DNA from: a virus
Reading direction: 5' to 3' (one strand)
Virus record (IMG/VR): IMGVR_UViG_3300005337_000002
Length of the DNA: 64,000 nt
Shown: piece after piece, positions 1 through 64,000 of the stretch
How the letters are laid out: the number at the start of each line of letters is the position of its first letter
Numbering within the stretch: the stretch's first letter is position 1
Made by a program: the position numbers and the translations under genes
The notes under the pieces: generated by a model
Seen by the model: the letters and a program-made list of their open reading frames with translations, nothing else
The model's database searches: none
What the model was told of the DNA's origin: nothing

Positions 1-291
1 CAGTTTCAGCCGGGGTACAGCACCTATCAGGACGTCATTGGAATGCTCGGCCCGCCGAATCAATCGACCCTACACAGTGATGGCACGCGCGAGGCGATCT
101 ATACCTACACGCAGATGCAACTGAAGCCGCTGAACTTTGTGCCCATCCTTGCGGCTTTCACTCAAGGGAGTACCGCCGAAACCACGACGGTGACGTTACT
201 CTTTGATGCGCGGGGGATGCTTGCCAGCTTCAGCGCGGCCCAGGGACAGACGACGGTGGGGACGGGGTTCGTGTCAGGGGGGCGGCAGTAA
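1..291 (+). CDS. 3' part of a BamE/SmpA-like small lipoprotein-type protein
   Basis: Frame open from window start (QFQPGYSTYQDVIGMLGPP...YTY...LLFDARGML) resembles the SmpA/OmlA domain; 5' end is outside the window. Confidence 0.5.
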   Translation, partial: QFQPGYSTYQDVIGMLGPPNQSTLHSDGTREAIYTYTQMQLKPLNFVPILAAFTQGSTAETTTVTLLFDARGMLASFSAAQGQTTVGTGFVSGGRQ

Positions 292-292
292 T

Positions 293-1165
293 TCAAGCGC
301 CCACATAGGCTTTGACTATTTCCAGTCGGCAATGACCAAGTTCTTCGGACAGAATCGACCGCGCATCCTGGTCCCGCTCTCGCTGCTCTGGGGTCAAGTC
401 CCTATGGCTTGGCCCGCCCGCCACTGGACACAGAAACCCCGTCAACTCCAGAAACCGCCGCTGGGCATACGCATGCCGCAGGCCGTGCATATTGTGCAGC
501 CCCACGCGCTTCACCCAGTCGTCATAGCGGTAGCGTTGTTGGATATACGTGCGATGCGTGGGGATGAGCGACGCCTCCTTGCTCGGGAGCGTTTGCTTGA
601 GCCGGTCGAGGACCTCGCGTTGCGCGGCGGTCGCAATGGGAATCTGGCGCGGGCGTCCGCCCTTGGTCCACGAGCCTTGCAGCACCAGGTACTGCCCCTG
701 ATCCGCCTGCCACAGGCGTATCTTGATGCTCTCCTCCCGGCGCAACCCAAAGGCCCGTTGGAGTTCGAGGGAGGCTCGCACCCAGCGATCCTGTACGCGC
801 ATGAGGACATCATTCGGGACCGTCTGCGCTTTCGAGGTCTTGGCCACGAACTGCCGCGGGGGCAGGGCATAGATCGCGTTGTCTTTGGGCAGGATACTCA
901 CCCGATTGATCTTGTGTGCCCACCAGCGGAGAACGCTCAAGCGGTTGCGAATGGTGGCGCCGCTCAAGCCTTGCGTGTGCCAGAGCGCGAGGAGCTTGTC
1001 GATATGCCGGCCCTTGAGGTCCGTGGCGTGCAAGTCTTTATAGCCAAGGTGGATCAGTTGGTCGGCCATCTGCGCCAGGATCGTGCGCCGATTGGCCTGG
1101 GTCATGAAGGAACCATCGCGGTTGCGCTTGGTGAGTTGGACGAGTTCGTAGGTGAGTTGCTTCAT
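293..1165 (-). CDS. int: Tyrosine recombinase/integrase (small Integrase_1-like type)
   Basis: Catalytic set FGLRREE (R), TKGG (K), HGLRH (HxxR), LGH, KAYVG (Y); 290 aa. Confidence 0.93.
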   Translation of the reverse strand: MKQLTYELVQLTKRNRDGSFMTQANRRTILAQMADQLIHLGYKDLHATDLKGRHIDKLLALWHTQGLSGATIRNRLSVLRWWAHKINRVSILPKDNAIYALPPRQFVAKTSKAQTVPNDVLMRVQDRWVRASLELQRAFGLRREESIKIRLWQADQGQYLVLQGSWTKGGRPRQIPIATAAQREVLDRLKQTLPSKEASLIPTHRTYIQQRYRYDDWVKRVGLHNMHGLRHAYAQRRFLELTGFLCPVAGGPSHRDLTPEQRERDQDARSILSEELGHCRLEIVKAYVGA

Positions 1166-1389
1166 GCGAAGCCCATATCAGGGGCAGGGCATGGCTGCCC
1201 GTCGTGCGTCTGATAGCGTTCCTGTTCGATCGTCATATTGACGGTCGCCATATCGCGCCAGATGCGATAGGGTGGGCAGGGATGCCACTCGCCTGCATCG
1301 TTGCGCTGGAACACAATACCGTGTTGCTCCCACCATGCACGATGTGCGGCCTCGTCTAGTCGTAATACTCGCATGTCACGCTTGCACAT

Positions 1390-1948
1390 CGTCACTCTGA
1401 TATACATATAGAGTGTTGGAGTCTTATCGAGGTCGCTTCCCACGGTCGTCCGTGTGGTCAGTGTCGGTGGGCACCGCATACGGTCTCTCCTATGCAGTCT
1501 CAAGTCTTGCCCGTGTGGGAATAGGGTACGCTGGTCCCCGCAGGTGGTATGCCGTCGCCGGCACCGGGTCTCGTCAGGAGACGCCGCAGCGTGTCTATCA
1601 CAACCATCTATGTCAAATAGCCAGGGGGTCCCGTCCCGCAGCGGGCTATGAAGCGCTGCGGGACAGTCCTACGTTCGGATGGAACGATGCGTCTTCCTCT
1701 GCCTCGTTTCTGCGATACGAGACGGTCATCGTGAGCCCAGATGTGGGGTACATAACCCTCGCAGAGCGGAAACCTCATCAGTCCTCCGTCGACCGATTTC
1801 TGATGGGGACAGACGCAGACGCGAAGCAGGGATGCGATGCATCCAGACATCTCGCTTTGCAGCGAGGGCAGGCCCTTCCGTGCGAGAAGGGCAGTCCGAA
1901 GCCCACCTTCCTCACGGCCTCGGCGTGTTAGGGGTCAGCCTAACAATT
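1390..1948 (-). ncRNA. Putative large structured RNA leader upstream of the integrase
   Basis: Ten or more hairpins on the - strand, including GNRA loops (ctcgct-GCAA-agcgag, tgccg-GCGA-cggca) and an 11-bp perfect stem at 1633-1664; directly downstream of a sigma70 promoter. Confidence 0.6.
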
Positions 1949-1954
1949 GGCAGG

Positions 1955-1983
1955 AGGATAGTGGAAACAACTGTTACTGTCAA
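1955..1983 (-). promoter_or_regulatory. Sigma70 promoter driving the integrase leader
   Basis: TTGACA (1983-1978), 17 nt spacer, TATCCT (1960-1955). Confidence 0.7.
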
Positions 1984-2243
1984 GCATGAGGAGTGGTCTG
2001 TGAGGCATCGATCCTATAGAATGGAGGGGTGTGTCGTATCCGCGGCCTCCATGGCGTCTCCTGTGCGGGCAACACTTCTCTCCCCCGCGCAATGAGCGCA
2101 GCAATATCGTCCTCATCAAAGCCCAGTTTGCGGCCGAGTTTAACTGCCGGCAGTCCTAGCCGCACCCGAAACCGCTTATCGGCAAGACTGCGAGGCGAGA
2201 GACTCAGTCGCTCTGCAGCCTTTTCGAGTGTGAGAATCGCCAT
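1980..2243 (-). CDS. Excisionase-like HTH protein
   Basis: LTLEKAAERLSLSPRSL...LPAVKLGRKLGFDEDDI is an HTH_17/Xis pattern; lies upstream of int. Confidence 0.8.
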   Translation of the reverse strand: MAILTLEKAAERLSLSPRSLADKRFRVRLGLPAVKLGRKLGFDEDDIAALIARGREVLPAQETPWRPRIRHTPPFYRIDASQTTPHA

Positions 2244-2820
2244 GTAATACTCCTTCTATTTCAGAGTTGATTTTTTGGTATCTCCTCCGCAGTGACGCGG
2301 CAGGCCAGCGCAGGGCTTCCCCCGCGCCAGGCCACGCGTGCGCGCCGATCCATCCGCGACATCTCAGCGGGATCGGCGCAGACAGGACGTCGGGCATCAC
2401 CCCCTCTCAGTCTCCGCTCAGGGTATATTCCAGCACCCGTCAGGTTTGGACTGGCAATCAAAGAGACGCTCATCCAAATGACGAGGTACATAGTCACGCA
2501 GCATCACCTCCTCTCAGGGACACACTCAAGGTATTGCCTGTGGGAGCTTGCCGTCATCACCATCACAGACAATAGTTTCGCCAACAATATGACACCCACG
2601 TTCATGTCGCATCACCCCCTTTCAGCGCGCCGCGGCACGTCGGTCCGCCACGTACGCAGCTGGCGCACCCAGCGCTCCTCGTGCTCCAATGCCCCCTCGA
2701 CCCAATAGGTCAGACGATGCCGCGCCAGCGTCTGCAGCACCCGCTGCCAGGTCGGTCGCGGATAGTGCGTCGCTGGATGGGCGCAGGAGCGCTGGACACA
2801 TTTCTTGGCTTGACGGCGTT

Positions 2821-3234
2821 TCATGGGGTGGCTCCTGGCGACGTACACACCCACCGGGGCGCACGATACGTACAGTCAGCACTTCCCGTAACGGGCGGCA
2901 TGGGCGTCCCACGCTGCACGGCCGCTTGGTACGTCTGAGCATCGAGGAGGACGGTGATCGCGGCAAACGTGCCAGCGACCGTGGCATCCACATCCAGGCG
3001 CCCCACCAGCGTATCGGCCTCGTGTAGATGGCGCACCACGGCACACGCGCCGGCCCGCTGGGGCGAGACGATCACGGCATAATGCAGGACACCCGTGGCC
3101 GTCGTCTCCATCAGGCAGGTTTGAGGCAGCAGTAGGACACGCTGGGGCAGAACCGGCCAAAGCCAGGTCGCCGCAAACACGGGGGCAAGGCCCAAGAGCG
3201 CCAGCACCGTGAGGGCACGAAAGAGGGGGATCAT
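2821..3234 (-). CDS. Membrane-anchored protein with a tail-fibre-repeat-like domain
   Basis: N-terminal hydrophobic segment; 11/44 ungapped identities to repeat 1 of the fibre at 50678-52198. Confidence 0.55.
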   Translation of the reverse strand: MIPLFRALTVLALLGLAPVFAATWLWPVLPQRVLLLPQTCLMETTATGVLHYAVIVSPQRAGACAVVRHLHEADTLVGRLDVDATVAGTFAAITVLLDAQTYQAAVQRGTPMPPVTGSADCTYRAPRWVCTSPGATP

Positions 3235-3441
3235 GGCCCCTCCTGCACGATAAACACAGCAAACGCAGTGCGGAAGACCGCGAGGCGCGCCTCACGCGCA
3301 CCGGCGGTTTGCAGACCCCCACGCCGTTTGGCCTCGACCAGACACACGGCGGAGCACGCGGTATGCCGGAATCCGCCATAGGGCGCAGGCGCGGGGGCAC
3401 GGACACCACAGCCCTCGCATTTGTAGGTCGCGACAGGCTGG

Positions 3442-3732
3442 TCAGGGGGTGGGGGCATCGGGAACTTCCTCCTGACGGAGGACCAGCGTGGCCAGTGCCT
3501 CCACCGTCGCCCAGGGGAGCGCCACTTCGCCCTCGCGCATGGCAGGCACGCCGCTGCCTGCCTGGACCAGCAGCGTAATGGGCTTCCCCAACTCGCGTGC
3601 ATACGCCAGTTGTCGCTGGCAGCGACGATCCTTGTGCCAGTTGGGCGTGACGAGCGCGACAAACACGTCATTGGTGCGCACATGGCGTTTCCAGTCAAGG
3701 CCATGCGTATGCATGTCAATGGGCATAGGCAT
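3442..3732 (-). CDS. Minimal TIR-like protein, catalytic Glu apparently replaced by Gln
   Basis: DVFVALVTPNWHKDRRCQRQLAYARELGKPITLL matches the TIR_2 core; AGGAGG RBS before ATG 3732. Confidence 0.6.
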   Translation of the reverse strand: MPMPIDMHTHGLDWKRHVRTNDVFVALVTPNWHKDRRCQRQLAYARELGKPITLLVQAGSGVPAMREGEVALPWATVEALATLVLRQEEVPDAPTP

Positions 3733-3742
3733 CCCTCCTGCC

Positions 3743-4027
3743 TTATTTCGCACGAAAGGTGACCGACGCACTCTCGCCGCTACAGCCAGACGGGAGGTCA
3801 AAGACACTGCTGGCCTTGCCCGTCTGGCGGAGCGTGAGCCGCACTTTCTCTGCGGGAGGCTCACCGCGCAGGACCGTTGTGCCATCGGACCAGACGGTAC
3901 AGTTGCGGCAGGCGACCCCGTCATTTTTCTCGAGTTTGGGCGGTCCCTCGACTTTGTCAAGGACATAGCCCTCAGGCGGGGTAAACGTGAAGCCGGCGGC
4001 GAGCAGGCAGGTGAGCAGAATCAGCAT
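3743..4027 (-). CDS. Small secreted protein
   Basis: N-terminal hydrophobic leader MLILLTCLLAAG; AAGGAG RBS. Confidence 0.55.
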   Translation of the reverse strand: MLILLTCLLAAGFTFTPPEGYVLDKVEGPPKLEKNDGVACRNCTVWSDGTTVLRGEPPAEKVRLTLRQTGKASSVFDLPSGCSGESASVTFRAK

Positions 4028-4774
4028 ACGGCGCTCCTTGTGGGTTGAACAGACAGCGATCTCTCACAGCGACAATGGGCGGGGCACTGATGACACTGCC
4101 CACAGCGGACGCCCCACCAGGCCCGCCAGGGGAGGAGGAAGTGCGGCGTGGGCGGGACCTGCACAGCATCACAGCCACAGGCATCGGTCACAGCCCGCGT
4201 CCCGGCATGGGCACAGCAATCGCAGTAGCGCGTGCGTTCCGGCAGACGGTGGTGCGGCATCAGTGTAGCTCCTCCAGCGTAAACACATCGCCCTCTGCTT
4301 CCCACGTGGTACTCGCTGGGGCCAGCGTCCGCGTCACGAGGTACTCATACAGCGGCGGCATAATATCACGGCGAGTATAGCGTTGCTGGATCACGACCGC
4401 CGGGCCATAGCCGTCCTCGTACCACACCTGCACCGGCTCGCCCTGGGCATAGCGCCACCGCACGAGGCCCCAGCGGGACAGCCAGCGGCGCAGACGTCCC
4501 GGCGTCTCACGGCGCCGCGGGGGTGGACGCGGTGCGGCCATCAGGGGGGCGTCTGGCGGAGGGGACGCGCCTTCATGCGCCTGCGCCCGGAGGGTGCGGA
4601 GCAGGTCGGCCGCAGCGGTGGCCAGCAGCGCGCGCCAGCCTGGCGGGAGGGCCCGCCCCGCCGGTGCCCGGAGCAGATCCTGGCAATCGCGGGCGAGTTT
4701 GTAGGCGCCCTGCCCCACGCGGTCGGTCGGCTCGAGGTGACAGGCCCAGAGGGGTCCGCGGGCGGGCGGAGGCC

Positions 4775-6886
4775 TCACGCGTCCTCCTTGCTCGGGGGCG
4801 CGCCTAGGGGCAGCGCGGAGAGCTGGCCCGCGGTCGTCCCGTAGCCGGTGTCGGCCAGCGCGGTCAGGCTGTGCCCAAACGGGCCCCCCGCCGTCGTACG
4901 ATAATGGAGACCGCCGCGCTGGCCCGTCCCGACGATATCGGCATACGGCGGGGAACTCACCGCACAATCGAGCTGGCCTGGGGGCATCGCGGCGAGTTGG
5001 CCCGGGGACGATCCATACCCGCGCGGGTGGTTGATTTGGGAATTTTTCCCAGTGGTGCCGCCAGACCGGCGCGGGCGAGAGGTGCGCTGTCTGCGGTCGG
5101 CAATCGACGTCCTCTCGTCTTGCCCATGGAAACTCTCGGCATAGGGCGGTGAGCTGATCGTGCACGCACACCCCTGGAGGAGCGGCAACTGTTGCCAGGC
5201 GTCCTCGGGCGGCAGGGGCGCGGGCTTGCGCATGCAATAGACCGTCTCCCATGCAATCGCGAGGTCCGGACGCTTCCGTTCATGCAGGCGGCGGAAGAAG
5301 GAGATGCGCTTGGTCTGGAGTGTCTCGGTCGAGGGCGTCGGGGTATAGCGCCCGGTGGTGTGGAGCGGCGCGCAGAGACTGTCGCCCTCAGCGTCGGTCC
5401 AGTGCATATCCGCGCCGTCCTGGGAAAAGAGCGTCTCCTGCGTGCCGTACTCCTCGGTCAGCACGGCGTGGTGCTCGTGGAGGGTCTCGAACCCGACACT
5501 TTCAGCGGCGAGGCGCCAGTCGCCAGGAAAATCGACGATGGTCCCGTCACGACAATAGCCTTTGACCACCCACAGCGCGTGGCCGCCTGGCCGCACGACG
5601 GCAAAGGTTTGCCGCAGAATCTGCACCGCTGCAGACCAAAAGGTGGTCGGCGCTGCGGTGCCGAGCTGCCCCGGACTGGCCCCATATGTCTGTGCCGCTA
5701 TGCCCCCGACGCCATGCGTGCCAAACGCGGCTTGCTGCGTGCGGTCGCGGCGGCCCCCGTCCACCTTCGACCAGTCAATCGCATCCCGCGTGTCATTGAG
5801 ACTGGCCGCGTAGGGAGGTGAGGACACGAGGCAGTCGGCCACCGGCATGGTTCCTAACTGCCCCGGCGAGTCGGGATAGTGATAATCCCCTTTGTTGCGG
5901 TCAGCACTTTGGCCAGTGGCGCGTGTCCCAGCACCAGCGCCGAGCTTTGTTGGCTTGGTATCCGTATTAGAAAAGGGGGGAGATGAGATCAGGCAGTCGG
6001 CCACTTCGCCCGTCGCCATGTTCCCGAGTTGCGCCGGATCACTGCCGTAGTACGGGTCCACGATGCCCTTGTCGTGCATGATGCCACGGTGACTATCCTT
6101 GTCGCGCTTGGCGTGGTCGGCGTAGGTATGTTCTTTGCCAAGGCCGTGGGCATAGGGCGGACTACTCACGCAGGCCGCAACCTGCCCGGCCAGCACCTTC
6201 TCCAACTCCCGACTATCGCCTCGCAGCAGCACGGCGCCCGTGTGGCCCTGCGCCGCCCAGGTCTCCAGATTGCCCTGGTAGTGATGCGGCCCACTCGACG
6301 GAATCGTGCCGCTGTTGTGGGCATAGCTCGTCGTCGTCACGGCAAAGAGCGTCGCCACCGGGCCATGGGGCGGTGGACGCACGCCATCCTGCCGATCTGG
6401 CAACGGCAGCGGCAGAAACGGCACGGTCCGCTGCCGCACGCGCTGGCCCGGTTTGGGCCGCGTCCGAAAGGTGCGGCGCCGGGCCACGGGCAGGCCGGTG
6501 CGCTGGGACGCCTGGGTCAGACAGCGCGGACACCAGTAGTGACCGTCTGCATAGCGCAGGCGTGTCCAGCGGCCATAGCAGCGCACCCAGTCCGCCTTGG
6601 TGATGCCGGTACAGTCACAGCCGGTGCCGAGATCATTGAAGGGTTGCTCCAACTCCACGCCGATCCAGCGACAGCCGAGGGCCATGGCATCCCAGGCGCC
6701 GAGGCCGACCCCCCCGAAGGGGTCAACAATGGTCGATCCCGGGGCAAGCCAGCCTTCGGCCGCCGCATGCGCATAGATGTGCTGAATGAGCGCCCGTGAG
6801 AATTTCGCCGGGTGCCCGAAGGCTTCTGGGACAATGTGCTGCCAACTGCTGCTGTACAACGATCGCCACACCGTTACGTCAACCAT
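4775..6886 (-). CDS. Amino (N4-C/N6-A) DNA methyltransferase with five SPP(Y/F) modules
   Basis: HPAKF, motif I DPFGGVG, GVELE, five SSPP(Y/F) motifs, downstream VVRPGG strand. Confidence 0.85.
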   Translation of the reverse strand: MVDVTVWRSLYSSSWQHIVPEAFGHPAKFSRALIQHIYAHAAAEGWLAPGSTIVDPFGGVGLGAWDAMALGCRWIGVELEQPFNDLGTGCDCTGITKADWVRCYGRWTRLRYADGHYWCPRCLTQASQRTGLPVARRRTFRTRPKPGQRVRQRTVPFLPLPLPDRQDGVRPPPHGPVATLFAVTTTSYAHNSGTIPSSGPHHYQGNLETWAAQGHTGAVLLRGDSRELEKVLAGQVAACVSSPPYAHGLGKEHTYADHAKRDKDSHRGIMHDKGIVDPYYGSDPAQLGNMATGEVADCLISSPPFSNTDTKPTKLGAGAGTRATGQSADRNKGDYHYPDSPGQLGTMPVADCLVSSPPYAASLNDTRDAIDWSKVDGGRRDRTQQAAFGTHGVGGIAAQTYGASPGQLGTAAPTTFWSAAVQILRQTFAVVRPGGHALWVVKGYCRDGTIVDFPGDWRLAAESVGFETLHEHHAVLTEEYGTQETLFSQDGADMHWTDAEGDSLCAPLHTTGRYTPTPSTETLQTKRISFFRRLHERKRPDLAIAWETVYCMRKPAPLPPEDAWQQLPLLQGCACTISSPPYAESFHGQDERTSIADRRQRTSRPRRSGGTTGKNSQINHPRGYGSSPGQLAAMPPGQLDCAVSSPPYADIVGTGQRGGLHYRTTAGGPFGHSLTALADTGYGTTAGQLSALPLGAPPSKEDA

Positions 6887-7524
6887 GAGGACGCCTCCAT
6901 GCGTGGCAGACGACGTGCACCACGAGGAGCCGGACGTTTGCCGCGACAGTTATGTCCGACCAGAAAGCGGCGCGGGCGCCCTTTTTTATCGTACTGTGCC
7001 AAAGGAGTCGCGCAACCACATGCACACAGGATGAGAGGATTCTCTGCTCCCACGCGACGCGTGTTGGGATTGTTGCCATGCTGTTGTGCATGGAGGGCTC
7101 TATCGACCACTTCTAAATTGTCAGGGCTATTATTCTGTTTGTTCTGATCTTTATGATGCACACATTCATTGCGACGCAGCGGCCGTCCGAGCATCGCTGT
7201 AACGACAACAATATGTTCCAAGACCCAGCCATTCGATGTGGCATGAGGATGTGATGGGCATTTAATCCGTACATAGCCATATGCGGTGATATGGCGCGTG
7301 CTGCTTTGCGCTCGTTGACATGTTTTTGAGCAGAAAAAGCGGCGGGATGCCCGTCGTCGCACGCGTGTACCGCACGTGCGACAGGGAAATTCTTCCACAT
7401 ACGATTCTTGAACAAAACGCCCCGTCGCATCTCTTGTACGCCCTGTCCATACATCGACCGCAGGTCCTCTGCCCACCCCATGATTTTCCTTCTTGGGTTC
7501 TTGCATATGAGCGAAATTCTCCAT
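6874..7524 (-). CDS. HNH (homing) endonuclease
   Basis: EHIVV..MLGRPL..NECVHHKDQNKQNNSPDNL; Cys-rich zinc motifs. Confidence 0.85.
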   Translation of the reverse strand: MENFAHMQEPKKENHGVGRGPAVDVWTGRTRDATGRFVQESYVEEFPCRTCGTRVRRRASRRFFCSKTCQRAQSSTRHITAYGYVRIKCPSHPHATSNGWVLEHIVVVTAMLGRPLRRNECVHHKDQNKQNNSPDNLEVVDRALHAQQHGNNPNTRRVGAENPLILCACGCATPLAQYDKKGRPRRFLVGHNCRGKRPAPRGARRLPRMEASSWLT

Positions 7525-7559
7525 CAGTCACATTGTTTCTTCTCCAGCGATCCCCCCCA

Positions 7560-8408
7560 TCACCGCCTCTCCTGTCCTCCTGAGCCAGTACTCGTCCCCG
7601 TTCCCGGCACAAATGCCCCCACCCCGACCTGCACCCGTGCCACCTGTCCGCGCTCCGTCGTGGCATCGAGCAGCGTCCCCACGACATAGCCGGTGCGCGG
7701 CGGGGTCGCTTGCGCATGACAGCGGCCGACCAGGTCCTGGGGCGCGGGCACGATATACCACCCGTGTGCCTGGGTGAGGGCGCTATCCATCTCGCACAGC
7801 GCCTCGCCCTCCGCCGCGACGAGGGCATGGCCGACCGTCCCGGCCCCCGCGAGGACAACGAAGAGCGGGACCGTGGGATCGCGCGAGACGCGCACGCCCG
7901 TGCCTGTGTGCTGGGCGAGCCGGTACTTGACGGTCCCCGTCGCCGCCTCATTGGGCACCGCCATCACGCGTGTCGACGGGCGTATCAGTGAGGACGAGTC
8001 TCCTTGTGGCAGGAGACTCGCCGCCTGGAGGATGGGCTGTGGCATGCTCGTCACGGTCCCCGTGCCTGCTCCTGTGTCTGCCGCGGTGGCGACATCCCGG
8101 GGCGTCCTGGCGGGTGCCTCCGCGCTCCACGTCGTGGGGAGCGGCGGGGACAGCGCCACGGGCACGGGCCGCACCGTGTACGGCCACCAGCGGTGCATCG
8201 GCGCCACTAGCAGGAGATACACCCCCACACAGGGCGCGAGCACCGCCAGCACCGTCCAGCCCCACACCACGAGTGCGTCAGTATCCCGCGGGCGGGGAGG
8301 ACGCCCCGTCCGCCGCCAGGTCCGCCCTGAGGCCGAGCCATACGCGGACGTCCGCCACCGGGCAATCTCCTCAGGCGTATAGTCCCACAGGGCTTTGTCA
8401 GGCGGCAT
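7560..8408 (-). CDS. Single-TM protein carrying a paralogue of the N-terminal domain of 44145-45569
   Basis: TM at about aa 46-69; about 50/135 identities by hand alignment, including C-x-MD and GxCHAQA. Confidence 0.8.
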   Translation of the reverse strand: MPPDKALWDYTPEEIARWRTSAYGSASGRTWRRTGRPPRPRDTDALVVWGWTVLAVLAPCVGVYLLLVAPMHRWWPYTVRPVPVALSPPLPTTWSAEAPARTPRDVATAADTGAGTGTVTSMPQPILQAASLLPQGDSSSLIRPSTRVMAVPNEAATGTVKYRLAQHTGTGVRVSRDPTVPLFVVLAGAGTVGHALVAAEGEALCEMDSALTQAHGWYIVPAPQDLVGRCHAQATPPRTGYVVGTLLDATTERGQVARVQVGVGAFVPGTGTSTGSGGQERR

Positions 8409-8715
8409 GCCGGTCCCTCTCCCGCATCAGTCCCTCGCTTGCTCATCCGCAAGGAAATCAGGCACCACATAGCGCCCCACAAAATACGTCAGGGTGCCAA
8501 GGTGCAGGCTCACGCCGAGCACAAACCACGGCAGCGGCGGATGGAGGACGCTTAGCACGAGATCGACCATCGTCGCGCTCAGCATCGCCACGCAGGCCAC
8601 GGGCGCGGCCCAGGACGCGGGGGCGGGGCGCACCCAGAGCCGTCCCTGCTGGGTATGGCGGTACGTGCGCAGGATGCGGGTCCGTTGCGCCGCATGACGA
8701 CTGACGCGCATGGGA

Positions 8716-9207
8716 TTAGGGCGCATGACGGTCCTCCTGTGCGGCGTCAGACGGTATCAGTGTGAGATGCACATAGCGCGCGACACCATACCCGTGAATC
8801 TGCACCGTCAGGCCCGTGCCTGGCGCCACGACCAGGGGTGACGTGAGAGGCTGCACCCGCAACAGTTGGTCCCCGCAGGGATAGCCACTGCGCCACGTGT
8901 CGTCGACTTTGATATCGACCGACGCGTTCGCCGTGTCCGCAACGCAGCGCAGGCGTGTATAGGTTTTGGCCGCAGGGCTCAGGTTGGTGCAGATCCACTC
9001 GTCGGTTTCGGTGGTGAGCGCCTCGGCCTCTGCGGAGAGGCTCCCGAAGATAATCGTACAGGGAAATGCCTGTGATGACCGGTGCGCCGGGAACCAGAAG
9101 ACTGACCGGTCCGGCTCTTCGACCAGCGGGCATGCCCACCAGAGGCCTACGAGGAGCCCCGCGCTCAAAAGAGTCCCGCCGATGAGCAGTACCTTTAGCA
9201 TGTCCAT
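8716..9207 (-). CDS. Single-TM protein carrying a paralogue of the C-terminal domain of 44145-45569
   Basis: N-terminal TM; PC.I..GS.S..A..L....D...C.N...T...C.AD pattern shared (16/50 in the core). Confidence 0.75.
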   Translation of the reverse strand: MDMLKVLLIGGTLLSAGLLVGLWWACPLVEEPDRSVFWFPAHRSSQAFPCTIIFGSLSAEAEALTTETDEWICTNLSPAAKTYTRLRCVADTANASVDIKVDDTWRSGYPCGDQLLRVQPLTSPLVVAPGTGLTVQIHGYGVARYVHLTLIPSDAAQEDRHAP

Positions 9208-9606
9208 TCTCCATGCTCCTCCGGCCAGGGAGAGCCACAACAGGGGCGATAGCCCTGCGGCCAGCGATCCTGCCGGCGCGTATACCAGGGCCACCAGCGT
9301 CCTGCATCCGTCAGCACGTCGGCATACCAGGCCCGCACGGTCGCAGCTTCCTGGGCCGAGTACGTGCCATCCTCCAGCAGCGGTACGAGGGCGCTATACG
9401 ACGTCCGAAGCATACGTCGAACATGGGCTTGCAAGCGCAGCCAGTGCAGATAGGCGATGCTCCAGCCCAGAATGAGCAGCGCACCGAAGACCCCGCAACT
9501 CACGAGCAGTATATGTCCCATGCGTCCTCTATCCTTTCTGTAGAGATCCGGTTACAATTTCACCCCAGCAGGCCCCATGAGACTCTCTCACGCAAAGGAT
9601 GTGTCT

Positions 9607-9966
9607 ATGTGTCCGCCCGCCTGTTGGATCGTCTCGTTCAGTTTCGGCGTCCTCCTCGGCGTCGGCCTGGCCCATCTGGCCCTGTGGATGGTCGCCCCAC
9701 CCCAGCGCGTGTTCTTGCGCGACGTCCCCGCCCCGCAGTGCCATGTCACCGCCTATGCGGCCAATGGCGCCGTGCTGGGCACACTCCTGGTCGCGCCCTC
9801 GCCGTATCACACGAATGCGGTCCACCTGCGCTGGGTACCCGAGGCCCCGCTGGCAGGCTACGTGCGCGTGACCGACCTCACCGCCGCGCTGGAGATCGCC
9901 TGGCCGCTGGGGGCTCACAGCCGGGTACCAGGACTGATGCCACAGGCGAGCGACAGCCGCACTTGA
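9607..9966 (+). CDS. Single-TM protein with a beta-rich fibre-repeat-like domain (antisense to the operon)
   Basis: AAAGGA RBS, TM, then PQRV as in 2821-3234. Confidence 0.5.
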   Translation: MCPPACWIVSFSFGVLLGVGLAHLALWMVAPPQRVFLRDVPAPQCHVTAYAANGAVLGTLLVAPSPYHTNAVHLRWVPEAPLAGYVRVTDLTAALEIAWPLGAHSRVPGLMPQASDSRT

Positions 9967-10364
9967 CGCACCCCTGCGGACTGCGCAATGCCCAGTATTA
10001 ACCGCGTGTCCCGTGGGAGCGCGAGCAGCGGCACCACCTGCCAGGCGTGTCCTGGGAGCAGCGGGAGCACCTGTGGCGGCTGCAGGCCAATCCGTACCGC
10101 ACTCGGGCCAATCGTGCCATCCGTCGAGAGCCGCACCGCGGTCAGGTGACAGGGACGGGCGAGCGCCATCGCGACGTGCGCGAGGTCCTCGGACGTCAAG
10201 GGATCGGGCGCCGTCGTATCCCCAAACACGAAGGTCATCATCTCGGGCTCCTCGGGCTCAGCGGCTGGAAACAGGCGCGGCCACAGGAGCATCACCTGCA
10301 TGCCCAGACTCACGAGGAGCAACCCGCACGTCAGCATCGTGAGCCAGGGGAGCCGATGGATCAT
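9915..10364 (-). CDS. Single-TM protein with a beta-sandwich domain resembling that of 8716-9207
   Basis: GGAGGAG RBS; TM; MTFVFGDTTAPDPLTSED...CHLTAV. Confidence 0.55.
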   Translation of the reverse strand: MIHRLPWLTMLTCGLLLVSLGMQVMLLWPRLFPAAEPEEPEMMTFVFGDTTAPDPLTSEDLAHVAMALARPCHLTAVRLSTDGTIGPSAVRIGLQPPQVLPLLPGHAWQVVPLLALPRDTRLILGIAQSAGVRQVRLSLACGISPGTRL

Positions 10365-10377
10365 GCGCGTCTCCTCC

Positions 10378-10851
10378 CTAGCCATGTCTCGCCATCTGGT
10401 GGCGCTGCCATTCTCTGAGCAACTCTGCCCCATAACGACTGTCGATGACAAACGCGTAGAACGCCTGCAACTCAGCGAGGTCCTCGTTATTCACGAGCGC
10501 GGCCTTGCGTTTGACGACCCGCCCCTCCTCGACGGTGAGAGTACCAGTATCACCGATCGATTCGCCTTGATACTGCACACAGCCTGTGAGTGAGACGTCG
10601 ACAGGGGCCAAGACATGATCGAGCAGATATTGGAGCCACTCGACATAGTGATAAAACTTCTCGCCGCCGTCCCATTCGAGGCCCCGCCGCCCCTGTGTGA
10701 GTTGCCACTGGTTGTACCCGGCGGGTACCGGCATGGGCAGGCCAGGCGGCATCACCTGCGCATCATAGAGATCTATGAGCAACAGCAATGTTTCCGCAGG
10801 AGGCGGCGTGGTAAATGTAAAACTGCCCTCAAAGTCGGTTGTATAGCCCAT
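10378..10851 (-). CDS. Conserved phage hypothetical protein (GYTTDF / WDGGEKFY type)
   Basis: Recurrent phage motif set; good RBS. Confidence 0.65.
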   Translation of the reverse strand: MGYTTDFEGSFTFTTPPPAETLLLLIDLYDAQVMPPGLPMPVPAGYNQWQLTQGRRGLEWDGGEKFYHYVEWLQYLLDHVLAPVDVSLTGCVQYQGESIGDTGTLTVEEGRVVKRKAALVNNEDLAELQAFYAFVIDSRYGAELLREWQRHQMARHG

Positions 10852-11807
10852 CGTTATCCCTCCTCCTCCTGCCCCTGCTGCAGCCGCTGCCAGATATCGT
10901 CATCATGCCAGAGCCAGTAGCGGTCCTTCCATTCGCGCAGGAGCGCGCCGACGATATACCACTGCGGATCCTCCGCGCGGCGACAGATAGCACAAATGTC
11001 CTCCGCGGTTTGGGTCCAGTCAAAGGCAAGCGCCAGCAACCGCTGCTGCAGCCGCTGGGCATCCGCGTAGCGATACCCCGCCCCGGAGACGGCCCACCCC
11101 GAGTGATGCGTCACCCCATAGGTCAGCCCCATCCAGCCTGGATGTTTTTGGACACACAACCCCCGGTCCATATTCGCCACCCAACAGATCCCCGCCGCCA
11201 GCGTCTCGACCGTGTCGGTTTCTACATCATACGTGCCGCGGGCCATCGTCATGCGAATCATCCGCACCTCCCGTGCTGCCCTGCTCGCTTCGCCAACTCC
11301 ATCTGAATCAACCCCGCTTCCTCGTCCAGCACCGCCTGTCGATATGCCAGGCCCGTGAGCGCCTGGTCGATACGGCGCAGGCGCTCCGCTAAGTCGGCGT
11401 CCGTGCTCTCGCGCATCTGCCGCAGCCATGCGTAGGCCGTCATCCCGCCCCCCTTCTCTCGTTATTCCCCATGCACAATCGCATCAAGTTTGGCAGAGAG
11501 TTGATCGACCACGCTCTCTTCGTTGCCCGCAGAGAATTGGGTCAGAAACTCTGCCAGGTCAACCGTTTCTGCCTCATCCAACTCGATCCGTACCCCGCCT
11601 TCCCAGCCTGCCACGATCATGCCTTGCCCTCCTTGTGTGCCTGCAACGCCGCACGCACCGTGTCGCACAGTACTTTTGTCGTCACGTCGGTCGTACCCGT
11701 CAGCGCCAGCCAGCGGTTCATCTTGTGCGTCGTCCACGGTGTGTCGCTATGGAAGAGCAGGACGGCCTCGACGGCGGCGGTAACGAGATCTGTAGGGGTC
11801 TTCTGTT

Positions 11808-12335
11808 TCATAGCGAGTCTTCCTCCTGCTGCTGTGCTTCTACCTGCTCGCGCGCTACCATCCTATTCCCTAGGTGCCACCAGGAACAAAATCGACAGTG
11901 ATAGGCTTGTAGCGCTGTCCCATCCCAGGCATCCGGGGCACGTAGGATCGCCACACGAGCCGTGAGGGCGGCATTGCGGTGCTTGTAGCGCACCTTGCCA
12001 TGACAGACGTTGGCGATGTTACGCTGGCGTCCTGCGGCATAGAGCGACGGCAACTCCTTGCTGAGTCGTGCCCGCTCCCTGGGGGTCGCCAGCTGGCGCA
12101 CCAGAAAGAAAAAGACGCCGCCGGGCGTCCGACGCCGGGCCCCACTCGCGATGCGCATGCCGCCGTTCTGTTCGATCCGCAACGTCTCTTGCAAGATCGT
12201 CCAGCACCGCTGATGACCCAACGCACGCCAGACGTCCGTCAGGGCCGCCTGATTGGACTCCTGTAAGATCCTGGCGAGGATCGGCACGCTGAGGTGGGGG
12301 AGAGAGGACGGCTCTTGCACAACGGGTAACATCAC
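11808..12335 (-). CDS. PHAX RNA-binding-domain protein with C-terminal Cys/His motif
   Basis: ETLRIEQNGGMRIASGARRRTPGGVFFFLVR is the PHAX signature; YHCRFCSWWHL tail. Confidence 0.75.
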   Translation of the reverse strand: MMLPVVQEPSSLPHLSVPILARILQESNQAALTDVWRALGHQRCWTILQETLRIEQNGGMRIASGARRRTPGGVFFFLVRQLATPRERARLSKELPSLYAAGRQRNIANVCHGKVRYKHRNAALTARVAILRAPDAWDGTALQAYHCRFCSWWHLGNRMVAREQVEAQQQEEDSL

Positions 12336-13276
12336 ACCTCCTCATCATCTTCGGGCACTTCCAGATAGCCCACACAGCCCTCGCGGGCATGGGGATGCGC
12401 GAGCAGCGGCGTATGCTGGGCCGTCGCACAGCAACACCGGAGCGCACGGAGCGTCCGCTGCAGCTCTGCGGTAAACGTCTCCAGGCGGACCCACCCGTGG
12501 GTCGTCAGCGCTTGACAGAGGGGACACAGGGGATGCGTGGTCATGCGCGCTCCTTGTCGGCAGGACGGGGGTGTGTCGCCAGGCCATCCTGCCAGAGCCC
12601 CCCCAGCGCGTCCCACAGCGCCAGGAGGCGTGCACCGTCCGCGTGGACGAGGCGCAGCTGACAGGTGATGCACCGCAGCGTCCAGTGCTCGCGGGCGCCG
12701 CCGACCCGGGGAATGGCCTCTGCCGTGCGCTCAATGCTGCGCGTCTGGCACAGCGGGCAGTGGAGCTCACGCATGTACTCACTGACGCGAGGGGCATACA
12801 TCATGACTGGTCCTCCCGCTCATGACTCGCGAGATGATCCTGGATCGCGTGGACCTCTGCAGCATTCTGCATCACGCGTTGGAGCACTTCGTCGGGCGTC
12901 TGGGCGTCCCGTATGCCCGCGAGGAGGGTCGGGAACAGCGCCACGTCCTCGGGATCATCGAGGCGGATGGTCGCTAACGGCTGCGGGCCCTGCGGAAACT
13001 GACGGTCGTATTCGCGCTGCGCCAGTGTGTCACAATTCAGGCACCCACGGCCCTTACAGAAGCGACAGGACGCCCGAATCGTTGCGCCCGTCACTGGCGG
13101 GGGCGGGGGTAACGGGCCATGCGTCTTTTCAATCGCGGCAATCATGCGTTCCGCGAATGTCGGCGGAATCACATCAGGGACGGCCGCAGCCTGCTGGGCT
13201 TTGACGTCGGCTTGGATAGAGGCAAAGGGATCGTCGTTCGGCTGCAGGGACGCGTCACGCTTGGGGGTCGTCATGG

Positions 13277-13777
13277 TTATCCTTTCTCTGGAAGGGGTGT
13301 CCGTTGATTCCACGCCGCAATCGCCTCATCCCACGTGAGGCCGTTCCAGGTTTGCACGCGGCAGCCATAGCAGGTCACGCGCCAGCCGCCGCCACTATCC
13401 AATGCGATGGCCTCTAACACCGGGGTGGCGATCACTACCGGTCCCCAGGGGCGTGGGCGCGGGGCACCTTGGCAGAAGGGGCAGGGGAGGAGCGCCTCGC
13501 GCGGCGGCGCCTGATCGCTATGCAACGGTTCCAGGCGAGCGCTGAACTGGGCCAGATCCGGGCGGTCCTGCCACGCGGCAATCGCCTCCTCCCGCGTGAG
13601 TCCCTGCCGCGTCTGAATCCGGCAGTCCGTGCAGGTGACATGCCATCCCCCGCCGTGCTGTGACGGGCAGGGCAGGAGGACGGGCGGGCGTCCGCGCGGC
13701 GGCGGCGCCCCCTGGCAGAAGGGGCAGGGGAGCAGGGCGGGCTCCGCTAGTTGTTGAGCGCGTTCAGGGCATCCCAT
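13277..13777 (-). CDS. Lar-like restriction alleviation protein, two tandem domains
   Basis: LLPCPFC.G...W.VTC..C.....T..EAIAAW..R twice; DNA direct repeat at 13471 and 13714. Confidence 0.8.
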   Translation of the reverse strand: MGCPERAQQLAEPALLPCPFCQGAPPPRGRPPVLLPCPSQHGGGWHVTCTDCRIQTRQGLTREEAIAAWQDRPDLAQFSARLEPLHSDQAPPREALLPCPFCQGAPRPRPWGPVVIATPVLEAIALDSGGGWRVTCYGCRVQTWNGLTWDEAIAAWNQRTPLPEKG

Positions 13778-14751
13778 TCCGGATCCTCCTTCTCAATATA
13801 GCGACATTCATACGCGAGTTGCGCCAGCATCCCCCCTGTCGCAAAGACGTTCACATTCCCATCCTTTCGGCCGTGCTCGCGGTATCCCCAGAACTGATCC
13901 ACGAGGGCAATCGGATCGCATGGCCCTGTCGCGAAGAGGATCGCTAGGGCGTCCCGCAAGATGGTCTCGATGCGGAGGAGCTGCGCCTCTTTCAGCAGGG
14001 GATGTGCTAGCGGTCCGTCCTCCGCCGCGTCTCGGTTCGCATAGCTCGTGTAATAGGCCTGGAGCATGTCATGTACCGCATCGGCAAGCTCGGGATCCGG
14101 CTCGGGATCGCGCGGCCGGGGAAAATGTCCAAGCCATTGCGTGCCGTCATGCCGACTCACGGCATCACCGTAGGTTTCTAAGGGCGTCGTATGTGCGTGT
14201 TTTCGTTTGTTTTGTCCTACGAAAACACCCTTATATCCCTCTTGTGTGTTCTTTTCTGAAACGTTCTTCTCTTGAGAGTTCTTTTTCTTAAGAACGTTCA
14301 CCTCCTGAACACCCCTGTTCATATCCTTGATACCCCTATTCACCTCATGAACAGGGTGATGCTGTCGTGCCGCTTTACTATTGGGGTAGGTTTCGAGATA
14401 TTCCTCGAAGTTTTCCCGCCAGATATCGCAGATATGAATAATATCGGTTTGCCACTGCTCCCGATCCCGCTGCTCAATGGTGATGAGCCCGGCGCGCTCC
14501 AACTCTTGTTTCGCCTTGACCACCGCGCCTCGACTCAGTTGTGCACCCGCTGCGAGCGTCGTGGTACTCTCGTTGCAGGGTTCAGCCTGGACACCCGTAA
14601 TACATTTCAGATACACATAGAGACATCGTGCAGGCATGCTGAGCCCTTTGCCCATTTTGCCACGAATAAAGGTATTGGGGATCATTGTCCACCAAGCCTT
14701 TCCTGATCCGTCATCCACAATACGTGATCGCTGTTCATGGGATCCTTTCAT
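13747..14751 (-). CDS. Replication initiator (O-like, N-terminal wHTH), copy 1
   Basis: IPNTFIRG..GKGLSMPARCLYVYLK; internal iterons and A-rich tract. Confidence 0.75.
   Translation of the reverse strand: MKGSHEQRSRIVDDGSGKAWWTMIPNTFIRGKMGKGLSMPARCLYVYLKCITGVQAEPCNESTTTLAAGAQLSRGAVVKAKQELERAGLITIEQRDREQWQTDIIHICDIWRENFEEYLETYPNSKAARQHHPVHEVNRGIKDMNRGVQEVNVLKKKNSQEKNVSEKNTQEGYKGVFVGQNKRKHAHTTPLETYGDAVSRHDGTQWLGHFPRPRDPEPDPELADAVHDMLQAYYTSYANRDAAEDGPLAHPLLKEAQLLRIETILRDALAILFATGPCDPIALVDQFWGYREHGRKDGNVNVFATGGMLAQLAYECRYIEKEDPEWDALNALNN
14240..14357. repeat. Iterons plus A-rich tract (putative ori 1)
   Basis: gttcacctcctgaac, gttcatatccttgatac, attcacctcatgaac, followed on the - strand by aagaaaaagaactctcaagagaagaac. 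Confidence 0.6.
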
Positions 14752-14872
14752 GTCCTGCCGTTCCCCCAGATGCTTGCATCCTCGCGTCACTTTCTGCCAT
14801 ACTCATCTCCCGTAGTAGGCGGTTCGCTCAGCCGTCGCGTATCGAGTGGTAGGCTTGGCGCGACGGTGCCTC

Positions 14873-15160
14873 TTATGCGCTTTGCTCTGTATACTCCTCC
14901 TCATCAGACGGCTTGGGAAAACGCCGCTTTTTAATCTTTTTGGGTGATGCAGGCTCTCCAATGAGCGCATCCAGCGTTACCCCCAGCGTTTTTGCCAGGC
15001 GCCCCGCAATATCCACGGCGATCCGCGCCCCGTCCAGTCGCCCACATTCCAACGCACTAATCGTCGGCGGCGCCACACGTGCGCGCTTGGCGAGTTCACG
15101 CTGGAGCCACCCTCGCTGTTTCCGTAAGGCCCGCACCCGAGCCCCTACTGTATCCGGCAT
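14873..15160 (-). CDS. XRE-family HTH regulator (Cro/CI-like)
   Basis: VRALRKQRGWLQRELAKRARVAPPTISALECG. Confidence 0.9.
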   Translation of the reverse strand: MPDTVGARVRALRKQRGWLQRELAKRARVAPPTISALECGRLDGARIAVDIAGRLAKTLGVTLDALIGEPASPKKIKKRRFPKPSDEEEYTEQSA

Positions 15161-15181
15161 AGCGATCCTCCTTTCACTGTC

Positions 15182-15251
15182 AGTATAAAGCATAGGGAAA
15201 TTTTCTGCAATAAAAAATATCCTTGAATTTTACTACAATATTCTTTATACT
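15182..15251. promoter_or_regulatory. Back-to-back sigma70 promoters (genetic switch)
   Basis: Leftward TTGCAG-17-TATACT (15210-15182); rightward TTGAAT-17-TATACT (15223-15251); AT-rich island at the strand switch. Confidence 0.8.
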
Positions 15252-18200
15252 CTTCCTTAGTACGCCCCTGCTCCTTGATAGCCTCATACGCGACGATGTG
15301 ACCGATGAACCGGAAGGGTAAGCTTCGGAGCACACACGGCTACCTATCTCGTCGCAGGAGCCTGCTTGCAGGGCAAGAGGCGTTTGGACTGCTCAGGATA
15401 TGGGGGTAAGTCGGTGCGGCATTGTGCAGAACTCTGGCGTCGACGCGTGTATAGCGAATGAGAGACCTCTCGTCGGGGGACTACCCCTGTGAAGAGGGCT
15501 GTAACGCCCAGAAACGAGAGCGCCCGAAGGAGCGATATCATGGCAGTCCAAGAATTAGTAACCCGCCTGGGTACGGCAGAATTTTGGCAGGACGGCGAGG
15601 GAAAAATCGTGCTCATCTATCGTGACGGTGACCAGGACAGTCCCGTGCGGGATCTCCTGTCGATCGCGCCAAGCTTTCGCACGAAACGCGAGAGTGCAGT
15701 GGAGCACCTATTCAGGGAACTCGTGCGGTTGAATCCACGGCTGAAGGGTGAGAAGGTCACGAGAGAAGGCAACTGAAGGAGACACCGATGAGCTATCATC
15801 GTGGCCATGTGCGCGGCCCCAAGCGCGAGCGGACACACAGTCAGGACTGGTACGCCCCCATTCAGGAGGCGATCATTGCGCGGCTGGAGCAGGAAGAAGC
15901 GGCGACGCTCGCAGCCCTCCTCGCTGACACCACCTATCCTGAGCCGCTCTACGAGGCGGAACGTGCGTGGCAAGAACAACGCGCTATAGAGGAGCATAAC
16001 CGCTGAACCCCCGCCAGCGGCAAGAGCGGATGTGACAGCATGAAGGTATGAAGGGAATGCACCTATGAAAACTGCGCAAGAATGGCAGGCGTATCTCGTG
16101 AGCAAAGGGGTGGCTGATACCAGCGATTTCTTTGCAATACTCAAAGACCTGGAAGCGCGGGAGCGGGAGACAGAGCAGGTACGCAGGGATCTGTCCGCAA
16201 AGCTGACGATTACTGAAGATGAGATCACAACCTGGAATGCCACGCAAGCGCGGCCCGTAGGCTTTCGGCGGCTGCCTTGCTAAGCAAGGCGTGACATCGC
16301 CATCTTTACACCTAGCGTAAAGATGGAAAAACAGCCCCCCCAGAAAGGACAGACGCATGACGGATGACACTGCCTCCATCTTCAGCGCCCAACTCTGTGG
16401 CGCCATCGACAATCTCACTGAGGCCGTGCGAGAGGTTGCCGCCCAACTGTACCCGCTGGCGGCCCTGGTCGCGACGACGAAAGCACTCGATGAGCATCTC
16501 ACTGCGCTGATCGAAACGACACGGTCCCTGCGGACACTCGTGACGCTGGCAGATGACGTGCACACCATTGCGCAGAGGCGCTAACACATATACCGGGGGG
16601 GGGCATATGCCCCCTCTTCGTAGGAGGCGATTGTGGAGAGTGACGAGCGCACTTACTTGCTGCGGGTTGCGCTCGCAGCACAAACGTTGCTTGGGCGTTT
16701 GGACACGCTTACCACGCAGGAGTGCAGTGCAGGCGGCGACAAGCCTGAGCGTGAGGCCTTACGCACGGCATTCCGTGGGACACCCGCGCGGCACCATGAG
16801 GAGGAGACCTATGCCGACCCACATCTGTGACAGCGGCACCCGCTTCCATTACAACAGCGATCTCTCGGGCGATGTCCTGGTCCAGGTGGGGCGCGCTGGG
16901 GTCACGACGCACCATCCGGTCGCGATTCCTGGCCACGATCTGCTGGCCTTTGTGGCAGAATACGTCCGCCGGCGCAAGATCAACCAATGGGAAGATGCCT
17001 CCACCGCGGAGCTTCTCGGGCTGCCTTCACTTTAGAGAAAGGGCCTATTCTATGTATTGCGCGCTGCGCTGGACCCGCCACAACAACCAACGTCCCAAGC
17101 TCGACTATCTCAGTGATATTGCCACGCTGCTGCGGCTGGCGTACGAAGCAGGGCTGGCCCAAGAAGAGATCGTGATCCATGAATACGTCAACAGTGAGAT
17201 GTATGGCGCATCCTGCACGCCTCTTTTTGACTCAGAGCCCCAGGCCCGCACAGCATAAAAAGCCCACGCGACGCAGAGAAAGGAAGACCTGATGCGCACC
17301 GCCCATGACTTCCAGATGTATCCCTGCGATAGTTGTGGCGAAGAGCTATGTCCTGTCTGTGGGATCTATCGCCTTGCAGGACAGCCAGAAGACTGTTGGC
17401 AATTCCACATGAGCATCTGTGCCAGTATCGCTGATCGGGAAGACACACAACGCATGATCGACCCTGACGCCGATTGGCTGTAACCCGCACGCCCTGGGAT
17501 GGCCCCAGGGCATACCCTCACATGCAGGAGCAGCGTATGTATCGCATTCTCGTTGTGACCTTTAATGGCGCGATCCATTGGCACGCAAGTTATATGAGTG
17601 ACAGCATCCCTGATACGCAAGCGATGGCATGCCTGCCTCATGTGTGGCAGGTCGATATTTGGGATACCTCGCAGCAACAATACGTGTTCTAACCCTGGCG
17701 CCCTGGTCCGCCAGGGCATGGAGCAGAACGATGCAGCAGGATCTTTTCCTCAATCTGTTAACCCTTGCGGCGGACAGTCCCGCCCAACTCCGCCGCTCGG
17801 ATGTCTACCGCGTGGTGCGTGACGCCGAAGATATGGGGTGTGCGTCAGCTTTCTGTGACTGGCTGGCGGCGCTGCGCCCTGACCTCCAGACAGAAATTAC
17901 TGAGTGCTTCGAGGAGCTGAGCACCACGCACTAACCCCACCGGGGCCACCCGGCCCCCAGCAGGAGACAACGGATGAGCAACATGGAAATGGCCTGTCGG
18001 CTGCGCATCGCTGACGCCTATACCTGCGCCTGCGTCACCGTTGCTGGCCCCATACAAGCCAACCTCAAGTGGGCAATATTTTGGCGCTATGCCCGCGCCA
18101 TTGGCGTCAGAGACATTCCACTTCATGGTCGAGTCCACCTAGACTTCACCTAAACATACGAGAGACTACCCAACTCCAAGGAGGAGCGCCAATGGAGAGT

Positions 18201-19023
18201 TACATAGACATCACGACGAAGGACGGCTATGCAGCGAGAATAACTGGCGATGATGCTGCCGTGCAGAAAGTTGAGGAGCTACTGACGGCGCAAGGATGGC
18301 AATGGAATGAGCAAGTATTGACCTTAGACGAAGGATTTTATCCCACAGACTAACAGCATCAGCGCTGGCCGCTTCCGCCAAGAGTAGGCCAGCGCTGGCT
18401 GATTCCCCCTACGCTTCAAGGATAGGAGTTGAGAATCATGGCTATTATCGCACCATCCACCCCCACCCGCAAGGCCCCCCCAGTCTACCGGGCGCATGTG
18501 TACGACGAACCAGGGGCCCTGGCGAAGATCGAGGGCATCATCTACTTTTTCAGCGACAGCGGCACCATCACCGAAGTGGAGCCGACCGATTGCCCCTGGA
18601 TCACCATTCTTGGCCAGGCGGCCCTAGCGGAAACGCAGGCCATCCTGGATCGGCTGCACGGCGGCGCGGCGGCGGTGTGTACCTCACGCGCCATGGAGGT
18701 GCGGTAATGTCGCTACGTAGCTGGCTGTGTGGCTTTGTGCTGGGGTGCCTGCTCTGGGGCCTCTGGCTCGTGGTGTAACGAGACGCGGGGGAGGATAAGC
18801 ACTTCCCCGCCACACGCATAGAAAGGAACACGCACCGTGACTGTCCCACCGTCGCCCGCCTGCACTGACAGGCGCCGTCCTGGGGACCCGCGCTCTGTAC
18901 TCCAGCATGATATCGCGGTGTTTGGCTGGAGCGTTGTGTGGGCATTTGCGTCCTATGTGACGGATCGCCTGCTTGAAGAGGCGGGGAAGCGAGGGGTTGA
19001 GCACTCCCCTAGAAAGGACACTC

Positions 19024-19506
19024 GTGATCCATCATAAATTCGATACCGAGACCCATGTGTATTTCTATGAGAACGAATTTTACCCGCTCTCGAATTTCTC
19101 GGCCTTTCGCCTCAAGTGGAAAGGGCTGGACTTCGACACGAGCGAGCATGCCTATCACTGGGAGAAGTTTGTGAGTCCGTCGCGCCACGAGGCATTGCTC
19201 GCCATTCAACAGCAAATCATGCAGGCGCGCTCCGCGCACGAGGCATTTAAGATTGCGGAGCGCTATGGACAATTGCGGCGCGCAGACTGGCTCACTATAC
19301 GTCTCGATACTATGCGCAGCATCCTCCAAGCAAAAGTCGAGCAACATGAGTATGTGCGCCGCAAGCTACTGGAGACGGGCGACCGGCTGCTGATCGAAGA
19401 TTCATGGCGGGATGCCTATTGGGGATGGGGTCAACATGAAGATGGTGCCAATATGTTAGGGAAACTCTGGATGGAGATTCGCACTGAGCTGCGAAAGGAG
19501 GAGTAA
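19024..19506 (+). CDS. NADAR (YbiA-like) family protein
   Basis: LSNFS...TSEHAYH..KF...LLETGDR.LIEDS..DAYWG.G..G.NMLGKLWMEIR. Confidence 0.92.
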   Translation: MIHHKFDTETHVYFYENEFYPLSNFSAFRLKWKGLDFDTSEHAYHWEKFVSPSRHEALLAIQQQIMQARSAHEAFKIAERYGQLRRADWLTIRLDTMRSILQAKVEQHEYVRRKLLETGDRLLIEDSWRDAYWGWGQHEDGANMLGKLWMEIRTELRKEE

Positions 19507-20798
19507 CCCCCCATGACCCTCCACACCTGGTATGACGCCACAGGGCGCCTCGTGCGCGAGTGGCACTGCTGCGGCTTGCTGTGGCAACTGCTCCTCACGC
19601 GCCACTTCCCGGCCCGGCAAACGTGGCGCCCCCGGTGTCCGCGGTGCCACCACCCAGAAAGGACCTCGTAACATGCAGGAGCCGTGTACCTGTCCCGGCG
19701 ATTATCACACCTATCTTCTCCGTGCGGATGGCACGGTCGTCATCGAGCGGCATCATGCCTGGTGCCCGGCCTCGACGCAGTATATCCCCCGGTTGCACTG
19801 GCACGACCGCGCCTGTTATGCCCAGGGAAAGCTGATATGTGGTAAGCGCGCGGGCGTCGATGTCCGCTAACCACTCAAAACCCACTGGCCCTGTGCTAGG
19901 GGGAGAAAGGCAATGTCATGGACCTCAGTGATGCCGCGGCGCAACGACGACTCGCGACCATCCTCCAGGCCCATGCCGCAACGTTCTGTCCTACCTGTGG
20001 CCGGCACCTGGATTGTGGTGATCTCGCGTGGACAAGAGGGCAGACGGAGGCGGGCACCGCATTTTCGACCGTCGAGATTGTGTGCCAGGCATGTGACACG
20101 AGCATCGCGCATGTGTCTTCCTGGTATCCTGCTGAAACACTAGAAGAGGTGCTCGATCTGCTGGAGGACGAGTGGCAGTGAAGTGATCACCCTTGAGAAC
20201 GTGAGAAAGGAGCAGACACATGTCCCATACAACCCCGTGCATGCGCCGCCCGCACGTCAAGCGGCTGGCGGCATGGATACTGTTCGTCACCCTTGTCGTG
20301 TGCGTGGCAGGGCTCCTCCATACCGTCGCTGTGTCCCATCGTCTCCAACTGCGCCTCAGCTATCTTGATGGCTATAGCCAGGGTCTTGGCTGGTCGCAGT
20401 GCATCATGGACGGAGCGTCGCGCACGCATTGTGATACAACCTTTTCGGAAAAGAAGGAGTGATCCATGACCTGTTTACTACCCTCGATTGCCCAGGATTA
20501 TTGCGGCGAGAAGGGACTGCTCTAGGTCCCAATGTTCTCCACACATATAACAGGAGCATGCCATGACGATTTGTATGCAGTGTCGATTTTTTCTCAGCAA
20601 GGGGGCAATCTGGTACGATCAATTTTGCCAAGCGAGCCCTCGCGAACGTGCCATCGATCCCGTCACGGGGATGTCGGGGTATAAGGCCGCCAATGATCTC
20701 GGACGGGTCTATGTGACCGACCAACCCTACGCCTATGCGCGAGATATCAATGTCGATGGGCAGTGTCCGCTCTTTCAAGCGCACAAGAAGGATCTGCT

Positions 20799-21197
20799 AT
20801 GAGTGACAAGCATAATCTCTCCGACTATACCCCTGAAGAGATTCAGCAGTGGCAGGCGTCCGCCTATCCGTCCGCGTCGGGACGCACCTGGCGCCGGCGG
20901 CTCCATACGGTCATTGCAACCGCAGTGCCTCCACGCTGTATCCCTCTCCTCGAATGGCTCGAAGAGGTCCTCGCGTGCGTGCCGCCGGCATGGACCTTTC
21001 TGCCTTTTCTGGCCGTCGGCGTCGTCCTGCTGGTCACGCAGAGTATGACCCCGCCCGCCCCGCCGTTCGACACCGCCAGCTTCGGCCTCGTGCCCATGAC
21101 GCCCCAGCCGGAGCCTCTCCTGCGGTTCTATGGCAAGGTCCTCGTTGACCTTGCCTGCATCGGTATTCCGCTGGGCCTTGTGTTCCATAGACGCTAG
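20799..21197 (+). CDS. Membrane protein sharing its N-terminal module with 7560-8408
   Basis: DYTPEEI..W..SAY.SASGRTWRR present in both. Confidence 0.65.
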   Translation: MSDKHNLSDYTPEEIQQWQASAYPSASGRTWRRRLHTVIATAVPPRCIPLLEWLEEVLACVPPAWTFLPFLAVGVVLLVTQSMTPPAPPFDTASFGLVPMTPQPEPLLRFYGKVLVDLACIGIPLGLVFHRR

Positions 21198-22319
21198 GAA
21201 CATCCCAGTATCCTGAAGATCGCGAGCCCTTAACGCCATGCTTCCTGGAAGGAACGTTACTATGAGTCGCTATTCGATTCCCGCCTGTGATGCGTCCCTC
21301 ACCTGTGTCGTGGGGTACGATCCTCCACTAGAGACCTATTTCGCGCAGGTGGACGACCCCAATGATCCCGACGAGACCACGGCCCTGCGCCTCTGGCTCG
21401 GGGGTGCCCCGCAGGCCATTCCCACGGTGGCGCAGTTGCGCGAGCAGCTCGGCGGCTGGGCCAGTCTCCCGCAGGACGTGTGGGCGCATCTCGTCGCTGA
21501 CAAGAGCGCTGCTACCCCACCGACACCGCTGCAGCGCATGTTGCACGACATGATGCGTCGTGCATGAGACCTGAGCCACCTACGAACAGAGGAGCAGCGT
21601 ATGGCCGGAAAGAAACAACGCGGGGCCGCGCCCCATGTGCAAGAAAACACCACCGTCGCAACGCTGAATGATGTCCAGCATCTGCTGCGCGACTATGCCA
21701 TGACCATTGCCCCCTCAGCAAAATATAACTGTTGGCTGGTCTTTAGCCAGCGCGATCCGACCATGTCAAAGGTCTGGACACGCTTTGAATACCTTCCCTT
21801 GGCGATAGTCGAATGCGCAGACCGTGTTGAGCATCCAGAACAGCATGAGATGCCAGTCACCTTCGACTATCTTCTCGCACACTAATGGTCATGAGGCCTT
21901 TGCCTGAAAAGGAGAAGTGTATGGCCGCCCTGGTGATCAGCATTGCCGCCTTGCGTCGGCAGTATCCCTCGCCGTCGATCTCCCATCCCGCCCGTCCTCC
22001 TGGCACGTATTGTGTCGGCGGGTCCGTGTGCCTGAGCCTCAATCCCCGTGCCCGTCCGTTTCCGAGTGACCTGGAACTCGCCCGCGCCTTACGTCTCGTC
22101 AATCCGACCCTTCCTAAGGTCATGGCGCGTCGTCTGGCGGAGGCGATTATCGATCACAACGATGGCGGAGATTTCGAGGCGGCGTATCGCGCACTCCGGA
22201 GAGCATTACGGCCGCAATGGTCGAAGAGTGCCTAGGAACAGGACGGGCCTCGCAGAGGCGAGCCACCCCTCGCGAGGCCCCTGTCACGCAAGCTGTGGAA
22301 CTGTGGAAAGGAAAGTGGG

Positions 22320-23042
22320 ATGAGTATAGAGACAACCCTTGACGGTGTCAACGGCGCTGCGCACCTCTCCTGGCGTGAGGCCGTGCAGCAGGTGAGTACC
22401 ATCGCCCATGCGAAGCTGCCGCCGGCCCTGCATAGTCGCCTCGAAATGGCGACGGCCCTGGTCCTCGACGGCAAAGTCTGGCCCGAAGAGGAGGGGGTGC
22501 GCATGGCCGTGCAGGCCACCGTGCGCGATCCCGCTGCGCCGCCAACGTACTTCTGGGTCCAGGAGACGTGCCCCTGCCCTGATGCCCTGCACCAGGCGCC
22601 CGAGGGCTTGTGCAAGCACCTCCTGGCCACCAAGCTGTATCGCCGGGCCAGTGCACTGTGTGGCGCCCACGCCACGCCCGCTGTGACGCTCCCCCCCGAC
22701 ATCCCGGCCGAGCATTGCGTCCTCGTGCACGGCGTCGTGTACGTCCGCTATATCGGGCTGCTGGCGCTCGCCCATGAGCGAGGGCTCGTCAGCCTCAAGG
22801 CCACCTTCCTCAGCGTCACGCCCGAGTTGGCGCTGGCGACGGCCGAGGCCACCTTTGCCGATGGGCGCACGTTCACTGAGGCGGGGGATGCGACGCCGCA
22901 GAACGTGACGCCGCAGATTCGTCCGCACTTTCCACGCATGGCCCTGACCAGGGCAAAATCGAGGGTCTTGCGTGATTCCCTCAATATCAGTCAATGTTCG
23001 CTGGAAGAACTCGGCGACGAAATCCATGAGAAGGAGCACTAA
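22320..23042 (+). CDS. SWIM zinc finger plus Rad52/RecT-like annealing domain
   Basis: CPCPD...CKH; C-terminal YVRYIGLLALAH...RMALTRAKSRVLRD. Confidence 0.65.
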   Translation: MSIETTLDGVNGAAHLSWREAVQQVSTIAHAKLPPALHSRLEMATALVLDGKVWPEEEGVRMAVQATVRDPAAPPTYFWVQETCPCPDALHQAPEGLCKHLLATKLYRRASALCGAHATPAVTLPPDIPAEHCVLVHGVVYVRYIGLLALAHERGLVSLKATFLSVTPELALATAEATFADGRTFTEAGDATPQNVTPQIRPHFPRMALTRAKSRVLRDSLNISQCSLEELGDEIHEKEH

Positions 23043-24265
23043 CCGATGATGTTTTGTGATGACTACGGCTGTGTCCTGACCCAACATATCGTCCACGTCT
23101 GTCCCTTTGAGTTGCACCATGACCCCGACTGCCCCCTCCCCGACCGCAATAGCTTTTGCATCGGTTTGCTGCTCCGCGTGGGGAACAAGGCGCACCGCGC
23201 CTCCCTCGACTATCCCACACGCCAGCACCGGGATGCGGCCTTGGAGCGGCTCCTCAGTCTGATTAGCGCAGAGGCCATGGTCCATGAGGACGAGGAGGAC
23301 CTATGATCACCCCCGCGTATCGCGTCCTGAAGATCCAGGGCATCCCGGTCCTGCTCTGTCTGCGCTGCGACCGCTATAGCTATCATCCTGACGACATTCG
23401 GACCCGCTATTGCGGCCACTGTCACTGCTTTCTGGACACCTGGGAAGGGGAGGAGGTGGCGCTGCGGCGGCTGCTTGCCGCAGCCAGCATCTATGTGCGT
23501 GCCTATCAGTTTCAGACGGCGGCGCCGGACGGCATTGCGGGGGCGAGTCGGCTCCTGCGGACACTGGAGCAGGTCCTCACACCCTCGCGGTAATCCCAGC
23601 ACCGCCCTCTCCTCCCATGGATCGTGCACGGTGCTGGGCTGTCGAGAACACTTCAGAGCGCCGGGTTCGCCAAGAGCCCGGCCGAAGTCGTCCTGCCCCC
23701 AGGCTACCACGACTTGTCTCCTTTTGCTAGAGGACCCGCTATGGATCTGACCCCCTATCCCCGACTCACCCAGGCCGCCGCCCTCCTCCTCTTCGACCCG
23801 CTGGGCGCGGGCCCCGAGGCCGAGGGCATCCGCACCCGCCTCTGTGCCCACGCACTGCCCAACAGCATTGTCCTGGCCGCGGTCGAAGGCGAACTCGCGA
23901 CGCTGAGCGAGGACGCGTTTCTGGCGCTGTGCCTGGACGACGAGGCGCGGAAGCCGCTGGTGTCAAGTGAAACAGAGTATCTCCTGGAGCTGTTGTACAA
24001 CTGGCTCTAGAGGACATAGGCGGAACACCGGACAACGCCGCACTCACGTAGGGGCGGCAGAAAGGACAGCATGCGTCGCATTTATCTCGCAGCACGCTAT
24101 AGCCGCTTTCCGTCAAGAGCACATAAGGAGTTACGAGTGATGAAAGGACCATCTATGCCTGACCATGAGCCGGCCACAGATCTGTACACGGAATGCCTCG
24201 CAGGTATCCAGGACGCTGCTGCCGTGTTTCAGCGCCACGAGGAGGATACGCTGCTCACAGACATG

Positions 24266-24702
24266 GTGACCACTCCGCCCCGTAAACGAGGCGGCTTCGT
24301 TAGGAACGCTTGTGTTTACAACCACTACGTTCACCCTAACAGGCTCAGTCCGAGCCCTTGAGCTTCTCTCAGGCGACACTGACGTGGCAGCCTCAAAGCC
24401 TGAGCAAGTTCGTGTGTTTTCTCTCATCGTCGGTTCAACTTTTACGCAGAGCCCTCCGCTCTGCAACCCGGCGAAGCTGAAGTTTCAAAGAGCCGTACCC
24501 GCTGTTGTAGCGCCAGACAGCGATTGAAGCTGGAAAGGCTGAGCGGGTCGTATACAGGAAAGTTTACCATAATATGTCAATTAGGAACAGTGAACAAAGC
24601 CTAAACACAGCGATGAACACACCCTAAACAGCGTTGAGCCTGCGTGGCTCAACCTTTCTTTCCCCTGCCAGCTCAAGCAGGCAGTCCCCAGAAAGGGGTC
24701 TT
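24266..24702 (-). mobile_element. Non-autonomous IS200/IS605-type element carrying a putative omegaRNA
   Basis: Right end GAAGCCGCCTCGTTTACGGGGCGGAGTGGTCAC; left-end hairpin ctgcc...ggcag; no tnpA/tnpB; interrupts an ORF starting at 24155. Confidence 0.7.
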
Positions 24703-25025
24703 ATGGCTCACACCGACGAGTCGAGAAACGCTCGAGCAAGGACCGCACATATGCACGACACAGCATCACACGACCCTGTCTGGATTGCGGGTATCACTAT
24801 CGGCATTGATGCCATGCTCTTTCCCACTGCTGATGACGTCCAGATCCTCACTGATGCCCTGCTTGACCTTCCTGGCGCATATGAGGTCGAAGGCCCCTGG
24901 GCCGCGCATGCGGTCATCATCGTAACGTTTAAGGACACTGATGCCACGGCAGAGATACTGCGAACACGCGTCGCCATCACGGTCCATCGCTGTCGCGCCA
25001 GCGCAAGACAATCGTAAGTAGAAGC

Positions 25026-25062
25026 CGGCGGGTCTCGGACGGCGGAGGCCTGCCGCTCTTTT
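25026..25062 (+). terminator. Possible intrinsic terminator
   Basis: ggcgggtctc...gaggcctgcc stem followed by ctctttt. Confidence 0.4.
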
Positions 25063-25150
25063 GCCCTAGACATTGCCGAGCTTTTATAGTATTATCTTAA
25101 ACTGCGTCATATGATACACCCTAGTCTCTTCTAAGGAGCACAGAACGCGT

Positions 25151-25366
25151 ATGTCGATTCTCGACCGTGACTATACGATGGTAGCCGTGAGTAAGAAGGG
25201 GCGGGACATTGTGCGAGCGATTGCGCATCACCGCCGCAAGGCCATGCATGAAGTGTTGGATGAAATCTTACGCGATGAGCTGGCGCGGGAGAATATGCCC
25301 GCGTCTCCCGGTTTTCCTATCACTATCCCAGACCAGTCTCCTGTCTCGCATGAGACACGGCAATGA
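25151..25366 (+). CDS. Ribbon-helix-helix-like small regulator
   Basis: Beta-strand TMVAVS followed by two helices; follows an AT-rich promoter region. Confidence 0.5.
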   Translation: MSILDRDYTMVAVSKKGRDIVRAIAHHRRKAMHEVLDEILRDELARENMPASPGFPITIPDQSPVSHETRQ

Positions 25367-25767
25367 GTATTCTACAAGATGGTCCGAAGATGCTCTCAGG
25401 ACATGGGACGAAACGTCAACGAGATATTTTACAGAAAACGCAGGGACATTGTACCTATTGTGGCCTCGCGCTGCGGGTGTCTCTTGCAGTGAGCCGAGAC
25501 CAGTTGTGTATCGATCATCTCATTCCTCGGGCGCGTGGCGGCTCGAACCGGCTGTGCAACCTTGTCCCAACATGTCGTCGCTGCAACTGCCAGAAGCGCT
25601 CGCGATTACTCGAAGAGTTTCGCGAGGATCTCTTCAGGAAGCGCCATGCCGTTTTTACCGAGCGACATCTCGCGCATCTTGCTGCACTTGGTGTTGTGCT
25701 CCCTGAAGGATTCCCCGGTTATCCCCCTGTGGTGTTTTGGTTTGAGCAACAGGGGATTACGCTATAA
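25363..25767 (+). CDS. HNH endonuclease
   Basis: CTYCG...IDHLIPRARGGSNRLCNLVPTCRRCN..K. Confidence 0.9.
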   Translation: MSILQDGPKMLSGHGTKRQRDILQKTQGHCTYCGLALRVSLAVSRDQLCIDHLIPRARGGSNRLCNLVPTCRRCNCQKRSRLLEEFREDLFRKRHAVFTERHLAHLAALGVVLPEGFPGYPPVVFWFEQQGITL

Positions 25768-25808
25768 GTACTGATGTGTCCCGCTTGTCAGTTGATTAGG
25801 AGCCAGCG

Positions 25809-26987
25809 GTGAGCAACAAACGATATGCCATTACTGATGAGGGTGCCCTTCACAGGTATCGCACAGAAATCCCTAACTCTGTGGTCCGCGGTGTGAAGGG
25901 ACGTGGACTCTCACTACCAGCACGATGGCTCTATGTCTATCTCAAAAGTGTCGCGGGTGATAGCGGGGAATGCTGGCAAAATACGACCACGATGGCCGAA
26001 GGCGCCCAACTCGGACGCGGCACCGTCACAGGTGCCAAAGCGGAACTCGTGCAGCGGGCACTCATCGCTGTGAGTACAAAGCGTGAGGGGTATCATGCGA
26101 GTGACAAGATCCGCATCCTGGATATCTGGGAAGCAAATATGCGTGAGTTTGCCTCATTCAGTTGTTCACCTCATGAACAATCGACATACGCGGAAATATC
26201 AACAGAATCAAGCCATAGTACGCATGGTTGTTCAGGAGATGAACAACCCATAAATCATCGTTCACCTGATGAACAACCGGCGAATACACAACCCCCAAGA
26301 GAATCAATGCCTATATCGTCGTATTGTTCAGGAGATGAACAACAAGAGGCGGGTTGTTCAGGAGATGAACGCAGTTGTTCATCAGGTGAACGCAGTTGTT
26401 CATCACATGAACGAAAGAAGATCTCTCTTAAGAAGATCTCTCAGAAGAAAGAAGAGAGAGATCCCCCCTTACCCCCCGCTCCCGATGATGCCGCCCCGGT
26501 ACACACACCCCCCCCCGCGCTGCCTTCGCCCTCACGTCCCCCTCGCCCATCGCGTACGAAAGCCAGTCAGACCCCAGCGACGAACTATACCCCCGGTTTT
26601 CAGCGCGCCTGGACCGCCTACCCTGCGGCACGCCGGGAGGGGAAGGTCGCCGTGTTCGCCATCTGGACCCAGCGGGGGCTCGAACCCCGGGCCGCCGAGA
26701 TTGCCGAGAAGCTCGAACGGCTGACCCTGACGCTGTGGGCCGGGCGAGAGAAGCAGTATATCCCGATGCCCGCGACATGGTTTAACCAGGCCCGCTACGA
26801 AGATGAACTGCCGCCGCTGGGGGATGTGCAGGCGCAGGAGGTCCGCAGCCGTCTCAGTGACCGCGAGTATCGGAGTTTCTTAGCTACCCAACGTTTTATG
26901 GAGCGCCATAATGGACCAGCGACCGACGATCCAGTTTCAGCGCGCGATGCTGACGTTATCGATCACGTTCAATATCGAGTTGACTGA
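25809..26987 (+). CDS. Replication initiator (O-like), copy 2
   Basis: IPNSVVRG..GRGLSLPARWLYVYLK; iterons; C-terminal F..AW..YP...K...YIPMPATWFNQARYED. Confidence 0.85.
   Translation: MSNKRYAITDEGALHRYRTEIPNSVVRGVKGRGLSLPARWLYVYLKSVAGDSGECWQNTTTMAEGAQLGRGTVTGAKAELVQRALIAVSTKREGYHASDKIRILDIWEANMREFASFSCSPHEQSTYAEISTESSHSTHGCSGDEQPINHRSPDEQPANTQPPRESMPISSYCSGDEQQEAGCSGDERSCSSGERSCSSHERKKISLKKISQKKEERDPPLPPAPDDAAPVHTPPPALPSPSRPPRPSRTKASQTPATNYTPGFQRAWTAYPAARREGKVAVFAIWTQRGLEPRAAEIAEKLERLTLTLWAGREKQYIPMPATWFNQARYEDELPPLGDVQAQEVRSRLSDREYRSFLATQRFMERHNGPATDDPVSARDADVIDHVQYRVD
26161..26460. repeat. Iteron array plus A-rich tract (putative ori 2)
   Basis: Seven palindromic GTTCA-N5-TGAAC units, then aagaagatctctc twice. 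Confidence 0.8.
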
Positions 26988-27393
26988 TCTGCGCCTGGAG
27001 ACGTACTGGAACGCACTCAAACGATATTCCATTGACGCGATTGAATGGGCCTGTCAACAGGCGATCAATGAAGAACCGCACTTTCCTGTCCCGCTCACGT
27101 TGCGGGCCTATGCCAAGGCCTATTTGGGCGACCAACGCCAACGGGTCAAGGCGCAGGATGCACGGCAGGTCGCACAATGGAGTGCCACGCCGGATGAGGA
27201 AGGGGTTGCGGCCATTCGGAACATTCGGCGCATGCTCGGTGATGCGATGCAGATGCCCCAGCCCCATCCCGCCTATGCGAAGCCCTCGACCGTTGACCCC
27301 GCTGTGCGCCGGGCGGAACTCTTGCGCCAAGCGCAGCAGGTCATGCGCGAAACATCCACGACCCAGGAGGATCCTGATGATGCAACACTCTAG
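26911..27393 (+). CDS. Putative helicase loader/inhibitor-like protein downstream of the initiator
   Basis: Position; YWNALK.YSIDAI..A......E.HFP.P pattern. Confidence 0.5.
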   Translation: MDQRPTIQFQRAMLTLSITFNIELTDLRLETYWNALKRYSIDAIEWACQQAINEEPHFPVPLTLRAYAKAYLGDQRQRVKAQDARQVAQWSATPDEEGVAAIRNIRRMLGDAMQMPQPHPAYAKPSTVDPAVRRAELLRQAQQVMRETSTTQEDPDDATL

Positions 27394-28482
27394 TCCGTCT
27401 ATCGCTGAGGCGATTGCCCAGCGGCAAGCTACAGCTGAGCCGGACCTCACGACCGCCTCCTATGGACGCTGCATGGGCATTCTGACGCAGCGGTCGCTCG
27501 ACCGCTGGCCGGATGCACAGGGCGCGTGGCAGGAGAAACTCACCGCCCCCGAGCGCGTGACGCAGTGCCTCGCGTGGGCTGCAGCGGTGCAGACGACCCG
27601 CCCCGACCTTGCACGTGATCTTCAGGCTGCAGCGCAACTCTTGCAGCCCGTCCCAGCGGGGATGATCATCCCGCCGTATCGGCCACGTACCACGGAAAGG
27701 ACACCGTATGCCCGCTGATCCGCTGACTGCTTCGGCGTTCCAGATCCTCACCCACACGCGCACGAAGGTCGTGCGCGTGGGCTTTGACGACACGCGTCCC
27801 GACGTGCCCCAGGCCACGCTAGAGGTGTTTACGCCGCAGGGGGTGCCCGTGGGTATCACCTTGCCGCTGGAGGTGTGGGATATGCTGGCGACCCTGCTCG
27901 ATGCCTCCGAGTATGCATCCTTGGCGGGGCCGCTGATTCTGCTGAATACGCGCGTCCGGGTCGTGCGCGTCCGTGCTGATGCCCTCGCACGGGGCCTGAC
28001 GGTCGAGGAGTTGCGGCCCGATGCCCCGGCCCAGGTGCTCACCCTCACACTGGAGACCTGGGATCTGCTCGCCACCGCGATTGCGGCGCATCGGGTCGCG
28101 GCCTCGCCCGTCCACGCGCACCGTCTCCAGCGTGCTGCACTTGACGCGCTGTGGGACGATCTGCGGGACGATCTCGCTCTGGCGCGGACACCCCACTGGC
28201 CTCGATCACTCCAGGGGGAGCCCCATGGCCACAGCGCGGTCTAAGTCTCCGAGTCCGCCTCCCCCATCGCCGCCCTGCCCTGACGACACAGCCCGGTGGC
28301 AACCGGCCTTTACCCCGTGCCCGCAGCCCGGCTGTCACGCCCTGCTCCTGGCGCGCGTCTGGAAGGACAGCCCGCGGCCCGGACACTGGGCGGAGCAGAC
28401 GCCCCCGGTCAATGCCGTGACGGGGGATCCGCATCAGTGTGTGCCATATACCTAATACTCGACATGTGGAGACGACACATAT

Positions 28483-29193
28483 ATGCTTGAAGGTACTAAC
28501 TGTATTATATTCGACGTTGAAACAAAACGGTCTGCGCAGGACTGTCTACACTGCGGAGAGGAGCAAGACGTCTGCGTACAGCGCTGGCTTGCACCGGAAT
28601 CGCTGCACCGGTTTGAGCCGATTGGCTGGGACCGCAAGGGAGTTCTAGGACTTAGTATCGGCTGCTTTTGGGATTATCAGGATCAGCGGCTCCATTTCTT
28701 CGATGTCTTTACACTCACCGAAACGCTGCAGTCCTGGGTGGATCGTCAGGCGCTCCTGGTGAGTTTCAATGGCGCGTCGTTTGATGCGCCCCTCCTGCTC
28801 GCGCAGCTCCAGGACGGCCAGGACTCCCTGCAGGCGCTCTCTGCGGCGTTTTATGGTCTCATGCTGCGTGGCTACGATATTCTCGCGGCTGTCTGGCAGG
28901 CTGATGCCGCCCGCAAGTTTGCGCGTGGGCTCAATTCCCTCGGCGCTCTCAGCGTGGCGAATGGCCTCGGCGCGAAAGAGATGGATGGCGCGCTGGCGCC
29001 GCGCCTGTGGGCGCAAGGCCGACACGCAGAAGTGACAAATTATGTCGCGAGTGATGTGCTCAAAACCAAAGGGCTGTTTGAGTTGATCGTCACCCAGGGT
29101 CGTATTCTGCGGGGCGATGGACTGCCGATCACGTTGCCCCGTCCGATCCTGCCGTCCTTCACACAGGAGAACGCTGATGGCCGTCTATGTTGA
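28483..29193 (+). CDS. DEDD/RNase H-like 3'-5' exonuclease
   Basis: FDVET, SFNG..FD, Y...DV motifs. Confidence 0.8.
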   Translation: MLEGTNCIIFDVETKRSAQDCLHCGEEQDVCVQRWLAPESLHRFEPIGWDRKGVLGLSIGCFWDYQDQRLHFFDVFTLTETLQSWVDRQALLVSFNGASFDAPLLLAQLQDGQDSLQALSAAFYGLMLRGYDILAAVWQADAARKFARGLNSLGALSVANGLGAKEMDGALAPRLWAQGRHAEVTNYVASDVLKTKGLFELIVTQGRILRGDGLPITLPRPILPSFTQENADGRLC

Positions 29194-29467
29194 CGATATG
29201 AACGCCCCCGTTGGCCGCATGAAGATGGTGCATCTGCTGGCCGATACGACCGAGGAGTTGCTCGCGCTGGCCGACGCGATTGGTGTCGATCGGCGGTGGA
29301 TCCAGCATGCGGGTACACCCCGCGAACATTTTGATATTGCGCTGAGCAAGAAACGGCTCGCCATAGCGCAGGGGGCACGAGAAATCACCTGGCGCGACGC
29401 TGGGAAACTCGTGTATGCACGACGCACCCGCCTGTCAATACCTGTGCAAGGAAAGGACACGCCATGA
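29177..29467 (+). CDS. DUF4031 family protein
   Basis: MAVYVDD...HLLADT.EEL...A..IG..RRW.Q......HFDI. Confidence 0.85.
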   Translation: MAVYVDDMNAPVGRMKMVHLLADTTEELLALADAIGVDRRWIQHAGTPREHFDIALSKKRLAIAQGAREITWRDAGKLVYARRTRLSIPVQGKDTP

Positions 29468-29797
29468 CCCCCCAGCACTACCAGCGGCGCAAAGCGACCG
29501 GCCGCTGCATCCGCTGCCGGCAGGCGGCGGCGCTCCCCCATGTCCTCTGTGCCGACCATCTCGCGCGCGCCAAGGCCTATGATACCGCCCGGCGTGAGGC
29601 GGCGCGCACCCCGGAGCAGCGCAGCATGCGCCAGAATCGGGCCCGCCTGGCGCCGACGCCCGTGGCCTCGGGCCTGCCGCTCCCGCTGCCGACCGCGCCC
29701 CGCCCCCTGCTGTACCACTGCAAGACCTGGCACCCGATCACGGTGCCCTTCATCTGTCCCGTGTGTGCCATCACCCTGCTCCAGGAGGAGAAACCCG

Positions 29798-30220
29798 ATG
29801 CCCCTGCGCTATGCGAGTGACGCGGCGATGCGGCAGGCCCTCAGGACGCCCCCTCAGCGGGGCGTGACGCCCCGATCCCCGGCGCCCCTTGCTCCCGCAT
29901 CCCCCGCCGAGCATGACGCACTCACGGCCTTCCTACGCACGTTAGAGGGCATCGCGAGAGAATATGGCTGGGCGGGGCAGTGGAGTTGGAATCCGCAGGG
30001 GGAGGATGCCGGGCTGCATGTGCTGCTGGTGCGGGGCACCGCGATTCTCTATGTCGAGGTGCCGCTGCCGGGGCAGGGGCTCACCGTGAGCCAGGAACGA
30101 GCGGCGGTGCGGTGGGATGCGACGGGGAAGGTCGAAGTGTATACCTGGACGCCGAAGGATCTGATCCAGATTCGCGCGCGGCTCAGTCAGGCCGCCTCGC
30201 AAAGGAGGGAGCATGCATGA
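29798..30220 (+). CDS. VRR-NUC-like protein with degenerate active site
   Basis: LLVRG..ILYVEV....GLT.SQ...EVYTW.PKD; lacks the PD and ExK residues. Confidence 0.5.
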   Translation: MPLRYASDAAMRQALRTPPQRGVTPRSPAPLAPASPAEHDALTAFLRTLEGIAREYGWAGQWSWNPQGEDAGLHVLLVRGTAILYVEVPLPGQGLTVSQERAAVRWDATGKVEVYTWTPKDLIQIRARLSQAASQRREHA

Positions 30221-30468
30221 GTGTCGCTGCGGCCATCCGCGGGAGGACCATGTCACCGGGCTGTGCTTGAGTACGCTGGACTGCCTCTGTCGGGGATACG
30301 CGCCCTGCGATGCGGAGGATGCGGAAGGGAGGGAGGAGGGCGATCACCTACAGAAAGGACACAAATACCCAGACCTCTCTGAAGCAGAGGAGTATCTATG
30401 ATCGTAGATAGAGCAAGGCAAGAAAAAAATCTCTGTACATTTCTGCTTTTTTGTGTATAATAGTGCCT

Positions 30469-30666
30469 ATGAAAACATTGACAGCAACACAAGCAGCCCT
30501 CTTGCTCGGGGTCACCGTGAAGACGCTCCAACGCTGGGAACGGGAGGGGCGTCTCATTCCGATTTCACGGACCAAGACGAATCGCCGCGTCTATACTGAG
30601 GCGCAACTGCGTGATTTCCAGGGCTTAACGCTTGTAGGGGATCTAGTGCAACCATGCGACACCTAG
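30469..30666 (+). CDS. MerR-type HTH (IS607 TnpA N-terminus-like), probably leaderless
   Basis: QAALLLGVTVKTLQRWEREGRL.P..RT..NRRVY; TGTATAAT 8 nt before the ATG. Confidence 0.75.
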   Translation: MKTLTATQAALLLGVTVKTLQRWEREGRLIPISRTKTNRRVYTEAQLRDFQGLTLVGDLVQPCDT

Positions 30667-31277
30667 CACAGGGTCATCATATAGATACCTACGTTGATCT
30701 GCGTGCGAAGGCCTTGGGCTATGATGATTACGCACACTATCTCCGTAGTGACCATTGGCAAACATTCTGTGCCACCGTCCGTAAAACGCTCTGCTGGTGT
30801 TGCGGACGCTCGCAGGGTCACCTACATGTCCATCACACCACCTATGCGCGTTTTGGTTCTGAAGAGCCTGGAGACGTTATTACGGTCTGTAAGGGATGCC
30901 ATTTGGCGATCCATGCTCTCTCGCGCACCGGCATCGCCCTTGATGAGGCCCACATTGTCTATCGGCGCCGACGTATCCAGCGCGGGGCACGTCACAAACG
31001 GCCTCGCTGGGTCAGTTGGTTTCAACTCCTCAACAAATCAAAACAGCAGACGATTGGCGAGTTACGTCTCTTTTTAGAAGAGCATGGTTTGCTTGAAGGG
31101 GAGGAAGCCACACCCAAAGCATTTGCGCTCGGTTTTGTCCGCTTAGAGGATGGGGAGCAGCGATGGAACCTGAAGAAGTACCTCGGGTTTGTTTCTGCGT
31201 GGAAATCCATTGAGAAGCGACGGGAACAAGGCCGTGGCATTTCCCGCACAGTGGCACGCCTCGCGTCTGGGCGTTAA
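30654..31277 (+). CDS. HNH endonuclease
   Basis: YLRSDHW...CWCCG...LHVHHTTY.RFG.E...D..TVC..CH..IH. Confidence 0.8.
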   Translation: MRHLAQGHHIDTYVDLRAKALGYDDYAHYLRSDHWQTFCATVRKTLCWCCGRSQGHLHVHHTTYARFGSEEPGDVITVCKGCHLAIHALSRTGIALDEAHIVYRRRRIQRGARHKRPRWVSWFQLLNKSKQQTIGELRLFLEEHGLLEGEEATPKAFALGFVRLEDGEQRWNLKKYLGFVSAWKSIEKRREQGRGISRTVARLASGR

Positions 31278-31305
31278 GAACATCTCTCACAGAAAGGACA
31301 TGCGC

Positions 31306-32568
31306 ATGGAGCGCACCCTGCCGAAGAAGCTCACGGAGCTGGGCCGAATCCGCATAGGAGATCGTGAACCAAACGCCCGGGGCGGGGGCACGCATCCCCA
31401 TAAGCTCTCGACCTTTCGTCTGACCTCGCAAAACGGCTCCCTGCTGGGCTTTGTGGCGTCCCTCTATGGTGGCACGGTGAAACCCTGGGAGGGCGAGGGG
31501 GCGCCGGTGGATGAGCACGGCCGCGCCACGCATTTCGAGGTGTACACGGAAGCCAATAGTCTGGACGTGCTCATTCCCACGATGAGTGCGGTGGCCCTAT
31601 CCTATGAGGTCTGGAGTGCGTCCGGGTGCCAGCGGCGATGCACGGGCACGGTCATTCAGGATTGCGCGACGAACCTGGATCTGATTGGCAAAGCCTGTAT
31701 CTGCCCGGCGGACGATCTGGAGCGGGCGGATCAGGCCCAGCGCGGGGCAGCCTGCCTGCGGATTCTGCGCTTGAACGTGCTGCTGCCGGACGTGCCGGGC
31801 CTGGGGACATGGCGGCTGGAGACGAAGGGGTTTTATGCCGCTGCGGAGCTGCTCGGGACGCTGGACCTGCTCACACAGGCCGGGGGCGAGCATGCCATTA
31901 TCGAGAGTGTCTTGCGGCTGGAGCAGCGCACGCTCAAGCGGGCGGCACGGGGCGATCAGAAAGCGCAAACGATGAAATTCGTGGTGCCGGTGCTCTGGCC
32001 GAAATGGACGCCGCGCCAACTGCTTGCGGGCACGGCCAATATCCTGCTCATGGCCCCGCCGACGGCTGAGGAGCCCCCGCGCCTCGCGTCGCCGATCGGC
32101 GATCTCTACGGCGACCAGGCTGCGCCCGCGGCGGATCCTGGGCAGCGGCATGAACCAGCGCTCCTCGATGCGCTTGCGGCCCATCCGGGGGAGACGCTGG
32201 AGACGTGGTATGGCTGGGCGGAGAAGCGCCTGCACAAAGCGCGTACGGCCTTTACGGACGACGACTACGGCATGCTGCTGCAAACGATCCGCGATACGGT
32301 CCGCAAAGCCAGGGCGACGGGCGAGACGTCTGATCCAGACTGGCGCATGAGTGTCACCCGCTTGGCTGCAGAGACGCGGGCGTTGCTCACGGGGAAGAAT
32401 CCGTCCCAAGCCATGGAGCGGAAGGTGCGGGCCGCCTGTGCCACGGCCACGGGGGTGGCAGAAGATCCCGACGCAACGGTCGCTGTGGGCGAGGCGTGTC
32501 TGGAGACGCTACGCACCGTGGCCGATGAGGTGCGGGCGCATTTGGCCCACGGTGGCGCAGTGGTCTAG
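31306..32568 (+). CDS. Gp3-like (recombination directionality factor-like) phage protein
   Basis: ELGRIRIG...KLSTFRLTS...RRCTG...RLNVLLPDVPGLGTWRLETKG. Confidence 0.7.
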   Translation: MERTLPKKLTELGRIRIGDREPNARGGGTHPHKLSTFRLTSQNGSLLGFVASLYGGTVKPWEGEGAPVDEHGRATHFEVYTEANSLDVLIPTMSAVALSYEVWSASGCQRRCTGTVIQDCATNLDLIGKACICPADDLERADQAQRGAACLRILRLNVLLPDVPGLGTWRLETKGFYAAAELLGTLDLLTQAGGEHAIIESVLRLEQRTLKRAARGDQKAQTMKFVVPVLWPKWTPRQLLAGTANILLMAPPTAEEPPRLASPIGDLYGDQAAPAADPGQRHEPALLDALAAHPGETLETWYGWAEKRLHKARTAFTDDDYGMLLQTIRDTVRKARATGETSDPDWRMSVTRLAAETRALLTGKNPSQAMERKVRAACATATGVAEDPDATVAVGEACLETLRTVADEVRAHLAHGGAVV

Positions 32569-33592
32569 CCAGGAGGTATTGTGATGCTCACGCCCGAAGA
32601 ACATACGGCCCTCTTGCGGCGCTTTGAAGTAGATCGCTTGCTCAAGCTCATGACCCTCGAAGCCAAGCGCTCCCATGACGGCCACTATACGATTTTCGCC
32701 TTTACGACGGGCTATAAGGTCGCCTTTGGTACGCCGAGCCTCTACCCCGTGCAGGCCAGCGCTGATTACCAACTCCGGGCTATGCCGAGCTTTCCGACCC
32801 TCAAAGAGGCGATGATTGCGGCCTTGGTCACGGGGAAAGACTTTGAAGCCTATTTCACGGGGGATGGTGAGGCGGCGTTTGCTGCGGAGATGTCCCAGCA
32901 GGCAGCCTGCGGCGGGCCCCCCTGTTCTGCGTGGCGTGATGGGACGATCATGTTTTTTTGTGAACTCTGTGGCGGGAGTGTGGATGTCGACGCGCTCCCG
33001 GAGGGGTGGGATGGGATGACGTCTCCCTCTGTCTGCGCGACGTGCCTGCCCGTGCTTGCCTTGCCGCTCACAGATGCGCAGCGGCGCCAGGTCGTCGGCG
33101 TTTTATGGAATGCGATCGCGCGTGAGCAGGCAGGAGCGTAGGCCCATGCCTCTCCCGAACGATCCGCGTGAGACAGCCCGTCAGTTGCGCACGGCGCGGC
33201 AGGATGTGCGCGCCCTGACGCAGGCCGTCAGCCTCGCCCTCGCCCGGCTGGACCATCTCATCGCCCTGCCGCCCGCGTCCGCGCGCGGTCCGCAGCTGGC
33301 GCAGGTGGTCAATGCGCTCGATCTTGCGAACGATGCCGCCCTGCACTTCGGGCTGGGGCAGAGTTTTCCGACCATTGCGCGGGAGAAGGCGCGGGTGGAG
33401 CGCCTCGTGTCGGGTGCAGGGGTCGTGCGGGAGTCTGCATGAGTGTGTGGGTGCTCGTGAGCGTTGGCTGTCTCGGAGTCCTTGTGGCGACGACGATGTG
33501 TCTCCTGCTCGGGATCTGGACCACCCTGGGGGAGCTTGTGGCGGCGGTGGAGGACCATACACGGATGATTGAAGAACGGGAATGGATGACGC

Positions 33593-34645
33593 ATGCGCAG
33601 AGTCCTGCTCCTCCTGCTCCTCCTGCTCCTCCTGAGTAGTCAGCTGGTGTCTGCCGCCTCCCTCACGATTGGCCCTGGGGACGCGCTCAGTGCCGCCGTG
33701 GCGCAGTTGCATCCGGGCGAGACGCTGACCCTGCTGGGCGGGACGTATACCCAGCCGCTGCGCTCGGGCGACGTGGTCTTCCCCAGCGGCACGTCCTGGC
33801 AGGCGCCGATTACCATTCAGGGGGCGCCCGGTGCCACCGTGGTCCTGACGCAGCCCGTCAATATCCAGGCCAATAGCGACGGGTCCTCGGTCCGCTATCT
33901 CATCCTCGCCAACCTGCACATGCCGACCTTTCGTGTGGGCGATCAGACGAGCTTCTTGCGGGTGCAGGACAGCGACATGACGGGGGATGCCAACCACGGC
34001 ATCACGATTACCTCCACGACCGATCATATCGAGATTCTCCGCACCCTCGTGCATGATGCGCAGGTGGGGAGCAATCCCGCCTATAGCGTCACGACGGCCA
34101 CCTATGGCTGCTACTGTAACGGGCAGCATATGCTGATCGAGGGCAACACGTTTCGCCAGAACAGCGGGTATGCGCTCCACCTCTATTTGAGTGGCAGCAC
34201 GGTCAATAATGCCATCGTGCGGCGCAACACGTTTGTGGGGAACGCCGCGGATGATGGCACCCGCAACCTCACGCTGGGGGTGGTCATTCTGGCCGGGAGC
34301 AACAATCTGTTCTGCGGCAATACGCTGACGGACAACCCCACGCTGCATGGCGGGCCGGCGGTCTCGGCGGAGTATGGCAGCGGCAACGTGATCGTCGGCA
34401 ATACCATCAGTGGGACGAATGGCCCGGCGATTGAACTGAACGACTCGGCGGTGGGGACGGTGGTGGCGGGCAATCAGCTCACCAATAATCAGGGCGGGAT
34501 CGTGGGGCCGGGGATGACGACGATGGTGACGACGACGACGGTGGACTGTGCGGCGCCGCTCGCGGCGCCCTCGCCCGTGCCGGTGGCGCAGAAGCCGCCT
34601 GCGCCCACGCACTTGCGGGTGCTAGCGATTCTCCCCTCACACTAG
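33593..34645 (+). CDS. Secreted right-handed beta-helix (pectin lyase-like) protein, paralogue of 42265-44148
   Basis: Signal peptide; shared GGTY, YGCYCNG, GYA.HLYLSG, DGTR. Confidence 0.85.
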   Translation: MRRVLLLLLLLLLLSSQLVSAASLTIGPGDALSAAVAQLHPGETLTLLGGTYTQPLRSGDVVFPSGTSWQAPITIQGAPGATVVLTQPVNIQANSDGSSVRYLILANLHMPTFRVGDQTSFLRVQDSDMTGDANHGITITSTTDHIEILRTLVHDAQVGSNPAYSVTTATYGCYCNGQHMLIEGNTFRQNSGYALHLYLSGSTVNNAIVRRNTFVGNAADDGTRNLTLGVVILAGSNNLFCGNTLTDNPTLHGGPAVSAEYGSGNVIVGNTISGTNGPAIELNDSAVGTVVAGNQLTNNQGGIVGPGMTTMVTTTTVDCAAPLAAPSPVPVAQKPPAPTHLRVLAILPSH

Positions 34646-34776
34646 AAGGAAGATAGGTATGGGTGACATCATCGAAAGCGCGCGGCATGCCATTGCTCTG
34701 TTAGGGATGCTTATCATGCTCTGTTGGGTGATCATCGTCCTATGTGACCACCCTAAGTGAGTGAGGAGGTATATCG

Positions 34777-35826
34777 ATGAGTCAGCGCATGATTGATCAG
34801 ATTTTTCGCGAGGGGTATGTGATGGAAGTGCGCCCGGGGACGCTCCGGCACTACCGGGTGGGGGAGCCGCTGGCGGAGGGCGGGGTCCTCCCCTTCACGC
34901 ATGCGCAACCCTTTATCGTGGACAATGTGACGGCCTATATGTACGCTGGCACCAGTCAAAATGTCTGGTTCAGCACCGACTTTCCGAACTGTGCGCCGCC
35001 CGCCCCGGTGTTCTGGATGGAGACGCGCCAGCCGCCCGCCATCCGCACCGAGACCGCGGTCCTGCCCTGGCCCGGGCAGTATGCCTGGGGCGCCCTGTTC
35101 CAAAGCGTCGACGTGACGCAGCGGCCGGACGTGCTTGCCGTGGCCGCCCGCGCCTTTCACGGCGCCGCGCAGGACCGCTTTGCGGAGGCGCGCTGGGCGT
35201 ATCAGTGCTTTCCGTTTGTCCTGCTCGACCGGGCCGCCCCCGTCTTCGGCCCGGTGATGGTTGGGATGTGTCTGGTCGATGCGCATGGCGCCCTCCTGCC
35301 GCATTGGATTCCCGCGGCCTGTGGTCAATCCGTCTGTACCTGCCCGCGGACGCACCGCACGCATAGCGCGGTGGAGGCATGGTGGACCGTCCATCTCGAC
35401 GCGTGGCCCAGCGCGCACCTGCGCGAGCGCCGCGAGGTCTGCCGTCCGCTCCTCTTCCCGTTCTGGCTCGCCCTCTCGTTCCTGCACTGTAAGAATGTGA
35501 CCGCGACCGCGACGGATCCCTGTCATCCTCGCGGCAAGCGCCGTCCGCAGGATCCCTGTCGTCGGGTGCACTATAAGGTCCTCGACATTCACCCCATGCA
35601 GCGGCTCCTCCAGCGGGAGCGCACCGCGCACCAGGGGGACTTGCGGCAGGCGCTCCATATCATGCGCGGCCATTTTAAGAATTATCAGGACGGCAGTGGG
35701 CTCTTTGGCAAGCATCACGGCCTGTACTGGTGGGACCAACGGCTGCGCGGGTCCTCGGACCACGGGATTGTGGTCAAAGACTATGCGATCCACGCGCCTG
35801 CGTCGCAGGGCCAGGCCGATGGATGA
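34777..35826 (+). CDS. Conserved phage protein (H..RGHFK type)
   Basis: HIMRGHFKNY...GLFGK..G.YWW...RG...G.V.KDY. Confidence 0.6.
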   Translation: MSQRMIDQIFREGYVMEVRPGTLRHYRVGEPLAEGGVLPFTHAQPFIVDNVTAYMYAGTSQNVWFSTDFPNCAPPAPVFWMETRQPPAIRTETAVLPWPGQYAWGALFQSVDVTQRPDVLAVAARAFHGAAQDRFAEARWAYQCFPFVLLDRAAPVFGPVMVGMCLVDAHGALLPHWIPAACGQSVCTCPRTHRTHSAVEAWWTVHLDAWPSAHLRERREVCRPLLFPFWLALSFLHCKNVTATATDPCHPRGKRRPQDPCRRVHYKVLDIHPMQRLLQRERTAHQGDLRQALHIMRGHFKNYQDGSGLFGKHHGLYWWDQRLRGSSDHGIVVKDYAIHAPASQGQADG

Positions 35827-36143
35827 AAGGCGCGCTATGCCGCAGGCCGACGTGTGTTGGCACTGTCACGCCCCCGCGACCCGCTGGTGTGATTATACGA
35901 TTGCCTGGACGATTGTGGGCTATACGAAGCACCGCACGCCCTATACGAGTCGCACTGTCGACCATCCTACGTGTGACCGCCCCCTCTGCCCGGTCCGCGC
36001 CCGTGCCGCTCCTCGATCCCGAGGGGATTGCGCGTCTGCGTGCCCGCCTTGCTGCGGAACGCCCCCCCCATCGCTTACGTCTCCTGCCTGGGGGACGGGG
36101 CGGGTAGTGTCATTCTCTTTCCTCTTATTCTGGAGAGTATCGC

Positions 36144-37316
36144 ATGTTTCCGACCCTGCTCAATCGACTCCGCAACCGGCATCGCTACCATACCCATCCG
36201 GAGGCTATCATTCTGGCCTGCTTCTTTAATCCGCAACACTCGCCCTATCGGCTGCTGGCCTTTCACCACTGGTATCGCAGCATCAAACATTTGCCGCATC
36301 AGATTCTGGAATGCACGATTGGGGAAGATACAACCCGCCAACTGCCTCCTAGCCCCTCCATTGCGCATGTCCATGTCCAGCAACTCCTGTGGCATAAAGA
36401 GACCTTACTCAACAAACTCATCGAGACATTACCTGCGCAGTATCGCTATGTCTTTTGGGTGGATACCGATGTGCTGTTCACGAATCCGCAGTGGCTGACG
36501 CAGAGTGTGGCGCAGTTGCAAGCCGAGGCGACGATTGTACAGCCCTTTGAGTTTGCGATTCATCTTCGCCGCCATCAGCTGCAGCCAGATTTTCCCGTCG
36601 AGCATTGGCCCGCAGGTACCGCCACCCCTCTGCGCCATCCTCGGGTCTGGCGCAGCTTTGCGGCCACCTATGCCCAGCATGCTGCCCTGGCTGCGGACGC
36701 CAATTATGACCGCCATGGCCATGTCGGCTTTGCCTGGGGCATACGGCGTGCACTTCTTGATGCGCACCTGCTCTATGACAAAGCGCTGATTGGTGGCGCC
36801 GATCATATTATAGCGCATGCGGCTGCCGGGCATATTCCCCATCCCTGTATTGATGCGGCATTCCCGCACCAACTGCCTGACATCCTCCAATGGTCGTCCG
36901 CATTTTATGCGTCGGTCCGCGGCCACATCGCCTACGCTCCTGGTGATCTCTATCATCTGTGGCACGGGGCATTGTCCAAGCGGCAATACTTCTCCCGGAT
37001 CCACGCCTTTGATCATGCCCACCGCGATGTCTTCCGTGACACAGAGGGGTTCTGGGTCGATCCAGCGGATACCCCCTACGTCGAGGACTATTTTGAGGAA
37101 CGTGAGGCCGAGGGCGTGGCGGATTATCAAGGCTATGATGCCTCATTTGAGGAGGATATGGGCTCTCCTCTCGATGCCCTCTGCCCGGCCTTGCCCCTCG
37201 ATACCACCGACAGTGTGATTGACCAGACGCCCGGGGTCTGGGATGGCCCGCCCGACCCCAGGCCTTCTCATGACGATGCGCCCTATGACGTAACGATGGG
37301 CAGCACCTTTTCCTGA
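36144..37316 (+). CDS. Glycosyltransferase-A-like protein
   Basis: LWHKE.LLN...YVFWVDTDVLF (DxD), GFAW, HLWHG. Confidence 0.6.
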   Translation: MFPTLLNRLRNRHRYHTHPEAIILACFFNPQHSPYRLLAFHHWYRSIKHLPHQILECTIGEDTTRQLPPSPSIAHVHVQQLLWHKETLLNKLIETLPAQYRYVFWVDTDVLFTNPQWLTQSVAQLQAEATIVQPFEFAIHLRRHQLQPDFPVEHWPAGTATPLRHPRVWRSFAATYAQHAALAADANYDRHGHVGFAWGIRRALLDAHLLYDKALIGGADHIIAHAAAGHIPHPCIDAAFPHQLPDILQWSSAFYASVRGHIAYAPGDLYHLWHGALSKRQYFSRIHAFDHAHRDVFRDTEGFWVDPADTPYVEDYFEEREAEGVADYQGYDASFEEDMGSPLDALCPALPLDTTDSVIDQTPGVWDGPPDPRPSHDDAPYDVTMGSTFS

Positions 37317-37346
37317 TCGTCTCCCGTGCGCATGCGTGCCACGTTG

Positions 37347-38546
37347 CTAGTCTGTGTGCAACGCCCGCTGCATGCGCTCAGCTATCCTCTCGCTGTTGGC
37401 GGGATGGAGGAGCCGCTGCATCACCAACTGGGCCTCGATGGCACGTATGACGTGCGCGTGGTCCTGGGGCATAGGCGGCGGCGCTGTGTCACTGGACACG
37501 GTCGCGACAAGGCCTGCAGGCGGATCACTCACGGGGGTCAGCACAAACCCATGCCGCACCCCCTGGACCAGCCCCTCCCCCGCGATGAGCCCCTGGGCAT
37601 TGCGACTGAGCACCCGCTGGAGTTGCCAGCCGTCCGCATTGGTCACGCGGGCCTGGAGTGCGATGGGCTGGTCCTGCGCATCCCAGAGCGTGGCGACACG
37701 GACCGTGAGTCCCGGCTCCTCCCCCTCGGTCACACTGGCCCCGAGCACGTTGCCGTCGTCATCGAGCCCGTCGCCCTCGCTCGTCTCCAAGCCCTCCAGC
37801 GGCGTCAGGACGTGCTTGCCATCGCTGCGATAGATCGCGGCCTGGCTGACGGGGGCATGGTCCTGCACGACAATCTCCCCAGCCCGGTTATTGATGCCCC
37901 GCGCCTCACTCCCCGCGACGAGGTCAAAGATCGCGCCCGCGAAACTCCAGAAGGCGGCATGGAGCACCCCGGCCTCATCCGTCGCCGCACCCGCACTATA
38001 GCCCGCGTCATTGATGGCGGTGAGAAACGCGGATTGCTGGTCGGCCAGCAGGCGTAAGGTGCGGGGCTGTCCGTCTTCCCAGAGCGTCGGTTCCAGGTGA
38101 CTGCGGTCTGGCACTTCGGCATAGCCCGCCACGACGAGGCTCAGGTTACAACTGGTCGCCGCGCTAAAGAGATCGGGATCGCCGAGAGTGCCCTCATCGA
38201 TCAAGCCGCCCGGGCCGGTGAACGTACAGGCATGAGTGAAGAGCGAGAACGGCCCAGTGCCGCACAGACCCACCGTGGCGCCGTTACAGATGGCGGCGGC
38301 GATGGAGAACGTGCCACCGGGGAGGAAGCCCAGGGGCACGGGGACGGGGAAGAGGAGCGCGGCGATCTGGTTGGGGCCAAGGAGGGTGCCCGCCACGAGG
38401 GGCTGCAGCGGATCGACCCCGGCGACGAGCACCTCGCCCAGGTCGGTGAGGGTATACGCATCGGCGAGCGGGGCCGCTGGGGTGCGGGACGGGAAGAGCA
38501 GGACGAGGAGCAGGAGGGTCACAACAGTGCTGATGGCACGAGGCAT
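37347..38546 (-). CDS. Secreted HAF-repeat (beta-propeller-like) protein, probable moron
   Basis: Signal peptide; YTLTDLG, AIND.G, HA.FW, HGFVLTP. Confidence 0.75.
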   Translation of the reverse strand: MPRAISTVVTLLLLVLLFPSRTPAAPLADAYTLTDLGEVLVAGVDPLQPLVAGTLLGPNQIAALLFPVPVPLGFLPGGTFSIAAAICNGATVGLCGTGPFSLFTHACTFTGPGGLIDEGTLGDPDLFSAATSCNLSLVVAGYAEVPDRSHLEPTLWEDGQPRTLRLLADQQSAFLTAINDAGYSAGAATDEAGVLHAAFWSFAGAIFDLVAGSEARGINNRAGEIVVQDHAPVSQAAIYRSDGKHVLTPLEGLETSEGDGLDDDGNVLGASVTEGEEPGLTVRVATLWDAQDQPIALQARVTNADGWQLQRVLSRNAQGLIAGEGLVQGVRHGFVLTPVSDPPAGLVATVSSDTAPPPMPQDHAHVIRAIEAQLVMQRLLHPANSERIAERMQRALHTD

Positions 38547-38700
38547 AGGGGTCTCCTAGAGTAAGAAGTACTAGCGAACGAATTTGGTACCGAGTTTAGC
38601 ATGATTTGCCATTGAGCGTTGTGTGAGATGTATCACAGGCTTGCGCGAGGAGAAGCGCTCTGCTATGCTGCCCCTGTCGTCGCGATCACGACGCGCGGAC

Positions 38701-38755
38701 CTGGGCAGCAAACGGCGTTAACCCGTGCGAGACTTCCCATCTCGCGGCTGCCCAG
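38701..38755 (+). ncRNA. c4-like three-way-junction leader RNA
   Basis: 9-bp outer stem, two inner hairpins; loop cttccca complementary to downstream tgggaa boxes. Confidence 0.6.
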
Positions 38756-38790
38756 ACCCCACCTGGGAACCCTCTGGGGAAAGGGCTGTC

Positions 38791-39453
38791 ATGCCAGATT
38801 TTCTTCCATTTCAGTTCAACGGTTTTGATATTGTAACCATCCGTGATGATCAGGGAGAGCCCTGGTGGAAAGCAATTGATGTGTGCGAAGCACTTGGGAT
38901 TACGTCCGGCGCAGATATGGAATGTATGACCGTTTACGATCTTCTCGCGATTGCGTCTGATTTAGACGATGATAAGCAGGCGATCCGTTTTCTCATAGCG
39001 CTTTCAAAATTTATGGCCTTTCTCCGTAGGGATACGAGAACATTTTGGCAACTCTATGCGTGTGCCATAGGAAATATTATTTGGAATAGACAACATTGCG
39101 ACGTAGAAAAAGACGAGTTTCATTGGCATGGACTTTTCAAGGATCATATAGCAACACTTATTCCTGGCGGGGTTATTGTCAAGCATCCCTATGTCAAAGG
39201 AGGTGGGCATCCTGATTGCTTCGTTCAGATAGAGAACGCCATATGTCCTGTTGAAATTAAACGCAATGTCTTTGACAATGCTGCGAAGAAACAACTTCAG
39301 AACTATATTGCCAACTATAAAGCCATTCGAGGCTTTGCTGTTGCGCAATCCTGCAAAGCTGTTCTCGATCCTAATATGCGCTTTGTCTCTATGGCATCCT
39401 TTGCCAATCCTCATCCTGTCCCGCCAGGTGCATCTTGTCTCCCCCAGAGATGA
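38791..39453 (+). CDS. Bro-N domain plus PD-(D/E)XK nuclease-like protein
   Basis: FQFNG..I..IRD..GEPWW.A.DVC.ALG; HPDCF...PVEIK...QL..Y; lower GC. Confidence 0.75.
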   Translation: MPDFLPFQFNGFDIVTIRDDQGEPWWKAIDVCEALGITSGADMECMTVYDLLAIASDLDDDKQAIRFLIALSKFMAFLRRDTRTFWQLYACAIGNIIWNRQHCDVEKDEFHWHGLFKDHIATLIPGGVIVKHPYVKGGGHPDCFVQIENAICPVEIKRNVFDNAAKKQLQNYIANYKAIRGFAVAQSCKAVLDPNMRFVSMASFANPHPVPPGASCLPQR

Positions 39454-39457
39454 TTCA

Positions 39458-39982
39458 TCATACACTGACCCCATGTTGCCGAAACAACGTCCGTGCCCGC
39501 GTGAACGCCCCCACGAGCTGCGCCGCCGCCTCATGCGTCCCCCCCAGGTCCGGGTGCACCTGCCGCAGATGCGCGTGATAGATCGTGCGCATGTCCATCG
39601 CGAGCGCCTCTAGCACCTCCCGCGACTGCTCCCAGAAGCCCGTCGTGCGCCGGGGCGACCCGTGGCGGCGTGTCGGCGCATCGAGGCCATTGCGGTCCGC
39701 ATAGACGCGCGCACGGGGCAGCCCGATCAGGAGGAGCGCATGGTGGATCCGCAGGGGGAGGTGCGGGACGTCGCTGGGGGCGTAGATCTTCGGGATCAGC
39801 GCGGTCGGCGGGGACGCAGTATCCTGGACGGGCACCGGGGGCGGCGGCGCATACTGGACGAGCGCGAGATAGGTGGCGAGCGGGATGAACCCGGGCATCG
39901 CGGGGGGCGCGAGACAGGCCAGCGGCTTGCCGGGCGAGCCGCGTTTGCGGTGGGGCGGGGGGGGATTGGGCGCGCGGGGCAT
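39458..39982 (-). CDS. Protein with C-terminal J-domain-like HPD motif
   Basis: IYHAHLRQVHPDLGGTHE..AQL..AF..A. Confidence 0.55.
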   Translation of the reverse strand: MPRAPNPPPPHRKRGSPGKPLACLAPPAMPGFIPLATYLALVQYAPPPPVPVQDTASPPTALIPKIYAPSDVPHLPLRIHHALLLIGLPRARVYADRNGLDAPTRRHGSPRRTTGFWEQSREVLEALAMDMRTIYHAHLRQVHPDLGGTHEAAAQLVGAFTRARTLFRQHGVSV

Positions 39983-40078
39983 GGGATGTTCCTTCTCAGA
40001 TGAGGCAGCGAGGATGATGCGAAGGATTCTCTACAACCATAGCATACCCCTCGTGCGTGGGCACGCCGCGCGGATGGC

Positions 40079-40867
40079 CTATTTCCGCAGGAGGATTGAG
40101 ACCATGAGTCCGCCTATGCCTATTATAGAAGCTACTATAAGTCCTATAATCGTAACCGTGTAACTGCTGGAGGCTTGTTCACTCGTCTTGACGACTTGCT
40201 GCGTCTGTTGCGCGGCGGTGAGGCCCACCGTGCGGCCTTCGATGAGGAGCACCCGGCCTTTGAGATCGCCGACCTGTTCGCCCATCCCGCCAATGGCTGT
40301 CTGAAACAACGTGGTGAGCTGGTCGATGCTCTTCATGGTCGCCGCTTCACTTTTCGCAATCGCCAGGGCCGACGAGCGGTTTTGCTCCTGAAACGCCTCT
40401 TTGGCCGCCGCGAGCGCCGCATTGATGGCTTTCTCTGAGCCCTGGGCAATTTGCTCGGTGCGGGTATCGCGTTCCACAAACTGCGTGTCAATCGTGCTAA
40501 AGCGCTGATGCACCGTCGCGAGGGCAGCCTGGAGATTTTTGTCGAGGGCCTCGCTCATCTGGTGCACCCGGATATCGCGTTCCTGAAATTGGATCGCAAT
40601 GCTACTAAAGCGCTCCTCGACGGTGCTAAACATCTTGTCGACCACTTCCCGCACATGACTAATCTGCTTGTCAACCTCCGTGGGCACGCGTGTCAAGTTG
40701 GTCTCAAATAAGTTCTGGGCTTTGTCCATAGCGACGAGCCGCACCGTAATACTATCAAAGCGCTCATCAAAGATGGCTTTGAGCGCCGCCACTTCCCGCA
40801 GCATAAGCTGGGTCGTTAGTAGCGACGGATCCGCAGGGTGCGAGAGGTGGATCGTGTCGTCAGCCAT
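40079..40867 (-). CDS. Coiled-coil protein with C-terminal TM (lysis region)
   Basis: Heptad-rich; terminal hydrophobic helix. Confidence 0.65.
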   Translation of the reverse strand: MADDTIHLSHPADPSLLTTQLMLREVAALKAIFDERFDSITVRLVAMDKAQNLFETNLTRVPTEVDKQISHVREVVDKMFSTVEERFSSIAIQFQERDIRVHQMSEALDKNLQAALATVHQRFSTIDTQFVERDTRTEQIAQGSEKAINAALAAAKEAFQEQNRSSALAIAKSEAATMKSIDQLTTLFQTAIGGMGEQVGDLKGRVLLIEGRTVGLTAAQQTQQVVKTSEQASSSYTVTIIGLIVASIIGIGGLMVSILLRK

Positions 40868-40876
40868 AACATCGCC

Positions 40877-41035
40877 TTAGAGACGCCCGGTGAGCAAGAG
40901 GACCACGAGGATTATCAGTACGATGCCCACAATCCCTGGCATGCCCCATCCCGTGCCGTGCCAACTCCCCCAGGGGGCCGTTGGGACACCTGCAAAGAGG
41001 ACGATGACTAATATAACTATTAGTAGTAACCACAT
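40877..41035 (-). CDS. DUF3309-like small membrane protein
   Basis: LLIVILV..L...P..PW......G..P..VG.VLII.VVLLLTGRL. Confidence 0.7.
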   Translation of the reverse strand: MWLLLIVILVIVLFAGVPTAPWGSWHGTGWGMPGIVGIVLIILVVLLLTGRL

Positions 41036-41046
41036 AGACACGTCTC

Positions 41047-41271
41047 CTAGAGTGACGTATGCGTGGGTGGTGCGGATGCCGGCGTCTCCGGCCAGGCCGC
41101 ATGCCCCGCATTCGCTGCAGCGACCGCCCCGCCGAGGAGTGCCGTGAGCCACGTCGCGGTGGCAAGCTTGGTCGTCGTGCCGGAGAGCTGCACCAGCGAG
41201 GTTGTCAGCATCCCGGCACACGCCACGATAAACGCCCGCAGACAGATGAGCCAAAAATGGACATCCGGCAT
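41047..41271 (-). CDS. Holin-like 2-TM protein
   Basis: Two hydrophobic helices; lysis position. Confidence 0.45.
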   Translation of the reverse strand: MPDVHFWLICLRAFIVACAGMLTTSLVQLSGTTTKLATATWLTALLGGAVAAANAGHAAWPETPASAPPTHTSL

Positions 41272-41273
41272 CG

Positions 41274-41417
41274 TTACCTCCCGAGCGGGATCGCCCGCAG
41301 CAGTTCGATGAGGACAAGGCAGAGCACGCAGAGCCAGATGGCCATGCCCCGGAGGATGTGGATAATGAGAAACGCGAGGGCCAGGACCGCGAGGACGAGA
41401 AACACGGTTAGGGGCAT
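41274..41417 (-). CDS. Small 2-TM membrane protein
   Basis: GGAGG RBS; hydrophobic 47 aa. Confidence 0.5.
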   Translation of the reverse strand: MPLTVFLVLAVLALAFLIIHILRGMAIWLCVLCLVLIELLRAIPLGR

Positions 41418-42031
41418 GGGGGTTCCTCCGTAGCGTGGACGTCGTGGACTGCGCCCAGCACCACAATGTCCGGACAGGTCGCAAAATCCTTGGGGGCGAT
41501 AAACCCACGCGGATCGTAGGGGATATCGAGGCCAACCTGGGCATAGAGCCGCTGCACAAACTCCGAACAAATGAGCCGCGTATTCGCATGGGGCGCGTGC
41601 GGCGGCATCCCGAGGACCTGCCCCATGATGCGCAAGGCAATGCCGGCAATCTCGCGCCCATCATACCGCGTGCCGAGCAGCGTCACGGCCTCCTGACTGA
41701 GGCGCTGCAGCAGGACGGCGTCGGTCGGAAAGCGCGTATGCCGGGCCACACAGACGATGCCCGGATAGGGCTGGCCGGTGTCGGCGTAATTGGTCACATA
41801 CTGCTCCATAGCCACCGCCCGCACGCCAATGGATTCGACCGATTCGAGCACGAGCACCCGCTGCAGCCCCTCCAGACGCCAGAGCAGGCCCACATGACTC
41901 CAGCGGGACTGCGTGGCGTGTTGAATGAGTTGGGACATCGGACTTGTGCCCTGACAGAGGAGGAGGTCGCCCGAGCGCAGGTCTTCCTGCCATCGCGTAT
42001 ACGGGGACGTCGGAAGTGATGATGGCTCCAT
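41408..42031 (-). CDS. Permuted papain-like NlpC/P60 (YiiX/YebB-like) amidase, candidate endolysin
   Basis: LRSGDLLL...S.WSHVG...G..YD...LICSEFV. Confidence 0.8.
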   Translation of the reverse strand: MEPSSLPTSPYTRWQEDLRSGDLLLCQGTSPMSQLIQHATQSRWSHVGLLWRLEGLQRVLVLESVESIGVRAVAMEQYVTNYADTGQPYPGIVCVARHTRFPTDAVLLQRLSQEAVTLLGTRYDGREIAGIALRIMGQVLGMPPHAPHANTRLICSEFVQRLYAQVGLDIPYDPRGFIAPKDFATCPDIVVLGAVHDVHATEEPPCP

Positions 42032-42050
42032 GGGCCTCCTCGTCTCGTGC

Positions 42051-42251
42051 TCAGCGCAGTGCGCGACATTGGTCAATCGTGGCGCCGCCGGTCGCAATGA
42101 GGGCCGAGACCCCGATGAAGGGGCCATAGGAGCCACTCACCCAGAGGCAGGCGGTATCCCCGCGTTTGTTGAGCGTATCGGCCAGATGGTCGACGCTGGC
42201 GCAGCCGCCGCACAGCAGTCCCAGGAGGAGCGCGCTCCAGACCCAGCGCAT
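42051..42251 (-). CDS. Small lipoprotein
   Basis: Lipobox LCGG-C. Confidence 0.65.
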   Translation of the reverse strand: MRWVWSALLLGLLCGGCASVDHLADTLNKRGDTACLWVSGSYGPFIGVSALIATGGATIDQCRALR

Positions 42252-42264
42252 CGTACTCCCCTCC

Positions 42265-44148
42265 TCACCGCATGCTCACGCGGTGGCGGCGCACCGTGGC
42301 ACTCTGGCGGTAGTCCGTCAGAATCTCGGCGGCACTCCAGACGCGATTATCCAGACGAAAGTCATCGACGCTGCCGGGGTCATAGTACGTGCCGGATTCA
42401 TTCACCCAGCGGCCGACGTCAAAGACCGTCAGATCGACGGTCGGGGCGGTCGAGGACGGCGCCGACGCCACAAGCGCGCCGTTCGCATAGATCGCCCGCA
42501 CGCTACTGGTTGCCCCGCTGGAGACGAGCGCGAACCGCACCCATCGCCCGAGATAGGGTGTACAGTCCACGCTCACGCGCCCGACGGTATGCCAGTCGCC
42601 GTAGTCCCAGTAGCAGACATTGTCGCTGTACGGGAGATGCGCGCCAAACCGGTCCTGCACCGCGGCGCTATGCGCGCCAAAGGCCCCGGTGACGCCCCCG
42701 GCGGTCACTTTGCGCCACAGGAGCACGGTGACGGGCTGCCCCGCTGTCCACACCATCGTGGCAGTGGTCACGTACTGCGCCACGCCGTTCATCGTCACGG
42801 CGCCGGTCCCGACGCGCCCCGGTCCCCAGAGCGGACCCCCCGCGAGCGTGCCGGTATAGCCATTGCCCGTCGCATCGGCCACGGTCGTCCCCGTGCCCTC
42901 ATCGAATTTCCACCGCAGCGCTTGTGGGCCGGTCGTCACGACGCCGCTGCCATACTCTTCCGCCCCGAGGTCATAGGCCGCGCCCTGGGGCCGTGCGATC
43001 CCGCGCCGATCGGTCGGCACGGCGGCGAGCGTGACGCCCGCATCAATGGCCGGGCTGCCCGCCTGGAGGCGAAAGTCGCCGGCAGCCGCATTGACAAAGA
43101 GGGGATCGCCCGTGAGCAGATTATGATCCCGGATCGTGCCGGTGGCCCCGTCATCTTGAATGGTGTCCGCGTTCCCCGTCAGGATATTGTTCTGAATTTT
43201 GGTATTCGTATTGCCGACGTTGATTTCAATCGCCGCGCTCTGCGGGTTCTGGGTAATGGTATTGTTATAGACGCGATTATTATCCACCCCAAAGCCGCCG
43301 GTGCCCGGACTGATACTCACGACGGCTCCATTGCCAATGCAGAGATTATTCGAAAAGATATTGTTCGCGAGGAGATTATTCCCGCCATTCATAATGATGA
43401 CATTGAGCCCTTGCCCCCGCGTGCCGTCATTAAAGCAATTCTCGTGAAACAGGTTATTGGTGACGACGGCATTTTCCACCCCACCCCCGCTGAGATAGAG
43501 ATGGATCGCATAGCCATAGTTGTCATAAAACTCGTTGCCATCCATCGTCATATTCGTCCCGTTACAGTAGCAGCCATACTGGCCCGGAATGCCGTTTGGA
43601 TCGCCGACATAATTGAGATCGAGCCGCGCCCCGTGGATCTTATTGCCCACGAGGCGGACATGATCGGTATAGCGGGCGATGCCCACCGTCGCGAAATCGC
43701 CCCCCGTAAAGTTGCTGTTGCTGACGGTAATATGGTGGCTATTGATCGAGATTTCCAGATGGGGCGAGGTCAAGTTATCCAGCGTGAGATATTGCGGGAT
43801 GCTGGCATCAAAGTTGTCCTGGATATTGATCTGGTTGGGGATCACCACCGTTTCGCCGGGATACCCCGCGATGGTGATGCGCGTACTCTCATTCGTGCCG
43901 CTGGGGAGGCGAAAGCCCACGGGACTAAAGAGTTCATTATAGGTCCCACCCCGAATGAGCAGCGTATCGCCCGGTGTCAGGCACGCGACCCCAGCGGCAA
44001 TCGTGCGCCGGGGCGTGGTCAGTTGGGTGGCCGCCGCACAGCTATTGCCGGCGGCGACGGCCCCATCAACATAATAGATCGTGGCGTGGGCAGGCCCCCA
44101 CCAGAGACCGCAGAGGAGGACGACCAGGAGCATGCGAGGGTGTCTCAT
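42265..44148 (-). CDS. Secreted beta-helix plus LamG protein (depolymerase/adhesin-like)
   Basis: Signal peptide AHA; TIYYVD; beta-helix repeats; DFRLQAGSPAIDAG; WKFDEGTG...LamG. Confidence 0.85.
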   Translation of the reverse strand: MRHPRMLLVVLLCGLWWGPAHATIYYVDGAVAAGNSCAAATQLTTPRRTIAAGVACLTPGDTLLIRGGTYNELFSPVGFRLPSGTNESTRITIAGYPGETVVIPNQINIQDNFDASIPQYLTLDNLTSPHLEISINSHHITVSNSNFTGGDFATVGIARYTDHVRLVGNKIHGARLDLNYVGDPNGIPGQYGCYCNGTNMTMDGNEFYDNYGYAIHLYLSGGGVENAVVTNNLFHENCFNDGTRGQGLNVIIMNGGNNLLANNIFSNNLCIGNGAVVSISPGTGGFGVDNNRVYNNTITQNPQSAAIEINVGNTNTKIQNNILTGNADTIQDDGATGTIRDHNLLTGDPLFVNAAAGDFRLQAGSPAIDAGVTLAAVPTDRRGIARPQGAAYDLGAEEYGSGVVTTGPQALRWKFDEGTGTTVADATGNGYTGTLAGGPLWGPGRVGTGAVTMNGVAQYVTTATMVWTAGQPVTVLLWRKVTAGGVTGAFGAHSAAVQDRFGAHLPYSDNVCYWDYGDWHTVGRVSVDCTPYLGRWVRFALVSSGATSSVRAIYANGALVASAPSSTAPTVDLTVFDVGRWVNESGTYYDPGSVDDFRLDNRVWSAAEILTDYRQSATVRRHRVSMR

Positions 44149-45569
44149 TGGAGGACTCCCTTGATCTTCACCTGGACAAACTTGGCCGTGCCCCCGGCTG
44201 CCGTAATGTTGACGGCCAGATCGCACGGCGTACTACTACACGTGGCCCCCGTCCCGCTAAAAGGGTGCACCAGTGGACTGCCGTTGACCGTACACGCCGC
44301 CCAGATACCCGTGCCGCACGTACAGGCCCCCGTGAGAATCGAGGTACCCGTGATGTCCCCGGTCAGGATGGGGCGCACGGTGGGCGTGCCCGCGTCGGCC
44401 ATACAGGCGACCGTCGTGATTTTCCAGTCTTTTTCAAAGTCGTTCGGACAGGCGCGGGGCGAATCCTCATCATCGGCCAGCGGCGGGGCATCGACACTCA
44501 CCGAGCCGACGCTAATGACGCAGGGCTTGATCTTGTACTTGTCGGGGATCCCGATACTCCAGGCCTTCCAGCGCGTCGCGGTCGCATCATAGATGATCGC
44601 CAGCGTCTCGCCCGGGAAGAGGGTCAGGTCCCCCCCGAAGAGGAAGCGATTCACGGCCGAGGAGCTGGCACTCTGGTCTTTGAGGGTGAGGGCATTGGTC
44701 GTGCCCACGTTCTGGAGCGCAATGATATCACCGCCTGTCCCCGCGGTCAGGCCGGTGAGCAGTCGATCCGCTGCGCCTCCATTGATGCGACAGACGCCAG
44801 TGGTACACAAGGCGTAATCATTGGCATCGCCTGCCAGGGTCGCGGTCGTCGCGGTGCCGGTCACTGCGAGTTGCGGGGGCAGGTCCGCTTTGACCGGGGC
44901 GCGAAACGTCGGGGCTGCAGCACTGCCCGAGGCCGGTCCCGCATAATGGGTATTGGCCGTTTGCGTGGCTTTGACCCAGGCAATGGTGCCCGCGGTCGTG
45001 ATCGGCGAGCCGGTGACGGTATACTCGGTCGGCGGCGTGATCGTCACACTCGTGACGGTGCCGGTGCCTGCGCCACTGCCGGGGACATAGGCAATAATCT
45101 TGGTATCAATCAGGGCCAGACTGCCTGCCGTCGTCGCATTGTCGTCCATTTGCCCGATGACAATGCCGTTACTGGGGGCAGCGGCTTGCGCGTGGCAGTC
45201 CCCCGCCACCGTGACCGACGCGACGACATACTGGCCGCGCACGTTACTCGCGGTGGCGTCCATGCGGCAACTGGTCACGCCGCTCAGATTGAGCATGGCA
45301 TAGCCGGTCGTGGTCCCGTTGCGCGTGACCACATAGAGCGGGATATTCGTATCGCCCGTGCCGGCGATCACCGCCCCCGTCGAGGTGATCTTCGCGAGGG
45401 ACCAGAGGGTCGTTCCGGTGCTGGGGTCATTGAGCACGGCCTTGACGGTATTGGTGCCGCGCGACGCTTCCTGCGCATCGACGCCCGGGAGCAGCGTGGC
45501 GAGGGCGAGCATGAGCAGCAGGAGGCGCAGGGTCGGGGAGCGGAGCAGATGGGCGAGTCGTGCCAACAT
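44145..45569 (-). CDS. Secreted, Cys-rich tail-fibre-like protein
   Basis: Signal peptide VDA; GTVTSV and AGP.SG..AAPTFR fibre motifs; many Cys. Confidence 0.75.
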   Translation of the reverse strand: MLARLAHLLRSPTLRLLLLMLALATLLPGVDAQEASRGTNTVKAVLNDPSTGTTLWSLAKITSTGAVIAGTGDTNIPLYVVTRNGTTTGYAMLNLSGVTSCRMDATASNVRGQYVVASVTVAGDCHAQAAAPSNGIVIGQMDDNATTAGSLALIDTKIIAYVPGSGAGTGTVTSVTITPPTEYTVTGSPITTAGTIAWVKATQTANTHYAGPASGSAAAPTFRAPVKADLPPQLAVTGTATTATLAGDANDYALCTTGVCRINGGAADRLLTGLTAGTGGDIIALQNVGTTNALTLKDQSASSSAVNRFLFGGDLTLFPGETLAIIYDATATRWKAWSIGIPDKYKIKPCVISVGSVSVDAPPLADDEDSPRACPNDFEKDWKITTVACMADAGTPTVRPILTGDITGTSILTGACTCGTGIWAACTVNGSPLVHPFSGTGATCSSTPCDLAVNITAAGGTAKFVQVKIKGVLQ

Positions 45570-45607
45570 ACGTATCCTTTCGGCGGCGTCTAGACCGCGG
45601 TGACGTG

Positions 45608-46495
45608 TCAGTGCATAAACTGGAAAAACCCAGCGGTATTGCTGCCGCCCACATTGATGAGCGGGCCGCGATTGAGCAGCCCGGTATCGCCCTGGCGTCC
45701 GAGGCTATAGAGGGCGGCCACGTCGAGCGCGCTCAGCGCCCGCAGATAGAGCCGCGCGTCATCGAGCGCCCCGTCCCAGGTATTCGAACTGCCATCAAAG
45801 GACCCGAGGGCCGCGAGATTGGCGCCCGCGAGGAACGTATTCGCGCTGTCCATATCCGACGCGGTCCCTTCCTGCTTGCCATCGAGATAGAGCGTGACGA
45901 CCGTGCCATTCAGGACGAGCGCGCCATGATGCCAGCCGGTATCGAGCGCCGTTGCGCCGGTGAGCAGCGTGTTACTGTTTGATACATTGCGGTACCGCCC
46001 CTCCAGCATGCCGCCCGTGCCGCTCGTCTGCAGCGCCCAGCCGAGGGAGCCGGTCGAGCGCTGGAAGGAGAAGAGGCGCAGCTGGGCCGCCGCGAGGGCC
46101 GCCGTCGTCGGCTTGAGCCAGATGGTCGCCGTGAGGGTCGTCTGCGTGCTCGCGTAGAAGTCCGACGTGAGCCCGACATCGACGTAGGTCGTCACGCCAT
46201 CGAACCGGAGTTCGCCAAAGCCCCCGGTGCGCACGGTCGCCCCCCAGGTCGCGCCATTCGTCAACGTGCCGTGGTGGGTGCTCATGAGGTCATACCACTG
46301 GCGTCCGCCGTCGAGGCCCGGAATGGCCCGCCACATGCTCACGAGGCCCCAGGCGAGGGGATGCTCGCGCTGCACGGGGGCATGCGTACTGATGAGGCCC
46401 AGGCCCCCGACATGCGCAAAGGGCGAGAGTTGGGCCTGGCAGGGGAGGACGCTCGCGCAGAGGAGAGCGATGAGGAGCAACAGACGCAGGATCAT
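45608..46495 (-). CDS. Secreted LamG/ConA-like lectin domain protein
   Basis: Signal peptide; L.FDG...WHH.ALV.....LYLDG...G.LDD.RLY.RALS. Confidence 0.85.
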   Translation of the reverse strand: MILRLLLLIALLCASVLPCQAQLSPFAHVGGLGLISTHAPVQREHPLAWGLVSMWRAIPGLDGGRQWYDLMSTHHGTLTNGATWGATVRTGGFGELRFDGVTTYVDVGLTSDFYASTQTTLTATIWLKPTTAALAAAQLRLFSFQRSTGSLGWALQTSGTGGMLEGRYRNVSNSNTLLTGATALDTGWHHGALVLNGTVVTLYLDGKQEGTASDMDSANTFLAGANLAALGSFDGSSNTWDGALDDARLYLRALSALDVAALYSLGRQGDTGLLNRGPLINVGGSNTAGFFQFMH

Positions 46496-47004
46496 TGCGC
46501 AATGCCCTCGATAGTAACTGGCCTAATTTTAATAGTATTACCAGAGGCCGCCAACGTCTGTCCGGTGGAGTCGTTCTTTGCGACCGCCTTAAACAAGCCC
46601 CAGGGACAGAGAATGCGCCGGGTGACCCGCGTCCCTGTTTGCCCGGCGGTCACGGGGAGGACGACGTCGGGGGCCCGGCCCAGGGTGATCGAGGCGGTCG
46701 GCGTATCTTCGTAGTTCGTGCCGTCCGCCGCCATGAGGAACCAGACGACGACGGCCGTATTGGCGGTGGGATTGGCCCCGAAGGTAAAGACGCCCTCGAC
46801 ATCGCAGAGGACATAGCCGTCGCCCGCTTGGAGCGGCGTATTATTGAAGGCGGCACTGGCGGCGGTGAATCCGTTACTGGTTAGTGAGTTCAGTTGCGTC
46901 GTCAGGAGACTCGTCTGGCTCCCGAGCAGAAACTTGGTCACAATCGCGGCGTGGGCAAGACTTGCTATCCCAAGGATGAGCACAAGACTGAGCAGACGTC
47001 TCAT
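46492..47004 (-). CDS. Secreted phage structural-type beta protein
   Basis: Signal peptide AHA; LNSL...DGTNYED motif seen in phage late proteins. Confidence 0.65.
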   Translation of the reverse strand: MRRLLSLVLILGIASLAHAAIVTKFLLGSQTSLLTTQLNSLTSNGFTAASAAFNNTPLQAGDGYVLCDVEGVFTFGANPTANTAVVVWFLMAADGTNYEDTPTASITLGRAPDVVLPVTAGQTGTRVTRRILCPWGLFKAVAKNDSTGQTLAASGNTIKIRPVTIEGIAQ

Positions 47005-47543
47005 GTGGCGTCCCTCGCGGTAGAAATATCATCCAGCGTCAGCTTGCGCCCGCAGACCACCTCGGCCCGGGACCCCTGCCGCTTGACCATCGCAATGAGC
47101 GCCGTGCGGGTGGCACTGGGATTGGCAAAGATGCCGACAATCGGGGGACTGCCGCCTGCGCCGACGAGGATGGCGCGAATATTCGCTTTACTGAGATCCA
47201 CCGTCGTCGTGCCGAGAATGGTGTTCAGTTGCGCGAGTTGATGATCCGAGAGCGCCAGATACTCGGCGGGGTCGAGCACGGTGGCCTTCAGGTCGGCGAC
47301 GGCGACGGGGGCAGGATCGACCTGGTAGGTGGCACCGCTGCGCACCTGGTTCATGACGGTGAGGACATCGGCATCCTTGCCTGCGGCAAAGAGGTTTTGG
47401 AGACTGACCGACTGGCTGTCGGCGAGATTGGCCGGGTTCGTCTGCAATTCCGTTTTCAAATCCGACGGGGTGCAGACTGCCCCGGCGATGAGGGGACAGA
47501 GCATGAGGAGCAGGGCTGCTCCGAGGCGTGTTACGACAAGCAT
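47001..47543 (-). CDS. Secreted phage late protein
   Basis: Signal peptide AGA; LKTELQTNP...SRAEV. Confidence 0.65.
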   Translation of the reverse strand: MLVVTRLGAALLLMLCPLIAGAVCTPSDLKTELQTNPANLADSQSVSLQNLFAAGKDADVLTVMNQVRSGATYQVDPAPVAVADLKATVLDPAEYLALSDHQLAQLNTILGTTTVDLSKANIRAILVGAGGSPPIVGIFANPSATRTALIAMVKRQGSRAEVVCGRKLTLDDISTARDAT

Positions 47544-47571
47544 TGTGCGTACTCCTGTGCTATACTTAGCA

Positions 47572-47628
47572 GGCTTGGTTGCCTTGCTAGCGTAATCCTG
47601 TTTGGCCTTACCCAGACAGGTCCAAGCC
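47572..47628 (+). ncRNA. c4-like three-way-junction leader RNA
   Basis: ggcttgg/ccaagcc outer stem; loop ccttac complementary to gtaagg in the SD; extended -10 TGcTATACT. Confidence 0.55.
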
Positions 47629-47659
47629 ATCCATCCTTCTGAGCCTGTAAGGAGGCGGC

Positions 47660-48319
47660 ATGACTGCCCATAATTTCATTGATTTGACTGAACAACTCTT
47701 TGATCGATTGACCGTCTTGAGCCGTGCGGCCAATGGGAGTGATGGTCGGACACGTTGGATGTGTCAATGCAGCTGCGGTGCTCTGCGCGTTGTCGATGCG
47801 AAGGCTTTGCGCCGACGTGCAACCAAAAGCTGCGGATGTTTTAAGATTGAGGAGAATACGCAACGTAGTCGAACGCATGGCATGGCACACACTGCGGAAT
47901 ACTTTGTATGGAAAAACATGAAGGCACGATGCTTGAACCCGCGCAGCTCGCGTTATGCAGATTACGGTGGTCGCGGGATTACTATCTGTGCACGATGGCA
48001 AGACTCGTTCGTCAATTTTTATGAAGATATGGGGCCTCGCCCAGGGCCGAAATACACTATCGAGAGAGTGCGAAACTCGGAAGGGTATGCGCCAGACAAT
48101 TGCATCTGGGCAACATTGTCTGTGCAAGCACGTAATAAACGCACGAGCCTTTCTTTCACCTTGAATGATATTACGCAATCGCTGCTGGAGTGGGCGCAAA
48201 GCATCGGAATGAACTATCACACGTTGTATTATCGCTTGCAGTGTGGACTGTCTCTTGAAGAGGCTATGGCTCGGCCATTGCAGATACATAAAAATAATAT
48301 ACATAAACATATAGAATAA
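47660..48319 (+). CDS. HNH-type homing endonuclease inserted antisense in the late operon
   Basis: W.C.CSCG...SCGC; W..MK.RC...YGGRGI.IC.RW; TIER..N..GY.PDNC.WAT...QARN. Confidence 0.88.
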   Translation: MTAHNFIDLTEQLFDRLTVLSRAANGSDGRTRWMCQCSCGALRVVDAKALRRRATKSCGCFKIEENTQRSRTHGMAHTAEYFVWKNMKARCLNPRSSRYADYGGRGITICARWQDSFVNFYEDMGPRPGPKYTIERVRNSEGYAPDNCIWATLSVQARNKRTSLSFTLNDITQSLLEWAQSIGMNYHTLYYRLQCGLSLEEAMARPLQIHKNNIHKHIE

Positions 48320-48326
48320 TCCTAAA

Positions 48327-50693
48327 CTAATTAGTAGCATACGCTTGCCATTTGGAGAGCACTGTGGAATAGACCACGCCAATTGCTGTCCAGGCGGATG
48401 TTCCGCTTGGGCATACCGTGGGCAGGCCGACGTTCGGGCTCGCAATAAAAATACTATTCCAAGCAAACGTCTGTTGGGACGTGCAGAGGAACCGCAGAAA
48501 CAGGCGTTGGCCATTGACGGGCGTGCCTGAGGGGGCGGCCACCGTGAGCGTCCCACTGCCAGCGGTCATCTGCATCTCGCAGTCGTCGGACGAGTCTCCC
48601 GCACAGGTGTACGTGGTGCTGCTTGTCAAGGTCGTGACTCTGGGCGTGATCCTCTTCGCAGACAGCGTCTGCGTATCCGTATCTCCGACGACCGCCCCGC
48701 TCGGTGCCGCGACGACGTTGAGCGTGCCATCCCCGCCCGACGTCTTCACCAGGCCGTTACTTGTCAGATTCGCGAGTTTGGCAATCGTGGGGGTGGTGAG
48801 CGTCGGACTCGTGGCCTTGACGTAGTTGCCCGTCCCAGTCACCGCAACGCCCTGAATGACCGTTGCGGACGTCCACTCTGCCGCTTGCCCGCTGGTCGGC
48901 GTGCCCGTGTTCGACACATTGCCCCCGCCTGCCGGCGTCTGCCACGTCCCATCGCCGCGCCAGAAGGTGGACGATGACGCGGACGTGCCGCTATTCAGAT
49001 TCGCCACCGGCAGATTCCCCGTGACCCCGGTACTCAGGGGCAACCCGGTCGCATTGGTCAGGACCGCCGCACTCGGCGTGCCCAGCGCGGGCGTGACGAG
49101 GGTGGGACTCGTCGCCTTGACGTAGTTGCCGGTGCCTGTCACGGCCACCCCTTGGACGGCCGTCGCGCTGACCCATTCCGTCGACTGTCCCGCGACAGGC
49201 GTGCCCGAGATCGTAATGGTCCCCCCGCCCCCGCAGGACGTGACGGTGCACAGCGCCCCATCGCTATCGGGCAGCGTGTTGAAGTGATGGGCGCTCAAAT
49301 TGCCCGCCATGAGCGTGCTGGTCCAGCCATGCGGGTCCGTCAGTTCCACGAGGCCGCTGCCCTGGCCGTGCGTCATTTCCTGGATCGTGCCGACATGGTT
49401 GCCCGGATCATAGAGAAAGCGGCCGGTGTCCACGTCCCACGTCGTGCCTTCGCCGTGAAACGCCACGTCCTTGTAGGCCCCCGTGGCCAGCGCCGCCCCG
49501 CCCCCGCCGCCCCCCGCCAGCGTGGCAATCAGTTGCGAGTTGAAAATGATCTGCCAGGTCGAGGTGGTCGAGTCGTACTCAAAGAGCAGGAGATCATCTT
49601 TATTCAGCCCGGTCGTCGCGGCCGGCAAGTCCCAGCCGGCATTCTCGCTATACTGCGGTTGCCAGGTGAGCGGCTGAGGCGTGGCACTGCGCAGGCGCAA
49701 GCGATACCACTGCCCGGCCCGCGCCGTGCCCAACGGGTTGAGGATGAGCGCGCCCGTCGTCATGGCCGTCACGCGCTCCAGGTCATACAGCACGGGATTG
49801 GGCTGAATCGTGCCGCTGGTGGTGCTGGGATCGGCCAGCGTATTGACGCGCGGCGGGACAAACGTCTGCTCCAGCGTCTGCGGGCCATCCGTCCCGGCCA
49901 GATTGCCCGCGGGCAACGGCACGGTGGTGACGGCGGCGAGCCCCCCGCTGGTCGTGGCGTAGAGGACGCCCGAGGGCAACACCCCGAGATTCACGCCGAC
50001 CGGGAACTGGCTATTACTTTGCGCGAGGAGCGGCTTGGCGACGGATTGGGCGATGGCTGGCACATCGCAGATGAGGACGCCCGTGGCCGTCACGCCTTTG
50101 GCATAGGTCCCTGCGAGTTGACAGGTATTGCCCACATAGGCCGCAAAAAGCCCCGTGCCATCCGCGGCCTGGAGCGTGCCAGCCCCGCCGAGCGGGAGGC
50201 GCTGCCAGGTGCCCGCCACGGTCGACGTCGTGATCGGCACTTGATTGGTGGCCGTGGCAGTGCTCATCGTCACATTGCCGAGCGAGCCACTGCCGCCCGT
50301 GCCCCCGCTCAGCCCCTCGACCTGGAACGTGGTACCGTCGTCGCAGGCTTCGACCCGCTGGCCGATGCCGATGTCATTGGCGACGAGCGGGGTCGCCACG
50401 CCCGCCACGCGCTTCATCAGGGCCTTCGCCCCGCGCCCGTTGACGTTGAGGGTCGCCGGGCCGGTGTTGGCGGCATGCGCGAAGAACGCATAGCAGGCGC
50501 CGACATGGTAGGACAGAATCGCTGGGGTGAGGGTGATCGCATACGTATTCGTTGCGCCCGTTGAGGTCGTGGCGGTATTAAACCATCCATAGATCGTGCG
50601 CGGTCCGGCAATGGGATTCTGACTATAGCTCGCTGTCACCGCGCACAGGAGGAGCCCTATACTGAGGAGGATGCCTCTTAGGCTCTGTCGCAT
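48327..50693 (-). CDS. Tail-fibre-like protein with signal peptide
   Basis: G/T-rich fibre motifs ([25 protein letters not shown]), internal duplications, N-terminal signal peptide. Confidence 0.8.
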
Positions 50694-52198
50694 GGCGGTG
50701 CCTCCGTGCGTCCGAGCGTCGCTTCCAGTGCTTCGACACGCGCATGCAGTTCTTTGAGGCCGTTCATGAGCGTATACACGAGCGTCCCGCTCCCTTCATT
50801 CGTCAGAATATCTTCGACCGCGCCGCCTGGCGTGAGAGCACGCCGTGCTCTTCCCACCATCGTCGGGGCCACCTGTTGCAGTGCTTGTGCAATCAACCCG
50901 ACATGCTCTTTGCCGTCCTTGGGCATGCCGCCGAGCCCGTTATAGGCAAAGACGACGGGCTCTAGGCGCAGGAGGAGGTCTAAGCCTTCCAGATACGGAC
51001 GTCGGACCTCTTTCAAACGGGCGTCAGAAAATATCGTCCAAGCACTCGTTCCAGGTTTACTAGCACTATCGGTACTCAACTCCAGCTGGTGGGAGGGCGA
51101 CGTCACGCCCAGCCCCAACTGTCCTGCCGTGGTCAGGGTGGCGAGGATGGCGCTCAGGGCATTGCGCAGATACACATGCCCGCCTGCGCCCATTTGCAGC
51201 GAGAGATCCCCCGCCCGGGAATAGACGCTGGTGGCCGTCTGATTGACCACGCCCCCGTCGCGAATCGTAAAGTCCGTACCGCTAAAGTCCGCCACACTGC
51301 CGAGCACGAGGCGCCCGCTGGTGGGATCGCTAAAGGTGGCGACGACATCATAGGTCGTGGGATGGACCGTGAGCGTGTTCGGGGCCAGCGCCGTGCGCGG
51401 CGTACTCGCATCCCACACGCCCCAGAGCAGTGCCCGGGTGCCCAGGCCATGCGTGCTCCCGGCCACGGTCACGGTCATCTGGCTCGTGAAACTCGCGGCA
51501 TATTGCGGGTCCGATTTCGTCAACACCAGATACCCCGTCATGGGATCGCTAAAGGTGACGACGACGTCAAACGTGCTCGGATGCACCGTGATACTATCGG
51601 GGGCAAAGACCGCACTGCCGAGAATCTGGCCCGCCGGTTGCGTATTGTCATAGAGGCGCCAGAGGAGGTCGGCCGTCGCAAAGCCATGCGCGCTCCCGAG
51701 CACGGTGACCGTGGTGGCGGCCGTGAAGTCCCGAATGTAGGGCGCCGCCCCACTGAGGACCAGACTGCCACTTAGGGGGTCCGCAAACTGCGCCAGGACG
51801 TCATACGTACTCTGATCCACCGTGAGGGCCGCCGGCTCCACGGCGGCGGCAGGCACGGCATCGGTATAGAGTTGCGCCAGGAGTCCCCGTGTGCCGAGCC
51901 GATGGGTCGTGCCGCCGACGTACACGCTAATACGATTGACAAAGTCGATGAGACTTGCCGCACTGCCAATGCCGGGGAGAAACTGGTTCAAGCGGGCGGC
52001 GACGCTGCCGAGGCTCCCCTGCGGTTGCGCGCCGAGACAGGTCTCGATGGAGAGGATCGCCGCTAGTATATCATTGACTAATTCAGAGTCGATGCGACTA
52101 TTAGAATCAGGCGCAGCAGGAGTACCATTGACATACGTTTGTGCGGTGTCAATCCCTGCTGAGTAACTGGTCCCGAAACCCGCCCCCAATTGGCTCAC
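50678..52198 (-). CDS. Tail fibre with three ~75-aa repeats and a C-terminal peptidase S74 chaperone
   Basis: SDARLKE...L.PV.F.YNG...VGLIAQ...KEL..RVE.LE. Confidence 0.88.
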
Positions 52199-52395
52199 AT
52201 TAGCGGTCCTCACGGGTATCAGGGTGATCGTGCATATATTGCCGCACCGCTTGGCGGATGGCCTGCTGCGTGAGGACGGGCAAACTCAGTTGTGTCCGGA
52301 GCGCGTTGATCTGCGTGAGCAGTACGTCAAAGACCATGCGCTCACGTGGGGCTAGGACGGTTGTTGGATCAACGCGATGGTCGAGTCTCGGCATC

Positions 52396-52824
52396 CTAGG
52401 TCGCCTCCACGGTGATCGGTGCCGCCCACGCCGTTGCCATGGTGTGCAGGGCAATCACAAACAGCGCCGGCACATCGGACGTGAGGACCAGCGTCGGATC
52501 CTCCGTCGTCAGGGCCAGCGGTGCGCCATTGACGACCAGCGTACATGCTTCAAACGGGTCAATGGTCACGGTACAGGTGGCCACGGCATCGGCGACAAAG
52601 GGGTTGGGCGTCGCCGTGATCGTGAGTTCTTCCTTGGCACTGACCGCGCCCTCGACAATCGCGTACTGCTCCTGCCACACGCGCGGATCATGCGCGTCGT
52701 CGGTCAGCAGATAGCCATAGGTCGGGTCGTCGGGCACGATTTGGGCTTGTGTCAGGCCGAGACTGCTGCCCTGAATCACGGCATCGATGAACCCCGTATC
52801 CAGGCGATATTTCAGGAGGGCCAT
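52396..52824 (-). CDS. Tail-associated hypothetical protein
   Basis: Between J and the fibre; RBS. Confidence 0.55.
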   Translation of the reverse strand: MALLKYRLDTGFIDAVIQGSSLGLTQAQIVPDDPTYGYLLTDDAHDPRVWQEQYAIVEGAVSAKEELTITATPNPFVADAVATCTVTIDPFEACTLVVNGAPLALTTEDPTLVLTSDVPALFVIALHTMATAWAAPITVEAT

Positions 52825-52828
52825 GTCA

Positions 52829-55800
52829 TCACCTCTGCAGCCGCAACGCGATAAAGCTGACATCCGACACACTGAGGCCCCCCGAGCCCAGCGTCTGGTT
52901 CAGCGTCAGGTAAAAGCTCTTCCCACTGAGGGCGGAGGGCACCTGATAGAAGGCGTTCAGGGCGATACTGGTGGCGGTGCCGGCATCGGACTGGGCCGTA
53001 CTGTTCAGGATGTTGCCGCTGAGATTATTTTCCCGAATGCGCACGGTCATCGTCTGCCCGACGCCGCTACTGCCGATGCCCTGGGCCAGAAACAGCACGA
53101 CATCGCCCGGATTGAGCAGCGTGAAGGTCAGGCTCGCGACGACAGTTTCCGTCCCGCTACTCGAAATGATCGAGGCCGAGCTATAGAGGAGCGATTCCGA
53201 GACGGCGGCCAGCCCGATCTTGGGCGTGGTAATCGCGTACTCATCGACCTTGGGGGTCGTGACGGCGAGGGTCCCGATGCCGTGACTCGTGGCCCCGCTG
53301 TTGAAGTCCCACATGAGTTGGCCATCCCAACTCCAGATTTGCATCCCGTAGTCGATATTGGTCGCGCCGATCTTGCCGAGATAGACCCGTGCCGCGGGCG
53401 TATTCTGATTATCAAAGATCGTTATTAAATGGTTCGGGCCGTCGAGCGTAATGGCATCCCCGCCGACCCCGATGCTATAGACCGCCTGCAGGGCCCCGGC
53501 CGTGATTTTGGGGGCACTCAAGGTGAGAATTTTGGCATCCTCAATCAGCGCATTGGCAATCTGCGCTCCGACTGTAATGACCGCAAACTCCGTCTGGAGA
53601 TGGGCGGCCTCGATGCTCCCGGCCCGAATATGGCGCGCGACGACGGCCGCATCGCTAATGCCGGCCGTCTGCGCCCCATCGGTAAAATTCCACATGAGCA
53701 CGCCGTTCGCATCAAAGATCTGCATGCCGTAGGCCGTATTGAGCGTCCCCAGCTTCCCCAGGTAGACGCGGGGCACCGGCACATTCTGGCTATCGAAGAT
53801 GGTGATGAGATTATTCACCCCATCGAGCACGATATTGTTGACGCCGAGGCGCACCAAGGCTTGAATGGTCCCCGCCGTAATCTTCGTGGCAATCAGACTG
53901 CTGATAAACGTGCTGTCGAGCTGGCCGGCCGTCCCGGCGACGCCCGCAATCGCGGACGCGGGCTGAAAGGCCGCCGAGCCATTTCCCGACGTATCGACCG
54001 CGCGGAGCCAGTAATAGCGGGTGTCGTTCGGCCCGAGCCCGTCATGAATAAAATTACTCTCCCCGGTGCCAATGCGGGTCGCGCTGGCGCGGTTGTTCAC
54101 GGGCGCCGACCAGATCTCACTATAGGCATAGTCCCCGTCCGGCGGCGGCGTCCAGAGCAGCGCAATCGAGCGAATACTGCCCACGGCCAGCAGGTTCGTC
54201 GGGGCCGCAGGCGGCGTCGTATCCTTGGCGGAGATGATGGACACGTCGGCACTATAGCCGGAGACATTGTGGAATTTGTCAAACGTGAGGAGGCGCACCA
54301 TGACGGGCGTATTGCCGGGCACCGGAATATGAATGAGGTGCTGCCGCCGCTCCGGATTGTAGACGGTGGGGCTCGTGCTCGTATTGAGATAGACATGCAC
54401 CTCATAGCCGGCCACATCGCTTTCCATCGCCAGGTCCCAACTTGCCTCGACCCAACTCATCGTCGTGCCATCGGAACTCAGGTCCACGCCTGTCGTGAGC
54501 GCGAGCCCGGTCGGGTCGGCGGGCGGCGTGCTATCAAAGGAATCCGCCGTGATCCCGGCAGGCACAAAGCTGGCCGTATGCGTGGGAATGCCCGGCCCAA
54601 AACTATCGTAGGGCAAGATATACGTGTAATACGTCGCGCCGACCTGGAGCCCGCTCACAAAGATTTTGCTAAAGGCTTTCGCTTCCGCCACCGAAAAGGC
54701 ACTGAGATTGTCATAGATGGCAATCGGGGGATCCATGAGGTCGAGGTGAATCTCATAATGGTCAAAGTCGCGCGGTTGCACAAACTGCGAAAAATCAATA
54801 ATGACAAAGAGAAATGGCACGATTTCGGGGATCATGTCGCCCATGTCGGGCGGCGGATTATTCGCCTTGAGGATCGCCGGATCGAGGGAGATGCGATTGG
54901 TGTTGGTGCGAGCCCAGACGAAAAACCACATATCCCGGCGCGCCCCGCCCATCCCGGCCCGCGCCTGATCTTCGGCATTTTGCTCCAGCGTATAGGTCCA
55001 CTGAATCGCGACGCCCGGGGAGCCCGCCAGCACCGTGGTGCGCCGCATGAGGTATTGCTGCCCCGGCGCCCAGACCTCGACAATATAGTCCTGCACAAAA
55101 TAGGTTTGCGTAAAGAGCGGGCTATCGGCGACCGGGAGCCATTCGATATGGACATCACGCCCCTCAAAGTCCGTCACCCCCACCGCCTGGCCTTTGAGCC
55201 GCAACTGTTGCACCGTGCCCGGAAAAAAGTCGGGGGTCGTCGGCCCGGCGACGTGGATCATGGCTTCGCGCGCCCCGGTATTATTCGGCGTGCCGCCCTG
55301 GGAGATCGGCACGACGCGGTACACATAGGTCGTGCCGGTGAGCACGGTATAGTCATCGTAGTCGAGGACATGGCCCCGCAACTGGATGAGGGGAATAAAA
55401 TTGACGTTCGCATCGCTCGGGTCTTGGATCGCGCCAAAGTTGATGATGCCCGCTTGCGCGACGCCGGCCCCACTACTTTCGAGGACGGCCCGCCGCAGGA
55501 TGAGTGCCCCACCATACGGGCCAAAGCCCGCCGAGAGGGCCGCCACATCCCACGAGAGGTTGACCACGCGCAGACTCGCCCCGCTGGCTTGAATCCGCGT
55601 CACTTCGGTGAGGATGAGCGAGGTAATGGGCGGGGCGGGGCCGGCTGGGTTAAAGAGATTCGAGATGACGGGGAGACTCGTGGCCGTCGCCTCGTCATAG
55701 ATCGAGGGATTGTGGATGATCCCCTGGATATGGACCGTGGTATCGGATTTCCGCTGGAGGGCCGTGACGCGAAACACCTTCACGGCGGTGTCCACGGGCG

Positions 55801-58222
55801 TCAACTCGCCAAAGGCCCACAGGGTGCCGCGCGCCTGATCGGGGGTCTGGCTGAGCGCTGCTGCGAGCGTGATAGCACTGACGGTACTGGCGCCGGGATG
55901 ATTGACGGTCCGCACTTCGGTGGTGAGGTCCGTATGGCGAATATAGATGTGATAGGTTTTGCCCGCGACAAACGTGACGGGGAGATCGAGGAATAAGGTC
56001 GTCGTGGTACTGGTCGCCAGGAGCCGCCCCCCGGTGCCCCACCCCGGCAGCGGATGCGCAAAGCGAAAGAGGTCATGGCGTTGCACGCGGGCCGCATCCA
56101 GCGCCACGTCCATCTCGATAATCAGCGTCTCAAAGCGCCGGCGATTCAGTTCAAACTGGAGGGCCTGCATCACTTCACTCGGGACGGTGATGCCCCGCAA
56201 GTCGAGACTCGCCTTGCGGACCTCGGCGGGCCAGTCATCGACGGCGGGCCAGGTGATGACGTCTTGCAGATACCCATTCTCGGCATTGTTAAAGCGCCCC
56301 TCCATCACGTTAATGCGGTCGGGATCGCGGGTATACCGCAGCTTCACGTTGGTGCAATTCGCCCAGTTAAAGAGTTGGACGGGCGTTTCATCCCGTGTCG
56401 GGCGGGCGGTCCAGATGCCCTCATCCTTCAGGAGCAGCGTGCGGGCATTTCCGGCCATCTCCAGCAGCGCGGGTTGCGCCCGGAGTTCCCGGTCCAGACT
56501 ATAGTTAAATGTGTGGCGCGGCTTGCCGTTCACCGTCTGCGTATTGTAGGCCCACCAGGCACTGAAGGAGCCCAGGTCAATCTCCGCATCGGGGATGCCC
56601 AGGCCATAGCGCGGGTGCGTCATCATGTCCATCGTGCACCAGGCCGGGTCCTGGGAGTAATTCCAGTTCTGCGTGAACTCATTGACCCGAATGATGCGCC
56701 CGAGGATCTCAATCGTCACATTCGGCAGGGCGCCCTGGAGGGCATCCGTCGCCACGGCCCGCAACCCCAGGAGCGGCGTATTGGGATAGGCATTCGTGTT
56801 GTGCTGAATCTCCGTGACCGATTCAAGCGTGGGCATCCACTTGGCCTGGACGTCGTTCACCTGGCGGGCATGCGAGAACTCCACGTGCACATCATAGATC
56901 GCCAGCGGCAGGCCTTCACGACGGATGCCAAAGCGCACGGGCGAGGTACGCGCGGCCGCCACGTCAAAGAAGCTGAAATTGGTCCAGGTGCCCGCTGGAT
57001 GCACGCGGTACCGGTAGCCCAGGGTCGTCACGTTCTCTTCTTTTTCGCCCGTTTTCGTCAGGAAAAAGAGCCCTTCCTGAAACACGATGTTGAGGGCAAA
57101 CGCCTGCACGGCTTGCGTGGTGGTGTAGACGATGCCCGGATCCGCCGCGATCACGCGCCCATCCGCAAAGGTATTGGCCGTCTCGCCAAACTCCGGGATG
57201 GCGGTCTGGTCGCTGTACCCGTTGCGCACGTAGACGAGGACCTGCGGAAAGTTGCCGAGCGGCTGGCCATTCAGCTCCATCGTCTCGGTGAGGAACCCCC
57301 CGATGGGGCCTTCGCCAAAGCCGAGGAGCAGATTGAGCGTCGGGGCGGCCGCAATCGCATCGACGCGGCGGGTGGGGGCGGTCGCCGGGGTATCGAGCAC
57401 CACGAGGATGCCCCCGCCGGTATAGGCGCGCTGATCAATGCCCGCGGAGGACTGGAGGGACAGGGTGTTGTCATCGATGTAGGTGACGTACCAGCCGCCA
57501 TTCGCGGCCGTCTTGCCCGTCACGCCGCCAATATCGACATGACTGCCGGTACTCGCGCCATGGGTATTAGCCACCACGACGATGGGGTTGCCGACCGTGC
57601 CATCGAGGGACAGATCGCCGCCATAGACATTGTCAATGGCATGCGGCACGCCGGCGGTCGCCCCAGACGGATCGACGTCAATCACGGTCATGGCTTGCTC
57701 GACGGCGGCACTGAGGAGTTGGCCTGCCACGCGCACGCGGCCATAGTGGACGGGCACGACGTTGCCGGGGCCAATCGTGGTGCGGATGCCTTCAAAGCTG
57801 AACGTCGGTTCGTCCACGGCCTGCTGGATATGGGGCTTCGCGGGCGGAAAGAGCAAGTAGGTGAGGGCCGTCGTGGCAATGCCCACCGCAATGCCGACCG
57901 CCGCATAGATCAGGAGCGGGATCAGGACGCTACTCTCAATCCCCCAGCGCGGAATCAGCCACACTTCGTCCTGGTCCTGCACCAGCGTCGTCATGTAGGC
58001 CTCAGGCGCAATGACTTTCCCGCTGATACTGACTTGGGCCGCAGGGATGTCTGGGGGCAGCACATGCGCCAGCGGCACACCTGGGGTGAGCGGGAGCCGG
58101 ACGGTGCGCCAGTGGCGATCCGCGCCCCGCACGGGGGAACAGACAATCACGAGTTCCGCGGTGACAAGCAGCCCTTCACGCGGACAGGGCGGGGGACGGG
58201 GAAGCCTGCGCATACTCTTCAT
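52829..58222 (-). CDS. Tail tip/host specificity protein (lambda gpI plus gpJ-like)
   Basis: VPVHYG.VRVAG, GEGPI.G, YPNT.LLG, DPAWC..D....RYG.G, FN3 repeats. Confidence 0.9.
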   Translation of the reverse strand: MKSMRRLPRPPPCPREGLLVTAELVIVCSPVRGADRHWRTVRLPLTPGVPLAHVLPPDIPAAQVSISGKVIAPEAYMTTLVQDQDEVWLIPRWGIESSVLIPLLIYAAVGIAVGIATTALTYLLFPPAKPHIQQAVDEPTFSFEGIRTTIGPGNVVPVHYGRVRVAGQLLSAAVEQAMTVIDVDPSGATAGVPHAIDNVYGGDLSLDGTVGNPIVVVANTHGASTGSHVDIGGVTGKTAANGGWYVTYIDDNTLSLQSSAGIDQRAYTGGGILVVLDTPATAPTRRVDAIAAAPTLNLLLGFGEGPIGGFLTETMELNGQPLGNFPQVLVYVRNGYSDQTAIPEFGETANTFADGRVIAADPGIVYTTTQAVQAFALNIVFQEGLFFLTKTGEKEENVTTLGYRYRVHPAGTWTNFSFFDVAAARTSPVRFGIRREGLPLAIYDVHVEFSHARQVNDVQAKWMPTLESVTEIQHNTNAYPNTPLLGLRAVATDALQGALPNVTIEILGRIIRVNEFTQNWNYSQDPAWCTMDMMTHPRYGLGIPDAEIDLGSFSAWWAYNTQTVNGKPRHTFNYSLDRELRAQPALLEMAGNARTLLLKDEGIWTARPTRDETPVQLFNWANCTNVKLRYTRDPDRINVMEGRFNNAENGYLQDVITWPAVDDWPAEVRKASLDLRGITVPSEVMQALQFELNRRRFETLIIEMDVALDAARVQRHDLFRFAHPLPGWGTGGRLLATSTTTTLFLDLPVTFVAGKTYHIYIRHTDLTTEVRTVNHPGASTVSAITLAAALSQTPDQARGTLWAFGELTPVDTAVKVFRVTALQRKSDTTVHIQGIIHNPSIYDEATATSLPVISNLFNPAGPAPPITSLILTEVTRIQASGASLRVVNLSWDVAALSAGFGPYGGALILRRAVLESSGAGVAQAGIINFGAIQDPSDANVNFIPLIQLRGHVLDYDDYTVLTGTTYVYRVVPISQGGTPNNTGAREAMIHVAGPTTPDFFPGTVQQLRLKGQAVGVTDFEGRDVHIEWLPVADSPLFTQTYFVQDYIVEVWAPGQQYLMRRTTVLAGSPGVAIQWTYTLEQNAEDQARAGMGGARRDMWFFVWARTNTNRISLDPAILKANNPPPDMGDMIPEIVPFLFVIIDFSQFVQPRDFDHYEIHLDLMDPPIAIYDNLSAFSVAEAKAFSKIFVSGLQVGATYYTYILPYDSFGPGIPTHTASFVPAGITADSFDSTPPADPTGLALTTGVDLSSDGTTMSWVEASWDLAMESDVAGYEVHVYLNTSTSPTVYNPERRQHLIHIPVPGNTPVMVRLLTFDKFHNVSGYSADVSIISAKDTTPPAAPTNLLAVGSIRSIALLWTPPPDGDYAYSEIWSAPVNNRASATRIGTGESNFIHDGLGPNDTRYYWLRAVDTSGNGSAAFQPASAIAGVAGTAGQLDSTFISSLIATKITAGTIQALVRLGVNNIVLDGVNNLITIFDSQNVPVPRVYLGKLGTLNTAYGMQIFDANGVLMWNFTDGAQTAGISDAAVVARHIRAGSIEAAHLQTEFAVITVGAQIANALIEDAKILTLSAPKITAGALQAVYSIGVGGDAITLDGPNHLITIFDNQNTPAARVYLGKIGATNIDYGMQIWSWDGQLMWDFNSGATSHGIGTLAVTTPKVDEYAITTPKIGLAAVSESLLYSSASIISSSGTETVVASLTFTLLNPGDVVLFLAQGIGSSGVGQTMTVRIRENNLSGNILNSTAQSDAGTATSIALNAFYQVPSALSGKSFYLTLNQTLGSGGLSVSDVSFIALRLQR

Positions 58223-58608
58223 GTGAGCGGCCTCCAGCGGGCGACTTGGAGGAGGCGCGGGCGCCAATGCCGACAGCGCTCCAGACTGACGCCGCCCGTG
58301 TGTTCGCGGGCATGCACAAACAGGCCGCCGTCCAGCATGACGCCGACATGCCGCGCAAAGGGCAGCGTCTCGACCTTGGCGAGGATGTAGAGATCCCAGG
58401 GGCGCAGGAGCGGGAGCGGATCCGTCGCGGTGGTGTGCCACCACACTTCGACAAACTCCTCCGCGGCCGTCAGTTGATCCGTCGCGAGGTCAATGCCAAA
58501 GCCGTCCTTGTAGAGCAGGCGCACCAGATCCCAGCAGTCCGCGTGGGCGTAGGGCAGGCCCAGGTAGCGGTCGGCAATCGTGCGGGGATCGGGGATGGTC
58601 GTCAGCAT
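58219..58608 (-). CDS. NlpC/P60 tail tip protein (gpK-like)
   Basis: YLGLPY..ADCW.LV...HVGV.....FVHA. Confidence 0.85.
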   Translation of the reverse strand: MLTTIPDPRTIADRYLGLPYAHADCWDLVRLLYKDGFGIDLATDQLTAAEEFVEVWWHTTATDPLPLLRPWDLYILAKVETLPFARHVGVMLDGGLFVHAREHTGGVSLERCRHWRPRLLQVARWRPLT

Positions 58609-58632
58609 ACGAACAACTCTCTCAGTCCTCAA

Positions 58633-59136
58633 TTAACCATGCCTAGGTAAATTAGTAAAACCTGAAGTACTATTATACCTACGCTTAGGAACAAGTGTCC
58701 CGAGCGTATAGCCCTCGCAGACGAGATCAAATGTTGCCGTGAGGAAATCGGTTTCCACACTATCCACTTGCAAGATGGCGCCTGCGCCAAACGGGGTCTC
58801 GTTGGGCTGTTGGACGTCAATCTGCCACAGCGTCACCTGCCAGTTCGGGTCCACGCCCCAGTAGTTTTCGAGGAGTGATTGTATGGCTTGATCCACGTTT
58901 GCGGCCGTCACGCGGATATGGACGAGGGCGTCGGATGTCGGTTCCTCTAGTATATCGAGGTCCATAGGGAAGGCGGTAAAGACGAAGCCGTGGAAGGTCA
59001 CGTCCTGGTCGTAATTGACGATGCGGTACGGCGTGCCCGCCCCAGGAATGTCCACCTGCATCGCGGCGGTGATGACGTGATCGCTGGCGACACGGGCGTA
59101 TTCACGGGCGAGATTGGCGCTATAGATGCGCGGCAT
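58633..59136 (-). CDS. Minor tail protein (gpL/DUF1833-like)
   Basis: RIVN..QDVTF.G..F.AFP...NVD; position. Confidence 0.75.
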   Translation of the reverse strand: MPRIYSANLAREYARVASDHVITAAMQVDIPGAGTPYRIVNYDQDVTFHGFVFTAFPMDLDILEEPTSDALVHIRVTAANVDQAIQSLLENYWGVDPNWQVTLWQIDVQQPNETPFGAGAILQVDSVETDFLTATFDLVCEGYTLGTLVPKRRYNSTSGFTNLPRHG

Positions 59137-59138
59137 GG

Positions 59139-59735
59139 CTAGAGCAATTCCTCAATGGTGACGGTGAAATTGTAGGCTGGTGGCGTCTGGCCGCTGAGAG
59201 GGGTCAGTGTCTCTGGCCCGCGCAAGGTGACCGGGGACGCCCACGTATCATCACTAAAGATGCCGACGGCATTGGGGACGTAGACACGGACTGACCCCAC
59301 GCCGGCACCACCGGAGGTGCTGCCGTTTAGGCTAATTTGTACGCTATTGACACGTGTCAGCGTATAGAAACCGTTCTTGGCATTCCCGCCGGGTGAGGAA
59401 AATACACCACACATCTGCCCCGTGATGAGCCCATGCGCACCATTGAAGCTGAGTGTAATAGGTGTAGTAGCAAGAAAAGTAACATTATCCAAACTAGTAC
59501 TGTGATACCAGTCAAAGGGAAGTGTGCCAAAGCGTTGTGATGCTAAGAAATCGCGGATCAAATGCATTTCGTTCGTCGTTTTGCCAAAATATGAAAGTAC
59601 CCACCTACGCCTTGGCCGACTATGTTTAACACGCCGTATAGAGACGCCCGAGTCAGAATCGAACCGGAAGACGGGATCGATATAGTCGGGAACTGAAATC
59701 TCACTCGGGAGCGGCGTTTGCGGATAGGAGGGCAT
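59139..59735 (-). CDS. Distal tail protein (gpM-like) with inserted domain
   Basis: SG...R....RPRRRW.L.Y...F....G..PF.W; follows TMP. Confidence 0.75.
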   Translation of the reverse strand: MPSYPQTPLPSEISVPDYIDPVFRFDSDSGVSIRRVKHSRPRRRWVLSYFGKTTNEMHLIRDFLASQRFGTLPFDWYHSTSLDNVTFLATTPITLSFNGAHGLITGQMCGVFSSPGGNAKNGFYTLTRVNSVQISLNGSTSGGAGVGSVRVYVPNAVGIFSDDTWASPVTLRGPETLTPLSGQTPPAYNFTVTIEELL

Positions 59736-59767
59736 ATTTCACGCTGCTTTTCTGTTATAATATATAG

Positions 59768-59826
59768 GCGCGCGGCTCGGGTCTGCAGCCCGCCAAGCCA
59801 GCAACTCCACACTGGTCAGCCGCCGC
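59768..59826 (+). ncRNA. c4-like three-way-junction leader RNA
   Basis: TGtTATAAT promoter; loop caactccaca complementary to two tgtggag boxes, the second being the SD. Confidence 0.62.
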
Positions 59827-59870
59827 ACCCTTCTTCCTGTGGAGCCGCTCTCAATGTGTGGAGGTTGAGC

Positions 59871-60710
59871 ATGCATATTGAATGTATTTGCCAGAACCCC
59901 GACTGCAGAAGAGTCTTTTTTCGTAACCCATCGAGAATTAAAGATCCATTGAGAGTTTTTTGTAAGCGAACCTGCATTCGCCATGCCCCTTCTCTGTCTG
60001 AGAGATTTTGGAAAAACGTTGCCGTGTGCGAGCATGGTACTGAATGTCCCTATTGTTGCTGGGAATGGCTTGCAGGCCGCAGGCCAGAAGGCTATGGTCT
60101 TTTCAATGTATGTATAAATGGGAAATGGAAATCTGATCGTGCGCATCGCATTGCTTGGCAGTTGTGGAATAAGCGTCTTATTCCCAAAGGACTGTTCGGT
60201 TGTCACTACTGCTCGCACCCGCCTTGCTGTAATCCCTTCCACATTCGCCCAGGCACTGCGAAAGATAATTCGCAAGATGCAGTTAAGCGTGGGAGTCTCA
60301 TTGGTCGTTATCATGGCGTTCAGGCTCGCGGAGAACAGTTGCCGCAATCTAAGCTTAAAGATAGTGATATTCCACTCATACGTAAGATGTATGTTGATGG
60401 ATGGAAGATCAAACCGATTGCTGAGCATTTTGGGGTAGATAAAGTTGCCATCTATAATGTTGTTCATGGAAAAACATGGACACATATTCCCTCAACTATT
60501 TCTAATATAGACATTCTTATGCAAACGCATGCAAACAAAATGCGTGGCATAACACACCACAACGCGAAGCTAACAGAATCACAAGTCACATCGATGCGTC
60601 TGCTGTATGACCAGGGAGCGCGTCTCTGTGATCTCGGAAGGCAATTTTCCATAACACCAGAGCATGCAGGCCTTGTTGTTCGTCGTCGTATCTGGAAGCA
60701 CGTTCCCTAA
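59871..60710 (+). CDS. HNH homing endonuclease inserted antisense between TMP and Dit
   Basis: CWEW......GYG...RAHRIAW...CH.C..PPCCNP.H..GT..DN..D; two KL...HTH repeats. Confidence 0.9.
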   Translation: MHIECICQNPDCRRVFFRNPSRIKDPLRVFCKRTCIRHAPSLSERFWKNVAVCEHGTECPYCCWEWLAGRRPEGYGLFNVCINGKWKSDRAHRIAWQLWNKRLIPKGLFGCHYCSHPPCCNPFHIRPGTAKDNSQDAVKRGSLIGRYHGVQARGEQLPQSKLKDSDIPLIRKMYVDGWKIKPIAEHFGVDKVAIYNVVHGKTWTHIPSTISNIDILMQTHANKMRGITHHNAKLTESQVTSMRLLYDQGARLCDLGRQFSITPEHAGLVVRRRIWKHVP

Positions 60711-60716
60711 TACCCT

Positions 60717-63700
60717 CTAGCGCTGTGTCATTCTGAGCACGCGTGAGATCTTTGAGGCCTCTCCGCGCCCTAGGTCGTTCAGCACCTCATTCAGAATCAC
60801 TTGCTTCCCGAGCGCGCGCTGATCGGCGGCGCTTTGTTCGGCGGCGGCCTGGCTGGGAAAGTTCATAATGACGATCCCTGCGCCGGCCGCTTGCCCTCCG
60901 GCTGTCGGCGCAGCTCTAACAGCCGAGGCGAGCAAGGCTTGCATCTGGGGATGGTTGACGACATATTCGGGATTAACAGAACTATTCTCTCCAGCAAGGA
61001 TCGTCGTGGGCTTATTCACAATTGCGCCACCTTGAGCCGCAAACGTCGTCGCCAGGTTCATGCCACTGCCCGACAGATCTGCGCCATAGCCTGAGGGTCC
61101 CACGCCGCCACTCACCGCCCCGCCAATGGCACTCGTGAGGAGCCCGACGCCCAGGTGGATGAGACTCTTCCAGGCTTCTTGCGACGTAATCTGGATGATC
61201 GACTGCAAGATACTCCGTGCCATCTCCCGGAACGCCTGTCCCACCGTCTTCGTGTGATCAGCGATGCTGAGGAGCGCGTTGGTCCAGGACTGGCCCACCG
61301 ACTGGCCAAACGTTTCAAAAATTTGCACGGCCTCATTGAGCCGTTGCTGATGGCGCCAGGCGGCGTCTACCTGTTGGAGTTGCTGATCGCGCCCAGGCGT
61401 CAGCGGAATGCCCTCACGTTCACCCTGGCGTCGTAAGGCCATGGCGGGACTTTCATCACGCGGGCGGGTTTGCCCCATCAGCGATTCCAGTACGCGCTCA
61501 TCAAAGGCTGTCATCCGCTGTTCGAGTGCGCGCTGGGCATCAGCGTTTTGCTTCAGGGCGATAAACCGGTCCTTCAGTACCTCCACTTCTTCTTTGTAGG
61601 CGCTGCGCGTCTGCGCGAGTTGCATCACGGTATCGGCTGCCGTCGTAATTGCCGCATTGCCAGCAAATTGGGCTTTCAGCGCCGCCGCGGCATCCTCATC
61701 GCGCGCTTCTTTCGTCTGGGTATACGCTGCCTGGAGGCGTGCTAACGTCCCGAGGGCCTGTTCTTCATGCCGCGCCAAGGTCATCGTGACCGTATCGATG
61801 GCATCTTGATAGGTCTTCGCATCAGCAGCGGCTTCCCGGGCTCGTTCCTCTATGCGCCGGATATCTTCACGGCCTGTCGCATGCACGCGCGCCATCGCTT
61901 CACGGTCGGGGGTTTGCTCGTCCTTCCCGACACGCAGGGCTTCCTGCATGCGCTCGGCTTGCTGCACCACATCAAGCGGGCCGCGAGGAATCCGACGCAG
62001 GACGTCTTCAGCGAACGTGCTATTTTCTCCGGTACGCAGCGGGATCCCGCCATGGCTCGGCCCCGCGTTGTAGGCCGTGAGGGCTTTATTCATGTCCCCG
62101 CTAAATTGCTTGAGCAGATCTGCAAGGTAACTGAGCCCGGCCCGCAGATTGGTTTCCGGGTCATAGGGGGTCTCTCCAGCGCCATACCGTGCCGCCGTCC
62201 CCGGCATGAGTTGCAGGAGCCCCATGGCACCTGCCTTCGACCGCGCCCGTGGATCGTAGCCGGACTCCTGCTCGACCAGGGCTTTGGCGACACTCGGGTC
62301 AATGCCGCGCTCCCCCGCCAGCCGCGTAATTTGCTCGTCATACGGCGACGTCCGCATCCCCGGCTGCAGCCCCTGGCGGATCCCTGGCCCGAGCTTGTCA
62401 AATTCTTCGCGGATACTTTTGACCGTCTTTTCCCACGATTTGAGTTTGAGATCGGCGATGTCGAGGGCGGGAAGAAACTGGGCATCGAGGTCAATATTTT
62501 TGAGGGCTTTTTGGCCCTCCTCAAAGAGTTTCCGCAGGCGGTCCGGTACGCCGCGCATGGGATTGGCCGCGGCATAGTCGACGTCCTGCTCACTCTCCAG
62601 CATCTTCGCGTTATTCGCGATGATCTTTTGCTGTTCCGCCTGGAGTGCCTTGATCCGTGCAAGGGTCTGCTCAACGGTCATGCCCATCCGGGCAAAGCCC
62701 GCACTGAGATCAGGGTCCCCCGCCTCAAAGCGTGGGGAGAGTGAGGCACGTAACGCCTCAATTTCCCGCTGCCGGGTCATGATCTCCGGGCTTTGCTGCA
62801 GCGACGGCGGGACGACAGGGGCAGGGCCGCCCAGGTCGCGTTGCCGCTCTTCCCGCACCTCCCGCAAGGATTTCAGCATGTCGGCCAGGCTATTGTTGAG
62901 TTGCCCGAGCCACTGAATGAGCCCCGAGTTCGCCAGCGCGTCCTTGAGGAGCAGGATTTCGTTGCCGAGCCGATTGAACGCCGCCTGCGCACTGCCCGCG
63001 GCGGCCTCCGCTGCGGGGCCAAACTCGGTTTTGAGTTGACGGGCCATGGCTTCGAGGAACGGAATGGCTTCCGTATGCCCCTTGCGGATCATCTTGTCGA
63101 GTTCATCCGTCGTGACGCCCATCGCCCGCGCCGCAATCTGGAAGGCACCAGGGAGGGCATTGCCCATCTGCCGGCGCAATTCTTCCATGCTGACGGTGCC
63201 TTTGGACACCATCTGCTCAATGGCCGTGCCTAACTGATGGAGTTGGGCCTGGGTCGAGCCTGATGCCCGCCCAGCGAGCATGAAGGATTCAAAGACATTC
63301 TGGCCGCGGTCGCCTTCGAGTGCCGTCCCACGCGTCGCCGACGAAAAACGCCGATAGGTTTCGGTCAGCGAAGTCAGTTCCAGGCCAAAACGATTCGCAA
63401 AGGTGGTCAGTTGCTCAAAATTCCGCGCCCCGGCCTGTTGTCCCCCAAAGAGGGCGGCAAAGCCCAACCGGACGCCTTCCATGCGGGTACCCACCTCAAC
63501 AATCGAGGTGGCAAGACTGTGCATCGCCTGGACCGCGCCTTCAATGGAGGTGACAATGCCCAACGCCCCGGCGACGCCGAGGAGGCGCTGCCCGATGGCT
63601 CCGAGTCCTCCCAGGCTACTACTGAGACTCCCGCCGGTGTTAATGCCAAACTGCTGGAGCGTCCGGAGTTCCCCCTGGGCTTCCCGGATGCCCGCTGCGA

Positions 63701-64000
63701 AGCCCCGCAGTTGTTCACTCGCCGTACTGGAGAGCTGGGCCCCAAAGCGGTCGACCATCTGACCGCTGGCGTTGGTCGTGACCTGAAACTGCCGGAGAGC
63801 TTGCTCCCCCTGCGCGATCGCTTGCCGCAAGGCTTGCTGGGAATTGCCCGCGGCGAGGGAGGCGCGCGAGAAGCTCTGGATGGCGTTTTCAATAGCGGTA
63901 AAGGGCAGGGCGGAGAGCGTCGGCTGCAAGGCCGCTATCTGGGCCCGCAATTCCTGAATGCGCTGTTGGGCGGCTTGCGTGGCCGCACCAAAGCCCATGG
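60717..64000 (-). CDS. Tape measure protein with lytic transglycosylase (SLT) domain, 5'-truncated
   Basis: QMVSKG.VSMEELRRQ (TMP domain); QESG.DP.A.S.AGAMGLLQLMP.TA...AYNAGP. Confidence 0.92.
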   Translation of the reverse strand, partial: MGFGAATQAAQQRIQELRAQIAALQPTLSALPFTAIENAIQSFSRASLAAGNSQQALRQAIAQGEQALRQFQVTTNASGQMVDRFGAQLSSTASEQLRGFAAGIREAQGELRTLQQFGINTGGSLSSSLGGLGAIGQRLLGVAGALGIVTSIEGAVQAMHSLATSIVEVGTRMEGVRLGFAALFGGQQAGARNFEQLTTFANRFGLELTSLTETYRRFSSATRGTALEGDRGQNVFESFMLAGRASGSTQAQLHQLGTAIEQMVSKGTVSMEELRRQMGNALPGAFQIAARAMGVTTDELDKMIRKGHTEAIPFLEAMARQLKTEFGPAAEAAAGSAQAAFNRLGNEILLLKDALANSGLIQWLGQLNNSLADMLKSLREVREERQRDLGGPAPVVPPSLQQSPEIMTRQREIEALRASLSPRFEAGDPDLSAGFARMGMTVEQTLARIKALQAEQQKIIANNAKMLESEQDVDYAAANPMRGVPDRLRKLFEEGQKALKNIDLDAQFLPALDIADLKLKSWEKTVKSIREEFDKLGPGIRQGLQPGMRTSPYDEQITRLAGERGIDPSVAKALVEQESGYDPRARSKAGAMGLLQLMPGTAARYGAGETPYDPETNLRAGLSYLADLLKQFSGDMNKALTAYNAGPSHGGIPLRTGENSTFAEDVLRRIPRGPLDVVQQAERMQEALRVGKDEQTPDREAMARVHATGREDIRRIEERAREAAADAKTYQDAIDTVTMTLARHEEQALGTLARLQAAYTQTKEARDEDAAAALKAQFAGNAAITTAADTVMQLAQTRSAYKEEVEVLKDRFIALKQNADAQRALEQRMTAFDERVLESLMGQTRPRDESPAMALRRQGEREGIPLTPGRDQQLQQVDAAWRHQQRLNEAVQIFETFGQSVGQSWTNALLSIADHTKTVGQAFREMARSILQSIIQITSQEAWKSLIHLGVGLLTSAIGGAVSGGVGPSGYGADLSGSGMNLATTFAAQGGAIVNKPTTILAGENSSVNPEYVVNHPQMQALLASAVRAAPTAGGQAAGAGIVIMNFPSQAAAEQSAADQRALGKQVILNEVLNDLGRGEASKISRVLRMTQR

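Follow-up and report, generated by a model that had tools for sequence, protein, structure and literature searches.

The DNA analysed here, called the window below, is the whole 64-kb stretch of an IMG/VR virus record, and all positions are those of this window. Near its first end it carries, on the minus strand, a gene for a small tyrosine recombinase, a 105-codon ORF that overlaps the recombinase start (ATGA), a stretch that is rich in predicted stems, a promoter-like site named P1 and a gene for a small HTH protein (Table 1). All features of the leader discussed in this study lie on the minus strand. The HTH protein matched Pfam HTH_17 only weakly and the PHROG excisionase families with an E-value of 6e-6. 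The -35 box of P1 overlaps the stop codon of this HTH gene, and in a scan of positions 1-4000 P1 was the sole sigma70-like site called, which confirms the promoter-like site pointed out in an earlier sequence-only reading of this DNA.

Table 1. Features of the recombinase locus, in the order of the minus strand
Feature	Positions	Strand	Basis or remark
HTH protein, 87 aa, excisionase/AlpA type	1980..2243	-	directly upstream of P1
P1, sigma70-type promoter-like site TTGACA-17-TATCCT	1955..1983	-	promoter scan
5' hairpin of predicted transcript: TTGTTAGG, loop CTGACC, CCTAACA	1921..1945	-	reading and fold
Variable, strongly folded middle: GNRA-capped stems and multibranch domain	1665..1920	-	predicted fold
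Hairpin T: 11-bp G+C stem, loop CTTCATAGCC	1633..1664	-	
Conserved block 3' of hairpin T (GGCTATTT..CATAGA..TTGTGA..GACACGCTGC)	1577..1632	-	
Conserved 3' core of leader, 125 nt	1452..1576	-	model R2 match
ORF, 105 codons, no known family	1162..1479	-	starts at AUG within conserved hairpin
Tyrosine recombinase, 290 aa, PF12834 + PF12835	293..1165	-	Pfam

The same reading had described about 550 nt of structured non-coding RNA with no convincing ORF until about position 1374. The stretch without a credible ORF is shorter, about 475 nt (1955-1480), because GGAGAGACCGTATG at 1490-1477, a consensus ribosome site with a start codon, opens the 105-codon ORF at 1479. Every stem that had been listed could be read on the minus strand, and most of them recur in the minimum-free-energy fold of 1375-1960, which reaches -236 kcal/mol with a z of -3.49 against dinucleotide shuffles (one of 100 shuffles was equally good). 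The antisense strand of the same stretch folds with a z of -2.39. The observation itself is real and is partly confirmed, with its length overstated.

The recombinase consists of a core-binding type domain (PF12834, residues 1-82) and a catalytic domain (PF12835, residues 122-235) alone, so the absence of an arm-binding domain noted from the sequence holds. The catalytic residues R142/R143, K168, H227, R230, H278 and Y287 were invariant in 24 homologues, which identifies the protein as a tyrosine recombinase. Searched with the recombinase profile, the sequences of the PDB gave no match. The family is large: of 8000 candidates that one search scored, 7000 proved to be significant homologues, and a gene with both domains is present on 227 plasmid records. 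Among the latter are plasmids of 5-9 kb that have little beyond a replication gene or a coupling protein and the recombinase gene, and most of these small-plasmid records are typed without a known relaxase. To our knowledge, no function has so far been shown for any recombinase with this domain pair. The relatives of the window's element come from soil and other metagenomes. In the clade of the window, at least nine distinct loci encode a TraG/VirD4-type coupling protein no more than 3 kb from the recombinase gene, with TraU usually beyond; the coupling protein of the window's element would sit just past position 1. In islands of the PFGI-1/ICEclc class the gene lies between DUF3577/RadC/DUF6573 genes on one side and pilL2, a lytic transglycosylase gene and DUF2859 on the other, and thus it heads the transfer genes. 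Given its constant position next to the coupling protein and at the start of the transfer genes, the recombinase probably processes DNA within the conjugation module, whether as a site-specific recombinase or as a relaxase of the recombinase type. Three recombinase-type relaxases are found in the literature, namely TcpM, MobK and MpsA (PMC8152469, PMC6414798, bioRxiv 10.64898/2026.01.13.699239).

The window also contains phage tail genes (48327-63998 and 31189-32568), among them an SLT-domain tape measure, a 1871-aa GpJ-like tip and an S74-chaperone fibre, and a Gp3-like recombination directionality factor is encoded in the same regions. Conjugation-type and phage-type modules are thus combined in the window, which could represent a phage-plasmid or elements that lie side by side. 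Other neighbours of the recombinase gene were seen in single relatives. A TROVE (Ro60-type) gene lies directly downstream of it in L006 (6132-7544); Ro60 proteins usually partner with Y RNA. An IS605 OrfB / Cas12f-like TnpB gene lies near the locus in L005 (8665-9840).

The promoter was not confined to the window. In the relatives L005, L006 and L089 a site of the form TTGACR-17-TAyyCT lies 500-660 nt upstream of the conserved hairpin described below, an arrangement that these three share with the window in spite of their divergence. No genes were called in the gaps between promoter and hairpin, and the gaps were more stable than their shuffles, with z values of -3.3, -3.9 and -1.9. Downstream of the promoter all three have a 5' hairpin that begins with TTGT. 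In L005 this hairpin (TTGTCAGG...CCTGACA) lies at the same distance from the -10 box as in the window, and a T-A pair of the window is replaced by a C-G pair in L005, which is a compensatory change. The sequence-only reading had suggested that similar CTGACC-loop and GNRA-ACCACCT motifs precede other integrases of this family. This was borne out in so far as CTGAC occurs in the 5' hairpin, at +22 to +33, in the window, L005 and L089, and the block ACCACCTGCGGGG occurs in L089, L091 and L096. It failed in that CTGAC is not significantly enriched, as 91 of 500 shuffles reached its count.

The middle of the leader behaved differently in these comparisons. Positions 1665-1920 had no similarity by blastn or alignment to L005, L006 and L089 except for two short blocks just before hairpin T, the purine block GGCAGAGGA and ACGYAGGAC. 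A blastn search of the window leader against the leaders of L005, L006 and L001 gave no similarity, and matches were limited to relatives whose recombinases are 91% identical. Judged by these searches, the 5' 250-300 nt, with the multibranch domain and most of the stems first listed, is lineage-specific. Since this part is not conserved, its elaborate fold may have no function.

Conservation begins around hairpin T. Its equivalents were found in L005, L006, L087, L089, L091 and L096, so that seven loci could be compared with the window included. The stems are entirely different among these loci, with 7-11 bp that are nearly all Watson-Crick pairs, and the loops are related (..CATAGCC, ..GCAACCG, ..GCAGCCAG). 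In L091 and L096 hairpin T is placed after the stop codon of the upstream gene. No U-tract follows it directly in the window. Downstream, the seven-locus comparison revealed a block GGYTRTTT..CATAGA, and the blocks of 1577..1632 recur in L087, L089 and L006 and partly in L005 and L096. Altogether, hairpin T, its flanks and the 3' core make up about 300 nt that are common to the window and four loci. A TTGACA after hairpin T was considered as a second promoter and rejected, for it lacks a usable -10 box, the scan did not pick it up and relatives do not keep it as a promoter.

Evidence for a family comes from the 3' core. A covariance model, R2, was built from six relatives only, with the window left out, and it matched the window at 1452-1576 on the minus strand with 26.5 bits (E 3.4e-5), the best match of the window in a 200-kb search; the close relative L003 scored 30.3 bits. 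The relatives that share this plan have recombinases 56-64% identical to that of the window. The core blocks read CACCTGCGGGGACCAG and TTCCCACACGGGC in the window, and the blocks CACCTGCGGGAGCCAG and TTCCACACCGGGC are common to all seven loci. The core also holds the final hairpin, which in the window pairs 1497-1492 with 1479-1474 around the loop AGGAGAGACCGT and is followed by the motif ACACTGACC at 1464-1456. The loop carries AGGAGAGACCnUAUG, after which comes CACUnACC, the window copy of the whole arrangement spanning 1497-1456; across the seven loci the form is a loop AGGAGAGACCnUAU and then GGCCAG.A.CACUnACC. The Shine-Dalgarno (SD) sequence and the AUG in this hairpin are invariant among the loci of the clade. 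Its stem, in contrast to them, changes from locus to locus in step on both sides (CTGCAT/ATGCGG, GTGAC/GTCAC, AAGACA/TGTCTT, GACTG/CAGTC, CATGC/GCATG and CCACA/TGTGG), and four of the six outer pairs show compensatory changes in the seven-locus alignment, which includes the window. By direct reading, the two hairpins of the clade contain three G-U pairs and no A-C pair. Because the model matched where it should and on the right strand, the 125 nt at the 3' end are, on this comparative evidence, a member of a real leader family that is specific to recombinase genes of this clade.

The start codon in the final hairpin lies in a consistent layout. The frame of the 105-codon ORF is kept in L003, whose recombinase is 91% identical, with a pN/pS of 0.39. 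In other relatives the ORF opened by this AUG has 7 to about 25 codons and terminates close to the recombinase start or across it. In the window and in L005, L006, L087, L089, L091 and L096, these ORFs of 7 to 105 codons all cross CACUnACC and either stop just before the recombinase start or continue across it. The recombinase start in the window has no good ribosome site of its own. An ORF that always runs from the hairpin AUG across CACUnACC to the recombinase start suggests translational coupling. A suspicion by eye that the ORF at 1162-1374 is a homologue of the ORF upstream of the L091/L096 leader was not supported by tblastn and was dropped.

The comparison with L003 should be read with care. 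Between 1560 and 2260 the two sequences differ at about nine sites, so that about 700 nt are about 99% identical, whereas the genes that flank this block have a pS of 0.27-0.43. We considered this near identity as proof of selection on the leader and rejected it, because the HTH gene within the block is equally unchanged (its protein is identical to that of L003, with a single nucleotide change) while the neighbours diverged. Recent exchange is the simplest explanation, and it is more likely that 1560-2260 represents a recently exchanged HTH-plus-leader block with a sharp mosaic boundary than that it was held by selection at the nucleotide level. Compensatory changes were sought between the window and L003 and none was found; several of the changes break predicted pairs. 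Beyond the HTH gene, the window has three copies of a 17-nt box at 2394-2625, spaced by 107-108 nt (GCATCACCCCCTCTCAG on the plus strand, CTGAGAGGGGGTGATGC on the minus strand). Each box resembles a ribosome site that precedes a short ORF upstream of the HTH gene, and the region of the boxes is strongly diverged from L003, with 31-76 differences per 100 nt.

The gene also occurs behind a different leader, about 220 nt long. Of 91 sources searched with a model of it, 69 had this leader, nearly all of them islands of the PFGI-1/ICEclc class. This sister leader was described by a covariance model, R1, with 222 positions and 26 pairs (loci L010-L086, for example L061:2272-2490). It has seven predicted helices and always lies on the strand of the gene. 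Near its 5' end, about 200 nt before the start codon, there is an invariant consensus Shine-Dalgarno sequence, AAAGGAGGUG, which is not followed by a start codon, and the last hairpin contains no AUG. In nearly all of the 69 loci the leader stops 28-31 nt short of the start codon of the gene, where CAGAAACACUUACC lies. One hairpin has mixed loop types that include GNRA and UUCG tetraloops. In the alignment, which was fitted to the model and thus inflates the values somewhat, 93% of the cells were paired, compared to 78% in shuffles, compensatory changes were found in 19 of the 26 pairs, and both-sided changes occupied 240 cells, compared to 65 in shuffles and 28-50 in slid controls. G-U combinations outnumbered A-C combinations by 64 to 28, so that folding of the gene's own strand is favoured. 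With its fixed spacing, its strand and its pairing, the sister leader has the look of a 5' UTR element. A pseudoknot between a UGACC loop and GGUCA showed no covariation by eye in the alignment, and a likeness of the last hairpin to the 3' end of 16S rRNA held in one subgroup only; both were dropped.

With filters off, R1 found at best 1.2 bits (E 0.28) in positions 1100-2100 of the window, and nhmmer found no match there. What the families have in common is the final co-varying hairpin and CACUnACC (RRCACUnACC in the sister form) only. The window clade differs from the R1 leaders in the long loop with SD and AUG and in the upstream ORF.

No catalogued RNA was recognised in either family. Rfam 15, including STAXI, EFASI, radC and PAGEV, gave no match in positions 1-6000 of the window with E-values up to 1, none over the whole window at gathering score, and none in the leaders of L003, L005, L006, L087, L089 and L091; the sister leader had no Rfam match either. 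The sequence-only reading had named a lack of covariation or conservation, or a described Rfam family, as grounds on which its RNA should be abandoned. Neither was found: the stems co-vary, the promoter and the 3' core are kept in relatives, and the window leader matches no Rfam family. Its idea of a functional RNA gains from these points and from the absence of ORFs in relatives, and it loses in that a ribozyme or guide is unsupported. On present sequence comparisons the functional interpretation gains partial support in the 3' half of the stretch, and it may or may not hold for the 5' half. The leader family appears to be new, without a catalogued RNA counterpart, and its members would be structured leaders of conjugative-element genes.

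STAXI (RF01728), EFASI (RF02957) and radC (RF01754), which Weinberg and colleagues reportedly described in 2010 and 2017, are structured, promoter-proximal motifs of conjugative islands. They resemble the window leader in lying beside 'XerDC-type' integrase, ssb, antirestriction and radC genes. They differ from it in fold and conserved blocks, and their models match neither the window nor its clade. Catalogued RNAs were seen near PF12835 genes elsewhere. The 4.9-kb Vibrio plasmid pSIO1 (L092), whose only sizeable genes are those of the PF12835 recombinase and a coupling protein, with no replication gene annotated, contains a PAGEV RNA at 348-565 (RF03037, 122 bits). In L039 a radC RNA motif (RF01754, 69 bits) lies at 3505-3643, directly 3' of the PF12835 gene.

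We tentatively suggest that 1955-1480 is a cis-acting mRNA leader, transcribed from P1, of the 105-codon ORF and the recombinase gene, a reading that we put just short of an even call. It draws on the fixed spacing to the start codon, the conserved promoter, the fold on the sense strand and the ribosome site and AUG in the last hairpin. The transcript from P1 would carry a long folded 5' leader and then the two coding regions. Hairpin T might limit read-through, either as an attenuator or as a site of processing. The final hairpin would show a strong ribosome site in its loop and hold the AUG at the junction of loop and stem. Ribosomes would load at this hairpin, translate across the invariant CACUnACC and deliver ribosomes to the recombinase start or deny them, and in this way the leader would set the timing and the amount of recombinase. 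A factor encoded by the element or the host may bind the invariant single-stranded blocks; no sensor or ligand was evident for the leader.

It is possible, though unlikely, that the RNA, whole or as a processed 3' part, partners a recombinase-type enzyme in trans to start conjugative transfer. The precedent is SGI1, in which sgm-sRNA is cut from a transcript of 650-700 nt that has a strong sigma70 promoter, an 11-bp G+C hairpin and an end beside the start of mpsA (Nagy et al. 2021, PMC9299015). The 3' 280 nt of this RNA are needed in trans for SGI1 transfer, and not through expression of mpsAB (PMC9299015). The layout at the window's locus fits this well, with a strong promoter, an 11-bp G+C hairpin, a length of about 500-650 nt on the strand of the gene, an end upstream of the gene and a conserved 3' core. 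Compared by description, both have a same-strand structured transcript before a transfer gene of the tyrosine-recombinase type, with the 3' part conserved. They differ in that the G+C hairpin of SGI1 lies 66 nt after the start site and in that its oriT is inside the transcript. Moreover, the leader is tied to the recombinase gene family regardless of the genes downstream, and small plasmids with the gene are in many cases typed without a known relaxase. A cofactor role may be considered, since SGI1 depends on an RNA whose gene lies at the corresponding place before a recombinase-like relaxase (PMC9299015). However, trans action is shown for the SGI1 RNA only. MpsA has no core-binding domain and works with a separate MpsB (Kiss et al. 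2019, PMC6414798), whereas the window protein has PF12834 fused to PF12835, unlike an SGI1-type module, in which MpsB is a separate PF13495-like protein. The conserved core also holds a ribosome site and a start codon that look as if they work, which is typical of mRNA. The specific proposal that PF12834+PF12835 enzymes, as enzymes that start or resolve conjugative transfer, have the leader or a 3' core processed from it as their trans RNA partner is more doubtful still. If it were true, RNA-assisted transfer, known only from SGI1, would be general in thousands of conjugative islands and of small plasmids that are typed as non-mobilisable.

The stretch might instead work as DNA, that is, as an origin of transfer or a single-strand origin. 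Its hairpins would then form in the strand that is displaced or transferred, and its CACTnACC would be a recognition or nick region. We regard this as possible, though unlikely. The stretch adjoins the coupling protein and lies at the border between the transfer genes and a group of small genes with a DNA methylase, and in relatives ssb, radC and DUF3577 genes adjoin it. Its place near genes of the leading-region type would suit an origin. Nick regions usually have this layout, a hairpin with an invariant single-stranded motif after it. In pIGRK, pCW3 and SGI1 the origin is found immediately before the gene for the recombinase-type relaxase (PMC8152469, PMC6414798). The origins of pIGRK and pCW3, used by MobK and TcpM, resemble the window's locus in being 150-450 bp of repeat-rich non-coding DNA right in front of a small tyrosine-recombinase-like gene; MobK and TcpM have no core-binding domain and are unrelated to each other in sequence, and no promoter-driven RNA was described for their origins (PMC8152469). 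Several features are more than an origin needs, however: the motif of the sister family at a fixed 28-31 nt from the start codon, its mixed loop types with GNRA and UUCG, the conserved SD and AUG in the hairpin, and the conserved promoter that reads into the stretch. No dyad of the tyrosine-recombinase type surrounds the motif in the window, and no second copy of the hairpin or motif that could serve as a partner recombination site occurs within the 64 kb. Islands of the ICEclc class are reported to have a TraI relaxase and mapped origins (PMC5812530). By analogy with SGI1, whose oriT lies inside the transcript, the roles of leader RNA and origin need not be exclusive.

That the stretch has no function, as chance stems in a G+C-rich spacer or as small genes that were missed, seems very improbable for the locus as a whole. 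In its favour, the 5' half is unconserved and G+C-rich DNA folds well anyway. Against chance stand the model match, the stems that co-vary and a promoter that is kept in relatives. In L003 gene callers predict an opposite-strand ORF of 145 aa; we rejected this ORF (1413-1931 in the window) since it matches no family and loses its N-terminus in L003 by a 2-nt indel. On these comparisons the non-functional reading is already largely refuted for 1452-1664, and it stands for 1665-1920. A programmable guide RNA that targets the recombinase, like the bridge RNAs of IS110, has hardly any plausibility: a structured, RNA-like stretch does lie directly upstream of a recombinase without an arm-binding domain, but the enzyme class differs (tyrosine recombinase), the best-conserved loops and single-stranded blocks are invariant across elements whose recombinases are 47-64% identical when a guide should vary with its target, and invariant blocks beside a ribosome site and start codon point to an mRNA leader.

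Folded and uncatalogued leaders thus consistently precede the PF12834+PF12835 genes in the backbones of conjugative islands and plasmids. If these leaders gate expression of the recombinase, as we tentatively suggest for the window, conjugation would have a control point that is new. Should they act in trans or as DNA, they would reveal the relaxase and the origin that are missing from elements classed as non-mobilisable. In R1 and R2, the two families are available as concrete and testable RNA families.

Follow-up and report, generated by a model that had tools for sequence, protein, structure and literature searches.

The window is a stretch of 64,000 nucleotides from the IMG/VR virus record IMGVR_UViG_3300005337_000002. 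It carries a tightly packed minus-strand operon that runs from a gene for an HTH_3 regulator to the integrase gene and holds several membrane-protein genes, whose operon neighbours encode a Lar-like protein, a methyltransferase, an HNH protein and the integrase. We compared the early membrane proteins with the late proteins of the same window. The relevant features are as follows (coordinates, strand, description).

293–1165, minus: tyrosine integrase (Integrase_1 type), last gene of the operon
2821–3234, minus: 137-aa protein with a signal-peptide-like N-terminus (..PVFA/AT); aa 37–105 correspond to the second half of the late N-domain
3743–4027, minus: 94-aa ORF with a hydrophobic start
7560–8408, minus: 282-aa bitopic membrane protein; ectodomain very probably a copy of the late N-terminal jellyroll
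8427–8726, minus: 99-aa protein, hydrophobic in one or two segments; gene flanked by those of the 163-aa and 282-aa proteins
8716–9207, minus: 163-aa signal-anchor protein; ectodomain (aa 46–152) very probably a copy of late aa 346–471
9195–9521, minus: 108-aa protein with one TM segment; its stop codon and the start of the 163-aa gene overlap
9577–9966, plus: 129-aa membrane protein, on the opposite strand within the cluster
9915–10364, minus: 149-aa signal-anchor protein
14873–15193, minus: HTH_3 regulator, head of the operon; same layout in a relative's contig
20799–21197, plus: 132-aa membrane ORF
42265–50693, minus: late-gene block after the S74 fibre gene, all members starting with Sec-type signal peptides (hydropathy)
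42265–44148: beta-helix protein in the late block
44145–45569, minus: late protein of 474 aa, with an N-domain, a repeat and two sandwiches; probable source of the copied modules
45608–46495: LamG protein in the late block
50678–52213, minus: tail fibre ending in an S74 chaperone domain; no signal peptide

The hydrophobic N-termini of the early proteins are real; the hydropathy plots show Arg-rich N-termini preceding strongly hydrophobic segments. The genes of the 108-, 163-, 99- and 282-aa proteins overlap or nearly abut. The 99-aa gene overlaps the 163-aa gene, lies 18 nt from the 282-aa gene and is conserved in the related elements L010 and L011 (dN/dS 0.22). Searches of Pfam, PHROGs, PADLOC and NCBIfam (E ≤ 0.1) gave no relevant match for any early membrane protein; two early ORFs weakly match PHROGs of unassigned function, and one has a sub-threshold NCBIfam match. 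No curated model of superinfection exclusion or defence (Imm_superinfect, Sie and Ltp among them, with the PADLOC set) matched an early membrane protein.

The late protein 44145–45569 is encoded in the tail module, with fibre genes on one side and lysis genes on the other. It consists of a Sec signal peptide (aa 1–32, followed by Gln33), an N-terminal jellyroll (approximately aa 38–160), one fibre repeat (aa 162–232), a Phage_depo_C-like sandwich (approximately aa 240–338) and a C-terminal discoidin/CBM-like sandwich (aa 346–474). The repeat unit is 52–63% identical to repeats of phage fibre proteins. The middle domain matches the C-terminus of Solidus gp83 in fold (Z 9.5). Against the Pfam model Phage_depo_C (PF25692), P0006 scored 28.2 bits (gathering cut-off 25) and P0007 20.2 bits, and the protein of the window gave no match. 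The signal peptide is present in the late protein and its 13 aligned relatives (n=14), with Gln33 after the predicted cleavage site invariant. By inspection of the alignment and hydropathy, the family has a basic n-region, a hydrophobic core and small residues at −3/−1, with endings that include ..VDA/Q, ..WGQ and ..FAQ. Within the late block, the protein and its neighbours share this export pattern, Gln at +1 included. A signal-peptide late block is also found in L002–L005 and L016–L018. A role of 44145–45569 as a virion adhesin is putative, and the conserved signal peptide raises doubt about it.

The model of the late N-domain (aa 38–160) shares its fold with capsid decoration or cement proteins and the base of phi29 gp8.5 (8qsy_JJ, 9ocb_H, 5wk1_K, 6qyy_A), with Z 10.2–12.3 and rmsd 2.6–3.3 Å over 107–124 residues, but the identity is only 5–10%. 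An ESM-Atlas feature search with this domain pointed to Phage_cement_2; in Pfam searches with that model (PF09956), 0 of 16 N-domain family members matched at E ≤ 5. Unlike a decoration protein, the domain here follows a signal peptide, sits in giant secreted proteins or, in the early copy, is tethered to the membrane, and a capsid location would be hypothetical.

The 282-aa protein is made of an Arg-rich cytoplasmic N-terminus (aa 1–44), a TM segment (approximately aa 46–70), a Pro-rich linker and an ectodomain (aa 134–276). BLASTP aligned the ectodomain with aa 28–171 of the late protein, with 52 of 145 positions identical (36%, E 5e-24). An HMM built from the late family only detected it among 908 six-frame ORFs of the window at E 3e-31, and hhalign against the late N-domain gave 99.5%. 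In an alignment of 16 sequences that includes this protein, N153, G158, T159, L164, A165, D208, G228, H231, P237 and G240 are invariant and C205 and C230 are kept; the copy retains all family-invariant residues, including the Cys pair, the Asp and the His. The earlier note had described this gene as a TM plus a domain about 37% identical to the late N-domain with both cysteines retained, and both points hold. A remnant of the start of the fibre repeat (GAGTGTVTS) flanks the early domain. On the cytoplasmic side, the motif DY[TS]PEEI..W..SAY.SA.GRTWRR is common to the N-termini of the 282-aa protein and the 132-aa ORF 20799–21197. In L011, the cytoplasmic part carries a Zn-ribbon-like insert. 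Together, the shared motif and this insert suggest that the cytoplasmic side matters.

The 163-aa protein resembles the Cys-rich β-sandwich at the other end of the late protein. By BLASTP the match is weak (E 0.01). A three-sequence profile of aa 46–152 aligned with late aa 346–471 at an hhalign score of 34.4 over 107 columns; column-permuted nulls gave 15.0 ± 1.8 (maximum 23.4), and none of 300 reached the observed score. In HMM searches the 163-aa protein was the top non-self match among the 908 ORFs (E 0.007–0.016), and the Cys pattern and strand order correspond. Independent models of the two domains match the same PDB chains over the same ranges (PHM, 5y4m, 8pfe, 9rkv_M, 9f4b, 7fcn, 1czs and 8hcj), among them the fibre of Agrobacterium phage 7-7-1 (9rkv_M), the KP1 baseplate (9f4b), CBM36 and discoidin domains. 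The late C-domain reaches Z 7–8 to these discoidin/CBM-type and phage-fibre β-sandwich chains and the early ectodomain, modelled with moderate confidence (pLDDT 66, core 70–85), Z 6–7; values of 6–8 are common among β-sandwiches, which makes the fold class likely without pointing to a particular family or ligand. The proposal that 8716–9207 is a TM joined to the late C-terminal domain is thus borne out at both the profile and the fold level.

The third match is partial. The late-family HMM detected the 137-aa protein at E 1.2e-7, over the second half of the N-domain only. Its hhalign score against the late N-domain was 41.2 (null 15.4 ± 1.6; 0 of 120 reached it), and a four-sequence profile gave 78%. 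Rather than an anchor, the N-terminus resembles a cleavable signal peptide. The protein has four conserved cysteines; both family cysteines are retained and the conserved His is lost. It had been described as a TM plus one repeat of the fibre encoded from 50678, a link that fails: BLASTP against 50678–52213 gave E 5.8, and the pair is missing from the 30 best hhalign pairs.

The remaining membrane ORFs contribute little. No similarity to late proteins of the window was detected by hhalign for 9195–9521 or 3743–4027, and 9577–9966 showed nothing significant against 44145–45569 relative to nulls. The 149-aa protein 9915–10364 resembles the 163-aa family only marginally, over the full length (1 of 120 nulls reached its score). 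Three of these ORFs had been proposed as weaker members of the set; two drop out and 9915–10364 keeps only this marginal likeness. All significant hhalign matches of the early proteins fall on 44145–45569 and on no other late protein, and with the late-family HMM the next ORF of the window after 7560–8408 and 2821–3234 scored E > 1. The systematic mirror set of several virion proteins that the earlier note envisaged is therefore not seen. Its narrower proposal, that one virion-type protein has been split into single-domain envelope proteins, stands as to the three exported or membrane-bound copies of modules; the virion status of their source is putative. On these alignments and profiles, single modules of 44145–45569 have very probably been duplicated into the early operon, each fused to a signal anchor or signal peptide.

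We asked whether these genes might be decaying, functionless leftovers of a duplicated fibre gene. The 137-aa protein, with half a domain and without the His, would fit such decay. However, the reading frames are intact, three or four related elements conserve the early genes, with synteny kept in L010 and L011, and four variants of the 137-aa protein (81–88% identity) have an almost invariant core and cysteines. Computed against L010, dN/dS ranges from 0.10 (9577–9966) to 0.54 over the early membrane-protein genes, with 0.54 at dS 0.14 for the ectodomain of the 282-aa protein (orthologue P0124 in L001 and L010), 0.24 for the 163-aa protein and 0.32 for 9915–10364. Decay is thus very improbable; dN/dS of 0.2–0.5 and the conserved synteny indicate maintained genes rather than pseudogenised duplicates.

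In the tree, the early N-domains nest within the clade of phage late proteins (support 100/96). Their stem is long (1.93) and their tips short (0.05–0.07), a shape that fits divergence to a new role and constraint thereafter. It is highly likely from these sequence comparisons that strong divergence of the copies was followed by purifying selection that has maintained them. They are not sister to the late protein of their own genome: the early N-domain is 32–37% identical to all late members, and its own late protein is not the closest. Co-variation of the early copies with their own late adhesin, which the earlier note had suggested looking for, left no sign in these identities or in the tree. 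The lineage that carries the copies is one of temperate Acidobacteria-type siphophages from soil. Neither module has an early copy in four related phages that encode the late protein and of which two are represented by complete genomes; the early copies are thus a lineage-specific addition.

The N-domain family (PN[DE]xxTGT ... C.[MF]D ... AG.CH) is large and unannotated, with 2,222 clusters and one to four copies per protein in proteins of 134–3,944 aa, and it occurs as an internal module of giant secreted proteins on Terriglobia MAG contigs. With a family so common, paralogues in one genome could be incidental. The early proteins might then be common mobile secreted-protein modules reused for an unrelated periplasmic task, such as envelope remodelling during takeover or transmembrane sensing via the N-terminal motif, loosely like the T4 RI antiholin, and their kinship with the late protein would be functionally meaningless. 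The tree, in which the early copy and its own late protein are not sisters, agrees with such reuse, as do the cytoplasmic motif common to a second membrane ORF and the insert in L011. It is nevertheless a doubtful explanation: the matches of three separate early proteins all lie in modules of this one late protein and of no other, the early N-domain lies inside the phage late-protein clade, apart from the copies on Terriglobia MAG contigs and in other architectures, and 0 of 20 short family members inspected have the anchored architecture of the 282-aa protein (one of the 20, P0176, is an early-type sequence with a truncated start).

By the positive-inside rule and the conserved Cys pairs, the three early domains are predicted to face the periplasm, the same compartment that the late protein would enter. 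In a diderm host, an ectodomain held at the inner membrane is topologically unlikely to mask a receptor on the cell surface, but not to interfere inside the periplasm. Being in one compartment, the early copies might bind the exported late protein itself and serve as a periplasmic docking platform, chaperone or retention device until lysis. The tethered copies could even join a late-protein trimer via a decoration-protein-like jellyroll interface; trimeric capsid decoration proteins and the base of the phi29 head fibre share the fold of the late N-domain (Z 10–12), a fibre-repeat remnant lies beside the early domain, and the packing of the four genes is as expected for a complex. Set against this, the early timing suits a helper of a late protein poorly, 36% identity and the long branch speak against a conserved hetero-oligomer interface, and the late protein is exported in the four related phages that lack early copies. 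We consider such a helper role unlikely.

Our own reading, offered tentatively, is a periplasmic competition for a ligand, for example in superinfection exclusion. The 282-aa copy retains all invariant residues, and the copies have probably kept the binding partner of the late modules; candidate ligands would be an envelope glycan or protein, or a docking partner of the fibre. Made early and held at the inner membrane, the copies would occupy or sequester this ligand. As a result, superinfecting phages of the same type might be excluded while crossing the periplasm, or the phage's own exported fibre proteins might be kept from being trapped in the producing cell.

Phage exclusion proteins such as T4 Imm and Sp, P22 SieA, HK97 gp15, TP-J34 Ltp, T5 Llp and Cor are made early or from the prophage and are anchored in the inner membrane or exported. 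The early proteins are likewise small and would act in the envelope. They have no sequence relationship to these proteins in Pfam, PHROG, PADLOC or NCBIfam, and an exclusion role is putative here. To our knowledge, none of the known exclusion proteins is paralogous to the phage's own fibre or receptor-binding protein, and we found no described phage system with tethered early copies of modules of its own late proteins. In retroviral receptor interference (Fv-4, enJSRV env), the infected cell's copy of the binding module blocks the ligand, and Env meets the receptor in the secretory pathway. If periplasmic competition holds, the logic would be the same and the early copies would be a prokaryotic counterpart, by analogy only: Env interference is eukaryotic, whereas the early copies would face the periplasm of a diderm cell.

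The phage may guard the infected or lysogenic cell by periplasmic display of its own fibre binding modules, or use them as a membrane docking platform for fibre proteins maturing outside the cytoplasm; we regard this pair of functions as possible but somewhat improbable. In either case, the Sec-exported fibre proteins of Acidobacteria phages would have a dedicated partner system in the early copies. Such reuse would bear on the puzzle of why fibre-slot proteins in these phages carry export signals, and the comparison defines a large N-domain family of 2,222 clusters with a decoration-protein-like fold. As small proteins of a single domain each, the copies also offer a way to search for what the exported fibre proteins bind. 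In one lineage, the modules appear to be used in the periplasm independently of any virion. If a phage does reuse modules of its own fibres as proteins tethered in the periplasm, this would open a new way to self-recognition or interference.

The 141.6-kb metagenome contig that includes the window carries, on the minus strand of this stretch, a lambda-like siphophage tail module. On the same strand, a long operon runs from an HTH_3 gene to int; between them lie, in this order, a Lar-like gene, a membrane-protein cluster, an HNH gene, a large methyltransferase and an xis-like gene.

60717-63998, minus strand: tape measure with SLT domain (tail module)
Minus strand: DUF1833 gpL-like gene, NlpC/P60 gpK-like gene and 1,871-aa gpJ-like protein (tail module)
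50678-52213, minus strand: fibre with S74 chaperone domain (tail module)
14873-15193, minus strand: HTH_3 gene, first gene of the long operon
293-1165, minus strand: int, Integrase_1-type, end of the same operon

A scan for promoters and terminators across 2500-10700 gave nothing informative. The methyltransferase-like protein (4775-6886, minus strand; 703 aa) has repeated SPPY/SPPF motifs and keeps 81% identity in the related element L010. Another early-operon gene (11808-12335, minus strand) matches the PHAX RNA-binding domain (PF10258, E 1e-19), which is unexpected in a phage. The plus-strand block encodes a 459-aa protein with a Gp3-like recombination-directionality-factor domain (31189-32568; E 3e-33) and a 350-aa beta-helix/NosD protein (33593-34645). 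Immediately beyond int, past position 1 of the window on its own contig, a TraG/TrwB-type coupling protein is encoded, and the phage-like region therefore abuts, or belongs to, a conjugative element.

The late protein 44145-45569 (minus strand, 474 aa) has 13 near-full-length relatives. All members start with a signal peptide ending in ..A/G-Q, with Gln33 invariant. Behind the signal peptide, four parts make up the protein.

aa ~38-160: N-terminal all-beta domain
aa 162-232: single unit of a widespread phage fibre repeat, 52-63% identical to repeats of other phage fibre proteins
Between fibre repeat and C-domain: sandwich, with a Phage_depo_C match in some relatives
aa 346-474: Cys-rich C-terminal sandwich

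A PDB sequence search using the late-family profile returned nothing useful. The AlphaFold model has a mean pLDDT of 77.7, with the domains at 80-93. Its N-domain aligns with capsid decoration/cement proteins and the phi29 head-fibre base (Z 10.2-12.3), and its middle domain, at Z 9.5, with a tailspike depolymerase C-terminus. At Z 7-8, the C-domain matches a KP1 baseplate protein and discoidin/CBM-type modules, as well as the fibre of Agrobacterium phage 7-7-1 in its distal domain. Sec-type signal peptides also begin the consecutive late genes 42265-50693 (minus strand), downstream of the S74 fibre gene, and 37347-38546 (minus strand). The block encodes 788-aa, about 180-aa, 170-aa, LamG, 474-aa and beta-helix proteins, and the corresponding genes in related phages of IMG/VR and in metagenome contigs (L002-L005, L016-L018) likewise have signal peptides. 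By its domains the late protein is thus fibre-like, yet it is exported, which makes it a putative virion component. Signal peptides on fibres go unmentioned in the Tunturi phage paper. Since N-domain relatives of the late protein are found in Terriglobia and Acidobacteriaceae MAGs, an acidobacterium is the probable host.

The membrane ORFs of the early operon considered here include the following.

7560-8408, minus strand: 282-aa protein
8716-9207, minus strand: 163-aa protein
2821-3234, minus strand: 137-aa protein
9915-10364, minus strand: 149-aa protein
9577-9966, plus strand: 129-aa protein
9195-9521, minus strand: 108-aa protein
8427-8726, minus strand: 99-aa protein

All 908 stop-to-stop ORFs of the window were scanned with HMMs built from the late family alone. 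The N-domain HMM found 7560-8408 (E 3e-31) and, over the second half of the domain, 2821-3234 (E 1.2e-7); the ORF ranked after these scored E > 1. By BLASTP, 7560-8408 is 36% identical to the late N-domain over 145 aa (E 5e-24). For 2821-3234, hhalign against the late N-domain gave 41.2 (null 15.4 ± 1.6, 0/120), and a four-sequence profile gave 78%. The best non-self match of the C-domain HMM was 8716-9207 (E 0.007-0.016). A three-sequence profile of this 163-aa protein (window, L010 and the related element L011) scored 34.4 against the late C-domain over 107 columns; the column-permuted null was 15.0 ± 1.8 with a maximum of 23.4, and none of 300 permutations reached the observed score. In the 163-aa model a beta-sandwich (core pLDDT 70-85) comes after a TM helix, and the model matches the same PDB chains as the late C-domain at identical residue ranges. 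Fold searches of BFVD and the ESM-Atlas gave only weak matches to this model, some of them minor tail/fibre proteins and F5/8-C domains.

The earlier note had read the early operon as membrane-tethered mini-copies of several tail-adhesin domains. Two of its pairs, 7560-8408 with the late N-domain and 8716-9207 with the late C-domain, are borne out by these comparisons. Its third pairing, of 2821-3234 with the fibre 50678-52213, fails (BLASTP E 5.8; outside the top hhalign pairs), the true match being the second half of the late N-domain. The breadth of the set was also overstated: when profiles of nine early membrane ORFs were compared all-against-all with those of twelve late proteins, significant matches were solely to 44145-45569. 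Among the weaker members it had proposed, 9915-10364 is marginally similar to the 163-aa family (1/120 nulls) and, like 3743-4027, has no match to the late protein. We also considered 9577-9966 (plus strand) as a degenerate N-domain; a CH..NG.V.G motif aligns, but the score of 16.1 equals that of the permuted null (16.3).

The cluster has orthologous counterparts, with the gene order kept, in no fewer than two other elements (L010/L001 and L011). Relative to L010, dN/dS is 0.24 for the 163-aa, 0.22 for the 99-aa and 0.32 for the 149-aa protein, and 0.54 for the 282-aa ectodomain, where dS is only 0.14. The anchor and ectodomain of the 282-aa protein are 86-87% identical to those of its relative; the linker is variable and, in the relative, longer by an insert of 55 aa. 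Three relatives of the 137-aa protein are 81-88% identical to it; the core hardly varies among them, and four Cys are conserved. Decay of duplicated genes, a doubt that the earlier note had itself raised, is highly improbable as the origin of the copies, contradicted by the selection data (dN/dS 0.10-0.54) and the retained synteny. P0001, a 93% homologue of the late protein, shares the same three samples with P0124, the orthologue of the 282-aa protein; therefore the relative very probably carries both partners. No gene of the cluster has a lower dN/dS than 9577-9966 (plus strand; 0.10 against L010), a conserved membrane-protein gene on the opposite strand within the minus-strand operon, whose 3' end overlaps that of 9915-10364 (minus strand) by 52 nt. 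Its expression may be separate, in lysogens for instance.

A maximum-likelihood tree of 28 N-domains places the two early copies inside the phage late-protein clade (100/96), apart from the copies of Terriglobia MAG contigs and those of other architectures. As the early copies nest in this clade with a long stem (1.93) and short tips (0.05-0.07), the tree is consistent with a single ancient duplication of a late-type gene, followed by fast divergence and later by constraint. The window's own late protein is not their sister, and co-variation with the present late allele, which the earlier note had proposed to check, is not evident. Four related IMG/VR phages with the late protein, two of them complete, have a single N-domain copy each, no early-type copy and no relative of the 163-aa family, an absence that is weak evidence in the two incomplete records. 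A scan of IMG/VR with the early protein found no relative, and tblastn against plasmids and cultured phages, with early and late proteins as queries, gave no match.

The N-domain family itself comprises 2,222 clusters (50% identity, E <= 0.001), with 1-4 copies in proteins of 134-3,944 aa. Its short members are mostly a signal peptide plus the N-domain; none of the 20 inspected has the anchored, cytoplasmic-tail architecture, although one of these 20, P0176, is an early-type fragment truncated at its start. Four Terriglobia/Acidobacteriaceae MAG contigs (L012-L015) encode giant secreted fibre-like proteins of 1,146-1,897 aa that contain the domain internally. The following gene on L014 and L015 encodes a signal-peptide beta-helix protein resembling that of window 42265-44148, and, judged by their first residues, the neighbouring ORFs of three among the four contigs do not look phage-like.

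In the 282-aa protein, six of the 14 residues preceding a strongly hydrophobic segment are Arg; its N-terminus is therefore predicted to be inside and its domain outside. The 163-, 149-, 108- and 129-aa proteins belong to the signal-anchor type, and the signal peptide of the 137-aa protein looks cleavable. Given a diderm host, the early domains would thus be predicted to face the periplasm, and their conserved Cys pairs fit an oxidising compartment. There they could serve the exported fibre proteins as a platform for docking or chaperoning, a role we consider unlikely.

A second membrane ORF, 20799-21197 (plus strand) in an oppositely oriented gene block, has the motif DY[TS]PEEI..W..SAY.SA.GRTWRR in common with the cytoplasmic N-terminus of the 282-aa protein (E 6e-9; hhalign 97.6%); the region concerned in L011 is 1346-1855. 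The L011 homologue of the 282-aa protein has a four-Cys Zn-ribbon-like insert between motif and TM segment. As a module, the cytoplasmic end may have a function of its own. This conserved motif and the abundance of the N-domain family speak for common modules serving an unrelated periplasmic function or a sensor, an explanation that we hold to be somewhat unlikely.

The early membrane proteins matched no relevant model in Pfam, PHROG, PADLOC or NCBIfam, and our literature search found no described phage with early membrane proteins paralogous to its own fibre modules. As far as can be told, tethered early copies of a phage's own fibre modules are an undescribed arrangement. As functional analogies, envelope exclusion proteins of the T4 Imm/Sp type and receptor interference by retroviral Env come nearest; the early proteins belong to neither family. 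Tai tail-assembly interference (PMC11364771) blocks, by its abstract, the tail assembly of other phages; unlike the situation here, that abstract mentions no membrane-tethered copies of fibre modules.

The window thus has a real, conserved and lineage-restricted set of three, possibly four, early proteins, predicted to be periplasm-facing and derived from one exported late fibre-like protein. With their homology, selection, position and predicted compartment established, and with no family-invariant residue lost from the 282-aa copy, the simplest reading is that the copies would continue to bind whatever partner the late modules have. Made early and tethered, they would occupy or sequester this partner. 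Superinfecting phages might then be hindered in the periplasm, or the phage's own exported fibre proteins spared unproductive capture; we put forward such interference tentatively, as a distinct possibility for the biology of this phage.

Follow-up and report, generated by a model that had tools for sequence, protein, structure and literature searches.

What would a methyltransferase with one SAM-binding element do with five catalytic motifs? This question is raised by an open reading frame in a 64,000-nt stretch of viral DNA (IMG/VR record IMGVR_UViG_3300005337_000002; hereafter, the window). The frame is open from position 4775 to 6886 on the minus strand, which carries all features of the gene described below, and translates into a methyltransferase-like protein of 703 aa, designated P0001. 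According to the ORF list and the translation, it consists of one SAM-binding half and five motif IV cassettes. A Shine–Dalgarno sequence (GGAGG, 6894–6898) precedes the ATG at 6886 by 7 nt, and the start of the gene overlaps the stop of the upstream gene (6874–7524) by 13 nt. The product of the latter matches the Pfam family HNH_3 and is of the homing-endonuclease type. The window also contains tail fibre J, tape-measure, and O-like replication genes. P0001 is phage-borne and has no cognate restriction endonuclease, that is, it is an orphan like the SPR/phi3T-type enzymes discussed below.

Motifs X, I, and II (HPAKF, DPFGGVG, and GVELE) are located at aa 15–81 (6644–6844), as indicated by a PF01555 match, by alignment of the family profile with residues 193–274 of TTHA0409 from Thermus thermophilus (PDB 2zie/2zif/2zig), and by pLDDT values above 90. 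DPFGGVG (aa 55–61, 6704–6724) is the only SAM-binding element of the protein, which rules out a fusion of two methyltransferase domains; GVELE occupies aa 76–80. Residues D55, F57, G59, E78, and E80 were invariant across 30 sequences. Between beta2 and beta3, directly after GVELE, follows a zinc-ribbon-like insert (aa 84–215, 6242–6637) with four cysteines (C90, C92, C119, and C122) and the homologue consensus GCDCTG…WCPxC. It was modelled confidently by AlphaFold (pLDDT mostly >84) and is kept in many homologues and missing from others. Strand beta3 and helix alphaC (AVLLRGDSRELEKVL; aa 218–232, 6191–6235) align with LHVGDARE of TTHA0409, contain the invariant residues G223, D224, and S225, and lead to the first cassette. 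The C-terminal half of the Rossmann fold (aa 410–556, 5219–5659) comprises the TFW helix, the PGGHALWVV strand, SFFRRL, and CMRKP, with pLDDT values mostly above 90, and is 92% identical to that of the related protein P0002. The AlphaFold model contains a single Rossmann core with a pLDDT above 90, and the core of P0001 is accordingly predicted to adopt a class I Rossmann-type methyltransferase fold.

We then compared the core with known amino-methyltransferases. P0001 itself reached 25.6 bits against PF01555 (cut-off 26.7; E 1.4e-5), the match covering only model positions 152–213 of 221, and all 30 family members tested matched PF01555 at E ≤ 1e-3 (best 4.7e-15). Both SAM-binding hallmarks of the PF01555 superfamily, the FxGxG motif and an acidic residue that follows beta2, are present in the sequence. 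The family profile matched seven solved beta-class enzymes, namely TTHA0409 (the best, E 2.6e-14), CcrM, M.PvuII, rotifer N4CMT, DpnA, MboIIA, and RsrI. With these it has in common the motifs HPAxF, DPFxGxG, GxELE, GD…SPPY, and Y..PGQLG followed by a helix and the PGG strand, as well as the class I Rossmann fold. The motif IV lead-in aligns with GDARE…VTSPPYW of TTHA0409 and LPEKSVDLIFADPPY of CcrM, to which the LPxGxxD lead-in can also be aligned. The match to TTHA0409 falls into three pieces, profile positions 5–91, 185–211, and 367–436 corresponding to residues 193–274, 24–51, and 54–130, and thus proves a circular permutation. Motif I (aa 55) precedes motif IV (aa 242 onwards) instead of following it as in the beta class, and the order in P0001 is therefore alpha-like, according to the definition of the alpha type (motif I before IV) in PMC7544214. 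The core is thus related to the N4/N6 DNA methyltransferases of the beta class but circularly permuted. Three further features distinguish the family from these enzymes: the gap between SPPY and YG comprises 24–45 aa instead of approximately three, the beta4/motif IV unit occurs in 2–10 copies instead of one, and many members possess the zinc-ribbon insert.

Structure comparison gave a somewhat different picture of the neighbourhood. In VIA-align, which covered the Rossmann domain only, the nearest solved structures were Trm11, Trm14, and TrmN (Z 14.5–15.5); for model residues 6–558, Trm11/Trm14 reached a Z of 15.5 with an rmsd of 2.2–2.7 over 163–165 residues. These are m2G RNA enzymes and belong to the amino-methyltransferases with a (D/N)PPY motif. 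A Foldseek search against the PDB yielded no matches at E ≤ 0.001, and a BFVD structure search returned generic methylases only; VIA-align alone retrieved the fold. The Trm neighbours raise the question of whether the substrate is an RNA amino group (m2G type), or even a protein glutamine, with the cassettes adapting the enzyme to several RNA or protein targets. A weak match of PF01170 (UPF0020) to 3 of the 30 members and the conserved Gln in the PGQLG element of every unit are compatible with this idea. However, the relatives at the sequence level are all DNA N4/N6 methyltransferases, PGQLG is shared with the single-copy, DNA-methyltransferase-type TTHA0409, neither THUMP nor any other RNA-binding Pfam domain matched P0001 at E ≤ 1, and the fast cassette turnover in a phage orphan (see below) fits evasion of restriction better. 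We consider a substrate other than DNA improbable. Judged by its sequence, P0001 is most likely an orphan phage amino-methyltransferase acting on DNA at N4-cytosine or N6-adenine.

The catalytic half differs from that of a conventional enzyme. The SPP(Y/F) tetrapeptides start at aa 242, 302, 356, 579, and 645 (6152–6163, 5972–5983, 5810–5821, 5141–5152, and 4943–4954), so that the hallmark of motif IV, (D/N/S)PP(Y/F/W) after a hydrophobic strand, is present five times. The composition of P0001 predicts 0.018 such motifs, and three or more were found in none of 100,000 shuffled sequences. Each unit is built from a hydrophobic lead-in strand, SSPP(Y/F), an unrelated loop of 31–40 aa rich in G, T, R, D, K, and H, and Y-G-x-x-P-G-Q-L. 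Of the five units, three are situated between beta3/alphaC and alphaD. Cassette 1 (aa 236–288, 6023–6181) consists of VAACVSSPPY, a 34-aa loop of type T4, which was found in 24 proteins at varying array positions, and YYGSDPAQLG. Cassette 2 (aa 295–345, 5852–6004) contains VADCLISSPPF, a 31-aa loop of type T8, and HYPDSPGQLG. Cassette 3 (aa 349–409, 5660–5842), with VADCLVSSPPY, a 40-aa loop of type T12, and YGASPGQLG, continues straight into alphaD, and its YG..GQLG and helix align with residues 54–130 of TTHA0409. The other two units are appended past the last core strand. Cassette 4 (aa 573–632, 4991–5170) comprises CACTISSPPY, a basic 40-aa loop of type T25, and YGSSPGQLA and is 91% identical to its counterpart in P0002; the C-terminal cassette 5 (aa 639–690, 4817–4972) comprises LDCAVSSPPY, an untyped 32-aa loop, and YGTTAGQLS, is 97% identical to its counterpart, and is followed by a tail of 13 aa. 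A reading of the sequence alone had already described one motif I with five SPP(Y/F) units, three inside the fold and two C-terminal, and a cysteine-bearing insert after GVELE. The motif coordinates match those given there, and the description is confirmed.

Repeats that sit in low-confidence regions of a model (see below) might be neutral leftovers of tandem duplication or an artefact of assembly or annotation. At the DNA level, however, the units resemble one another only over short, diverged stretches: no repeat is longer than 31 nt (81% identity), and the SSPP copies draw their Ser-Ser codons from two families, AGY and TCN. The differing serine codons contradict an assembly artefact, a recent duplication, and intragenic gene conversion alike, and the catalytic tetrapeptide has been kept across both codon families. 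The same architecture was found in hundreds of independent assemblies, loop types are conserved among proteins with cores of about 40% identity, and they are not redundant within a protein. A functionless origin of the array is therefore barely credible. The sequence-only reading had likewise judged an assembly artefact unlikely; its suggestion that the units form an intragenic recombinational reservoir, on the other hand, finds no support in the low DNA similarity.

The module count across homologues, proposed earlier as a check, revealed that the build of P0001 is no one-off. We found at least 1496 homologues, and at least 2179 clusters (50% identity, E < 1e-3), mostly viral, with the same build and 1–10 strict motifs, usually 3–6. 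In 216 relatives, strict SPP[YFWH] counts ranged from 1 to 10, most commonly 4, and the motifs recurred about every 58 aa. Members of this family from uncultured viruses carry 2–10 cassette copies. The SPP[YFWH] motif was intact in 552 of 644 follow-on units, with a single substitution in about 40, and the hydrophobic pattern of the lead-in strand was alike in first, middle, last, and C-terminal units. Together with the differing serine codons, this shows that each cassette copy is under purifying selection.

These data bear on a simpler explanation, in which the first cassette alone is catalytic and the others serve as flexible arms that contact DNA or flipped bases and so improve affinity, processivity, or breadth. 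The enzyme would then have a single or a relaxed specificity instead of one for each cassette. The first SPP indeed lies at canonical spacing past alphaC, 18–21 aa after GDSR (26 in one case) in the 29 members checked, and the residue composition of the loops suits contacts with nucleic acid. The later cassettes, moreover, were all modelled as disordered. AlphaFold2 assigned a pLDDT below 50 to all cassettes, both with a 121-sequence alignment and with a 30-sequence alignment of members with exactly three N-array cassettes, in which units correspond one-to-one. Thus, of the structural check proposed in the sequence-only reading, the confident placement of the core was achieved, whereas no cassette was placed in either run. 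Yet the first cassette was left unplaced as well, despite a clean alignment in this region. Furthermore, arms would require neither a strand of the buried type nor an intact SPP-aromatic motif, but middle, last, and tail units are equally conserved, and many different loop types occupy the first position. Catalysis by the first cassette only is hence possible but rather doubtful.

The loops provide the most direct view of how the array evolves. They comprise 24–45 aa and fall into at least 38 conserved types with at least four members each, the same types being kept among proteins whose cores are only about 40% identical. Any type occurs at any position of the array, including the C-terminal tail. 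Pairs of the same type within one protein were observed once, compared to 17.5 ± 4.2 in shuffles; these numbers were derived from related sequences and depend on clustering thresholds that we chose. Proteins with cores at least 80% identical have just 31% of their loop types in common. P0001 and P0002 are 91–97% identical except for three N-array cassettes, which are 29–45% identical, other types replacing T4, T8, and T12 in P0002. The exchange breakpoints, mapped at the protein level only, lie directly after SSPP and before YG..PGQLG. The 7-aa lead-ins of one protein were 38% identical to one another, whereas those of one loop type reached 29% and shuffled sets 27.5 ± 0.5%; the strand tracks the host protein and not the loop type. 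Strands within a protein could, however, resemble one another as a result of recombination confined to the loops and not of fit to one slot. Taken as they stand, the data indicate that the loops behave like discrete functional units and that the observed exchange takes place between genomes and not among copies inside the P0001 gene. The earlier proposal of swappable catalytic-loop/recognition cassettes gains good support from type conservation, non-repetition, position independence, and exchange at the SPP and YG..PGQLG anchors.

Fast turnover, predicted disorder, and multivalent repeats are also what one would expect of peptides that act as decoys or mediate protein interactions, such as pseudo-active-site loops binding to host defence proteins, and that are carried by an independent or inactive methyltransferase core; phage counter-defence genes often have such an appearance. 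The conserved parts of the units, however, are those of a methyltransferase, namely the beta4 lead-in (LPxGxxD, aligning to CcrM), motif IV, and the post-motif element. In addition, the SAM-binding residues are invariant, and among 21 loci there was no partner or neighbour gene conserved beside family members. We regard a decoy function as very improbable.

The explanation that we favour, with a probability of roughly 45%, is an anti-restriction methyltransferase of several specificities, in which the cassettes take turns in completing one active site. The multiplied element comprises, by prediction, strand beta4, the SPP(Y/F) catalytic loop, the variable loop, and the YG..PGQLG lead to alphaD. 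Any cassette would complete the single SAM-binding core by bringing beta4 and the catalytic tetrapeptide, and its own loop of 24–45 aa would read a different DNA context. The cassettes suggest several target specificities, which we consider a reasonable interpretation. With several specificities on one polypeptide, the phage genome would be shielded against more than one restriction system of the host, and the phages could retune the repertoire through loop swaps at the conserved anchors. A more specific version, which we call alternate-frame folding, is tentative and on the unlikely side: the 2–10 cassettes would compete for one beta4/catalytic slot, and the polypeptide would fold, or re-fold, into enzymes of different DNA specificity, reprogrammed by swaps of the loops at the two anchors. 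We know of no natural precedent for alternative versions of a central beta-strand replacing one another, and the low pLDDT of all cassettes could simply reflect disorder.

A multispecific enzyme of this kind would have a functional parallel. The C5-cytosine methyltransferases of the Bacillus phages SPR, phi3T, rho11s, and H2 are multispecific orphans with an anti-restriction rationale. They contain tandem modules of about 40–60 aa with conserved frames and variable cores, which are independently added, lost, or swapped. Only the target-recognition domains, located between motifs VIII and IX, are repeated, and the catalytic motif is single. P0001 resembles these enzymes as a phage-borne orphan with a tandem module array of conserved frames and variable cores, whose modules are likewise gained, lost, or exchanged independently among relatives. 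It differs in its PF01555-like core and in having the catalytic tetrapeptide and a beta-strand in every module; PF00145, the C5 core with the PCQ catalytic loop, did not match P0001 at E ≤ 1. The parallel drawn in the sequence-only reading thus holds for the logic and not for the repetition of the catalytic motif. PMC7544214 cites Walter et al. (1992) and Trautner et al. (1996) for the multispecific Bacillus-phage enzymes.

Exchange of specificity-type segments at conserved flanks is also a property that the P0001 family shares with HsdS and Mod. Recognition segments of Type I HsdS and Type III Mod alleles recombine at conserved flanks between near-identical genes. These proteins, however, belong to restriction systems, whereas P0001 is an orphan phage enzyme. 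Each of their subunits contains one or two recognition domains, and their catalytic motifs are separate. Fused double methyltransferases, such as the MhoVII M1–M2 fusion, have two complete catalytic domains (PMC12898733). Like P0001, they possess more than one motif IV per polypeptide and possibly more than one activity, but one motif I for each motif IV instead of one for five.

If the cassettes are indeed alternative catalytic/recognition units, phages would have invented multispecific methyltransferases a second time and independently. The principle would not be that of the C5 enzymes, since the duplication would extend to part of the catalytic fold. This would explain how a single small gene lets many uncultured phages escape several restriction systems, the 38 or more portable loop types would constitute a ready library for reading or writing DNA methylation, and nature would offer an example of one sequence with several alternative active folds. 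Our full-text literature searches found no description of methyltransferases with a repeated motif IV. Matches in NCBIfam and PADLOC were confined to the SAM-binding third, and the Pfam model misses the family except for the same third. A search for proteins shorter than 386 aa with these loops returned only fragments of the P0001 family and no single-cassette enzyme of known specificity sharing a loop type. Neither a tblastn search of cultured phages (50,697 records) and plasmids (72,556) nor a reference-genome scan with P0001 gave a match, and a scan with the family alignment retrieved a single 1-kb MAG contig. Even on a modest reading, the family is large (the clusters counted above) and unnamed, and it has hardly any representatives in reference genomes or cultured phages. 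Relatives of P0001 were located on 26 IMG/VR contigs, and the Atlas clusters of the family were 76–95% viral.

The open reading frame at 4775-6886 (minus strand), with a Shine-Dalgarno sequence (GGAGG) 7 nt upstream of its ATG, encodes a methyltransferase-like protein of 703 aa, designated P0001. The protein carries a single SAM-binding motif I (DPFGGVG, aa 55-61), and SPP(Y/F) occurs five times (aa 242, 302, 356, 579, and 645), in accord with the nucleotide positions from the sequence-only reading. From the protein's own composition, 0.018 such motifs are expected, and three or more occurred in 0 of 100,000 shuffles. Each motif is part of a unit, or cassette, in which a hydrophobic lead-in strand ends in SSPP(Y/F) and is followed by a 31-40-aa loop and Y-G-x-x-P-G-Q-L. 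The five loops are mutually unrelated. Units 1-3 reside between β3/αC (AVLLRGDSRELEKVL) and the TFW helix, and units 4 and 5 beyond the last core strand, in agreement with the earlier description of one motif I with three units inside the fold and two after it. The previously noticed cysteine insertion following GVELE was also recovered. It spans aa 84-215, contains four Cys in a zinc-ribbon-like GCDC…CPRC arrangement, is confidently modelled by AlphaFold2, and is present in many relatives and wholly absent from some. With only one motif I, a fusion of two methyltransferase domains is ruled out.

The stop codon of an HNH_3 (PF13392) endonuclease gene (216 aa, 6874-7524, minus strand) lies 13 nt inside the start of the methyltransferase gene. 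In P0016, a distant family member of 768 aa, HNH_3 and PF01555 are combined in one polypeptide. Judging from these two cases, HNH elements seem to be repeatedly associated with this gene family.

The Pfam model N6_N4_Mtase matched P0001 only with its C-terminal third (aa 15-81), slightly below the gathering score, and the NCBIfam and PADLOC matches were likewise partial. PF01555 was matched by all 30 relatives scanned, and the family profile matched solved β-class DNA N4/N6 methyltransferases, namely TTHA0409 (E 2.6e-14), CcrM, M.PvuII, rotifer N4CMT, DpnA, M.MboIIA, and M.RsrI. SPPY is commoner in N4-cytosine enzymes; the solved relatives found in the profile search comprise both N4C and N6A enzymes. 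The TTHA0409 match splits into three reordered pieces (profile 5-91, 185-211, and 367-436 to residues 193-274, 24-51, and 54-130, respectively), and the family is therefore a circular permutation of a TTHA0409-type enzyme with motif I ahead of motif IV. This is the order that defines class α (PMC7544214), and membership of P0001 in the β class was rejected because motif I precedes motif IV. Approximately 3 residues separate SPPYW from RYEDTPGQLG in TTHA0409, whereas 24-45 aa are inserted there in the multi-cassette family. The AlphaFold2 core (aa 1-235 and 410-560, pLDDT >90) was identified by VIA-align as a class I Rossmann fold with a Z score of 15.5 to Trm11 and Trm14. Motifs, fold, and profile place P0001 within the PF01555 superfamily. 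A substrate other than DNA is improbable; the structural matches are to Trm11 and Trm14, the profile matches to DNA methyltransferases.

A word-seeded search returned at least 1496 relatives. A full HMMER scan detected 2179 clusters with E<1e-3, of which 813 reached E<1e-30. Counting modules across homologues, as the sequence-only reading had suggested, gave 1-10 strict SPP[YFWH] motifs per protein (mode 4) in the 216 relatives analysed, with a unit period of ~58 aa, 1-9 units ahead of the core, and 0-3 behind it. The smallest complete members (330-380 aa) have two units and no zinc ribbon. The multi-SPP build is thus characteristic of the family rather than peculiar to P0001. In P0066 (aa ~225-400) and P0205 (aa ~100-330), 200-aa low-complexity or unrelated insertions replace a portion of the array or of the zinc ribbon; either frameshifted sequence or mobile insertions could account for them. 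Twenty-six IMG/VR viral contigs, 9-114 kb in length, carry full-length relatives, and the Atlas clusters closest to P0001 are 76-95% viral. Searches of 50,697 cultured-phage records and 72,556 plasmids detected no relative, and the GTDB species-representative genomes yielded one fragment only. No neighbour gene is conserved across 21 loci, which argues against a partner subunit or endonuclease.

The stretch separating SPPx from the YG..GQL anchor was excised as the loop, and the 762 loops of at least 15 aa were clustered. At the chosen BLAST and Louvain thresholds, on which the types depend, 464 loops fell into 38 types of four or more members each, with many rarer types in addition. Only one same-type pair was found within a protein, compared with 17.5 ± 4.2 (minimum 3) in 2000 shuffles; here as in the other shuffle comparisons, the relatedness of the sequences somewhat inflates the significance. 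Every common type was seen as first, middle, or last internal unit and in the C-terminal tail; cassette position relative to the fold is immaterial. The fourth motif residue (Y, F, W, or H) tracks loop type (within-type entropy 0.38 bits versus 1.04 shuffled), and the lead-in strand shows the same hydrophobic pattern in all four position classes. All copies share the same constraint. SPP[YFWH] is intact in 552 of 644 follow-on units, and ~40 carry one substitution, for example SSPY, SPVY, or SMPY; that the cassettes are junk is scarcely credible. Recurrent single-residue tetrapeptide variants (SSPY, SMPF/Y, SPVY, and SPSY) in otherwise intact cassettes of P0009, P0032, P0049, P0053, P0105, P0149, and P0224 may represent inactivated or altered-chemistry units.

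The closest relative, P0002, has one tail cassette more than P0001. Identity between the two proteins is 91-97% across the N-terminal half, C-terminal core, and cassettes 4-5, but falls to 29-45% in cassettes 1-3. In three further close pairs, identity drops directly past SSPP and recovers at YG..PGQLG, as mapped on protein sequences. Because identity collapses just after SSPP, the exchanged unit is the loop with its aromatic residue and not the strand. Consistently, identity of the 7-aa lead-in strand was 38% within a protein and 29% within a loop type across proteins (27.5 ± 0.5% shuffled). Family pairs with cores at least 80% identical have on average 31% of loop types in common, 28% of these pairs have none, and loop reordering was also found among close pairs. 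Within P0001, the longest DNA similarity among units was 31 nt at 81%, and the five SSPP motifs use different Ser-Ser codons (AGT AGT, TCA TCT, TCC TCA, AGC TCA, and AGT TCC), indicating that the motif is maintained at the protein level. The five copies are old. On both grounds, recent gene conversion was dismissed, as was an assembly artefact, which had already been considered unlikely.

The conserved parts of a unit are the LPxGxxD lead-in, aligned by the family profile to the LPEKSVDLIFADPPY segment of CcrM, a buried-type strand, the SPP-aromatic motif, and YG..PGQLG leading into αD. They correspond precisely to the elements from which a methyltransferase forms β4 and the catalytic loop; a role of the cassettes as decoy peptides is very unlikely. 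As one SAM-binding half is combined with loops that are conserved, non-redundant, portable, and quickly exchanged, we favor, with a probability of about 0.45, a multispecific anti-restriction methyltransferase. Any one cassette would complete the single active site, and the loop of the inserted cassette would set the target. Alternative insertion is the weakest link. Of the AlphaFold model suggested earlier, the core was confident, but all five cassettes remained unplaced, even the first, whose alignment columns are invariant; this fits competition among equivalents and plain disorder equally. The main rival, with cassette 1 as sole catalytic unit and the others as DNA-binding arms, is doubtful, although less so than the other alternatives.

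The loops resemble the specificity determinants of Type I S subunits and of Bacillus phage multispecific C5 enzymes, which are likewise conserved, non-redundant, portable, and rapidly exchanged, and the logic of P0001 is like that of the phage C5 enzymes. P0001 itself was rejected as such a C5 enzyme, since its core family differs and the catalytic motif itself is repeated. A full-text literature search found no published description of a repeated motif IV in a methyltransferase; alternative insertion, if true, would be a new principle.

The window also encodes a tape-measure protein, tail fibres, an O-like replication initiator, and a small tyrosine-recombinase-like protein (293-1165, minus strand; Phage_int_SAM_2 and Integrase_1). 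A J-like central tail fibre of 1871 aa with extra C-terminal fibre domains (52829-58444, minus strand) and the several fibre-like genes after it (42265-52213, minus strand) form an unusually large host-recognition block. In the early region, a 175-aa phage protein (11808-12335, minus strand) shows a match to the PHAX RNA-binding domain of eukaryotes (PF10258; E 1.1e-19, 70.5 bits versus a cut-off of 25), a family unexpected there.

Follow-up and report, generated by a model that had tools for sequence, protein, structure and literature searches.

Predicted secretion leaders on consecutive fibre, lectin and beta-helix proteins behind the tail fibre gene of an uncultured soil phage

Results

Six leader-bearing genes follow a signal-less tail fibre gene

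The late tail operon of an uncultured soil phage (IMG/VR record IMGVR_UViG_3300005337_000002; the window is the whole analysed stretch of 64,000 nucleotides) contains six co-oriented late genes, here called A to F, which run on the minus strand from position 50693 to 42265. They lie directly behind an S74 tail fibre gene and are followed by a small seventh gene, G. In the list, a slash marks the predicted cleavage site.

50678..52213, minus strand: S74 tail fibre with a C-terminal intramolecular chaperone and no leader, the final gene ahead of the predicted exported set (Pfam Peptidase_S74, 3.6e-10; PHROG tail fibre families)
48327..50693, minus strand: A, 788 aa, Sec leader (TASYS/QNP), ~85-aa fibre domain, Gly-rich linker, two Stf-type repeats, C-terminal ~130-aa domain
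47660..48319, plus strand: free-standing HNH homing endonuclease, antisense between A and B and outside the module (PHROG 374, 5.4e-67)
47001..47543, minus strand: B, 180 aa, Sec leader (AGA/VCT), 2 mature Cys, one weak homologue, in L133
46492..47004, minus strand: C, 170 aa, Sec leader (AHA/AIV), 2 mature Cys, conserved module member with leader-bearing orthologues in L086, L124, L132, L137, L141 and L142
45608..46495, minus strand: D, 295 aa, Sec leader (CQA/QLS), LamG/concanavalin-A-like lectin domain (Pfam Laminin_G_3, 2.6e-20)
44145..45569, minus strand: E, 474 aa, Sec leader (VDA/QEA), 12 mature Cys, with jellyroll base, fibre repeat, middle domain and Cys-rich beta-sandwich tip
42265..44148, minus strand: F, 627 aa, Sec leader (AHA/TIY), 8 mature Cys, right-handed beta-helix of depolymerase/tailspike type (Pfam Beta_helix, 5.7e-8), LamG-type C-terminal half
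42051..42251, minus strand: G, 66 aa, small predicted exported protein that closes the module (leader MRWVWSALLLGLLCGG, followed by C)
41408..42031, minus strand: H, leaderless YiiX/C92 permuted papain-like amidase (Pfam Peptidase_C92, 2.3e-7)
33593..34645, plus strand: stand-alone predicted exported beta-helix protein outside the module (leader MRRVLLLLLLLLLLSSQLVSA; Pfam Beta_helix, 5.6e-16; NosD, 6.3e-10)

Downstream of H, positions 40877-41570 encode three small two-helix membrane proteins, which together with H probably form a lysis cassette.

The sequence-only reading of this DNA had placed the six starts at 50693, 47543, 47004, 46495, 45569 and 44148, and all of these are true ORF starts on the minus strand. 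Each is preceded by a purine-rich, SD-like motif at -5 to -12 nt (6/6), three overlap the previous stop by 4 nt, and A shares 16 nt with the S74 gene. The nearest later in-frame start is codon 93 in A, 45 in E and 77 in F; initiation there would truncate domains that are kept in homologues, making these starts unusable. Given the SD motifs, the stop-start overlaps and the lack of usable later starts, the concern that translation truly begins downstream of the leaders can be set aside. GC content of the module genes (0.61-0.65) is similar to that of the neighbouring genes, and promoter-like and terminator-like sites in the module occur at shuffled expectation, with none above chance.

The same reading had described six consecutive Sec-type leaders after a signal-less S74 fibre, and this description held. 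All six leaders open with a basic n-region, continue with 10-18 uncharged hydrophobic residues and have small residues at -3/-1, the pattern of Sec/signal peptidase I substrates, whose h-regions span roughly 7-15 residues. A leader scan of the S74 fibre, J and the tape-measure protein found none, and the S74 fibre orthologues of 13 relatives begin MAQLGAG..., also without a leader. Leaders were called with a crude custom heuristic, not a dedicated signal-peptide predictor, that scored 3 of 103 upstream phage genes and 0 of 8 controls from Cellulophaga phage phi18:1 as positive. [AGSC]Q stands at the end of the h-region in 41 of 76 leader-bearing proteins, versus 18% of control windows, and predicted cleavage frequently exposes an N-terminal Gln.

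Leaders and paired cysteines are conserved among relatives

Comparison of homologues showed that the leaders have kept their signal-like character while their sequence diverged. E has 13 full-length homologues, and all 11 with an intact N-terminus carry divergent leaders that end in A/G before the cleavage site and Q after it; two others are 5'-truncated gene calls and stand outside the 11. Within this family, identity is 36% in the leader versus 46-51% in the body. Leader-bearing orthologues of the A, C, D and F types were found in L081, L082/G002, L083/G003, L086 and L091, with D orthologues at 12 or more loci and orthologues and paralogues of F in L081-L091 and L133-L142. Across nine relatives with J-type tails, 32 of 39 ORFs after the S74 fibre were export-positive versus 3 of 103 before it (Fisher p = 1e-21).

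Mature cysteine counts are even in all six proteins (A 10, B 2, C 2, D 0, E 12, F 8). The earlier description of the set as rich in Cys therefore fits A, E and F and does not fit B, C or D. Among relatives, 29 of 32 mature proteins also have an even count, and the disulfide signature in Cys density was 1.38 vs 0.73 per 100 aa. In the E family, six Cys pairs co-vary perfectly, each pair being jointly present or absent in 14/14 sequences. These patterns strongly indicate that the module cysteines behave as disulfide pairs.

Leaders conserved in character but not in sequence, even Cys counts, covarying Cys pairs in E and the sharp boundary at the S74 gene together make export and oxidative folding of A to F a well-supported prediction. 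The earlier suggestion that these proteins fold and oxidise in the periplasm thus gains strong support, and this host-recognition set very probably matures there and not in the cytoplasm, where tailed-phage particles are built. The opposing view, in which the leaders are miscalled starts, uncleaved inner-membrane anchors for fibres or chance hydrophobic N-termini, strikes us as highly improbable. It can point to the heuristic as sole judge of the leaders and to the longer uncharged stretch of B, ~17-18 residues, which could anchor. It sits poorly with the translation signals at the six starts, with h-regions of ~10-14 residues and AXA-type sites typical of cleaved signals, and with a leader property retained in dozens of orthologues despite sequence drift. 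The paired Cys, which point to an oxidising compartment, and the post-S74 enrichment also speak against it.

Module bodies resemble virion fibres, lectins and beta-helix proteins

The bodies had been described as fibre, LamG and beta-helix modules, a description borne out for A, D, E and F; B has no match in Pfam or PHROG, and C found no family in the same searches. The model of C reached a pLDDT of only 57 and its fold matches were generic beta-sandwiches (Z about 5), so that C is probably a beta-sandwich. D scored 73.5 bits against Laminin_G_3 (cut-off 27.6) and is a predicted lectin. The E model (pLDDT 78) matched phage cement proteins, the phi29 head-fibre base and phage fibre proteins; the likeness of its base to capsid cement and head-fibre bases is at the level of fold only. 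Three E homologues touch Phage_depo_C.

The fibre repeats of A have matches in 595 viral stretches, with leaders in only 5 of the 79 inspected, and one homologue in the fibre-body comparison is named as a lambda Stf repeat-2 protein. The N-domain family of A counts 8749 representatives; among its top 150 members about three quarters are signal-less, many with N-termini that we take to be those of typical phage fibres, and ~35 bear leaders (27 by the heuristic and ~8 more by eye). Behind the A leader lies a fibre repeat that is common in internal positions, not an anchor confined to N-termini. In relatives, A-type N- and C-domains occur on separate proteins, each leader-bearing.

The C-terminal half of F matches PHROG 18503, and homologues of F combine PF13229 with PF13385. 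Hundreds of "parallel beta-helix repeat proteins" of ~420 aa share 33-46% identity with its beta-helix; these are probably bacterial, the only organism-labelled one belonging to an Acidobacteriota MAG. The stand-alone protein at 33593..34645 is a paralogue of the F beta-helix (38% identity across 289 residues).

G has an orthologue at the same position in L086 (53% identical), and the two share a GC/ASV motif. The lipobox reads LLCGG/C here and LLEG/C in L086, with the Cys conserved and the -3/-2 positions atypical against [LVI][ASTVI][GAS]C. The earlier reading had a lipoprotein follow the set; G, with its leader, conserved motif and atypical lipobox, is a possible lipoprotein that may be processed by signal peptidase II or by signal peptidase I.

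The module occurs in siphovirus-like and podovirus-like genomes

G003 carries the module as well. This genome of 54 kb is complete, has terminal repeats and head and ejection genes of the P22 type, and contains no tyrosine integrase. The occurrence of the module in such a genome indicates that it is not a lysogen-only trait. Together with the coupling to the late operon, the local GC content and the absence of a promoter or terminator signal, G003 speaks against A to F being ordinary morons expressed only in lysogens.

Discussion

A proposed two-compartment route

By textbook account, tailed-phage assembly is entirely cytoplasmic. The lack of signal peptides has even served to mark proteins as virion-derived (PMC6199706). 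Our literature search found no paper describing the arrangement reported here, in which a whole class of receptor-recognition proteins appears to be routed through host secretion in siphovirus-like and podovirus-like soil genomes, mirrored in a cultured marine phage.

We hold, at about even confidence for the account taken as a whole, that a large group of uncultured phages shares A to F and G as a conserved and portable module of exported host-recognition proteins, with periplasmic maturation, pools that meet at lysis and docking of the fibre-type members. Late in infection, A to F would cross the inner membrane and signal peptidase I would remove the leaders. Oxidation and oligomerisation of the proteins would follow in the periplasm, in parallel with cytoplasmic assembly of heads and tails, and the two pools would mix only once the downstream amidase and small membrane proteins (putative endolysin and holin) break the envelope. 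At least the fibre-type members, A and E, would dock on finished particles as accessory fibres, which we consider their more likely fate, and the beta-helix and LamG members, particle-bound or free, may attach to surface polysaccharide or cleave it.

A virion role is suggested by the bodies themselves, whose building blocks are shared with ordinary virion fibres, lectins and tailspike-like beta-helices. These include the Stf-type repeats of A, the ~85-aa fibre domain, the beta-helix and the LamG/jellyroll tips, as found in lambda Stf, P22-type beta-helix tailspikes and S74 fibres. Ordinary fibres and tailspikes carry an N-terminal particle-binding domain and fold in the cytoplasm, whereas A to F carry an N-terminal secretion signal and paired Cys.

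A close analogue is the cultured marine siphovirus phi10:1, a Cellulophaga phage (KC821618), whose genes gp091-gp095 are co-oriented at the end of the tail module, before small membrane proteins. Each of gp091-gp094 has a canonical leader ending before Q, the leader of the pectate lyase gp095 being weaker. The proteins gp091-gp094 are annotated in GenBank as "structural protein, experimental MS/MS proteomics" (co-purification is possible), and annotation of leader-bearing proteins as part of virions favours docking at or after lysis, the first of the fates that the earlier reading had offered, over action as free or cell-surface factors. The gene layout is alike, but A to F have no detectable sequence similarity to these proteins, and the link to E is at most a weak one at fold level, a 317-aa "structural protein" (the length of gp094) that ranked 45th among BFVD matches. 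The phi10:1 proteins differ in having a Bacteroidota host, a low-GC genome and 0-2 Cys each. The phi10:1 record is silent on export signals, and our literature search, which did not cover the original phi10:1 paper, found no paper on them.

Several considerations count against docking. No pathway is known through which periplasmic proteins reach a tailed-phage particle. The signal-less J and S74 fibre already make up a complete adsorption set in this phage, which leaves no obvious need for the module on the particle. The likeness of the F beta-helix to probably bacterial repeat proteins also weighs on this side. The broader proposal, that tailed phages of several morphotypes and habitats complete their particles in two compartments with exported adhesins docking at lysis, is one we make tentatively and with less than even confidence. 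If true, it would be an undescribed assembly route with an unrecognised post-lysis step, and phage adhesins would gain extracellular-type chemistry. Cleaved, oxidised fibres would then have to be taken into account in predicting receptor-binding proteins, in engineering host range and in virion proteomics.

Possible free factors or cell-surface adhesins

A substantial though less probable possibility is that the proteins are exported and never enter the particle, acting in the envelope or as released free factors. They might act on the phage's own polysaccharide receptor by binding, masking or cutting it, so that progeny are spared capture by debris and superinfection is excluded, or digest the surrounding matrix, so that progeny spread; G could be a small receptor-blocking lipoprotein. 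The complete signal-less adsorption set favours this reading, and a module common to a lambda-like siphovirus and a P22-like podovirus, without a morphotype-specific N-terminal anchor, fits it better than docking. The F beta-helix and its paralogue resemble presumed secreted bacterial beta-helix enzymes, and the Phage_depo_C contacts of three E homologues point the same way. There are precedents: exported receptor-blocking or receptor-modifying genes adjoin receptor-binding genes in T5 (llp, encoding Llp), in T1, phi80 and N15 (cor, encoding Cor) and in P22 (gtr). Signal peptides are also found on 5% of prophage CAZymes (PMC13507307).

Free action poorly explains a long trimeric fibre architecture in soluble periplasmic proteins. 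From the periplasm, surface receptors would be out of reach without another round of secretion, and the A to F sequences show no C-terminal sorting signal. In phi10:1 the annotation assigns the analogues to the virion, and six to nine genes would be a heavy investment for exclusion. If the factors are free, such phages would export a large toolset for remodelling the surface glycans of their hosts ahead of lysis, with a bearing on superinfection, biofilm matrix turnover and soil carbon flow.

The proteins could alternatively be adhesins displayed on the infected or lysogenic cell, where they would aggregate hosts or help the element's own mating channel to contact recipients, in the manner of the mosaic adhesive trimer (MAT) fibres of Bdellovibrio bacteriovorus. 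MAT fibres, known in S74 and non-S74 versions, have an architecture that A and E match, with a signal peptide, a conserved beta-rich domain, a phage-like fibre and an adhesive tip (PMC10769870), and the ~35 leader-bearing members of the A N-domain family would suit this idea. MAT genes lie on the chromosome of a predatory bacterium and serve its own surface, whereas A to F are phage late genes behind a tail fibre. We consider surface display improbable, as the module is coupled to late tail genes, lacks an outer-membrane anchor, a sorting domain and a promoter of its own, and recurs in a 54-kb podovirus-like genome in which no large mating-system-like ORF was seen (ten proteins were family-scanned).

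Other exported phage proteins

Returning to the exported module as such, phage proteins that wait or act in the envelope are well described, among them the Sec- or SAR-exported endolysins fOg44 Lys44 and P1 Lyz, and the spanins (PMC6116005). Like A to F, exported endolysins, spanins, T5 Llp and Cor are late or early phage proteins that use host Sec, but they are single lysis or exclusion proteins, and none is a six-to-nine-gene set of fibre, lectin and beta-helix proteins. Phages of Porphyromonas gingivalis carry genes without annotated function whose leaders follow the Bacteroidetes Q-rule, with cleavage exposing Gln (PMC10367356). Those genes were read as host-surface modifiers with no tie to fibre modules, and they differ from the soil phage module in host phylum and GC.

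Organisation of the tail operon

A lambda-type tail operon fills the right half of the window on the minus strand, and early-type genes for a recombinase, a methylase, a NADAR protein and a Gp3-like protein lie in the left half. Behind the signal-less S74 fibre of this operon come the seven co-oriented module genes A to G.

Tail operon, neighbouring genes and leader-bearing genes outside the module (positions, strand, identity, basis)
60717-63998, minus: tape-measure protein with SLT domain (ORF reading, Pfam/PHROG)
58633-59136, minus: minor tail protein (ORF reading, Pfam/PHROG)
52829-58444, minus: ORF of J, the J-type central fibre (ORF reading, database copy)
52396-52872, minus: small conserved protein (ORF reading)
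50678-52213, minus: fibre of 511 aa with C-terminal S74 chaperone (Pfam/PHROG)
48327-50693, minus: A, co-oriented behind the S74 fibre
47660-48319, plus: free-standing HNH homing endonuclease, antisense between A and B (PHROG 374, 5.4e-67)
47001-47543, minus: B, co-oriented module gene
46492-47004, minus: C, co-oriented module gene
45608-46495, minus: D, co-oriented module gene
44145-45569, minus: E, co-oriented module gene
42265-44148, minus: F, co-oriented module gene
42051-42251, minus: G, co-oriented module gene
40877-42031, minus: region downstream of G that encodes a YiiX/C92 permuted papain-like amidase lacking a leader, then three small membrane proteins of two helices each, and a coiled-coil protein of 262 aa whose C-terminal end holds a membrane helix (Pfam, ORF reading)
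37347-38546, minus: leader-bearing protein of 399 aa outside the module, no family assigned, conserved in the related contig L085 (sequence reading)
33593-34645, plus: stand-alone, leader-bearing beta-helix/NosD-like protein outside the module, an F paralogue at 38% identity (Pfam, pairwise comparison)

The ORF of J extends too far on its 5' side; the copy found in the database has 1797 aa, so the start probably lies near 58222. The first ~250 residues of J resemble tail assembly protein I (PHROG 32), and I and J thus appear from their sequence to be fused in the window. Insertion of the HNH endonuclease breaks an otherwise tightly packed operon, and B to G may therefore need a promoter of their own. 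We infer that the amidase and the small membrane proteins downstream of G probably form a lysis cassette of unusual type, in which no spanin pair was recognisable between 40877 and 42031.

Leaders and start sites

The sequence-only reading had proposed basic-hydrophobic-AxA-type leaders at six starts, those of A to F. All six are ORF starts in the window, and each leader combines one to three basic residues with an uncharged hydrophobic stretch of ~10-18 residues, positions -3 and -1 being occupied by small residues. The alternative that the true starts lie downstream of the leaders was rejected, because an SD-like motif precedes every A to F start, there is a 4-nt overlap with the upstream stop at C, D and F and a 16-nt overlap with the S74 gene at A, and the next in-frame starts of A, E and F would cut away conserved domain sequence.

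Leaders were conserved in character among relatives, as a comparison of E homologues bore out. Thirteen full-length homologues of E (40-93% identity) were found, and a leader was present in all 11 with an intact N-terminus; the leader sequences are unrelated, their character is the same, and they end almost always in A|Q or G|Q. Gene calls truncated at the 5' end account for the other two, and for one of these the leader could be read in the DNA of its counterpart locus, L086. The module with its leaders recurs in three IMG/VR records (L081/G001, L082/G002 and L083/G003) and three metagenome contigs (L085, L086 and L091), commonly in the order A-type fibre, small proteins, LamG protein, E and one to three F-type beta-helix proteins, with a small G protein in L086.

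Thirty-one viral loci were gathered through the J protein, nine of them with enough downstream sequence for analysis. All nine have the gene order J, small protein and signal-less S74 fibre, with between four and eight leader-bearing genes behind the fibre. Our own heuristic called leaders in 32 of 39 ORFs after the S74 fibre, compared with 3 of the 103 that precede it (Fisher p = 1e-21), a count that overstates independence since the nine loci are mutually related; a leader was visible by eye in five of the seven misses after the fibre. On sequence grounds the leader boundary at the S74 fibre is unmistakable, and the occurrence of leader-bearing genes behind it is real, statistically solid and conserved.

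Cysteine pairing and export

Mature leader-bearing proteins contain about twice as many cysteines per 100 aa as co-oriented signal-less proteins (1.38 versus 0.73; Mann-Whitney p = 2e-6), and their cysteine count is even in 29 of 32 cases, as it is in all of A to F. The description of the module as disulfide-rich held for A, E and F (10, 12 and 8 mature Cys) and failed for B and C, with two each, and D, with none. The E alignment has twelve Cys columns that form six pairs (101/125, 255/260, 350/374, 389/418, 416/426 and 444/449), each jointly present or jointly absent in all 14 sequences. Structural disulfides are expected to leave such a pattern, and the predicted bonds would form in an oxidising compartment. 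Export together with oxidative folding is well supported, and the module proteins are very probably exported.

Bodies of the exported proteins

Pfam identified a LamG/ConA-type lectin domain in D; F combines a right-handed beta-helix with a following LamG-type domain (Pfam, PHROG and homologues). Neither Pfam nor PHROG gave a family match for A, B, C or E. Searches by tblastn against 50,697 GenBank phages found nothing for E or F and matched only short repeat segments of A, and viral scans with E or C as single proteins returned no match.

The A repeats recur in viral fibre genes by the hundred, and leaders were present on only 5 of the 79 that were inspected. Directly behind its leader, A carries a fibre domain of ~85 aa (residues 25-135; window 50289-50621, minus strand; motif ...ANTGxATLNVNGxGAK...YDG) that has no Pfam or PHROG match. 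A set of 1.84 billion clustered proteins contains 8749 representatives of it (E <= 0.001), in which it is often internal and in tandem (2-12 copies). Among the best 150 of these representatives, about three quarters are signal-less and about one quarter carry leaders; many signal-less members have N-termini that we take to be typical of phage fibres. The modularity of A shows in some relatives, where a separate exported protein of 157 aa right behind the fibre gene corresponds to its N-domain and a different exported protein bears its C-domain.

A structural model of E (pLDDT 78) has a jellyroll base like those of phage cement/decoration proteins and the phi29 head fibre, with a stalk and a tip of beta-sandwich type beyond it. 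In a viral structure library the model matches phage fibre proteins, and an ESM Atlas search gave only weak viral and 'cement protein' leads. The low-confidence model of C (pLDDT 57) had best fold matches (CBMs and TNF-like, Z ~5) no better than a generic beta-sandwich.

Origin of the module

As far as sequence tells, A to G are not lysogen-only morons, the second reading that had been named as fatal to the proposal. Their GC equals local GC, they are coupled to the tail genes by stop-start overlaps, and promoter-like and terminator-like sites show no excess in the module. The module is also carried by the viral genome G003, which is complete (54,145 bp, with terminal repeats) and has no tyrosine integrase. 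Its place there is the one expected of a tailspike, behind a P22-type portal, scaffold, coat, Hc3 hub protein and DNA-ejection proteins. The direct terminal repeats at both ends of G003 are at least 96 bp long and built of tandem 20-nt units (AATGGAGAGGCCAAAGTCAC).

Two further explanations were rejected. The module is not a mirror copy of a signal-less virion protein, as in genome G002 the A-like C-domain is again found on a leader-bearing protein, of 2097 aa; no paralogy was found between A to F and J or the S74 fibre. That the module depends on a mating system was also discarded, since inspection of the 54-kb G003 revealed no candidate ORF.

Fate of the exported proteins

Phages are known to export proteins for exclusion, Llp and Cor among them. 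Proteins exported for lysis include Sec- and SAR-type endolysins and spanins (PMC6116005). Chromosomal MAT adhesins of Bdellovibrio are phage-like fibres with signal peptides (PMC10769870), Porphyromonas phages have genes of no known function with Q-rule leaders (PMC10367356), and a DGR survey cited missing signal peptides in support of a phage origin (PMC6199706). Our literature search found no description of Sec-exported tail fibres or of leader-bearing fibre modules in tail operons; the paper on Tunturi acidobacterial phages does not mention signal peptides.

A cultured analogue exists. Four proteins at the tail-module end of the Cellulophaga phage phi10:1 (KC821618), gp091-gp094, precede small membrane proteins; all four have canonical leaders ending in |Q and carry the record entry 'structural protein, annotation based on experimental MS/MS proteomics analysis'. 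The leader of the pectate lyase gp095 is weaker, and its entry lacks the MS/MS annotation. Our heuristic called no leaders on the distal tail proteins of phi18:1, a second Cellulophaga phage used as control, so the trait is not forced by the host and the heuristic does not fire indiscriminately.

By analogy with phi10:1, and given bodies of virion-fibre type and genes within the tail operon, at least some of the exported proteins may join the particle after lysis, a reading to which we give nearly even weight. Against such docking, the window phage already has J and the S74 fibre, no attachment domain accompanies the module as it moves between morphotypes, and the F beta-helix resembles beta-helix repeat proteins that we take to be bacterial secreted enzymes. 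We also counted against docking that we know of no mechanism for it. That the proteins act only as free or envelope factors is a possibility we regard with some doubt.

Host leads and distribution

No relative turned up when the GTDB genome collection was scanned with the E and J alignments, so no host can be named. The available leads conflict: one J homologue is labelled as a Nitrospiraceae MAG, one F homologue as an Acidobacteriota MAG, and the leaders show a Q-rule-like preference for Gln at +1. Across 76 leader-bearing proteins (window and related loci L081-L142), the +1 residue is predicted to be Gln more often than any other, and [AGSC]Q stands at the end of the h-region in 54% of leaders versus 18% of control windows. 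This preference predicts pyroglutamate N-termini and could be a clue to the host, as the Q-rule has been published for Bacteroidetes only (PMC5837995). The contigs come from soil, rhizosphere and peat metagenomes (GC 0.55-0.64). One rhizosphere contig, L085 (Ga0207674_10014519), shares 85-100% protein identity with D, E, F, the C92 amidase H (41408-42031, minus strand) and the next four genes, indicating that the same phage was present in an independent sample.
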